NCBI GenBank assembly: GCA_951406725.2
Contig: OX597815.1
Location: 102,920,001 to 102,984,000, forward strand
Origin: Octopus vulgaris
Lineage: Eukaryota
Direction of reading: 5' to 3'
Length of the DNA stretch: 64,000 nt
Below are positions 1-64,000 of this stretch, one piece after another. A model generated the notes under the pieces. That model saw only the letters and a list, made by a program, of their open reading frames with translations, made no database searches and was not told the DNA's origin. Within the stretch, counting starts at the first letter, position 1, and each line of letters begins with the position of its first letter. The translations under genes and the position numbers were made by a program.

Positions 1-880
1 ACGCATTGGTTGCTTGTTTGTATTCGCTTGACGAACTTTGTCCACGTTTCATTTGAAGGTGACGCGATCGTTTTCTTCATTTATTTGTTTTGGGGATAAT
101 GTTAAATAGAGAAGTGCCTGACGAAGAAAAGACATTCTGTTGTATTGAATTTATGTGCTGGGAGCCTGAAACGTGAAGGTGGCGTGTATCACGTGGTCCT
201 AGCTTTGCATAAATTCTTAGTCTGATGTCATGAGCATTTGGGCAATGCCTGCTTTTGATATATTCTCCACATAGTGTAAATGATGTAACGCTAACGATGA
301 CACTTGAGAATAAAGATTAAATGTTTTAAGGCAGCCCCAATAATTAAGATCAGTCATGCCTTTTACTTTTTAGTGAATGATCTCTGGAGTTATTCAATTC
401 TCGTAATGTTTTATTTGGTGTCGAGGGTGGATGTGGGTAGCAGTATTGTAGGAGTGGCCATATAAAGGAAAGAGAAGGGGAATGATGACATCTTGCTTTC
501 TGGACCCAAAATGTCTGAGGATCCAGGATTCACCTTGTGAGCCATTTCCACTTTATTTTTGATGTGGGCAATCCAGCTGAGATTGTTGTCAACAATCTCT
601 CCTATGTAACTGATACTGAATTCCTGAAGGAAAAGAGTATGGTTGCTTGAGCGCAGTCTTTTTACCAAAGGGCATGTGATCACATTTTCTCTTATTTAAC
701 CGTATGTTGTTTCTGCCCGCCCATTGGCTTACAGCCTGTAGAGTAGACTTGATTCAGTTCGGTCTTCTACGATGATTTTCTGGAGCTTGAAGTCATCTAC
801 TTATATTTTTATTCTGCTGTGTTTGATAACACTTGATATGTCATTTACATAGACTATAAAAAAAGTGGGCTTATACAGTA
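1..880 (-). mobile_element. Degenerate CR1/L2-like LINE reverse transcriptase 3' fragment
   Basis: Minus-strand translation across frameshifts gives FFIVYVNDISSVIKHSRIKI*VDDFKL, LQAVSQWAGRNNIRLNKRKCDHMPFG and YIGEIVDNNLSWIAHIK, matching the xADD and thumb motifs of CR1/L2-type RT. Confidence 0.7.
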
Positions 881-1026
881 TACTTTTCCTAAGGCATTAG
901 ATAAAAATTGGGCACAGTAATTAATTACAGAAATTACATAGAACAAAGTTAGCGTGAATATTGGTCGGGATGATACGTTCAGCTTCGCTATTATTAATAG
1001 AACTCATATTGGAATCGGGTACATCA

Positions 1027-1345
1027 CTAGGTTGTTAAATTCACATATATTGTGTTGCTATTATTTAGATGCCTAGAAGATGCAGTATTAAATGGAAAGT
1101 TAATTTTAGTCAATATGTAAGCTGCCCAGTTTAATTTACTACTGTTAAATCTTGCTATGTACTCAACAATATTAGGTATGTTAGTGTATGCCAGTTGAAC
1201 CGTGTGTCTACTGAAAATTTTATTATGTGGGCTAGGTTTAAAAACGTGTTTATCAAAAACTTGAAAAACTTTTCCAGACACATTAAAGCAGCATTTAGAC
1301 TAAAGGTGGGGTTGAACCACAAAATATTCTGGCGCAAACTATTTT
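1027..1345 (-). mobile_element. Penelope-like element fragment (RT C-terminus/linker)
   Basis: ORF pieces RQNILWFNPTFS and GKVFQVFDKHVF..PHNKIFSRHTVQLAYTNIPNI match the Penelope-type WFNPPFS...KIFNR.TVKxSYSCMPN motif. Confidence 0.75.
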
Positions 1346-2608
1346 TATTTTTAACTTTACGCTTACTCAGATGTTTTGCAGTAGAGCCTAAATAATTTGG
1401 CTATTATGGTAATTGCAATGATATCACCTCATGCAAATACAGAGTTACTAATTTTATTACAATGATATTATGCTGCTTCTTTCTACGTTCCTCCCTGTTT
1501 CATCCGTGAGCTTCGCCTATGAGTTATGCCTACATCATGAAAGGAGATTATAATCGGAATGTAGAAATATATATACACAGAGAGAGGGGGACGGAGAAAG
1601 TGAGACACAGAAACAAACCGTGAACAGTTGAATCAGTGAAGAAATACAGAAGGAAATAAGAGAGAGAGGGAATGGAGAAGGTCTCTATTATGCTGCATTT
1701 GTGTGTTAAAAACATAGGCACAGTCGAGATATTTGACATAATGAAACACTGGCATAAAGTTCTACTATTTCATGCCCTAAAAGATATATCGATAGATAGT
1801 TCAATTAAAGTGGAATAACCTTAGTTAACAAATAACTGTTACGTGTTCCAGATCAGAACTTGTGACCATGCTGGGGCAACGCAGTTATTCAGTTTTCCTT
1901 TGATATTAGGTTTAAATGCTTGTCGGTGTTATGAAATAAACAGACACACACATCAACAGAAGTGGAAGTAGATATGATAGTTACTCAGACTGACAAACTC
2001 ACAGACAGACAAACAAACACACAGACAGAAAACAAACAGGCAGACACACATGCCGGTACATAGATAGGTGAGCTTACCGATAAATAAAATGTTATGCAAA
2101 CAGAGAGATATATCAAATGATGTACAAACAGATATATCGCTGAAGAGAAGTGAAATGAAAATATTCTCAGTTGGTAAATAACTCGGATTAGCCTTTTTGA
2201 TGGTTGGGCAACGAACAGGGATATTTGTTTATTTAATTTTACTTTTTAAAATTTCCTGACTTAATGTATGTGTTTCAATACAATTAATTATCGCTTGCCC
2301 AACTGAAAGATCCACGTATCATACATAACGGTAGCGATGTACACATTGGCAGACGGATCTACGTGTCATACATACAGAAAGGATGTGAGACGATACGTGT
2401 GGTGTATCGAGCGTGTGATATGTAACGGTTTCGACAGGGAGCTATTTACTCTCAACAGTTAGCAGATAACCCGATATTTCTGTATAAAAGAGCAAAACCA
2501 TCTAATTAAGGGTAACCAACTTATGGGGTTCTAAAAGTATTTCACTTGGTATGAGTTCCACTTAAGTCAGAAACTTATTGGCACATTTATATTATAGTAG
2601 TGAGTACA

Positions 2609-2931
2609 GTGAAAGCGTGTGGCTTAGGGGTTAGGGTATTCGGCTCACTATTGTAAGGTCTTGATTTCAATTCCCGGTGACAAGTTGTATCCTTGAGCAA
2701 GACACTGTATTTCACGTTGCTCCCGTCAACTTAGCTGGCAAAAATGAGTAGCACCTATATTTTAAAGGGCCAGCCTTGTCACACTGTGTCACGCTGAATC
2801 TCCTTCAGAATTACGTTAAGGGCACACGTGTCTGTGGAGTACACAACCGCTTACATGTTAATTTCACGAATAGGCAGTTCCGATTATCGGATCAACTGGA
2901 ACTCCCGTCGTCGTAACTGACGGAGTACCAG
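2609..2931 (+). mobile_element. tRNA-derived SINE
   Basis: A-box-like TGGCTTAGGGG and B-box-like GATTTCAATTCC, then the core TCCTTGAGCAAGACACT..TTTCACGTTGC shared with the copy at 63388-63730. Confidence 0.75.
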
Positions 2932-5900
2932 TTATAGTAAGTACATCCATTTGAGAGCGCACATGTGTTTCTACAAATAAAGACCAGTGCATTTCTTACC
3001 TCGGTTAACAGACACAATGTTTTCCCAAATCTTCACTTGAACTATTTGTAGTTTTTTTTCTCTCTAACTAGACCATTAGGTGTAATTTTCTATATGTTTA
3101 TTCCTTTAAATAATCAGAAGAATGCCATTTTCCATTGTTAAATATGATTGCAAAATTGTTTTTCGTTCCTCAAGTTCTTTTATGTTAAGTTTTGCTCTAT
3201 TAGTAACAGCATTACAGAAAGTAATGTTCGTATATACATTTGATACAATATGTGTGCATGCCTGTGTATATGTATGCGTGTATGTGTATGTTTGTATGCG
3301 TATGTGTGTGAAATTTCGTGTATTGGATATTTTAACTCCCATATCCAGTAATGAAGTCATTTTTGTTCCATTATTCCCATACTCTTTAGTTTGTGTACAT
3401 CTTTTGACTAAAACAAGTTTTCCATTTATTTTGTTTAAAGTGAACTGTTCAGATTTTTTTTTACAGTATTTGAAAGAACTATCTGTTTGTTGTCCTCACT
3501 GACGCCATTATTTAATATATCCGAAGAGTAAACCAAACTATTAAAAGACTCATTTTCCTCGTTTATTTTGGTAAAAATAAACTCCAAAATTGCTTGGAAT
3601 GTCATGCTTTGTATAATCCAGATAAAAAATAATGATATTCATCTATTTTTGTCAGGGTAAATTATACTGAATTTCCTAGCTATCAAGAGAGCGACTTGGC
3701 AGATTGGGAATAAATAATAATGATACTGGTGGTGGTAATGATGATGATGATCAGGATGATGACAATAACAACTACAATCATGATGATGATGATGATAATA
3801 ATAATAATTAATGATAACAATAATAACAACAACAACAACAAAAATAATAATTGATAACAATAAAGACTCCTTTATTAAATACTAAAGGGTTACAGAAAGT
3901 TCAAATACGGTGCTATACGATGCAATTAAAAAGTGTGGAAACTCCACAAACCACAGCCACCCTGGTACTAGGGCAAGTACTCCGTCCTTATTTTCGTCCC
4001 TCTATCCATAATCACATGCTCAGAAACTACTGCAAAAAAAAATGTGCCTCTAAGCATTTTCCCTGAGTCACTAATGAGTTTCCCAGCTTGCCAACAAGAA
4101 CAATAAAATTAGTCTACAAGTGTTCGGACACCAGGCTCATAGACCTGGTCGGCACCGTTCTAATAGAATACGAAGCGTTGACAGGTGTTCAGACATATAC
4201 CTTTCTAAGCTAGAAAGGTGTGATTGGGCAAATGGAAATGGTTAAAAACGAAATGATTAAAGACGTTATGCAATGAGAAAAAAATTTGATAACAATTAAG
4301 CGTACACTAAGTTCTATAAAACGCATAATACTGCACACATGACCATAGTATTTGAGAAACTGCCCCCCCCCCCAATCTCTCACGCATGCGCTGGGAAACT
4401 CATCAGATACGTTGTGTGAGAGAAACACACGACACTGGTTTCTAGCCAAGCATCGGATTTACTGTATTCGAGGGTGTCACAAAAATTATCGGCGTAGAAC
4501 TTGACAAAAATTCCTCACGTCATGTACGCGGTTACGCAGTATATATCCATAATCTTCTTCTGTGCCTTTCACAATATCAGTCAGTTTTTTTATCAGTCAG
4601 TTCGTTCCTCACTTCTTCGTATCCCATCAGTAGTATAGTTTATCCTCCAGTCATTTGTTTCGAGAAGAACTGCATGCGAGTAGGGAGTGGCTTTTTATAC
4701 CCATTTTGCTTCCCATATGCTTACTTGAAACACATTTTCTGTCGTTTTTTTCTCAACTGTCCTTAACTTCTCTGGTGTTCACTTTCAATTTCATCTTCAT
4801 TATGGCGAAATGTTGGGGCGACGTTACTTACCATGAAAGGCCAACACGAATTCTTATGATGTCTCCGAACAGAGCTGAGTTGCGCTGGGCATAGCAGCTA
4901 TAGCTACGCTCTCTTGGTTTTTCATTTTGCTTGTAGAACACTTTTGGGCAGAATGCTTTGGAATAGTACTTATTGCCAAAAGTGAAACACTTGCACTTTC
5001 CTCCTTCAGCGACCATTCTTATAACATTTCTTTTCGCATCCACTAGAAAATATGTCTTGCATCGATTTGTGTTCAAGTGACATATTAATATGCAAGCTTT
5101 GGTGACATATATATATCCATAGAGCTTTCATTCAGCCACGAACAGTCGAACGTCTAGTCAGTACTGACCTCTACCTGTATAGTGTCACAGTGAAGGCAAG
5201 AACTGGAGACTAACACTGATGCTTTTTACGGTAGCTGCCAGGTTTCTTCAACCTGAAAATTGTATTATTCTATAGTTAGGTGTATTGCACACGAACTTAG
5301 CTTATCCCTTAGTTCCATCCTCAGCATTATCAATATCACATATATCAAAACACACATGCACATATGCGCACGGGCACGCTCACACGCACGCGCTGACACA
5401 CACGCATACATACACACACACACACACACATAATCTCTCCTTCTTCCTCTGTTTCTATCTCTGTCGAAGTTGAGAGGTACTGATATGCTTCTTGTCACAG
5501 AAGTCTACTAGATTAGATTTACTTTCTCAGATATTCATATTTTGGTTCGTCTGATTAAAGTATCCCGAACAAAACAAGAAAGGCTGGAAAGGCTTTCATT
5601 TTACTTTTATTCAGATTCGCCTTTCCTTCTGCTGCATTTTCCATTATTTTTCTTCTTTTGACAAGTGTATGTTATATACGCTTTGTGCGTTTTGGTATTG
5701 TCATGGTTACCGTACTTTATACTATACTAATTTGCATTCCAGGACACTGAAAATTTCTTATTTTGTGTGCTTGTGAGTAATTCAATTGTTTTATTGTCAA
5801 TTCTCTTCACTGAGCTTTTAGAATTCGTTTTTAAAAAAATTACTTTGTGGTTTCGAAGACTAAATGGATGTTATTTTTTTTTTTTGTCACAGGAGAAATT

Positions 5901-6189
5901 TCGTGCTATACACTTTCATGGTTTTAGGTATTATTTTTTTAGTAGAAGAAATCATATCGAAATTTACTGTAGATAATAAATTCCGGAAACTAAAATAAAT
6001 AAATCAAGTGACATTTTAAATAGATATTCTCTGGACCTCAGATATTGAAAAACAGATTAACGCTACTCCAAAAATTGCTTGCAAAATGATATATAGTAAA
6101 TCTATATCATGATTTGAAGTTATATAATAATCCAGTTTCTTCGGGAGATATCCTTTTACAACATCAACAGTAATAGCAGCAGCAACAGC

Positions 6190-8113
6190 GTCAGTTCAAT
6201 AAGAGAAGAAGTGGTGAGTGAGAAGCAACCAGATCAAAGATTAACTAGTGCATCAATGATTAAAGTGTTAGGAAGAATGCCGAATTGGATGGGCCCAGGA
6301 CCAGATTTAGTTCAAGGATACTGGGTTAAGAAATTCCGTTAGCTTAAGTGGTAGGCTGAGGGAACAATTTCAGGATTGCCTTAATCGAAGAATAATACCA
6401 GATTTGGATGATTAGAGAAAGGACAATACTCATTATGAATGATAGGGGCCGGGGTAATACAGCTAGCAACTATAGACCAATCACTTACCATTAGTGTGGA
6501 AGCTATTAACAAGAATGCTTTCAGAAAGCATCTACGAGCCCTTTGTCAGCCAGACAAGAACCGAAAGGTTGCAGGAAGAAGGCTAGAGGAACACATGATC
6601 TATTACATATAGACAAAGAAGTTCTACATGAAGTACAAGCTAGAAAGAAAAATCTAACAATAACATGGATAGATTACATGAAATCCTATGACATGATCCC
6701 ACACTCAAGGATAAGTGAATGTTTGAGTATATTGAGTATAGCAGAAAACATAACAGAATTAATTAGCTTTAGCATGAGTGTGTCACTCTACTCAGGTGAC
6801 ACACTCTTAGGGAAAGTTAATTTCAAAAGACGTATTTTACAGTGGAGTTCGTTGTCCCCTTTAATATTTGTCTTATGTTTGATCCCCCTCAGTTTAGTAT
6901 TAAGGAAGGCACAGGCAGGGTTTCTGTTCAGAAATAGTAATGGAAAAATTAACCATAGATGATTTGAAACTTTTTAGTAAGAAGGGAAAAGAGATTCCTT
7001 AATACAGACTGTAAGACTCTTCAGATAAGATATAGGCATGAAATTTGGCATAGGTAAGTGTGAAATATAAGTCATGAGAAGTGGACAGGGAGTGAACAAC
7101 GAAGGCATCCAATTACCAGATGGCCAGACATTAGAATCATTGAAAGGAGGAGAGAGTTATAAGTATCTAGGAGTATTAGAATCTGACAGAGTAATAACTA
7201 CAAAAATGAAAACGAAAATTAAGGAGTACATCAGAAGGGTGAGGAAGCTAATGAAATCAAAGCTAATTGGTCCGAATCTAGGGAAGGTTTAAATACTTGG
7301 GCAGTATCATTACTTAGATACTCAGCAGCTTTTGTAGATTGTGCAAAAATTGCATTAGCAAAGCTATACAGAAGAACTAGGGAATAATTCAATATGAATG
7401 GAGGACTCCACCCAAGGAGTAATGGAAAATCTTGTTAAGATTATCCCAACCGAGAAAAGGTGGAAATAGAAGACTACGTGGAGTTAGAGTAGATACAGAC
7501 TGCTATGTAGGTAATAGTGAAGAAGGCACCACGACAACATAGAAGGCACCACGACAACATAGAAGGCACCACGACAACATATTGGACACTTTGCAACAAC
7601 TATGAACTTGACAGAGCAAAAAATTGTACGACCACAAACCCGAAGGCATCATCGAAAATGATAATGCCAAGAACCTGTGGGATTTTATTCAGTGCAACCA
7701 TGAGATAGAGAATAGGAAGCCAGACATAGTGTTAATTGAGAAGGAAAGCAAACAGTGCTGGATCATAGATATAGCATGCCCAGCTGACAACAAGGTATGC
7801 GAAAAGGAAGAGAGAAAATCAAATCGAGAGATATGACAGGTTAGCTTGGGATGTTAAGCAGTTGTGGTCGCTGAAAAAGGTGGCAGTAGTAACATTAACT
7901 GTCGGAACCTTGGCAAGAGTGGGTAAAAATCTTGAGAAGTACATAGAACAAATAGGGGGTGCAATAAGGGTGGAGTACCTGCAGAAAACAGCACTGCTAG
8001 GAACTGTTCCGGAAGGTGCTCGAAAAATAAGAGGTGCTACATTAGTTCACTGGTAGTGAACAGCTGACACCGTAGTACATCTCCAGCGTTAGAAGCTGAA
8101 GCTTTGCAAAGGC
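6190..8113 (+). mobile_element. Dong/R4-type (REL-endonuclease) non-LTR retrotransposon, degenerate, apparently chimeric, with (TAA)n tail
   Basis: RT motifs MPNW.GPGPDLVQGYW, WIDYMKSYDMIPH, SLSPLIFVLCLIPLS and YKYLGVLE; REL motif NRKPDIVLIEKESKQCWIIDIACP; followed by (TAA)n/(CAA)n at 8114-8224. Confidence 0.85.
7521..7580 (+). repeat. 3 x 20-bp perfect tandem repeat (AGAAGGCACCACGACAACAT)
   Basis: Directly visible; lies at an internal junction of the Dong/R4 element. Confidence 0.95.
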
Positions 8114-8131
8114 AATAATAATAAAAATAAA

Positions 8132-8203
<72 letters not shown>

Positions 8204-8224
8204 AATGATAATAATAATAATAAT

Positions 8225-9592
8225 TTGTTTATTAGCCACGTGGGTTTACATTATGTACAGCGCAGGACAAAACAAAAAAAAATATGTATGTGTGTGTATG
8301 TAGTAGTTGTGAGGGCTTTGCGTGTAAACAAGTCTAATAAAATTGCTTAAAACGTGCTCAGCAATGTGTGACCCGAATTAGGTAGGAGATGTTCGAGGGC
8401 TCATTATGGAAAGACCCCATAAAAAGTATGGGTACCCTGACTTTTGGGGTAGGTACCTTTTTTCATTTCCTTTCCTCTTTCCAACTACAGGCGTATACTC
8501 AGGGCAGGCCAGTTTACTCGTACCATTCTCGTCCCTTCTTATTCCAACGTTCGGCATACTGACTAAAAGACAGCACATCTCTTTCTACTTTTATTTTCCT
8601 TTTCAAGTGAAACTGGATGAAGTTCATGAGGGATTGACCAAAGAGAAAAATGTTTGTCTTCAGTTCCTTTAATTTCGTCCACCATATCTTCTTTTGCCAT
8701 TCCTTTTCCGTTAAGGAAGGTGACAGGGCGATCTTTACGATGAATTCAGTTGATTGCCGGATCCGTCCCACACACTACTGCTGGCGTTCGACATAAACCC
8801 ACAGGTCAGCAATGCCCGGCAATGGACGAGTGCATGCAGGAACGTCTCGTCGTCCTGCACGCATCACGGACATGCTCGGCTGATGGCACTTCCGTGGTTG
8901 TACAGTTTATCTTGAACAGACAAAGTTCCTCGGTAGCACTGCCAGGCTAAAGATTTTTGAAAATTATCCATCGGTCCCGCCCCGAAAGCTCTCCGGAAAA
9001 GAGCGACTAGCTGATTATTTTCGACGCCCAAGGTCTCTCCAAGAACGTGGCCGCACTTTTCCCCCACTAATCCTTTATAAAAAGCTAAATTGGACGTTCC
9101 ACCTATTGCACTGTCCGATTGACTGAGGGCTGTGAGCGCTGGAAGACATTCCACTTTCCAAAAGTTCCCCTTCGGTCTCTGTTCTACCTAGCACTACCAC
9201 TCCGTTTAGGAAACTAGGTGTGGAAATGCGTGTCTGACGAACGGTGACCACACTTGTTTACTGTCAAGGAAGCACTGGAGATCTAACCTCAGTGCATGCC
9301 TGCGCATCATCAACCACGGCATGCCCAGTCCACCAGGCAGCGAATGCTGACAGCAGGTAAAGCACCTGACCATCGGGATGCGTCCATTCCACAAGAGGCG
9401 GAATAATATACGCTCCAGCGTAATCAGACGGTGACCAGGACAAAGCACAACGGTCAAATGACGGACATGATATACGCGTTAGCCACCTCTGCACGACATT
9501 TGAGAGATAGCTTTCTCTCGGCCCATTTCTTCCCCGTTACGTCGTCCTAGTTTTTGCCAATCTGGAGTTCCGAACCGAACCAGACTCCGAGA
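8225..9592 (-). mobile_element. L1/Tx1-like LINE, 3' part of ORF2 (RT thumb and zinc-binding region) plus 3' UTR
   Basis: LGVWFGSELQ, LERILFRLLWNGRIPMVR, GGLGMP and KSLAWQCYRGTLSVQDKL..C motifs; homologous to 19045-19680 and 39760-40540. Confidence 0.8.
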
Positions 9593-9773
9593 AAACGAGT
9601 GTAGGGAATATTTTGCCTCTAAACCAACTAAATGAATTGAGTTTCTGGTAAAACGATGGCAACAAACGATATCGTTTGACAGGATATATTTTGATGAATA
9701 AACGCTTCATGAGTGTAAATTGATTGAATTATTAAATAAATTTGAAATACGAAAATTCTTTGACTCAACCAGG

Positions 9774-9901
9774 TATGTATGTATACATGTATATATGTAT
9801 GTATGCATGAATGTATGTATGTATGTATGTATGTATGTATGTATGTATGTATGTATGTATGTATGTATGTATGTATGTATGTATGTATGTATGTATGTAT
9901 G
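9774..9901. repeat. (TATG)n microsatellite
   Basis: Direct. Confidence 0.95.
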
Positions 9902-10050
9902 TGTCTGTTTCTCTGGCGATCTATAAATTATCTAGTTATCTACTAGTCGATCTACATTTACTTACGTATAAACAAAGACATTTACATAAAGGCATATGTA
10001 TCCTTCATTTACGTAACTATGTATTTAACTTACTATCTTTCTCTATAAAA

Positions 10051-11708
10051 TTGGTTGCTGATGGTGATGTTGGGGTTGTCAAGGTTGGTACGATGAGCTG
10101 GTTAAGCGAGCATTTTGGTGTTGGCTATGTTCACTTTCAGGCCGAAGGTTTGATAAACTCTGCTGAAGTTGTTTGTTGAGGTTTGGAGGTCCTCTGCAGT
10201 TGAAGCTGGGACTGCGTTATCATCAGCGTATTGAATCTCAGTGATCTTGTGCTCTCGACAGTGACATATTGATCGGAAACGCGAGATGTTGAAAAGTCCG
10301 CCATCAAATCTACATCTGAGTTCCACTCCAGGGTTGTCTGTTGGAATCTCGGAGAGCATGGCAGCGATTTAGAGAGAAAACAGGGTTGGAACAAGAACAC
10401 ATCCCTGCTTCAGGCCACAGGTGATGTTGATTTCTTCAGAGATGTCAGAATGATAAAGGACTCTTCCCCTCATTTCATCATGGAAACACTTGATCAGCGA
10501 AATGAAGCCTCCAGGACAACCGTAACGATGCAGGATATCCCACATGACCTCTCTTGGGACACTGTCGAAAGTTTTCTCCAAGTCGTAGAAGATGAAAAAG
10601 ACAGGTTTCTGCTGCTCCTCGCACTTCCCCTGGATCTGACGTGCACAAAAGATCATGTCGATGGTACCTCTTGACCTTCTGAAACTACACTGTGGCTCAG
10701 GAAAGTCTGACTCAGCTACTACTTGGAGATGTAACAAGATTAGGCGATAACCTTGCCTGCGATTGAAATCAGAGAGATGCCACGATAGTTGCCACAAAGG
10801 CTCCTATCCCTTTTCTTGTAGATGGTAACAATAACTGCATCTTTGAGATCTTGAGGAAACCGATCAATTGAGGTCATCGAGGACTTCTGCTATCTTGAAA
10901 GTTTTCTGTTACCCACTGTAAGGATATCGAACATCGCATCCAATCAGGTCATACCCCTTTTGGTCGTCTCAAAACCAGAGTATTTTGCAACAAGGATCTG
11001 ACATTCAAAACGATGCTCATGGTCTATCGGGCTGTTGTCGTATCAACTCTGCTCTACGGGTGTGAAACCTGGACTGTTTACCGTAAGTATATGAAGAAAC
11101 TAGAGCGGTTCCATCAATCCAAAGTCGCTCTATCCTGAACATCAACTGGAAAGATCGCATCAGCAGCAACTCTGTGCTTGAAAGATAAGGTCTCCTGGGC
11201 ATCGAAGCCTTGGTCATTGAACATCGTCTCCAATGGTCAGGTCATGCCCGTCGGATAAATGAGCATCGCCTTCCCAAGGTCTGTCTCTACAGTGAACTGT
11301 CTGAATGAAAACGTCCTCGTGGAGCCCTCTTGAGGCGGTACAAAGACCAACTCAAATCAACCATGAAAAGCACCAGCATCGACCCCGTACACTGGGAAGA
11401 TATCTCGGCAAACAGACTCCTCTGGAGACACACCATCGAAACGGGTTCTGAGGACTTCGAGAAAGCCCGAGTTGCAAGAGCTGAACAAGTTGCAAGAGTA
11501 AACAGCGCGTTCTCCTTCCCAAACCAGCCCCTTCTATCCCTTGTCCGCAATGTCCCCGTATGTTTCATGCAACTCTTGGATTGCGGAGCCCTATGCGGTT
11601 CAAACACCCAGGAAAATGAACTGAATTGCAAGCTTGGAAACACGAGACACGGCCAACTAACTAACTAACTAACTGACTGACTGACTGACTAATTAACTAA
11701 CTAACTAA
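10051..11708 (+). mobile_element. RTE-clade LINE, 5'-truncated, with 5' inversion (10051-10860 inverted), (ACTA)n tail and 11-bp TSD
   Basis: Minus arm: PEPQCSFRRSRGTIDMIF, DLEKTFDSVPR, GLKQGCVL, QYADD. Plus arm: IEVIEDFCYL, TLLYGCETW, RYKDQLK. TCTCTATAAAA occurs at 10040-10050 and 11709-11719. Confidence 0.9.
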
Positions 11709-12363
11709 TCTCTATAAAAGCATATTTTTAGAAAAACATGCATCCATACATACATTTATAAATTTTATATCCGCATACATAGACTAATACATTTGTGTGA
11801 CCCCTCTTCTAACAGTTGTTCTCAATATTTATGTCTTAACATAAAAATGAAATAAAATTACATCATGAAAATCTAAATGTCTTGATGACTCTTGTAATAA
11901 ACGCTTTATGTAAAAGAAAAGTAAGTAGTTCTATATTTTCATTTAATATGAGTCATTTACGTATAAAAAATACAAATATATAAATATACGTTTTTTTTTT
12001 GTAAAGCAAATCGTTATTCATGTCTTATATCGATTTATTAGTGTATAATTATCAATGACTTTAATTAGGTTCTTATGCAGTTCAATAAGATGAGATGTCC
12101 ACCCGTAATTAGTTTTAAGTTTGCGTATATGTACTAATTCAGATCTGTCGGAAAGCATTTGTTGTCGTGAAACTGTTTCAGTTTCCAATTAGAGGTCCTT
12201 GTATTAAGATTCGCCAATTGATATCTACATCTAAGTTTTGAATAATTAGAAAATATACGAAACTACATAATAATTAATTGCTATAGATAGAAGTGGACAG
12301 GATTTCAAAACATTTCATTTGTTAGTTCATGACGCAAATTGCATCTGCAAAACAATTACTATC

Positions 12364-12400
<37 letters not shown>

Positions 12401-12731
12401 TATATGAATTAAATACAGAAAACAGATAAACATATTATACTTCCTAATGAAGCTTATGAGAGAGTAGATAAGAGTATTAAAATGGAAACTCAAATGAAAA
12501 TGTAAATATACATACACGTTTTGTCCGAGAAAATGCTCATACATACACGGAACCTAAGTATTAATATCTGATGTCGCATAATGAAAAATTACACGTACAT
12601 GGTATCATAATAAAGTTTTTCCTAATCCTCTCTGTTCAATAAAGTCAATCTCACCCCCAAGTCAGTAAAGATATTGAGATTAAATGATAACTGGATCCGT
12701 CTTCCTCACCCCATTCTCGTATGTGCGCTTG

Positions 12732-12732
<1 letters not shown>

Positions 12733-12807
<75 letters not shown>

Positions 12808-12825
12808 GACGTGTGTGTATGCATG

Positions 12826-12888
<63 letters not shown>

Positions 12889-12912
12889 TGTCTGTATATA
12901 TATATATATATA
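12733..12912. repeat. (TATC)n and (TA)n microsatellites
   Basis: Direct. Confidence 0.9.
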
Positions 12913-13109
12913 AGAAAATGGAGGGGATCAAGAGGTGGTATTCGTCAACTTTTAGACATTATATTATGTCTATTTATTTTTTTAAAATCACAGTTATAAC
13001 AATATAACAATATACATACATGTGTAACATATGCTTTTCATATATAATATATAAAAATACCAGTACACCAGTAATTTAGTAAAATATATAACGTAGAGCA
13101 TAGAAAGTA

Positions 13110-13110
<1 letters not shown>

Positions 13111-13196
<86 letters not shown>
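13111..13196. repeat. (TA)n microsatellite, left flank of the ribozyme array
   Basis: Direct. Confidence 0.95.
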
Positions 13197-13198
<2 letters not shown>

Positions 13199-13423
13199 CA
13201 ATACAATATAGGGTGCCAAAAAAATTTTGTAGAATTCTTTTGCCACCAGCGGCCTAGTGGGAAAAAATTAAATAGTCATAAACCATTTTTAAGTTCAACA
13301 TAACAATCAAGGAACGGCCATAATAGGCCATTCACCCACTAGAAATAACATCCAAAAGCTTTAACCGCAAAATAACATTAATTCCGTAAACCAGGAGAAA
13401 ATTGAAAAACATTTACCCTGTAA

Positions 13424-13528
13424 TTTCTTAGACGATGCACCGTTTCATCTACCGTTTAATGGTAAACTAACCTGATTAAATTAAATCAAGCCAATCCACC
13501 ATAGGCCCTTAGACTCATCAGTAAGAAA
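13424..13528 (-). ncRNA. Type I hammerhead ribozyme (copy 1)
   Basis: Reverse complement of the motif at 14558-14662. Confidence 0.85.
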
Positions 13529-13912
13529 TAGCCAAGTCGGGACAGATATTTTTCACGAGGCATTCCTCTTGCTACCTCGGCAATATCTGACCTAAAATTT
13601 TCAAATCGTCGCACTCGCGCCAAATTTATCGGCAGCAAATAAATATAAGCCACCGATTCCATTACGGAACTAACCAGAAAATTCATAATTAATCAATATA
13701 GGGTGGCAAAAATATTTTGTAGAATTCTTTTGCCACCAGCGGCCTAGTGGGAAAAAATTAAATAGTCATAAACCATTTTTAAGTTCAACATAACAATCAA
13801 GGAACGGCATAATAGGCCATTCACCCACTAGAAATAACAGCCAAAAGCTTTAACCGCAAAATAACATTAATTCCGTAAACCAGGAGAAAATTGAAAAACA
13901 TTTACCCTGTAA

Positions 13913-14017
13913 TTTCTTAGACGATGCACCGTTTCATCTACCGTTTAATGGTAAACTAACCTGATTAAATTAAATCAAGCCAATCCACCATAGGCCCTTA
14001 GACTCATCAGTAAGAAA
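13913..14017 (-). ncRNA. Type I hammerhead ribozyme (copy 2)
   Basis: Reverse complement of the motif at 14558-14662. Confidence 0.85.
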
Positions 14018-14557
14018 TAGCCAAGTCGGGACAGATATTTTTCACGAGGCATTCCTCTTGCTACCTCGGCAATATCTGACCTAAAATTTTCAAATCGTCG
14101 CACTCGCGCCAAATTTATCGGCAGCAAATAAATATAAGCCACCGATTCCATTACGGAACTAACCAGAAAATTCATAATTAATCAATATAGGGTGGCAAAA
14201 AAATTTTGTAGAATTCTTTTGCCACCAGCGGCCTAGTGGGAAAAAATTAAATAGTCATAAACCATTTTTAAGTTCAACATAACAATCAAGGAACGGCCAT
14301 AATAGGCCATTCACCAGCGGCCTAGTGGGAAAAAATTAAATAGTCATAAATGGCAAAAGAATTCTACAAAATATTTTTGCCACCCTATATTGATTAATTA
14401 TGAATTTTCTGGTTAGTTCCGTAATGGAATCGGTGGCTTATATTTATTTGCTGCCGATAAATTTGGCGCGAGTGCGACGATTTGAAAATTTTAGGTCAGA
14501 TATTGCCGAGGTAGCAAGAGGAATGCCTCGTGAAAAATATCTGTCCCGACTTGGCTA

Positions 14558-14662
14558 TTTCTTACTGATGAGTCTAAGGGCCTATGGTGGATTGGCTTGA
14601 TTTAATTTAATCAGGTTAGTTTACCATTAAACGGTAGATGAAACGGTGCATCGTCTAAGAAA
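14558..14662 (+). ncRNA. Type I hammerhead ribozyme (copy 3)
   Basis: Stem I UUUCUUA/UAAGAAA; core CUGAUGA (14565-14571); stem II GUCUA/UAGAU enclosing a long hairpin; GAAA (14640-14643); stem III ACGG-UGCA-UCGU; predicted cleavage GUC^ after 14655. Confidence 0.85.
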
Positions 14663-15047
14663 TTACAGGGTAAATGTTTTTCAATTTTCTCCTGGTTTAC
14701 GGAATTAATGTTATTTTGCGGTTAAAGCTTTTGGCTGTTATTTCTAGTGGGTGAATGGCCTATTATGGCCGTTCCTTGATTGTTATGTTGAACTTAAAAA
14801 TGGTTTATGACTATTTAATTTTTTCCCACTAGGCCGCTGGTGGCAAAAGAATTCTACAAAATTTTTTTGCCACCCTATATTGATTAATTATGAATTTTCT
14901 GGTTAGTTCCGTAATGGAATCGGTGGCTTATATTTATTTGCTGCCGATAAATTTGGCGCGAGTGCGACGATTTGAAAATTTTAGGTCAGATATTGCCGAG
15001 GTAGCAAGAGGAATGCCTCGTGAAAAATATCTGTCCCGACTTGGCTA

Positions 15048-15152
15048 TTTCTTACTGATGAGTCTAAGGGCCTATGGTGGATTGGCTTGATTTAATTTAA
15101 TCAGGTTAGTTTACCATTAAACGGTAGATGAAACGGTGCATCGTCTAAGAAA
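15048..15152 (+). ncRNA. Type I hammerhead ribozyme (copy 4)
   Basis: Identical to 14558-14662, offset +490. Confidence 0.85.
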
Positions 15153-15537
15153 TTACAGGGTAAATGTTTTTCAATTTTCTTCTGGTTTACGGAATTAATG
15201 TTATTTTGCGGTTAAAGCTTTTGGCTGTTATTTCTAGTGGGTGAATGGCCTATTATGGCCGTTCCTTGATTGTTATGTTGAACTTAAAAATGGTTTATGA
15301 CTATTTAATTTTTTCCCACTAGGCCGCTGGTGGCAAAAGAATTCTACAAAATTTTTTTGCCACCCTATATTGATTAATTATGAATTTTCTGGTTAGTTCC
15401 GTAATGGAATCGGTGGCTTATATTTATTTGCTGCCGATAAATTTGGCGCGAGTGCGACGATTTGAAAATTTTAGGTCAGATATTGCCGAGGTAGCAAGAG
15501 GAATGCCTCGTGAAAAATATCTGTCCCGACTTGGCTA

Positions 15538-15642
15538 TTTCTTACTGATGAGTCTAAGGGCCTATGGTGGATTGGCTTGATTTAATTTAATCAGGTTAGT
15601 TTACCATTAAACGGTAGATGAAACGGTGCATCGTCTAAGAAA
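15538..15642 (+). ncRNA. Type I hammerhead ribozyme (copy 5)
   Basis: Identical to 14558-14662, offset +980. Confidence 0.85.
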
Positions 15643-15762
15643 TTACAGGGTAAATGTTTTTCAATTTTCTTCTGGTTTACGGAATTAATGTTATTTTGCG
15701 GTTAAAGCTTTTGGCTGTTATTTCTAGTGGGTGAATGGCCTATTATGGCCGTTCCTTGATTG

Positions 15763-15795
<33 letters not shown>

Positions 15796-15796
<1 letters not shown>

Positions 15797-17853
15797 CAAA
15801 GTGGAGTTGTAGGGTACCGCACGAGTGGAATTATATACGAAAGAAGGTTTGAAAATGCAATTTTAAAAGATGTTTATTTACTTTACCGGTTTCACTCTTT
15901 GGAAAAAGATTGTCAAAAGCAACATGTAGAAGTTTGGTTGCGTTAATTATTGGTTGTTACAAAATGCTACATTACATATATACAGGTTTTGGTAACAAGG
16001 ACATGTTAAGGACATAAAAAAGTTTAACAAGTTCCTTAAAATATTGGGCACAAAAGATTACAACATAAATAATCATTCTCAAGAATATTATTAGTTCGAA
16101 AAGGTTTACATTATAATAGTAGGGAAGCTAAAACTGACCTATCCACCATGTTAACGTAAAATAATATTATCTATTTCAAGGGACACTGTAGATGTGTTTG
16201 GGTGGGGGGAAGGACGAGTAATGTGGAACTGAAACGAATTTTTCATTTTTGTCTCTCCTTCAAGCATCAATGATTTGGGGGATTGGCTTTAGAGGTCAGA
16301 ATGGTTTGGGTGAGTGTGTCTTTGTGTGTGTATATACATAAGTGGTGTGAATAGATGTGTCTGTGTGTTTGTAAACTCTGGTAGGATGGTATGTATATGT
16401 GTGCCCGTTTATCAACCGTGTGTGTGATTGTCTTGGTGTTGTGTGTGTGTGTATGTATGTGTGTAATTGGCATTTGGCATGGTGCTGTGTGTATATGTGT
16501 GTCTGTATGGAGGTCAGAATGGTGTGAGTGTGTGTGTGTGTATATATGTGTATACATGTGTTTGTGTGTGGGGGCTGTTTTTGATTGGTCCCAGGGTCCA
16601 TTGTGGTGTAAATAGATGTGTATTTTTTAAAAATGTGGTAGGATGGTGTGTGTACATGTGTGCCCGTTTGTGTGTGTGTGTATATGTGTGTGGTTAGTGT
16701 TTGTTAGTGTGTTGCGTGTGCGTTAGTGTGTATGTGTTTGTTCGTATGTGTGTCCATGTCTGTTGGGTATATCCGTGTGGCGTGTTTGTGTTGGTAATGA
16801 TTATGTGTTTGTGTGTGTGCGTATATATGGTGCGAGTGTGTGTGTCTTTGTGTGTGTGTATATATACATATACATATGTTTGTGTTTGTGTGTGTGTGTA
16901 TGAATGTGCATGATTGGTATTTGTCATGGTGCTGTGTGTGCGCACGTGTGTGTCTGTATGGGGGTCAAAGCGGTGTGAGTGTATATATATATATATGTAT
17001 AGATATACACATGTCTTTGTGTGTGTGGGCCGTTTTTGATTGGCCCCAGGGTCCATTGTAGTGTAAATAGATGTGTGTTTTTAAGATTTGGTAGGAAAGT
17101 GTGTGTATATATGTGCCCATTTGTGTGTGCGTGTATTTGTGTGTGTTGTGTATGTGTGTGGTTAATGTCTGTTAGTGTGTTGCGTGTGTGATAGTGTGTG
17201 TATGTGTTTGTTCGTATGTCTGTCCATGTGTGTTGGGTTTGTCTGGGTGGCGTGTGTGTGTTTATGCGTTTTGTGTGTGTTGGTATTGAGTATGTGTTTG
17301 TGTGTGTGCGTATATATGGTGCGGGTGTGTGTGTCTTTGTGTGTTTGTTTTGGATGTGTGCCTAGGGGCATGTTAGAGTATGTTTAGTTGTGGTCTGAAT
17401 TTTTGAATAAGATTATTTTCCCTATATTTGCCCAATATTTCAATGAACTTGTTAAACTATTTTATGTTCTTAACTTGCTCTTGTCACCAAAGAATGTATA
17501 TATATGTATTGTAGTAGTCTGTGTCAACCAATATTCTGTGCCTGCTTGAATATACAGATACAATACCAATATCCCACTGAACTTTTTAATAATTCCTTCT
17601 GGAAACTATCTTTAACATGTTCTTGAGAATGATTATTTATGCCCAATATCTTAAGGAACTTGTTAAACTTTTTTTATGTCCTTAACATGTCCTTGTTACC
17701 AAAGACTGTATATATGTAATGTAGCATTTTGTAACAACCAATAATTAACGCAACCAAACTTCTACATGTTGCTTTTGACAATCTTTTTTCCAAAGAGTGA
17801 AACCGGTAAAATAAATAAACATCTTTTAAAATTGCATTTTCAAACCTTCTTTC

Positions 17854-17860
<7 letters not shown>
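15796..17860. mobile_element. Penelope-like derivative with ~250-bp inverted repeats (15832-16085 / 17620-17860), inserted in (TA)n
   Basis: The inverted repeat pair is directly visible. The minus strand at 17385-17430 reads KYRENNLIQKFRPQLN, like a Penelope GIY-YIG C-terminus. Interior is TG-rich. Confidence 0.7.
16290..17350. repeat. Degenerate TG-rich tandem duplication, period ~455-470 bp
   Basis: GATTGG(T/C)CCCAGGGTCCATTG at ~16583 and ~17038; GTTAGTGTGTTGCGTGTG at ~16702 and ~17171. Confidence 0.75.
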
Positions 17861-17891
<31 letters not shown>

Positions 17892-18030
17892 TCACAAATA
17901 TAATGGATACCCAGGGGAAGCAACGAAACGTCATTAAATTTTTGACAAATGTGTAGGCCGGCTACAGTACGCTTACACATTTGGGTACGGAGTGGTTCAC
18001 AGTGGTATGTACAGCTAGATGAATTATTTT

Positions 18031-18180
18031 GAAGAAGAAGAAGAAGAAGAAGAAGAAGAAGAAGAAGAAGAAGAAGAAGAAGAAGAAGAAGAAGAAGAAG
18101 AAGAAGAAGAAGAAGAAGAAGAAGAAGAAGAAGAAGAAGAAGAAGAAGAAGAAGAAGAAGAAGAAGAAGAAGAAGAAGAA
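18031..18180. repeat. (GAA)50 perfect microsatellite
   Basis: Direct. Confidence 0.95.
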
Positions 18181-18509
18181 ACTAACTTTTTTTATGAACC
18201 GCACAGTGTGAGAATCATCAACCGCAGTCCCTGGCAAGAATATTCAGAGCGACGGCTAATTGTTTAACGGGGATTGAGAAGTCACAAATCGTGAACTTGC
18301 AGCACAACTGAGACTTAGTCAGAACGTATTTCAAAAGATGGTCTAAGAATTCAGGCATCAGAAAAGTATGCAAACTGGGTAACTCGGCAGTATACGTCAA
18401 ATTTTAAGGTGAGAAATTCGGAAGGCCGCATTGATTTGTTGGAAGCGTTTTAGGTTCCGTCCATTCTGATAACGGGTGTTTAGGAGCCACAAACTGAAGC
18501 TCAGTGTGC

Positions 18510-18591
<82 letters not shown>

Positions 18592-19044
18592 AAGAGTGAA
18601 AGAGAGAAGGGGCAAATATATTAAATATATCAAATGTTAAAATTAACATTGAAGTATGACAAGTTCAGCCTAACAACTTACCACCTCAACTAATACCACT
18701 TTTCTTATTAAACTATTCCTTCCCATTGTTAATTTTTCAAATTCCTCTAATCCACCACTTCCAGCCTCCATCATAGCCTCCCCATCCTCACAAGGAGTAT
18801 TCTTTACTTTCTCTCATTTTCCCATTTCAACCAAAAGCATTTAATACAACCACACCCAAAAGGAAGCTGACCTTTCAAACTATTCAATTTTATACACCCC
18901 TGCATACCACAGTATTCACACTCCAATACCAAAATACATTCATTATTCTATTAACCACTTCTATCTTGAATACCAACTCATTCCCCACCCGCTCCATCTC
19001 CCTCTATCTTCTCTCATACCTTTCTGCGCACACCATGTGTAGAC

Positions 19045-20848
19045 TCAGCTGGCGGCACTTCCGTGCCTGTAGGGTTTATCTCGAACTGACAGTACCCCTC
19101 GGCAGTACTGCCAGGCCACGGATCTCTGGAAGTTATCCATAAGCACCGGCTCGAAAGTTCTTCGAAACAGACCGGTTAGTTGATCTTCATCGATGCCCAG
19201 AGTTTTCCCGAGAACGTCGTCGCACTTTTCCGCCACTAGCCTTTTATAGAACGCTAGGGTAGAACTAACATCGACCGCATTGCCCGAATGGCTGTGAGCG
19301 CTTGTCGACACTCACGGTGCCAAGCGCCCCTCTTCAGTCTACGCCAAATCCTGGACTGCAGCTCAGTCAAAGAGACGAGCTGTGGGAAAGTTAGTCTAAC
19401 AAACGGTGACCACACCTGCTCATCGTCAAGGAAACGCTGGAGATGCCGTAGCCTGAGCGCATGTCTGCACCTCAGCAACCAAGGCATACCAAATTATCCA
19501 TTCAGCAGCTGTTGACAGCAGTAGGAGCGCCTGATCAGTGGAATCTGCTCCTTCCACAGAAAGCGGAGGAGTAAGCGCACAACCAGCAACCGGGGCAAAG
19601 GACGACGGTCAAGCGGTTATAGATGACGGATGCGATGTACGCTTTCGTCACCTCGGCTCGACTTTTCAGGGACAGCTTCCCCTCGGCCTCGTCACAGGAC
19701 AGGCAACCAACCACGAAATGTCTAATTCTGGTGGCACATCTGATATTTAACTTCCACCCACTCCGTGCAAGGTATGTTGGAAGGAGAAAAAGAGCCTCGT
19801 GTTTTCCCTGGACCTTTGAGTATTTTTGGGCCATTGCCTCTGTGAGGATCCTCACTTCCACAGAACCACATTGTCTCCCTTGTGTGAGGAAATCGATATC
19901 GGTTAAAAAGCTCTTCAATCACTTTTCTACTTGGATGTGTGACGCAGTGAAGATTTTCCTCATCTTTAGCGACACACATCTATATACGATGATCCTTCTG
20001 GCCATCTTCTTTAAATCTGTAGGGATAGCAAGCTTGGTTTTCTTATACCCTCTATTGAGGAGATTTTCCTATTTGCTCAGGTACACATATTTTCCTTCCA
20101 GGGAGATTTGTTCCTGCAATTTTGTTACTCCTGCAAAGGAGTTGTTTTTATCGGTACTGTTATTGTTGGTGTTGATTATATCGTTTTTGATGCTGGTGTT
20201 GTTCCTGTTGTTAGTTGGAGCCAAAGCGATGCTTTTATTTCTGATGATATTCATGTCGTTGACCGAAGCAGCCAAGCTACTTACTAATGGAGGGAAATCA
20301 TTTATATCGAAGCTGGGCTGCTTACTTGTTTCTCCTGTCAAAGCTTTGTTATTGTTGTTGCCTCTTGCTGTCACTGTTGCTGTTAAAGAAATTTGTTGCT
20401 CCTACAGTTGCTTTTGTTGTTGTTCGTAGTGGTAGTGGCAGAGGGATGATGGCAGTGGTGTTAGAGTTGTTGTTGTTTGTGATTGGGATGGTCATCTTGC
20501 CTGCTTGTTTGTCTAGTAGTCATGTCAACAGGCGAAGTCCAGTCACCCTCTCTCATTTTTGTAGCAGGACACTCCTCTGTAATCGACGACTGAAACTTCC
20601 TCCAAATTATTCGCTGCTGCTATTGAGCAATGTTCTGAATAAAAGAATAAAAGCTGGAATAAATTTGATAAAACTCTCAAGAAATAGAGGGACTTTTAAC
20701 CAAAAGGGAACTCACCACCAGAAGAAGGATCCCTTAATCTCCACTTTGGTTGAAAATGACAGGAAAGCACCACTATTTTCCGGAGAATCTGACGATTTTC
20801 GAAAACAAAATACGGTGCCGAGATCAAGGAAGGCTTCCTCGGCTAACA
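19045..20848 (-). mobile_element. Internally deleted L1/Tx1-like LINE (5' UTR + ORF1 N-half fused to ORF2 C-terminus)
   Basis: 20848-19700 is homologous to 57955-59040 (5' UTR, ORF1 TDIDFLT.G). 19680-19045 is homologous to ORF2 3' of 8225-9592 (LSLKSRAEV, AWQYCRGVLSVRDK). Confidence 0.75.
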
Positions 20849-21400
20849 GCCGGGGGCTGCGAAATTTTTTTGCCACGAGAGTCCTGTACCCCAGTTATGA
20901 ACTCATTTGTATACAACCATTCAGAGCTCAACTATCAAACTAATTTATGAGCGCATAACAAGTGATGGGCGATAAGATAGGGTCGCCTGGGTAAGGAATG
21001 ACCATGCTTCTTTTCTCTTTTAATAATGCTTCTTGTTCTTGTTATTGTTTCAACCATGGCTGCCTCTGTGTAGTTATTTGTGTTGTATCGGGCTACTAGC
21101 ACAACATACTCTCCCCACATTTACCCCATCTTCATCTTTACTATATGGGGCCCTAACAAAATACGATAATAGTCATAGATGCAAATTTGTCTAATTACTT
21201 GTCTCCTAAAATCAAGCATAACAGATTGGTTGTTTTTAACACATTCACGAATATTATGCTGAGCTTTGCGTCTAGGCATAATCTGAGATCTGAACGGTGA
21301 AAACAAAGTCAAGGTGAGCTCTGATTGGCTGTATGTAAACGAGTTCATTTCTGGGGTCCGTAACTCTCGTGAGAAAAGAAATTTCGCAGCCGAGGCCCGG
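20848..21400. mobile_element. MITE / non-autonomous DNA transposon with ~90-bp imperfect terminal inverted repeats
   Basis: GGCTGCGAAATTT..CACGAGAGT..ACCCCAG..ATGAACTC..CAGAGCTCA (20855-20930) is mirrored at 21315-21392. Confidence 0.7.
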
Positions 21401-21404
21401 TCGT

Positions 21405-22935
21405 AATCCAGCAACTGCTAGCCATGCTACAAGACATAAGAGGAGCAAACAATTAAACGTGATGGTTATGGAGTGTTACTACCGGGGCGCCTGGGTGGAA
21501 AAAGATCGGTGTAAGTGTGAAGGTCGAACACCTACAAAAATTAGTTGCTGACTAGATAAGGGGCTACTCCACCCAAAAAGTGACACAGACTGTATATACC
21601 AAGAAAAAGAGGGGGAACAGGAATGATTGGATGCGAACACATCTGATAGATTTCTGATAGATTTCTTAATACAGACTGTAAGAGTCTTCAGCAAAGATAT
21701 AGGCATGGAATTTTGCATAGATAAGTGTGCAATATTAGTCACGAGAAAGGGACACGTAGTCAACAGCGAAGGCATACAATTACCAGATTGATGGTCAGAC
21801 ATTAAAATCATTGAAAGGAGGACAGTTATAAGTATCTAGGAGTATTAGCATTAGGGTACTAACTACAGAAATGAAAACGAAAACTGAAACGGCGTACATC
21901 AGAAGGATGAGCAAGCTAATGAAGTCAAAGCTAAATGGTCCGAATCTAGGGAAGGCTGTAAATACTTGGACAGTATCATTACTTAGATACTCAGCAGCTT
22001 TTGTAGATTAGACAAAAACTGAATGAGCAAAGCTAGACAGAAGAAGTAGGAAAGAATTCAATATGAATGGCGGACTCCAACCGAAATGGTTAATATCAGT
22101 AGAAGACTGCGTGGAGTTACAGTAGATATAGACTAATATGTAGGTAATAGTAAAGAAAGTTTATTAAAAGTTACTAGAGTCACAGCAAGACATAGGGAAA
22201 CCAAAACATCAAATGAAGTTAAAAACGAGAAAAAAGAACAAAACTTATCTGATTGGCAGGAGAAGGAGTTGCGTGATAGATTCCCAAAGATAGTTTCAGC
22301 AAATAGTTGTAGTGGGACATGTTTATGGTTGCAGAAAGCACAAGGTTGAGCATTAAGGACTAATTCAATAAAATCTAAGATAGACAAAAACCAAGTTGAT
22401 TCCTAATGTAGATTATGCAAATCAAAAAAAGGGAAGTGTTATTCACATAGTAAGTAAATGTAGCATGCTGGCACAGAAAGAATACAAGAGAAAATATGAC
22501 TATATACGGAAAGTAATTCACTGGGATCTGTGTAGAAAGCTAAGATTTACCCATACTGATAAATGGTATGAACATAAACCTAGTAAAGTACTAGAAAGTA
22601 AGAAATATTAGATGTTGTAGGACTTCAACATTCAGACTGACAGAGTAATAGAAGCTAGAAGGTGATTTGGTAGTAGTAGAAGATAAAGTGAATAGAAGGT
22701 GACGGTTAATTGACTTTGGAGTCCTAAATAATGAAAGCATTATATGAGAAGTACAGAAAAAATGACATAGTACCAGGACCTAGCTATTGAATTACAGAGA
22801 CTATGGGAAGTGCATTGGGAACTATCCCTAAAAATCTGGACAGATGGGTAGAGGAAATAGGCATAAAACTCAGTTTAGTACAGCTGCAGTAAACCGCTAG
22901 AATACTTTGGAGTGTTCTTGGCATCGAAGGTTACT
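21405..22935 (+). mobile_element. Dong/R4-type LINE, degenerate
   Basis: RT C-terminus homologous to 7000-7510; zinc-knuckle region HIVSKCSMLAQKEYKRK..IHWDLC; REL region DFNIQTDRVIEARR; (TAA)n downstream at 23057-23117. Confidence 0.8.
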
Positions 22936-23055
22936 TAGGGTAACCCGATAAGGTCAATTGTTGTAAGTCCGATAGGAGGGTTCTTGACACCTAATTTTAC
23001 TTGTTATTGCCCGATGTTAGGATTTTTTCTTTCTCAACAATCTAATCCGTTAAGT

Positions 23056-23117
<62 letters not shown>

Positions 23118-23465
23118 TGTCTTGTCTTGGGGAAAAAGATGGGTTACAGCAAACATTCTGTTTAATACCACAGATTTGCTTGTCAGTTGTTTGACCTTAA
23201 CCAGTTGAGCATGTCCTTTAGTGGCTGACGATATGCGCATTTCTGATCAAGAGCAGAAGTAGTGGGGAGCATCATAACCACGTGTTCAGAGGAATTGTTT
23301 TGGTGCTTGGATAATTCACCTCTGGAAACATGGATGTTGAGTTCAACATCCTTAAGGGACCTAACCTAAGAGCGTGATGGGATACTTGACCTGAACAAAA
23401 TTCTTACTAGGCTCCACCTTCAAGGTCATGAGCTGTTTATCTTGATATGATATCGCTATGTCCGC
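23118..23465 (-). mobile_element. TAA-associated non-coding interspersed repeat (same family as 46112-46670)
   Basis: Reverse complement aligns to ~46240-46595 (CTCATATCAAGATAAACAG, GGTCAAACAACTGACAAGCAAATCTGTGGTATT). Confidence 0.75.
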
Positions 23466-24989
23466 TTTCGAATCGATGTTCAGCAGAAAATGTGGTTTCC
23501 AAATGTGATGTTATAACGGAGACCAATGCTCATAACTACATCGGCTCCTCCGTAAACCTCAAGGGGCACTTACACAAGCACTTTTCATCTTTTAAAAAGT
23601 TAAATTTGATTTAAGTAGGGACATCATTAGGGTTGCTAAACAGTACCCAATCACTAGATATAGATGCAGGCTTTGCTGCATGGAGCTATCTGAACTTTTA
23701 AGGAGATTTAGTAGTGAAAATTTACTAAATAATAAACTAGACCTTTGTATTTCCTGTATACATAAGGCTACCGGCACGTTCAAATGCTTTAAAGACATTA
23801 AAGAACCTGTATTATAGCCCCCAGCCAAGGTCCAATGCAATTTACTCCCTCCTTCGCTAACTCTTAGCCTATCGATCTACCCATTCGTTTCTGAGCCCCC
23901 CTAGTCTCATTTTTCCCTTCACAAATAACTTCTCCACTCTTACTATACTTGCTTAGTATGCTATATGGAAGGAACTAACCATTCTATCTGTAATGTACGT
24001 GGTATTATGCAATAGCGATGACAATAACACTTAACTTCTATTAACCGTTTTGCACACCTTAGTTCGTTTCCATTTCTACTATTTAAGTACTCCGTACACC
24101 AACATACAGTTTTGGGCAGCGCTTATTATATATTAGATAGAACATCTATCCAAACCTCGTACATACGACTATTGTGTTCTGTTGCTTCGCCTGATTCACA
24201 CAAAAATGATTATACCATCCAATTTAGATATCAAGATTCCATAGTTAATCATTAGACTACTCCCCGTCGCTGGCCTCCCTGAATCCGATTTTCTATTTCC
24301 TCTTATCCCTAACTAGGTATATTTCATTATATAACCCCATCCTACTTTCAATTTTTAATTTTTAAATTTTAACTTTTAAACTCCTTATTGACAGGTAGCA
24401 CTCTACTTTACTATAACTTTAATTCCATAAGTTTGATATTATTTGATGGACCCCGTACTCTCCACACCCCCACTTCCAACCAATATCAACCGAATACCAC
24501 TAAATTGCTGTTTCTCTATCCCTCTCCTCTGATCATTTACCATTATCAAGCGACTCCCATATCCCGACCACATACATAATCGGCTCGTATGCCTTTATTT
24601 TTCGTTTCTTTTTCTTTCACCCTTACGTTTGATTTATTTATCTTCTCTCTTTCCCCATATCCTTGATTGTTTTGTTATCCCCTCCTTACTTACCACAACC
24701 CATAGCTCACCATGATAAATTTCTCCTGTATTCCACTCCAGTTTACCCATGATCTAGTCTAGCAGACTCCTTCTCATCCAAGTCACTGACCTTAGATATA
24801 AGATTACACACTTTAATGAACTACATTCTTAACCTAAGCTGCCAACATAGTTGCTTATTCTCCCATTCATAACAGGCCTCGACAGACATATCCCTGCCGT
24901 ATTCATGGATATTCTTTTGTTTTGTAAAATTTATTCTCATCTGATGTTTACAGTCTTTTATAATGATGTAATGCTCTCACTCTTCTATT

Positions 24990-25440
24990 AAAAGTTACGT
25001 AAGAAACAGTTGTAATGAGCTGACAATTATCTATCGGAGTGTTACATTTTAAACTCGAAAAAAGTTTTACTGTTCCGCTTCGAGATTGCATTTGTAATGA
25101 GCGAGTTAGCTGGTTGACTTCTTTTATCTCAAAATCCAAACTTATCCAGACTGAGAGTTAGGCATTTGCTTACAAAACCAAGTGCACCAATTATTATTGG
25201 TATAAATGTATAATCCGGACATACATACAACCTGAAGGTTTCGAAGCCGTTGTCCATATTTATCTTCTTTCGCTTTGATTTTGAAAGAAATATTCACATC
25301 ACCTGAGTAGCTGACCTCTATGGTGGTACATAAATATTCTTGTCTGTCCCAGACAACAATATCCGGCATGTTATACTTACATTTGACAAATGTTTTGATG
25401 GGAATCTTCCAGCAGTGTTCTTACACTGATATTTGCGAAT
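24990..25440 (-). mobile_element. REL-endonuclease non-LTR retrotransposon 3' fragment
   Basis: PDIVVWDRQEYLCTTIEVS..DVNISFKIKAKEDKY matches the PD...E...K..KY REL motif. Confidence 0.7.
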
Positions 25441-25709
25441 ATGCTTGAATGTTGTATGTATGTATACACGTATTTATGTGTATATGTATACGTATATGTG
25501 TGTGTGTTTGTGTGTGCGTGCGCAAGCGCGTGTGTATATCAACCCATCTACCCATTTCCTCTCCTTTTGAAGATTTTTACTGGGGTGTAACCTATAAACT
25601 TCCCCTCCATAAGATCTTCCTTTACTAACATTAAAACAGGTCAATGACAGATCTATATATCTGATCTAAAGAAAAAAGGTGTGTCAATGCAACCATGTTG
25701 AATTTTGAG

Positions 25710-26045
25710 CTCTATTGCTACTATTTAATCGACCCCGAAACGATGAAAGTGAAAATCAACTTCGAAGGAATTTGAACTCAGAACTTAAAAAAGACGGAAT
25801 ACTGATGATAACTTTGCCTGGCACCATAACGATTCGGTCGGTTCGCTGCTTTAAGGATCTGAAATACTGGTTTCTAGTTTGGGCATAAAGCCAGCGATTT
25901 CAGTGAGGGCTTAAGTTGATTACATCGACCCCTGTGTTTAACTGCTACTCCATCAATCTCGAAATGATAAAACACAGAACGTAAAGCCGGCCAAAATGCT
26001 GCTAAGTGTCTTATCCAGCATGTTAATAATTCTGAGAGTTCGCTG
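25710..26045 (-). mobile_element. Two adjacent degenerate SINE copies
   Basis: ATCGACCCC and GAATTTGAACTCAGAAC motifs shared with 35000-35212, 48621-48830 and 52533-52737. Confidence 0.65.
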
Positions 26046-26132
26046 TCGTCCTAAAGCCTACGAATATTAATGTAGTATTCTTTCATGATATCGCCAGCAG
26101 TGTAATACACACTGGCTTGCAGACGTGTGCAC

Positions 26133-26151
26133 GCACTCACTCACACACACA

Positions 26152-26236
<85 letters not shown>

Positions 26237-26262
26237 CAAACAAACAAACAAACAAACAAACA
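26133..26262. repeat. (CA)n and (CAAA)n microsatellite
   Basis: Direct. Confidence 0.95.
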
Positions 26263-28757
26263 TATTTCGAGTCATCAACAGGACATTTTTACGCTTTCTC
26301 TTACCTCCAGCCAGGAGAATATTTCAGAAATTTTCAATTTTCTCCTGCCCTTGAGACTCCATAAATTGAAGAAAAGTTTCGCAATTTGAAAGACATTTCA
26401 TAAAAAATGCTATGGCCATGAATCCAATAACACTGAAGCTAACTTAGCATTAGCATAATTCAATTACATACTGATTTGAAAAAATTCAACATCACATGTG
26501 TGACATAAAAATTAAGTGCTATGTTGAACGTGCTTCTGGTCACATACAGCTTTAATAATCGGAATTATGAATGTTACTTGTAACTATAATCAGACTATGA
26601 TGAAACTATTTCTAGTTTTTTGTTCTTGTTGAATTCATTGAAAAAGTTAGTTCGCATAAATACATATTTATAAATTGCTTTAATAAATTTTGAATTTGTA
26701 GTCTTATTGTAGTGCATTGCATTAATAATGTAATTCAAATATTTGCAGGTTTCACTTCAGGAAAATATGATTTTTAGATAAAACTCGGCGTGTTATATAT
26801 TTTTTTGTATTTTCCCATGAGAGACAGCTTGTGTTGAGCGAGTCTACAAACGGAATTTCAACTCAAAGTTGGATTTTAATTTCAGTTAGAATATATTGTT
26901 ATTCATTTACAAGATACATCCAATTTGTGGCAAAACTGGATCTATTGTGTCCCGACGTCGGGAAAATTTTACTTCAAATTCTACATTGGCTTTAAACATA
27001 TTCAATATCATCCTTATCTACATATATATCTTGTACCCTTAATTTACTATGAATTTCAAATATATTCTATTGGTTTCCTGCATGCAAAGTCTGATCTAAT
27101 TCAAGTAAATAAATACAGTTCCTGTCAAAGATAAACTTATTTATTCACTCACTTCTAAAATCGTAAAGACAGTGGATAATTTCAACACACCGAACTTTCT
27201 TTCAATTTTTTTTATTATTGGGAAAGAATTACGTTTTCTCTCCCAAAGCTGCAGCTTCATAATTACAAATTCTTCGACAATGCTTCCATGGCATTTCATG
27301 ATTTCCCCCATGAGTGATTTAATGAAATTCATGCAAAACCTCAAGTCAGCGACTGTTGACTTATTCATTTTGAAAACGTTGAGTTCATTTTCCCCGATTT
27401 CTTTAGCCTTTTTCTAAAGAATTTCAAAGGTGGGTACGTATTGTCTCCACATCGTTAGAAAATGGTACTTGATCAATATTTTTCTACTATGCGCTCCACG
27501 AAATCATTTTTATAAGGTGTATTTTATTAAGTTTTCTGTAATTGTATATGCTTCCGGCACTTCTGCTTGAGGATAATCAAAACGGTGGGAAAAAAAGCAA
27601 AATAAAAAGCAAAACAAAAATATTTTTTGTGTTTTGACATAAAGGAAAATAATATAGTAATATAGCTTTGCTTTTGATTTAGTTCTAAAAAATTATTTTA
27701 AAATAGTCTTCATATAGATTTGTTTTACGTAGATGGACGTTTGTAAAACTGGATTTCAGTTACTGTTACTAGATAGAAATCTATTGACATTCATTCAACA
27801 TACACTCCTCTTCATTCAGTCTTATCAGCAGCCGAAGCAAAGGTGAAACTGTAAGCAATTATCATTTAATCATTACTTTCCTTCACTTATTTTCGCTTTC
27901 TTCTTGTTTTCATATTTGACGCTGTTATTCATGTAGTTTCGAGCTAAGTAACATTTCTTTTATTTAGTTTGCTTTAATTTCGCTTATTAATATTTGACTT
28001 ATTGATGTTTACCAGAGTGCAGTTTATTGATCATAGAAAGACATAATTGCCCCCAAATTTTATCCTCACTAAGAATACATTAGAAAGCATTCTGAACCAT
28101 CAATATCATGTATCATGCCTGAACCCAGTGTGTGACACCACTGGTCTATTCAGTAGAAATTATGCGAAAAACGTAAGCCACGACCCTGTTTGACACAGCA
28201 GTTACACATTAGTAGCTCTGCAGTGGGCATTCATGTCAGGTATCCTTCTCTTAATATTATTGTTTTGAACTCTCTTAAAAGGATAACAGGCTTTGCCATT
28301 ACTCCTCTGACAGAAAGAAAAGTGGGATGTATACACACACATATATGTATACACACACACATATGCATGTATAAGGAAATAAATAAGATGAAAAAACACA
28401 GAAGATTTGTTTTACGAGATTAAAGAATATATATCGTCATGACAGAAGTATTATACACTAACAAAAATAAGATTTTTTCCTCTAATAAAAGAAACGGTTT
28501 CGCTGAAGCTTTTCAATTGTTGAGTGTTAGATGCAATTCGAAATGAGAAGCTTTGCTTGTTAGTGGTGGCTGGGGATAATTGATAACCAAGGTATTTTTC
28601 TGTAAAAGGGAGATAAATCTGTAATTTTTCAATATGAGTTTATATTCAGGTCTGGCTTATATTTTTCGATAAATGAGGCCTCTTTAGTTAGTCGCACTTG
28701 TTGAAATCCACATTGGAAATTGATATATTGGGAATATATATACACACATATACCCAC

Positions 28758-28821
<64 letters not shown>

Positions 28822-28946
28822 CACATACACACATATATATATATATGCACACACAAACGCACATCCCACTTTTCTTTTTCGTCCGGCAGAGTTTATTATC
28901 CCCGCGTCTCTCTCTCTCTCTTTCCGTATGTATATATGTGTATATA

Positions 28947-28990
<44 letters not shown>

Positions 28991-29852
28991 TAAACAGTAA
29001 AAATAATTACAGACATGGACAAGAACATGAAACGCCACAGAGACGACACAAGAACCACATATATATATTTGGACTCACGTGGCCCGGTTTCTGGGGCTCT
29101 CTATCATGGTAACACGTGCTGAGGAATGTGAGGCTATTATGTTAGTCCAGATACCAGTCCAAGTGAGTTCAAATACTTGAGTGTATGCTGAGAGATTGCC
29201 TTAGCCCGTTTACCTTCCGACGATTGATTTCTGTAGTTATTATCAGTGTATTTTGGCGATTAAAATAAGGTTTGACTGTTATTATTTCCAACAGGTAAAC
29301 ATACATAGTATAACCTTTGATTAATTATATATATATATATATACTATCACATTTCTTTGTCACTCATTCTCCCTCACTCTTCTTCTCTTGCTCACATGGC
29401 ACCCATGTGACCATCGGCCATCTCTCTTCTAACTTGTGTTTCTTTCATTCTCTCCGTTGTAGCTGAATCAAGGAAGACATGTTCTTGTTTGTCTCCTGTC
29501 GAAGCTTGATTTACGCGTTCGCCACCACAACCTCGTTTAGGCTTAACAGGCCTTCCTGTTTGTTTTCACTGTCCTGTTTTTGTTACCAAATTTTGACCCT
29601 CCGCAAAATCCCTAATTTTATTTATTTTGCTTTGTGGGAGCTACTGCTTTACCGAAAGCGTATATTGTTGTTAAATGCTCGGAATACGAGAGTAGAAAAA
29701 CAGCCAACAACTGATGAAGGGTCGTTCTTTGTGTTGTTTGTCTTGTTTTCGTTTTCCATTTGTGTCTTTCATAGTTCGAAAACATAGTTCATATTCCATG
29801 TACACGTACGTCGTATTTTTTGTTGTACACGTTTCGTGACGTTCTGTGCATA

Positions 29853-29907
<55 letters not shown>

Positions 29908-30775
29908 TTGTTTCATCGATTATTTAACAATTTATAACAGTATACCTACAAATATATCTGTGTTTGGAGAATTTTCCAATGGAATTTTACTATCTTAATC
30001 TTTATACCGCCAGGCAGAACATAAGAGAAACTGGAGACTACGCGTGAGAAATATTCATTCGGACACTAACAGGTGGTACAGAAAGCGATTGTATTTCCAC
30101 ATTGAGCTAATTTTGTGTTTATTAGTTTGGTTGTAACTCATTCCTTCGAAGTTTCGGCGATAATGTCTTCGAAAAGAAATATTGAGTCTATTCTTTCAAG
30201 TCAGTATCGCCGAAACGACGGCGTAGACAAGCACTATTATTAAGAAAGAATATTAAGAATGTTATATGCATATAAAAACATACATATAAACGCACGCATA
30301 CAGACATACACTCGCACACATGCACACACACTCACACACACGAACATTTCTACATATATCACTTGTAAGTATAACAGAATAAGAAGGTGGAATAAATTCT
30401 TGTTGTTCCTATTGCACAAAAGTGGCTAAGAATAGACTACAATTTCTTAGAATCGCATGGAACATAGTGGGGTCATAGGGTTGTAAGAGTTGTAATTCAT
30501 TTCTAAGTTATCTTTTTATCATCTATTAAATCTGAAGACTGTGTCTATTTTGAATAAAGAACAAGAGTGAGTTGACAGCTCATGACCAGGCATGGTCATA
30601 AATATTATCATAGGTATCCCTTTTCCCTATGAGAAAGGAAATAAGAAATTAAGAAGAGTCAATTTGATAGAACTGTCTAAAAAAAGCAGGGTAGGGGTAG
30701 ACTTTAAATCATGATGTTGTATATAAATAAGGATAAGATCGTTATTTAAAATACCAATCATATCAAGTGGACAGC

Positions 30776-30809
<34 letters not shown>

Positions 30810-31073
30810 TATAATTAAGATCCAGTTGATTTAGGTGTTTAATTGAGGCATCAAGCCAGTTTCGTATAGTTATGTTATAAATATATGTGGTCATCTTTCC
30901 CGAGGAGAGCGGTTTATTTCAAATTGATGTAATATTTTCATTGATCGATTAAATGGAACCACTTGAAACGGCCGTAATGCATTGATACCTGGACATCCTT
31001 GTTACTTATTTGCATGTATACTTATTTGCACTTGTTATATACTTGTTACTTATTTGCATATATATATAGAGAC

Positions 31074-31074
<1 letters not shown>

Positions 31075-31158
<84 letters not shown>
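31075..31158. repeat. (GATA)n microsatellite
   Basis: Direct. Confidence 0.95.
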
Positions 31159-31159
<1 letters not shown>

Positions 31160-32221
31160 GGACCTGGGCGGTATGAATGTGTGTGCGTGAGTGTGTGTAT
31201 GTATGTGTTTGTGAGTGTGTGTATGTGTGTGTGTGCATATGCTTACATATATCTCTATTCTAAGATTTTTGATACAGATATTGTTATTGCAATAGTATAA
31301 GAAATATAAAGATTTTTGAAATCTGAGTAGAGTTTAAATTAACCACAAATGCTTAGATTTGTTTCTTAATAATTACCATATTTACGTTTCGATTATTTGA
31401 ATCGATATTCGATTCACATCCAACATTTTCATAGCAAATATTGTAACACGCAATTGGTTTAAACTACCATATCATATTGATGTCTGAATCTAATCTATCA
31501 GCGGGTTTTATATGGATTGTAATCTATCAATATAGCTATAACACCCATAATCTAATTCTTGTGACTCTATTTCTGATATCAAGTCATAGTATTGTAGAAA
31601 CGTGTAGGGGAGCTAATTTATCTCCTATACTCGGATAATGCCTCCTCAGCTCTTGACAAATAAAAATCAACAAGCTAATTCTTTGTCTACGATAAATCTG
31701 AAACGATAATATAGTGTTGATTTAACCGTTCGATACAAATGTCGTTTTAATATTGATTTAAATAAATTCCAAGAAATGATGTTCATGTGATGTTCATGTA
31801 TTAGTCATTTTAAATATCATCTCGTTGCTTTTAATTGAGCAATTTGGTTGAAAAATATTTCGGAAAATCTGATGTGGTTTACTTATGTTTTATAACTTAG
31901 AATGCATTCTCATAAAGGCACAATTCCATGTTAAGTACTTCGACGTAATTTTTCCTTGTGAGATGGTGTTTTGTTAGTAACTCTTTACAGGATATTTCTC
32001 CCATCTCGACAATTGATGTAAGAACACCCACATTTCCTTTTATAATGCATGAGATTTTAACCTCTTTCTATTATCCGTTTCTTTACAGCTATGTCGATGT
32101 CCCCAAATATTCATATGCTAATGAACATATTTACTAAGCAATGCTCGTAGAATGCTTTGTTAAAACTACTTATGGTGTACCATGTTAACTTCGTATTTGC
32201 ATTATATACATATGATTTTGA

Positions 32222-32265
32222 TTTTGTCTAGACGAGTTCGAAAACGAACGAAAGCGCTAATAAAG
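32222..32265 (+). ncRNA. Minimal type I hammerhead-like motif with a 1-nt core insertion
   Basis: UUUUGU CU(A)GACGA GUUCG-AAAA-CGAAC GAAA GCGC UA^ AUAAAG; all three stems can pair. Confidence 0.6.
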
Positions 32266-33949
32266 GGCTATCCAAAATTCTGACTGCCTCCTTTTACTTA
32301 CTATACAATATCTGTACTCCACTTCAAACACTCTATACATACATAACATACATATAGACATACATGTAAATCTATACATACACACAGAGTACACACACAC
32401 ACACACACACACACACATATTTACATGAAAACCGGATTAGAACTTTCACATTTTATCACGAAAATTATATAATAAAATCCATTTCCAAGTAAGACATTTT
32501 TGTTGAATTTTTGCAGGACGCTTAAGAATTAATTCAATGGGTAAAGTTGTATAAATAACTGCACCCAGTAAAATGACACTGCTCACATACTATCGCATTT
32601 TCTGTGTCCTTTTAACGTTTTGAAGTGCAACTTAATCACTTGATTCGCGCATGCGATTTTCTATTTCGGTGTTAAATACAGAAAATGGTTAATGATTATT
32701 CTATGCGATGGAAGTGAGAAGATACGTGTGTTGAAATTGATATGCTCGGATGCCATTGCGTGTAAGTATGTATGTATGTATGTATGTATGTATGTATGTA
32801 TGTATGTATGTATGTATGTATGTATGTATGTATGCAAGCAAGTATATATGTATCTATCTATACTTATATATGCATATCCGTGTGTGTATGTAATTGTGTA
32901 TTTCATGTTTCCACAATGCACTCAGTTTTCTCTCCTGATACATTCTACCTGACCGCCTTCCCACAATACTTTAATTTTTCTATTATAATTGTCGCTATAA
33001 TTATGTTTGTTTCATGTAGTGTACGTATCTTTGTTCATGTCTTCCTTCCTCCCACACATTATGCTTTTATCTTTCATTTTAACTGTAACAATCTTTATGG
33101 TTGATTGATGGATATGCTTTTGTACATTCCTGCCCCATGTTTTACTCCTACTTCGTTCACCTTGGCATCCTTGGATTACATCTGCTACCTACACTCGAAT
33201 GCACGAATATTAACATTAATATTCGTATTAAGATTAATATTGCACTGTTATTCAGATACTTGCATTTTGATTGCGTCTTCGATTTTGTGTTTAGATAAAA
33301 GGAAGTTGCATTCATTATGGGTTTCTATAATTATAGCACATACACTGATATACTCACACACACAAGCACACACATATACACGCACACACATATACACGCA
33401 CACACATATACACGCACACACATATACACGCACACACATAATAACGCACACACGCACACATAAACACGCACGCACACACACAACCAAAAGAGCTATTTAA
33501 AATAACTCCAGTGGAATTAGGTATGGATAAATACGTAAGAGAATCATATGACATATACAATATAGAAGTTATTGAGTAGTTTTATCCGGATAAGAAGCGT
33601 TTAGCTGCAACTTTACAGTAAGTGTCAGCGGCTTTCCAAAATTTGGAGAGTTAATTCTAATAAACTAAGAATACATTTTGAAGTAAATTTACCTATCAGG
33701 AAAAGAGCATTTTGATATTTGCTGTTTACAACAAAAATCTTGAGTTTCCTTGTCAGCAGGTTCCTATCACCTATGCCGACCAGTTCTTTGTACTTTTACT
33801 TATAGAAAGAAAAAAAGATTTATACATGTTCGGTTAAATTAAACGATTAATTATTTATTAATTTCATTAAATTATTTCTTCACCTACTTAGAAGCATTAA
33901 TATTGCAGTTAGATCTAAAAAAAATTTTATTTTGCCAACGCAAAATATT

Positions 33950-34560
33950 GTTATATTTCGGGTCCGAGTGTTGCAATGCAATAGTAAAGTAAATACAATT
34001 ATGACGCTATCACATTTATTCGATATGGCCACCTCTGTTTCGAATTACAGCTTCAAGTCAAAGTGTGAATGCTTCATACGCAGCACGCAGCTGTTCTTGC
34101 GGATCGCAGCTTGTCTTCAGAGCGTCGAGCGAAGCATGAGAAGTGCTGGAAACCTTCGTTTCCAAAATGGACCAAACAGCAAAATCGGAGGTCCATACAT
34201 CATTACTTATAAACGAAAGAATGTGCTTCTGAATCCTGTGGGATGGTGCCGAGTCTTGCTAGCGGCTCCAAGGTGCGCCTTGAAAATATTCGTTCGCCCA
34301 TGGATGTAGTTTAGCTTCAAGGATGTCGCTAGTGTATCGATGGGTGTTAATTTTAACACCCGAGATCACAAAAACGAAGGGATGCATTTCAGGGGACTGT
34401 CACAGCCGCCCAAACTACATCTGATTGGATTTTGACGTCAATTTACAAGTCTACTCTCAACAGTCATGGACTTATAAATTGCCGCGAACAGATGACTGCG
34501 GATAATCTTATAGGCGTGGGTTCTGAGATCCTGCTGCAGCACTCGACACATCGATGATCG
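33950..34560 (-). mobile_element. Tc1/mariner (maT/DD37D-like) transposase C-terminal relic
   Basis: Minus strand reads GVKINT, SDILEAKLHPWANEYFQGAPW, QDSAPSH, WSILETKV and LEAVIRNRGGHIE. Confidence 0.75.
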
Positions 34561-34999
34561 GCTTTTTTTTCGCTGTGGCAGCCAGTTTACAGGTGGAACA
34601 ACAAGGATTTTGCTTTATCTTTTCTCTGGTACTTTTCATGAGCTGAGGGGTCTGCATACTTTGTCGGCTGTGTCCAGTTTGATTAGCAGCGAAATTAGTT
34701 TCTTGAAATTTTTTGACAATTTTCCTGACTGCTGCTCAGTTAATTCTAAGCTTTTTTGCTATAGCTGTATTACTTTCACCTCCTTTGTGGAGGGTTATGG
34801 TTGTATTTCGGTCTATAACCGTTAACTAATTTATAAATCTGAATTTATCTAAAACAAAAAAGAAGACACACTAAGCTTATAATGATGTATAATTTTCATA
34901 TCTTATAGTTATTAAACCCCTAAACTTCTGTTGCCTTAACTTAGGGACACCCTGCATTATTTTTTATTTGAAACACAGAAAGGTGTTTATAAAATATTG

Positions 35000-35670
35000 T
35001 TTTCAAATTTTGACACAAAGTCAGCAATTTCGAGGAAAGAAGTGAGTCGATTACATCGACCCCAGTGTTCAAGTGGCACTTATTTTATCGACCACGGAAG
35101 GATGAAAGGCAAGATCGATCTCGATGAAATTTTAACTCAGAACGTAAAGTAGGACGAAATGTTGATAAGCATTATGCCCGGCGTGCTAACGATTCTACCA
35201 GCTCTCCGCCTTATTTTGCAAAATATAAAAAAATTATATTTTGCATCATTCAGCCCTCCACACTTTATTATAAAAATTTAAGCTATTGTTACCTCCCGGC
35301 TCTTCGTTTTACCTACTTAATGTTTTAAGTATGCAAATTTCATCAGTGTATCATGTGCTAAACTTAATAGCAAGTGGCAGAATCGTTACCACGCTGTGCA
35401 AAATGCTTAGTGGCATTTTGTCCACGTTTACATTCTGAGTTCAAACTCAGCCGAGCTCGACTTTGTCTTTCATCATTTTGGAGTCGACCACATAATGACA
35501 AGTTGATCACTTGGGTCAAAGTAATTGATTTACCCCTTTCCTCCAAATTGCTAGCCTTGTGCTAACATTCGAAACTGACATTTTCAGGTGTGGGAGAACT
35601 TAGAATGTAAAGATAGACGAAATGCCTCTAAGCATTTTGCCCGGCGTGCTAATGGTTCTGCCAGCTCGTC
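35000..35670. mobile_element. Cluster of tRNA-derived SINE copies (35000-35212 minus, 35366-35578 plus, 35600-35670 minus)
   Basis: TGGCAGAATCGTTA A-box, GAGTTCAAA B-box and GTCGAC(T/C)TTG core. Confidence 0.75.
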
Positions 35671-37099
35671 ATTAAGTCCAACAATATTCGATACCGACAT
35701 TTTCAGGTGTGGTAGAAACTAAAGTGACAAAATGCGTAAAAGAATGAATAAAGTTCAAGTTTTTAAATTCTGAAGCACATAAACATCCTCAACAATAACT
35801 AATTCTTTGAAGCTATCTTCCATTCTCCTTAATAGTACCTAACGATCTCCGTTAGTTTTGATATTTATGCATCTTACTCAGATAGAAACATGAATAAATG
35901 AAGAACTTTATTTTTCAAATGTTAGTATTGCTTTTAGTATTTGCTTTCTTGGTAATATATTATGAACTTTAACCATTTAAGTATTTGTATAATTTAATCT
36001 TTTATTTATTTATGAAAAACTGTATTACTTTTCATACCTTTGGCTTCAAAAATGAATTATCGTTTCAAGATGATCGGTTGGCGAAATCTGTGTCGGCTTT
36101 CTACCTTTCTTCTTTCTATAAATTCCTACTTGTTATTTAAATCTCATGATGGTCATGCCAGTGACCTGCGCACATTAAATGAAGGGCTCAGACTAGATCA
36201 TGTAAGACTGTGACACCAACAGAGCTTCTTTCGTCTAAACACTGTTGTGCAGTGAATATAGAGAATGCTAAGACTTTGTATCGTGGGAGTAAACTTGTGC
36301 CTTTTTCTCTAGTCTAAAAAAACTCATTGGCAAACGATTTCAATGTATCAAAATTTTGAAATTGTCTTTGATGACGACTTACATTGTAGTACTGTTTTCG
36401 CTCTTGTATATATTTCTACATCATTTTTATGATTGTTAAATCTACAGTTTCTTTCAAAAAGCACAGCAGCATTTAATTATAGTCTTTTACATTGTGATTT
36501 CAAACTCCACCTAGTTCAATTTTGTCTTCAATCATTCTTTGGTCGGCAAACAAAGTATTAGTTAAGTACTGAAGTCACGTCTATTGACTCTACATTTACC
36601 TGAAATTTGTATTGTTCGCTAACGTTGGACACCATTCACTTTGTAGAAGAGTTGTGTTTTAGATATTTGAAAAAAATATAGTCCCGCAGAGGAGTAAAAG
36701 GAAACATACTCGAGCCGTTTCTTTTTCAGAACTATTGTGATTAGTAGGAAGAGAGCGGGGTTTCAATCTAGTTTCCGTCTGCCAAATTTCATTAAAAATT
36801 GCTGATTCTATAGTAATTGACAATTGCTTAAATAGCTGTGCAGTGTGACAACGTAAATTACGTAGTTTGAAAGCCAAATAACTAATCATATGGCCATGAT
36901 TCAAAGAGCACTTGGAATCTAATTGAAGAAATATAAGAAGCAAAGTGAGAGATTTTTAAAATCAATGTCTTATTGTCTATAACGGCAGTGTTTTAAATTT
37001 GGTGAAATAAATCAAAGCATAGAAATCCTAAACTTCGTAAAACATCACAAGCTACTTTCGTTCATTTTCTGCCGATTTAAGAGAGCTCGGGTTTACTGA

Positions 37100-38100
37100 G
37101 CTTGAAGGCAATTAGGATCAAATCCTATGTTGCATAATGCTATGTGCAGCAAAAATGAAACATAATTCTATAAAGAATAAGGGCAAACTAGAAAAACAAT
37201 TTTACATCGCCATTGCAAAAAATGGTTAATGTATGGAGGTTTTTTTCCTAAGTCCTTTCAAATACAATCATATTTCTTCGAACTATTAACGTCACCTTTA
37301 GTGATGGCAGCTGTTTTAATATCAACATTTCATTTCCATCGCCTTGGCCCTCAATCTTCATCAGATGTTACTGATCTATACATAATACTTGGTAGGAAAC
37401 TTTACTATAACCTAACGGTAGTCAACATTTTCCAAGCAAGCCACTGAAAATTGCAGAATTGTAGTAATGAGTTTTTGATTACTGAAATAATTTGATTACA
37501 AAAAGCATCGTCTTTAAACTAATTGTCTGTTTTGGGTTTGAGCAAACTTTATACATAATGCTTCATTGATGTCTCCAGGTTTAAGCTAATATCCAATAAA
37601 TTTACTGACCTCAAAACTCCATTTGTAAAAATTGAATAACGAACACATCATCTAGTCCCCACATTCAATATTAGTTTCTTAGTAAAAATCAAGATGATTT
37701 TCGCAATGTATCAAAATTACCTCAAAAGATTGTATGAGAAAATCTAGGTAACATCCACAACATTGTGTAAGGACTGTATTTTAATGGAATACTCTGTTTC
37801 ATATATTACTTAGGAAACTTAAACCTACTCAGCAAAAGTTGCTCACATATGAATTGCATGTACAGCCTCCCTTACATTCTTGGAATGCTTCATATAATAG
37901 AAACTTGGTTGTTTCAGCAAACAAACAGAATTGAATATTGGAAAACATTATTAACGTTTATTAATGTTCATTACGAGGAACATTTAACAAGATTTGGCTG
38001 CAATTATACAGTGCACGGGAAGAAATTATAATTTACTACTGAATGAAATACCCATACTTAAAAGATGACTAGACCAGAAGACTTAGTAAAATAAAAAATC
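37100..38100 (+). mobile_element. Very old Penelope-like relic (tentative)
   Basis: Scattered motifs (DVS.L.ANI.., LPYILG, ET...) in the expected order, heavily disrupted. Confidence 0.3.
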
Positions 38101-38685
38101 AGAACATATAGAACTTACTGAAAAACCGAGTAATGCATTCACATTGGAATGATATGGCTATGTTTACCAAAATGTATTTTAAAACATTAAATGCGAATAA
38201 TTATGATAGGTCAGTGACTTAATAGAGAGGAGCACTATATTTTTAGAAAAATTCCTTTTCGGAATACATTTCTATTTACGTTTCCATAAAGAAGACATTT
38301 AATGACGATTGAAAACCAAGCCGATCAATATGAACAGAAGATACGAGAAAGCAAAATGAGGTTAATAGTCAGTAAATGTCTAATCGTATTAACAACTTTT
38401 TACATGTGGTTTACTATTAAGTTCGAAGCAATTAGGACGACAAATCGACTCAATTTCCCTTACGTCTCTCACTTCAATTGAAAAAAATAAATAAATAAAC
38501 TGGCGTGTCATTACAAGATGTTTGTAGGCAAACTGCAAATGAGACAACTGTGAAAGGTTGATAAGTAACAGATGTGTAGCAAATTTAGATTGAAATCCAT
38601 TGTCTGCTGGCATGTAAAATAATTTCAAATATTATGATCAGTGTGTTTTAAGTAAAAATATTTATTTTCTTTAAGTTAGGTACTC

Positions 38686-38748
<63 letters not shown>

Positions 38749-39089
38749 TCTAATTTCACTCATTTCCCGTATATCAGTGACATGTATACATAAGGGCAGG
38801 GTGAAAGTTTTAGATTGTGTTAAGAAAAATAAGGTGTAAAGCGAAAATTAGGTTGAGGTTTGTTGCTGTTGTTGTTGCTGCTATTGTTCAATTCGAATCA
38901 ACTTTGATTGAAAAGACGGAGGCATCGTCAGTGACAGCATGTGTCGTTCGACTAGCCCTAATTGACAATGCCTACAGAACTAGCGAAACTAGAAGTCGGT
39001 CACTGGGCGGTTACCTCCCCTGTTCCGCATGTGTGTATACAATTGCACGCGTCCTTCATCATTAAGAGTATTTTAACTCTTATTTCTAG

Positions 39090-39430
39090 CGATGTACTTA
39101 CAACCGAAAACGTCCGCCGTGAATGGACCTGTGAAATTTTTTCATACCAAATATAATAACCAACGCCTCTTTTTCAAACAGGTTATAGCTCTTTTCCGCC
39201 GGCAGTAATGTGCTTTATGTGTGAGCTAGAGACTTCCTCCTGCTCATACTCGCTATCCATACTCCTATCCCATACTCGCTAGCATCTGCAGCTAGTGTTA
39301 TCTCTAACTTTGGGTCGAAATACATGAGATATAAGTCTGAAGTTAACACATCTTTAACTCGTTACATGCTTTCTGGCATTTCTCTGTCCACACAATTTGG
39401 CATTTGTTTTCCATAATCCATTAAGTGGTG
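39090..39430 (-). mobile_element. Gypsy-type LTR retrotransposon RT/RNase H fragment
   Basis: WTEKCQKACNELKDVLTSDLYLMYFDPKLEITLAADASEYG and TLLPAEKSYNLFEKEALVIIFGMK. Confidence 0.8.
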
Positions 39431-39576
39431 CCCTTACCGTATGTATATATAAATGAAAGCAAGAGGAACTGATGTCAGATAATATTCAACGATCATTGTC
39501 TGTTTCGATTATGAACCGTAACCCTTCATCTTGGTAAGTGGAAAAGAATCACCCTCTTTTCGGCGTTATCAATAAC

Positions 39577-39626
<50 letters not shown>

Positions 39627-39759
39627 TTTCTTTATTCACCATAAGGTTGAGAAAAAGAGGGGACAAAACAAACGTTGGGGTCAGGGTATCGAATGAGACG
39701 AAACATGAATAAACAAACAATTAATATATATACAATTAAATGAGAATGAGTGATTAACA

Positions 39760-40540
39760 AAAAATGAAGCGGAGGACGCGGTCGACCCCACAAACCACAT
39801 ACTCACACTGAAGACTTTGCTTTATCCTTTTTTACATTCTCGATTAAATAGGTTCTTTCACTCGCAACATACTTGCTATAGACTTCCATCTTTTACGAAA
39901 CACACTTTGCGACAGGCATTTCTTCTCCAGCCTTATTTTCCGTTTCATGTGGAAAACGAAAAAGTCGATTAGCTCGAGACTGGAGATAAACATGCCTGTT
40001 GCAATTCCTTTTACTCTCGTCTTCCACACTACTTCTTTCGCCAACTACCGAAAGAAAACAGGCTCGCTCCTCCCTATTCAGGAAGGTCGGCGGAACTATC
40101 TTAATTACAGATTCGCTCGACAGTTGTACTCTTCTCGAATGCGACAGCAGGTGTTCGACATAAGTCTAGAGTTCAGTCACCTTGGGGCATTGCACAATCG
40201 CGTGCAGGACAGTTTCACTGTCCCTCTTACATCTTGCACAAACCGGCGAAGGTGCACACCAATGTCTAAAGAGCTTATCTCGAACCGGTAAAGCTCCTCT
40301 GTAACATTGCCAGGCCAGGGACTTTTGGTAATTATCCATAGGCCCCGGACCGAATGTTCTTTGGAACAGGCTGGCCAGTTGATTTCCGTCGAAGCCCAGA
40401 GTTTCTCCTAGGACGTCGTCACACTTAAACTCTACTAACCCTCTATAGAAGAACGCGGTAGTAGCCCCGCCACCGGCGTTGCCCGACTGGGAGAGAAGCA
40501 CGAGTGCCTGATAGCACTCTGCATGCCACATGCCCAACCG
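39760..40540 (-). mobile_element. L1/Tx1-like LINE 3' fragment
   Basis: KSLAWQCYRGALPVRDKLFRHWCAPSPVCARCKRDSETVLHAIVQC (CxxC-H-C motif); MAKEVVWKTR. Confidence 0.8.
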
Positions 40541-40859
40541 TGTGTGTGTGTGTGTGTGTGTGTGTATGAATGCATGTATGTATGTATGCATATATGTATG
40601 TATGCATGTGCTTGCCTCTAGGCATGTTTTGATTTTAAGAAAAAATTGACAGCGACTATGATGTCTCTGTTCAATTCACACCCCCCCGCGGCCCAAATGC
40701 ATGTCTCCCTTCGTAGTAATTCATTTATAGCATACTAATATGCTTCTTTCGTTATCAATTTCCTTCTATCTATTTTTCTTCCGTTATTTTAGTTACCTGA
40801 CTTTTTTCAGCAGAAACATTAGTTTCGAAAAAGTACAAAACATTTAACTGCTTCTGACT

Positions 40860-41690
40860 TCAGTGCAGTTATAGTAACGTTTCAACCGTTATGTCAAAGC
40901 TCTATGAAGGTGAAGGTGACTAGGACTCTTGTCACAACCTCATTCATCTTCTCAGTGTTTTCAAAATGACTGTCCTTGAGCAACAGAAAGTCAGCGAGAT
41001 GAAGGTCTGGACCTTTCAGAAGAAACAGGACTGTTATGATGTTCTACTCTGAGAAGTAGTTGGTTACCAGGATGGAAAAGTGGTCTAGTACATTGTGCTG
41101 GAAATCACATACAAAAATTATAATAATTAGATAGATAAAACTGCCTGCCTTATATTTATCCATGCATGACTCAAATTCTCTTCACTTTCTTTGTACATTT
41201 TCCGGTTTCTCTCTCTCTCTTGCATCTCAACAGCTGCACAGTTACTCTCTTCATATTACGCTTAGTACCTTGTTGAACAATTATATTTCTTCATTCATAA
41301 AGAGGCCAATCTCTTTCTGAACTCCATGAAACCCTCCACAATGGAGAGAAGGAATCTACTGTATGTAGAAGATGCCATTGCTGAAACGCAATCAACTTGA
41401 ACTTTACAGTAGATTTGATTTGCCTGGCCTCTTTTGACAACGAATGATGCTCTTCAAAAACAAGTTAATCCATAAGTAGTCAGGATTATTTCAGATATGT
41501 CTGTAGCGTTTTGCCCAGTTTAACGCAAAACTTTCTTGTACACCGACTTTCCAAATTGTGTTCACGTCCCGACAGTATTCTGCAAACTAGTCAGCCATGA
41601 CAAGTAGTGTTTAGTACGCTCTGTTCAATGCGCCGTTACACTAATTTCTTTCAGTCTGGAATAACCAAAAGTTGGTATGTCAGCTTATTC
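40860..41690 (-). mobile_element. Mariner relic interrupted by a ~200-bp duplication of flanking DNA
   Basis: FCVKLGKT near 41520 and PDL..ADFLL near 41000. 41099-41297 duplicates 41698-41890. Confidence 0.5.
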
Positions 41691-42054
41691 GATGTATGGA
41701 AATTACATACAAAAATGATAATAATTAGATTGATATAACTGCCTGTCTTATATTAATCCATGCATGGCTCAAATTCTCTTCACTTTCTTTGAACATTTTC
41801 CTGTTTCCTTCTCTTACATCTCAACAGCTGGACAGTTACTGTCTTCATATTACATTTTGTACCCTGCTGAACAATTATATTTCTTCATTCCATTACTGAA
41901 TTTTAGAAGCCTAATTTCCTTACCCTTCGTTTTCACTAAATATTATATATAATGACTTCGAATATAAATTAAGGCGACGAGTTGTTTCAATATTAAAACT
42001 CGTAAGTCGATTGGTCAACACGGTTTCAACAAACATGATGAATACACACATGTA

Positions 42055-42188
<134 letters not shown>

Positions 42189-42224
42189 ACTATCCATCCA
42201 TTTCCATATATACGCAATATATTA

Positions 42225-42710
42225 GGGTCAGTTTGGCACCATATCTGTGAGAAAAACAGCAACAGAAATTTGGAAAAATTCTCACAGAAATTTGAAAACG
42301 ACATGCTGTACTGCTTGGCATTCGCACCAGAGGCTCCAATCCAAACATCTCAGTGTTTGAATATGAATCTGAGGACAGTGCATAGAAACAGCACTCTGAT
42401 CATTCTGATAAGAAATTTAACTCTGATCATCCTGATAAGAAAAGAACTCCTGATTTCGTTAATGGGATCCAGGCAATGATTGACAACGATCCCTCCACGT
42501 CAATCAGGTCTTTCGTGAGGGACAGTGAAGCGCTTGAGTTTCTTATCAAGCAGGTAGCGCATAAAGATATTAGGTGTTCCTCATACAAGTTGAAAAGAGG
42601 CCAATTTTTATCCCAAGCCATCAAGGGCATGGGGAAAGACCACGCTACGAGGCTTTTGAACAAACTCAAGCAACCTTCCAACCGAACATGCTTTGGTTTT
42701 CCTCAGGTGA
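42225..42710 (+). mobile_element. maT/DD37D-like mariner N-terminal relic
   Basis: MIDNDPSTSIRS..IKQVAHKDIRCSSYKLKRGQFLSQ..RLLNKLKQP. Confidence 0.7.
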
Positions 42711-42794
42711 ATTATCGTTGTTATTTGGTGTTAGCAAACAAACAATATTGACTCACATAGTTTAAATCGGTAAAGTGACCTAATCTATGTATAT

Positions 42795-43681
42795 ACGAAG
42801 TTTGATCAACAAGTATCAGAACTGTAGCTGTAGTAACAAAGCTAAAACACGCAGAGAGAAGCTGCTTAGCAACATTTGACCTTTAACTCTGCTGTGTATG
42901 CGCTCTAAATTTTAACGTTCTAGCTCACTTCCGCTGTTTACAGCAGTGCTTGGAAGGAAGGTTTGTAGCTTGTGATCGTCACATTGACCATGACAGAGAA
43001 AGTTGTCATGGCGATACCTGCTCAGAGGCCTACGCAATGTTGGAGAATGGTTATGGAGAGGAGTGTATGAGTCGCACACACGTGTACGAGTCGTTCAGAC
43101 GTTTCCAAGATGGCTGTAAAAATATCGATATTGACGAACGTTCTGGGAGACCAGCAACCAGCAGAACTGAGAGAAGCATCGCAGATGTGCGTGCCTCTGT
43201 GATGGGAAATCGTCGAATCCGTGAGTTATCAGAGGATGTGTAGATTAGTTACGGTTCAGTTCAGGCTATTATCACCGAAGATTTGGGTATGAAACGCGAG
43301 TCTGCCGAGTTTGCGCAAAAGCTGCTATCAGCTAATGAAAGAGACACTCGGGTTTCAGTTGTACAAGATCTCCTTAATTGTGTCGAGAACCATGAACATT
43401 TTTGAAAACTTTGCGTAGGCCTCTGAGCAGGTATTGCCAAGCTTTTGGCAAAAATTTATGCAGATTTTCTGCTTAACTTTCTCTGTCATGGTCAATGCGA
43501 CGATCACACGCTACACATCTTTCCAAGCACTGCTCTAAACGTCGGATGTAAACAAGAACATTAAAACTTAGTGCGCATGCACAGCAGTGTTCAAGGTCAA
43601 TCTGTGCTAAGTGGCTTCACTCTGCATGCTTCAGCTTCGTTACTATGTCAACAGTCCTTATACTTATTGAACAGACCACGT
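42795..43681 (+). mobile_element. Non-autonomous mariner derivative with ~250-bp inverted ends
   Basis: HTH region AYAMLENGYGEECMSRTHVYESFRRFQDGCKNIDIDERSGRP. The right end (43410-43681) is an inverted copy of the left end. TA on both flanks. Confidence 0.85.
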
Positions 43682-46111
43682 ATATATATATTTTCTAGTA
43701 ATCTCTGCTAATTTTAAAACAACACAAAATCTTCAACATTTACGTACGTGTTATATATAATTTAATATTGATATACATATTTATCATGTAGATTATCATA
43801 GTGCAACTGTAAGTCCCGTTCATGAGTTCGATTTTTGTCAGTAGGTTAATTCACTGCATATGAATTGGATATTTTGTAAAATAAATTAAAAGCCATCGAT
43901 AAACGTTTTCTGATAGTTTATAAATAATTACATCTAAACGATCTTTGGTAGATTTCGTTGTTGTGTGCAATATTACTAAGTTAACAGGATCAAACGGCGG
44001 ATTTTGAGTATTTTATATGCTTTTTATAGGTACCACACATCAAAGTGTTACTCTCTATGTATGTTGATGAAATGTTCTTGCGTAGTGTGCCTTAGGCCTG
44101 CTACAGTCTGTTAAGATCATTAGATCATTCGGTGAGCGCATATTCATACAGCTAAGTTCTTTCAAATGCGTCATTAAGTTCTTTCGAATGCGTCATTAAG
44201 TTATTTCGAATGTGTCATTAAGTAATTTACTTCTGGATATTTTTCGCAAATCATATCTTTTGATTGTTTTAAATTAAAATGAAGATAAAATGAAGATAAA
44301 ATTTGCTTTACCCTGAAACATTTCCAAAACTAATATGAGTAACTAAGTGATTGTTTCATAAATGTAGTTTACATAGTATTTTGTGGCTGTAACAAGATAG
44401 CTCCCTTTTATCGAGCCTTTCATAAAAATATTTCTGTTTATGTTCCATTTTAAAACTGTCATGCTTGTCCATTGTTATGCTTGTATCATTTGAATACTTT
44501 GAAATATAATCACAAAAGTCTTAAATGTTTAAATCACCACCTTTTTATGGCAACATTCATTTATACTTTTCACTGAATAGACTGTGTTACTTTCTTCTTC
44601 AAAATCTGATCAGCGAACCTACGTCCTCTACAGAGTTCCGAGGTGATATAAACATACACAAAAACGGTGAAGATACTGGGGAAAGTGTCCATAATCTGGA
44701 GCAAATATATGTGGTCGGAGACTGATAAGAAACTGCATAGAACAACTTTTAGTAAATATATCTTGGTTATATCACTTCTGTTATTAGATTAAAACTCCAC
44801 TACTTGCAGCAGTCCTTGCTCTGAGGACAATTGACATAATAATTTGATACTAATATAATCGCTCTATCACTACTAAATATGTTTGGAAACACAGTAAAAG
44901 TATACACCTTCTAACGCACAGAATCAGAAGTAAAGTATAATGCATGACGTTATGGCATAAATAATCTATTATGAATTATGTAGAAGGTATAAAATAATGC
45001 ATTGAAATAATATGAACGTCAGTAGTATAGGTAAATCATACTTAAGGACATCAAAGCCATTTGGGATTTCGTCACTCAAGGCTTCCATGTAATAGAAAGA
45101 ATGCCTGATGTTATAGATATACCAATAAACTATGAAATAAATGTTATTGCTATAACTGCAGGCAGTAGAATTCGGATGCAACAATTTGAATGTTGTAATT
45201 ATTCAATTTGTACAAGCATTACAATCAGGAGATACAAATGTAAAATTACCAATATTTCTAGGATATTAAGATATGGTTTCTACTGGAATGTACACACAAA
45301 AGAATCAATGATAGGACACACTTTTCTGAAAATTATGTATTAAGAATAGCTATTAAACTAAGAATGACTTTTACCGATCGAGATTCGGCAACACTTATAA
45401 TAAATGTAGATTTCAACATCCAAAATTACTATTCGGAAATGAGCTCTCAACTGCAATAGATTCTATTATCCGAGCAATGAGTAAAGATTTCACTTATGAA
45501 AATGAAGATAACCGGAACTGCTGTAGGAAAAGTTTAAGGTTATGCAATCGAAGAAAACATTTGCTATATTTGAATTTTAATATATTTGTATTAATCTTCC
45601 CTACTGAGTATACGTGTAAAACAGTCGAAAAATAAATAGTGATACACAGATGCATAAATAAATGCTGATTTCAATAGAGAGATACGAAAGGAACGAGTGA
45701 GGCAAAGTGGGTGAAGGAAGTTTTGAGATGCGAAAAGAGAATAGTGGAATAATTTTTCGCTATTCTATTGATGAAGATCAAATGGTATTCGAGATAAATG
45801 AACAGACGAGTTAACAGAGAAGGCGTCTGTGGTGACTTGCTTCCGTTTATTATGTATAACAATTATACAAATTAATGAACAAAGAGATCAATAATGTCGA
45901 GTAAATAAAACACAAGTATTGTTTCTATCCTTAGAAATCAATTAGAAAAACAACAAAGCTAAATTATGATTATCTCCCCCGCGATCATCATCGTCGTCGT
46001 CGTCGTCAACATCATCATCATCATCATCATCATCGTCGTCGTCGTCGCTACCACCACCACTAGCACCACCAACATTATTATTATTATTATTAGTAGTAGT
46101 AGTAGTAGTAT

Positions 46112-46670
46112 TGAGTGAGAAAGCAGTGCATGCCATCAAAGTGATTCTGTGGTAAAATATACAAAGCCCAGTATACCCATCATGACTACCCGTCTGATAA
46201 GGGTACACCAGGCACATGCATCACAACCAAATGTGAGCGACATGGTGATCTCATATCAAAATAAACAGCGCATGACCTTGCAGGTGGGGCCCAGTTAGAA
46301 ATTTCTTCTGGTCGAGTAACCCATCCCGCTCAAAAGGTCCCTTAATAAGAGTTGTTTGAGGATGTTGAACGAAACACCCATGTTACCAGATGTGAATTAT
46401 TCAAACCCCAAAGAACTCCTCTCAACACATGGCTATGATGCTCCCCCATTACTTCTGCTCGTGATCAGAGATGCACATATCGTCAGCCTCTAAGGGACAT
46501 GCTCAAATGGTTATGGTCAAACAACTGACAAGCAAATCTGTGGTATTGAGCAGAATATTTGCTATAGCCCATCTTTTATACCAAGACAAAACAAAGTACA
46601 TGATAACACTTCGAATCAGTTAAGATCAGAAGCCATGAGTACCATTGTCTGGTACTGCATCAGGGCATGT
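46112..46670 (+). mobile_element. TAA/TAG-microsatellite-associated ~560-bp non-coding interspersed repeat
   Basis: Second full copy at 48857-49388, partial copies at 48409 and 23118; every copy borders (TTA)n-type tracts. Confidence 0.8.
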
Positions 46671-46676
46671 TTTAAT

Positions 46677-46726
<50 letters not shown>

Positions 46727-46749
46727 TTATCATTATTATTATTATTATA

Positions 46750-48362
46750 TGTTTGACTTTTGCTTTACATTTGTACAAGTTGGCTCCAAGTCTCACCCAG
46801 AGACCTCAAGAGACAAGTTGTAAGATCATGTTGGTGTTATGCCTAGGGTGCCATATAATTGGTTTTGTACTTAGTGTTGTACTAGTGGATGTTTAAGAAA
46901 CCATAAGAAAAGTATGTTTGTTTTAAAACTTGAGATTACATAGAAAGTATTTTGCGTAGGATATGTGCAGTTCCAATGAGCACTATCTTTTGAATTTCTG
47001 CCATTTTGGGATTTCCTGGTATCTGAGCTAGGTAGCAATCAGCTCCTTTTGCTATCAGTCCCAGGTCACCTTGTTTTAGTCTTCAGGTTCCACATTTTGC
47101 TAATTTCTATTTCAAGACCTTTATATTTGCTCCGTTTTTTGGTAGGTCTTGACAGATACGTCACATGAATGAGGAGGCATGATCTTTGTCTGAAGTCTTT
47201 CAATATGATGCCTGGCCTATTCGCATCTATCTTTCTGTCAGTTTGAATGGTGAAGTTCCAGAGGAGTGAGATGTGATCATTTTCAAGCACTGGAGGTGGT
47301 TTGTGTCCCTACTAGTTTCTATCATGAGGCAAGTCCAGGCTTTTGCAAATTTCCCAGTGAATATATTGTGCAGCTATATCATGCCTGTTGAGATATTCTG
47401 TAGGTGCAAGAAGACTGCACCTGGAGACAACATGATCAATGGTTCAATTTTGTTGTTGACATACACGACATGTTAGGCTACTGCCGTTCTTTAATAAGTT
47501 GGCCTGGTAGTTCCTTGTAGGTAGGCATTGATCATGTGCTGCTATGATAAACCCTTCTGCTTCAGATTTTAAGCCACAGGCTATTATCCATTGCTGGGTC
47601 AGGGCTTTGTCAACATCGGCATTATTCGCACTCTTTGGGTATTCGCCATTTAGAGGTTTTTCTTGCCATTTATCAATCAGAATATCTAAGGCAGCAGTTT
47701 TAGCACGGGTTTTCATGCGCTTAGCTTTTTCTTGCGCTTGTTTCTTGTATGTCTAATTCCGAAATTTGTATTCGAAATTCACTTACATATTACTTTGTCT
47801 GTTTTGTTACAGAGTATGATGCTTTCTTGTTTTCATGTTTTGAGACAAGTTTTTCAGGTAGGTGTCTAGGCCAATTGTGGCAATCTTCATTGTTATTGCC
47901 AGTTGTAAAAGTCAACGGCCTCCCTCTTTTCTTGCCAGATAATATCGTTCTATATTTGCCTTAGGGTGGGGCATTTTATGCATTGTCAACAGTTTTCGTA
48001 TTTTTCTGTCAAGATAACATATTTCAGTAAGTGACCAGTTAAAGATATTGAAACTGTAAGTCACGACTGGTGTGGCTAAAGCATTGATCGCTTCGATCCT
48101 GTCTTGAGTATTGCTCTTACTATGCGATAACATTTTCTGCTGATCATTTCCTTCATCATTGAATGCCTTATTCCGTTCTCTTCAATTACCCATAGGTAGT
48201 TGTAGCTCTCCACTGGATCTAACTCTTTTATGACATTCTGCTGGTCAAGGTTAACGTTGTGATGTCATCACTGAATTGTTTAACAATCGCTAGTAAGCCC
48301 TTAAGTTGGTCATTTTCTTGAAAGAGCTTTTAATCATCCATGTAAATGAGATGATTTATATT
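46750..48362 (-). mobile_element. Dong/R4-type LINE 3' portion
   Basis: HLIYMDD, IEAINALATPVVTYSF, LKSEAEGFIIAAHDQCLPTRNY, CRVCQ, WNFTIQTDRKIDANRP; flanked by (TTA)n. Confidence 0.85.
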
Positions 48363-48365
48363 TTC

Positions 48366-48409
<44 letters not shown>

Positions 48410-48449
48410 GAGTGAGAGAGCAGTTCATGCCATCAAAGTGACACTGGGG

Positions 48450-48526
48450 TAAAATATACGAAGCCCAATATACCCATCATGACTACCCGTCTGATAAGTC
48501 ATGATGGGTATATTGGGCTTCGTATA

Positions 48527-48531
<5 letters not shown>
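48450..48531. repeat. Perfect 35-bp inverted repeat (fold-back) with 12-nt loop
   Basis: TAAAATATACGAAGCCCAATATACCCATCATGACT (48450-48484) and its exact reverse complement (48497-48531). Confidence 0.95.
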
Positions 48532-48584
<53 letters not shown>

Positions 48585-48620
48585 TCTATTATTATTATTA
48601 TTATTGTTATTATTTTAATA

Positions 48621-48830
48621 AAGACGGCGAGCTGGCAGAATCGTTAGTACGCTGGACGAAATAGTGGCAGGTCGCCCGTCGCTCCGTTCGGAGATCAAGT
48701 TCCACCGTGTCCGACTCTCCTTTACATCCCTTCAAGCTTGATAAATTCAGTACCAGTGAAACACTGCGGTCGATGTAACCGACTTATGCCCTCCCTCAAA
48801 ATGGCTGCCCTTGTGGAAAAATTTGAAGCC
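48621..48830 (+). mobile_element. tRNA-derived SINE inserted in (TTA)n
   Basis: GGCGAGCTGGCAGAATCGTTAG head and GGTCGATGTAACCGACTT tail. Confidence 0.75.
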
Positions 48831-48856
48831 ATTATTATTATTATTATTATTATTAT

Positions 48857-49387
48857 TGAGTGAAAGAGCAGTGCATAACATCAAAGTGACATGGTGGTAA
48901 AATATACGAAGCCCAGTATACCCATCATGACTACCCTTCTCATAAGGGTATATCAGGAACATGCATTACAACCATATGTGCGCGACATGGTGATCTCATA
49001 TCAAGATAAACAGTGCATGATCTTGCAGGTGGTGACTAGTTACAATTTTCTTCAGGTCGAGTAGCCCATGCTACTCAAAAGGTCCCTGAATAAGGGTTGT
49101 TTAAGGATGTTAAACAATACACACATGTTTCCAGAACTTAATTATCCAAACCCCGAAGAACTCTACTCAACACACGGCTATGCTGCTCCCCCGCTATTTC
49201 TGCTTGTAATCAGAGATGCGCACATCGTCAGCCACATAGGAATATGCTCGACTGTTTATGGTCAAGCAACTGACAAGCAAATCTGAGGTATTGAGCAGAA
49301 TATTTGTTATAGCCCATATTGTATATCAATACAAAACAATGACATGATAACACCTCCAATCAATTAAGATCAGGAGCCATGGCAGCC

Positions 49388-49388
<1 letters not shown>
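48857..49388 (+). mobile_element. Second copy of the TAA-associated ~560-bp repeat
   Basis: Colinear with 46112-46640. Confidence 0.8.
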
Positions 49389-49418
<30 letters not shown>

Positions 49419-49522
49419 CTTCTTCTTCTTCTTCTTCTTCTTCTTCTTCTTCTTCTTCTTCTTCTTCGTCTTCTTCTTCTTCTTCTTCTTCTTCTTCTTC
49501 TTCTTCTTCTTCTTCTTCTTCT

Positions 49523-49556
<34 letters not shown>
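49389..49556. repeat. (TTC)n microsatellite
   Basis: Direct. Confidence 0.95.
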
Positions 49557-51290
49557 GCCTTTGCACGGCTTCTAATGCTGGAGATGTACTACAGTGTCAG
49601 CTGTTCACTACAAGTGAACTAAAGTAACACTTATTATTTTTCGAACACCTTGCGGAGTATTCGAGCGGTTCCACGCCGTGCTGTTTTATGCAAGTGCTCC
49701 ACCCTTATTGCAGCCCCTATTTGTTCTATGTACGTCTCGAGAATTTTGCTCACTGTTCCCAGGGCTCCGACAATTATTGTTATTACTACTACCTTTTTCA
49801 TCAACCACAACTACTTAACTTCCAAAGCTAACCTGTCATATCTCTCGACTCTTCTTTCTTCCTTGTCGCATACCTTGTTTGTCAGGTGGGCATGCTATAA
49901 CTATGATCCAGCAAATTTTCTTTCCTTTGGGAATGAAAAATATGTCCGGCTTCCTATTCTCTATCTCTTGGTCCCATTCAATCATAAAATCCCATAGGAT
50001 CCTTACATTTCTATTTTCGATTATGCCTTCAGATTTGTGGTCGTACCAATTTTGTTTTTCTGTCAAGGCCTTACTTGCTGCAGAGTGTCCAATGGACAAG
50101 CCTGGCTATATTGTCTCTTATATTCCTTCTGGGCTAGCGGCGTACATTGGCTGGTAATATGCCATACGGTTTCACCATTTTGTCCACAAATTCTGCACTT
50201 ATCACTTTCTGATGTGTTGTCTACTCTGTAGTTTATGTAGTTTGTTCTTAGCGCTTGCAGTTGGGCAGCACAGTTAAGAGACCCGATTTTAAATCACTTT
50301 TAGTCATCCACTAAAATCTTTTTTCTCTGTCTGTCTTACCTTCAACATCCCTATGAAATTGACCATGCATTCTTTTCTCTACCCATCTATTTTCAGTTTC
50401 ATTCGTTTTTAGTTTCTTGTATAGTGCTTTATCTTTGCAATCTTTCATCCTACACAAGCCTGTGTAGCGGTTCTGTGGCATTTTTACATACCATGCTATG
50501 TTGTTTTCTTATGTTCTAATGCGGTGTTCGCATCCAATAAGTCCTCTTCCCCCTCTTTTTCTTGGCACATACAATCTGTCTGTGTCACATTTTGGGTGGA
50601 GTGACCCTTATCTAGTTAGCAACTTCCTTGTCTTTCTGTATAAGTTGTTTAGTTCGTCTACTGTCCATGCGTTTACCCATGCTCCATATCTTAGTAGTGA
50701 AATCGCCCAGGTGTTGATAGCTTCGATCTTATTCCCGCCATTTAATTTCGACTTGAGGATAAGTCTCAGTCTGCACAAGTACTCCACCTTAAATTATTCT
50801 GTCATTACTTTCTCAATCAATTTATCCATTTCCAAAATCCCCAAGTACTTATAGCCGTCTCTTCTATCTGCTTCATAATCTCCCCCGACGATATCGTTAG
50901 CTCGTCCATACATTTGATTTTGCCTCTCTTTAAGACTAACACACCACACTTTCTCAGTCCGAACTCCATTCTGATACCTGCACTGAAGGTATACACCGTA
51001 TCAACGAGGAAATTAACTTGCGATTCATCTTTACCATAAATTCAGAGGTCGTGAATGAAGAAGTAGTGGTTGGCTTATTGTTGGCGGATTTTGAATGCAT
51101 ACCCAGACTTTGCTTCCCTTAGTATCAGTGTTAGAGTTATCAATAACAGTACAAAGATCAGTGGGGACAGACAGTCCCTTTGGAAGATGCCCCTCCTAAT
51201 TTCTACTGTCCCTAAACTTATTCCGTACGCTGTCAGATCCATCCTCCAATTCGCCATACTTTTTTCCAAGCAATCGCTAGTAGAAAGGAT
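49556..51290 (-). mobile_element. Dong/R4-type LINE, degenerate
   Basis: IRRGIFQRDCLSPLIFV, KYLGILE, WDFMIEWDQEIENRKPDIFFI..IACP. The 3' end matches 8040-8113. Confidence 0.85.
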
Positions 51291-52532
51291 TATTATTGTT
51301 ATTTTATTGCATATCAGATGCAGTTCCCTCAGATGCTCTTATGATTTGTACCTCTTTGTGACAGTAGTAGCAGTACAATGCGTCCATGCGTTGTAACAGC
51401 GCGTTATTGCATCCACCATTTGTTATCGAATCTCACTTCCTGGCAGATGAAACCTTTACATCACTCAGGTGACAACCCTCTGACGTAGTCTTTCTTGGTG
51501 ATGTTTTTACGATGTGGGAGTGCAGATCTTATCACCGGATGATCTAGTGGCTTCTAATAACACGCAGATGAAACGTTTCACATATTCTTTGACATGACGC
51601 TTCTACATGACCCTAGAGCAACGTAAAATGCAAGGTTTTGCTCAAGGACACAACACGCCACCTGTACTCGAATATAACCTGCGATCTGGCGATCAGAAGT
51701 GCAATATTCTTACCATTAGGTGACGTACCACCATTGCGGACAGTAATAAATCATTTCTGGAAACTACCCATTTAAAAATATGGAAAGAAATAGTACTGCA
51801 AATTGCAACCTTAGCGCTGCCTTATCCATCTTAAGCCAAAGCAACTGCCCTACAAAAATGGCGATTGAACAGATAGCGATAGAAACGAGAACAACAACAA
51901 CAACAAAAAGAATGACCTCATTTCACCGAAAATATATGTATTGACTAGAATCATTTGGAATCTCTGTGCAAATCTTTGACATGAACGAAGTGTATGCATC
52001 TTGAATTTGACTGTGACTTGGAGAACTGAAAACCGTCGAAGAGACCCCAGTATTGGAAACCCAAAGTGAGTGCAAAGCCACAGTTCAATCTTTGACGTAC
52101 GAAGATTATCTCTTCCATACAAATACATGCTGTATTTCTGTAGGTAGGTCGATACTCATCGATGTGACGGGCGTTGGCCTCGATGAAAAGCAAATGGTTG
52201 GTGTTCTGGGGGACTTTTGCTTCGAGAAAATTTCAGATATCCCTCACATGGCTGTGTTAAATGGGGGAGGTATTGTTGGGTCGAGATAAACTCATGAACA
52301 CGAAAGTGCCGACTCCTAGGGCGAGGTCAACATGCCTATTCAGCCTCTGAAGTTGATAAAGTAATGTACGCGAGAATTTCTGGGTTCACCTTAATTAACT
52401 GACTCCAAATATTCTTGATCATCTGCCTATGTACAGTTATTTGTAATGGTATTGTTACTGCTTTTATGCTTGCTTTTGCGGTTGTTGCATTTGTTATTAA
52501 TTTTACTAATAATATATTCTGGAAAAGAATGT

Positions 52533-64000: not shown

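What the first reader, a model, noticed from the sequence alone, without database searches (positions are those of the whole stretch)
13196..15766. Tandem ~490-bp units each carrying an intact hammerhead ribozyme: a candidate young retrozyme / circular-RNA system
Seen: five identical type I hammerhead motifs (stem I UUUCUUA/UAAGAAA, CUGAUGA, stem II GUCUA/UAGAU, GAAA, stem III ACGG-UGCA-UCGU, GUC^), one per 489-490-bp unit. Units differ by only a few bases, there is no credible protein, and (TA)n flanks both sides. Known: metazoan non-LTR retrozymes and Penelope terminal repeats are tandem repeats with type I hammerheads whose short palindromic stem III favours dimeric cleavage. Retrozyme transcripts are processed to monomers and circles and are proposed to be copied by Penelope-like RTs. 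Inference: read-through transcription would release 490-nt monomers (14656-15145, 15146-15635) able to circularise, and the array may be a reverse transcript of such a circle or multimer. The unit is at or above the long end of animal retrozymes I know of.
Basis: partly seen in the sequence, partly recalled or inferred. Interest (0 to 1): 0.93.

Follow-up and report, generated by a model that had tools for sequence, protein, structure and literature searches.

The report
Ribozyme repeat mobilised by Penelope retrotransposons
This is one copy of a young family of small, protein-free jumping elements that carry a predicted self-cutting RNA, and the shape of its insertions shows how a Penelope-type retrotransposon probably copies such RNA, most likely a circle, into both strands of the target DNA at once.

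Summary
The five hammerheads are real and identical, but the array is not one tandem run. It is two back-to-back arms: 13194-14350 (minus, 2 ribozymes) and 14351-15766 (plus, 3), inside (TA)n. The 490-nt unit belongs to a young dispersed family (428 exact ribozyme halves; 1,095 with sister families) whose stems covary.

Across 68 loci, all 40 two-armed inserts point outwards. In 35 of these 40, one arm ends at unit position ~236 and the other at ~131; none has two like ends. Six show 14-15-bp target duplications. Three protein-coding Penelope-like (PLE) families in this genome obey the same one-tail rule (15 of 15 readable pairs), matching the two internal RT start sites shown in vitro for a PLE.

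Both arms and nearly all units of a locus share one haplotype (4 of 982 sites discordant; 123 expected), pointing to a single-unit template read repeatedly, probably a circle.

Verdict: a new non-LTR retrozyme family, mobilised by PLE machinery. The class is known and 490 nt is unexceptional. The added value is insertion-level evidence for the helper class and a circular template. Cleavage, circles and the specific helper remain untested.

The parts
13111..13196 (.). (TA)43 left flank, the insertion target
   Evidence: 96 of 101 canonical family ends run into (TA)n
13194..14315 (-). Left arm, 2.3 units; outer (3') end at unit position 236, inner end at position 95 (position 1 = first base after the cleavage site)
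13194..13247 (-). Inferred RT start site '236': hairpin (unit 184-220) followed by an AU-rich tract that meets the TA flank
   Evidence: the role is inferred
13424..13528 (-). Type I hammerhead; predicted cut after the C at 13431
13431..13919 (-). Predicted 489-nt monomer between two cleavage sites
13913..14017 (-). Type I hammerhead; predicted cut after the C at 13920
14312..14350 (-). 39-nt re-copied piece (unit 149-187) at the inversion junction, overlapping the left arm by 4 nt of microhomology
14351..15766 (+). Right arm, 2.9 units; inner end at unit position 186, outer (3') end at position 131
14558..14662 (+). Type I hammerhead with a long hairpin in place of loop 2 and a 12-nt near-palindromic stem III; predicted cut after C14655
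14656..15145 (+). Predicted 490-nt monomer (reference unit), 37% GC, no ORF over 66 aa
15048..15152 (+). Type I hammerhead; predicted cut after C15145
15146..15635 (+). Predicted 490-nt monomer
15538..15642 (+). Type I hammerhead; predicted cut after C15635
15733..15766 (+). Inferred RT start site '131': hairpin (unit ~98-120) followed by an AU-rich tract that meets the TA flank
   Evidence: the role is inferred
15764..15795 (.). (TA)16 right flank

Best explanation
A non-autonomous non-LTR retrozyme inserted by a Penelope-like element (PLE) RT/GIY-YIG protein. (1) Read-through transcripts of an arm are cut by paired (dimeric) hammerheads into ~490-nt monomers, which are ligated into circles or held as nicked circles (inferred; known for coral, mussel and axolotl retrozymes). 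(2) The PLE protein nicks both strands of a (TA)n tract about 14-15 bp apart (target and duplication length shown from the copies; the enzyme is inferred). (3) Each target 3' end primes cDNA at one of two fixed internal sites on the RNA, positions ~131 and ~236, one site per strand (ends shown; priming inferred, with in vitro precedent). (4) Each RT runs round the same monomer for up to several turns, giving two outward-facing multimeric arms that share one haplotype (haplotype sharing shown; circle inferred). (5) The inner cDNA ends are joined, mostly by a few bases of microhomology or filler (shown). Some arrays later grow or exchange locally.
For: Family: 232 matches from 40 scored of 808 candidate places, full-length ones 97-100% identical; 428 and 1,095 exact pattern hits, controls 0. 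Ribozyme structure conserved across 13 copies of subfamilies about 70-80% alike: 94.5% of cells paired, 7 pairs with two-sided changes, 0 of 500 shuffles as high for pairing or covariation, slid controls 23-46% paired. Transmitted (locus-fixed) variants avoid the ribozyme stems and core: 0 of 36, 4.1 expected, P 0.012. Anatomy: 40 of 68 loci are two-armed and 40 of 40 diverge. 35 of 40 pair a 236 end with a 131 end, 0 have like ends and 5 are unclassifiable. 96 of 101 such ends run into (TA)n. Sister families: 17 of 41 loci had both ends detected, and all 17 are divergent and unlike. Exact 14-15-bp duplications at 6 loci. Protein-coding PLEs in G000 show the same one-tail rule in 8 of 8, 4 of 4 and 3 of 3 readable pairs. 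A purified PLE protein cuts and extends both strands, starts at two internal RNA sites that define the tail, and is predicted to be a dimer (PMC11167929). Single-unit template: 0.33% divergence within a locus, the same within and between arms, against 1.38% between loci. Arms are discordant at 4 of 982 sites against a permutation mean of 123 (minimum 83); 21 locus-private fixed variants, 12 of them on both arms; 145 of 154 within-locus variants are singletons. 231 of 231 counted cleavage-site junctions have no indel. In 5 of 34 loci, this window included, neither arm lies within the other, so neither can be a fold-back copy.
Against: No cleavage, ligation or RNA was measured. The ribozyme scores below Rfam's threshold. 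It has a G-U pair at the base of stem II (a mismatch in 7 of 13 relatives) and a long hairpin instead of a short loop 2, and its active fold lies 3.9 kcal/mol above the minimum-energy fold. Only 1 of 9 predicted Xenopus retrozyme dimers cleaved in vitro. For the anole PLE, hammerhead cleavage was dispensable and uncut RNA was the main template. Depletion of variants in the ribozyme is only borderline against the internal control (whole domain 2 of 36 vs 27 of 154, Fisher P 0.053). No PLE sharing sequence with the unit was found among four young families. Nine variants sit in several but not all units of a locus, so local duplication or conversion does occur. Of 16 flagged flanks only 6 showed a duplication; most of the others are interrupted by element-derived bases, but L035 and L085 look like real misses.
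Confidence: 0.68

Rival explanations
1. Same PLE machinery and the same two start sites, but the template is an uncut multimeric read-through transcript of an already homogeneous parent array. The hammerhead is incidental, and gene conversion or unequal exchange fixes variants.
For: Uncut RNA is the dominant substrate for the anole PLE in vitro. A young PLE in G000 forms 4271-bp tandems with no hammerhead found in 4,044 of those bases. Repeated variants occur in some arrays, e.g. three variants in 3-5 of 18 units at L032/L033.
Against: A new variant can only become fixed in all units of both inverted arms through a one-unit bottleneck: 36 fixed variants and 145 singletons against 9 intermediate cases. 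No two of the 40 two-armed loci share a junction, though long daughters should copy their parent's junction. Ribozyme stems covary and avoid transmitted variants.
Confidence: 0.22
2. The unit is the pLTR of an autonomous PLE that I did not find, and the arrays are 5'-truncated insertions of it.
For: The tail, inverted arms and TA targeting are PLE hallmarks. Retrozymes are reported to derive from pLTRs. PLE ORFs lie within about 1-2 kb of several loci.
Against: Arms run through up to 18 ORF-free units head to tail. In 68 loci plus sister loci none continues into an ORF; nearby PLEs end in their own TA tracts. There is no similarity to the 3' regions of four PLE families. Descent from a pLTR remains likely but does not make these copies pLTRs.
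Confidence: 0.07
3. Ordinary satellite or minisatellite spread by unequal crossing-over or a DNA-level process, with a chance or dead ribozyme.
For: Tandem organisation; some local expansion is visible.
Against: Short arrays are dispersed over many contigs. They have two fixed 3' ends, strict outward orientation, TA targets and target duplications, and the ribozyme covaries.
Confidence: 0.03

Closest known systems
Metazoan non-LTR retrozymes (coral, mussel, axolotl; PMC7229834; vertebrate survey 10.64898/2026.07.22.740005)
   Same: Non-coding tandem units with one type I hammerhead each, GC under 50%, no LTR-type layout, target duplication longer than 4 bp, highly folded unit, co-occurrence with PLEs.
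   Different: Inverted two-armed inserts with two fixed ends are not described in the parts I read. The unit (490 nt) is above the 150-450 bp of the 2020 paper but inside the 51-972 bp of the preprint. The hammerhead has a 68-nt stem II region. Circles and cleavage are shown there and untested here.
EN+ Penelope-like elements (Neptune/Nematis/Naiad; PMC8557442, PMC3846280) and the anole Poseidon element PAc (PMC11167929)
   Same: Head-to-head inverted arms, a 'tail' at one end only, AT-rich or (TA)n targets, partial tandems, type I hammerhead, two internal RT start sites.
   Different: No ORF. The spacing between the two ends is 105 nt, against 30-40 nt in the literature and 32, 56 and ~35-40 nt in three PLE families of G000. 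Every internal unit is complete, so the 'tail' is just an arc of the unit.
Non-autonomous Chlamys elements such as MRC1 (PMC8557442)
   Same: ORF-less PLE dependants with multicopy head-to-tail insertions.
   Different: That clade lacks canonical hammerheads and its dependants resemble their helper at the 3' end; no such helper was found here.
L1 twin priming (PMC2837659)
   Same: Both target strands prime cDNA on one RNA, giving two inverted pieces between target duplications.
   Different: In L1 the second site varies and the two pieces cover different parts of a linear RNA. Here both sites are fixed, and the arms overlap and exceed one unit (both arms over 490 bp in 18 of 40 loci).

Membership tests
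Metazoan non-LTR retrozyme | Short tandem units, each with a complete type I hammerhead | tested here: met
   (208 of 213 counted cores unchanged)
Metazoan non-LTR retrozyme | No protein-coding capacity; GC under 50% | tested here: met
   longest ATG ORF 66 aa, GC 0.37
Metazoan non-LTR retrozyme | Dispersed mobile copies with target duplications longer than 4 bp | tested here: met
   14-15-bp duplications at 6 loci
Metazoan non-LTR retrozyme | No LTR, primer-binding site or polypurine tract | tested here: inconclusive
   no LTR-type layout in 68 loci; PBS and PPT were not searched for specifically
Metazoan non-LTR retrozyme | Self-cleavage in vitro as monomer or dimer | not testable with these tools
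   folding only
Metazoan non-LTR retrozyme | Accumulates as unit-length linear and circular RNA | not testable with these tools
   needs Northern blot/RNase R or raw RNA reads
PLE-mobilised element | Head-to-head inverted arms with a tail at one end only (two internal RT start sites) | tested here: met
   40 of 40 divergent; 35 unlike-ended, 0 like-ended, 5 unclassifiable; 17 of 17 in sister families
PLE-mobilised element | AT-rich or (TA)n target | tested here: met
   96 of 101 ends
PLE-mobilised element | Sequence shared with the pLTR of an autonomous helper | tested here: inconclusive
   none with four young PLE families; other families not examined
Autonomous EN+ PLE (ordinary pLTR) | Terminal repeat flanking an RT plus GIY-YIG ORF | tested here: not met
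   0 of 68 loci join the unit to such an ORF
Rfam Hammerhead_1 (RF00163) | Score at or above the gathering threshold of 34 bits | tested here: not met
   22 bits, full model 1-45 matched, long stem II insert

The most novel reading that the evidence does not exclude
These inserts are a genomic record of two-site, rolling-circle target-primed reverse transcription. A PLE protein dimer holds one 490-nt RNA circle at two homologous hairpin-plus-AU-tract modules, primes both nicked target strands, one at each module, and copies the circle several times in both directions. That would link animal retrozymes to PLE machinery by mechanism rather than co-occurrence. It would also explain the PLE tail and inverted pLTR as products of a general one-site-per-strand rule, and give a minimal circular substrate for PLE integration.
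Probability: 0.5. Interest if true: 0.78.

Novelty: new member of a known kind. Interest (0 to 1): 0.56.

Why it matters
Two questions are open in the papers I read. The first is which machinery moves animal retrozymes: a 2020 review says their repeats show no motif that points to the helper, and the 2026 preprint leaves the mechanism open. The second is how PLEs make their tandem/inverted inserts with a one-sided tail. This young family records both. It carries the PLE-specific two-start-site signature without any ORF, and its haplotype pattern points to a one-unit template. The two start sites are mapped to within a few bases, and several recently active PLE families sit in the same genome. 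Circular versus linear template, and one RNA versus two, can therefore be tested directly in the published in vitro system. A protein that integrates multimeric copies of a small RNA circle into (TA)n would also interest people building RNA-templated insertion tools.

Tried and rejected
Expression: no RNA holder listed. 20 rows in 9 studies hold part or all of the unit, none on record as RNA. Four runs guessed to be RNA were laid. All are contigs that cover the unit with variant letters and cannot show strand, ends, level or circularity. Neither call is used for or against.

Helper search: there is no similarity between the unit and the 3' regions of four young PLE families (the weak L204 hits are in AT-rich flank). 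A pattern for the same stem III with a shorter stem II gave 3 hits, all deleted family copies. A search with the most diverged sister returned only sisters. Four single-ribozyme loci had no PLE ORF. A recalled Pfam accession was not in the library.

In vivo cleavage footprint: inner arm ends at positions 0-2 number 5 of 99 against 0.6 expected. One of these is a doubtful alignment, two come from one locus and TA microhomology may help, and the wider 1-21 excess is not significant after scan correction (P 0.32). It is kept as a hint only.

Fold-back (self-priming) as the general source of the second arm: only 5 of 40 junctions have inner ends within 5 nt of each other. In 5 of 34 loci neither arm contains the other, against 8.3 by permutation (P 0.12). 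It may explain a minority.

My first hammerhead scan had an offset error (redone in 44). The first structure string was out of register (redone in 65). One PLE-3 pair (L200/L201) was unreadable and was dropped before counting. Loci L076 and L097 were left out of the variant analysis, and L068, L076, L094 and L097 out of the inner-end analysis. Earlier findings of this scan: nothing returned.

Full report
OBSERVATION. The five hammerheads are at the stated place and are identical. Rfam Hammerhead_1 matches each over the full model at 22 bits, below the gathering score of 34, with a long insert in stem II. The repeat is two arrays, not one: 13194-14315 (period 489) and 14351-15766 (period 490). 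The first is on the minus strand and the second on the plus, joined through a 39-nt re-copied piece. Numbering the unit from the base after the cleavage site (window 14656), the left arm runs from position 95 out to 236 and the right arm from 186 out to 131. Both outer ends meet (TA)n. The unit folds far better than shuffles (z -7.07; ribozyme region z -4.90) and encodes nothing longer than 66 aa.

FAMILY. G000 is a 2.8-Gb animal genome; no tool named the host. The unit gave 232 matches from 40 scored of 808 candidate places, full-length ones at 97-100% identity. An exact 22-nt ribozyme half occurs 428 times, and a looser pattern covering sister families 1,095 times; reversed controls gave 0. 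Sister units of 474-475 nt are about 70-80% identical. On 13 ribozymes from these subfamilies the structure is 94.5% paired, with 7 pairs changed on both sides in stems I, II and the long hairpin. No shuffle of 500 reached the pairing or covariation score, and slid controls gave 23-46%. The invariance of the core in that set is circular, since I selected by it, and relatedness inflates shuffle tests. The base pair closing stem II is G-U in the window and unpaired in 7 of 13. Stem III is worth only -0.1 kcal/mol as a hairpin but -17.5 as an intermolecular palindrome, and the monomeric active fold lies 3.9 kcal/mol above the minimum. Cleavage is therefore more likely in multimers than in a monomer circle (inference; the dimer principle is in PMC4209133, first quarter read).

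ANATOMY ACROSS LOCI. I analysed 68 loci: the window, 39 best-scoring places and the 28 further places among the first 100 listed. Forty have two arms and all 40 diverge. Thirty-five pair an end at 231-240 with an end at 126-141, none has two like ends, and five have an unclassifiable end. The 28 one-armed loci end at ~236 (16), ~131 (11) or elsewhere (1). Of 101 such ends, 96 run into (TA)n. Both arms exceed one unit in 18 of 40 loci. Inner junctions mostly show a few bases of overlap or filler. Where the TA tract is interrupted, six loci show an exact 14-15-bp duplication. Ten other flagged flanks do not, mostly because the interruption is element-derived. In 41 further loci of sister subfamilies both ends were detected in 17, all divergent and unlike. 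Each end site lies 10-16 nt 3' of a conserved hairpin, and in the B2 sister unit both sites begin with the same 9-nt motif. No locus continues into a PLE ORF; PLE ORFs near L039, L049, L053, L059, L077, L104 and L128 are separate neighbours.

THE HELPER CLASS. G000 holds at least four young families with PLE-type ORFs. Each protein search returned 116-150 scored copies at 98-100% identity out of 9,948-26,489 candidates. The L053 type has RT and GIY-YIG matches. Three carry a CX4CxxC linker of the Neptune/Nematis kind (motif per PMC8557442, passages). I picked minus/plus neighbour pairs from these lists, so their orientation is by selection and the test is the ends. One arm carried a tail and the other none in 8 of 8 (32 nt), 4 of 4 (56 nt) and 3 of 3 readable pairs (~35-40 nt, read by eye; a fourth pair was unreadable), all ending in (TA)n. 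The tail and inverted copy are known PLE hallmarks (passages). Frangieh et al. (PMC11167929, main text read) show that a purified PLE protein cuts and extends both strands of AT-rich DNA, starts at two internal RNA sites whose spacing is the tail, and is predicted to be a dimer. The retrozyme thus carries a signature that paper calls unique to PLEs, with a 105-nt spacing. Which family is the helper I could not establish: none of the four shares sequence with the unit.

THE TEMPLATE. Outside homopolymers, units differ by 0.33% within an arm, 0.33% between the arms of a locus and 1.38% between loci (321 pieces). In 37 two-armed loci the arms disagree at 4 of 982 informative sites; permuting partners gives 123 (minimum 83). 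There are 36 locus-fixed variants, 21 private to one locus and 12 of those seen on both arms. Of 154 within-locus variants, 145 are in one unit only. An older sister set shows the same pattern (1.17%, 1.11%, 2.27%). Many singletons, many fixed variants and few intermediates are what a one-unit bottleneck at birth predicts, rather than gradual homogenisation (inference). No counted crossing of the cleavage site has an indel (231 of 231), and no locus shows a full haplotype swap between units, which argues against jumps between different linear monomers. Fixed variants avoid the ribozyme stems and core (0 of 36, P 0.012), though the contrast with post-insertion variants is borderline. A circle, or a monomer whose ends are held together by the ribozyme fold, is the simplest template.

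AGAINST. Uncut RNA was the main substrate for the anole PLE, nine variants are shared by some units only, 1 of 9 Xenopus dimers cleaved, and nothing was measured at the RNA level here.

COMPARISON AND NOVELTY. It works like, and meets the testable criteria of, a metazoan non-LTR retrozyme (PMC7229834, parts 2-4 of 6 read). That paper already proposes circle-templated tandem cDNA and PLEs as likely helpers. A 2026 preprint (parts 1-3 of 5 read; supplements closed) adds co-occurrence and pLTR homology and gives sizes of 51-972 bp. A review (PMC7761336, passages) says the repeats show no motif pointing to the helper. Six full-text searches found no paper describing two-armed retrozyme inserts with one-of-each ends, or within-locus haplotype fixation. 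The library lacks most subscription papers, and supplements I did not see may show such structures. PMC2837659 (passages) supplies the twin-priming model. A repeat-annotation paper checked on an untested guess about the host group has no mention of ribozymes in its main text (PMC13282606, passages).

VERDICT. A real, young retrozyme family; a new member of a known kind. PLE mobilisation is very likely (about 0.9) and a monomeric circular template likely (about 0.7). Interest 0.56, for making the helper and template questions directly testable.

Noticed in passing
L053:1-2620, L129-L174 (G000, many contigs): A very young PLE family (RT plus GIY-YIG, 775-aa frame, 26,489 candidates, 116 scored at 99-100%) forms exact 4271-bp head-to-tail tandems, has what looks like a further ORF upstream, and shows no hammerhead in 4,044 of 4,271 bases. 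Its 32-nt tail is simply the start of the next unit.
   Followed up: partly
L049:740-1909, L190-L198: A second young PLE-type family with frames up to 1,312 aa, ~4,585-bp tandem period and a 56-nt tail; no hammerhead found between tandem copies.
   Followed up: partly
L199:903-995; L032:3658, L063:1570 and 2651, L078:6958, L081:7495, L086:1420, L093:2352, L095:1461 and 2298, L105:2544: Unrelated type I hammerhead-like motifs with palindromic stem III are common in the flanks, suggesting many more ribozyme-bearing repeat families in this genome.
   Followed up: no
L205:443-874: A 90%-identical relative of the unit is nested in the TA tract at the end of a PLE arm. It is itself two-armed, and its cleavage triplet reads GUA rather than GUC.
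   Followed up: partly
L032/L033 (G000:C10:17474891-17483859): An 18-unit single arm in which three variants recur in 3-5 units, i.e. local duplication or conversion after insertion.
   Followed up: partly
L109, L112, L119, L175, L205, L070, L080: In several two-armed loci the 236-type arm is only about 20-125 nt long, as if the trailing RT stopped near the 131 site on the same RNA. Not tested statistically.
   Followed up: no
L067:3396-5732: Both arms stop exactly at the predicted cleavage site, giving a perfect inverted junction there.
   Followed up: partly
window 6510-6959 (+) and 40169-40675 (-): Fragments with RVT_1 and zf-RVT matches, probably LINE remnants unrelated to the finding.
   Followed up: no
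L106 and L107 (G000:C31): Two nearly identical two-armed sister inserts 13.8 kb apart, likely a segmental or assembly duplication.
   Followed up: no
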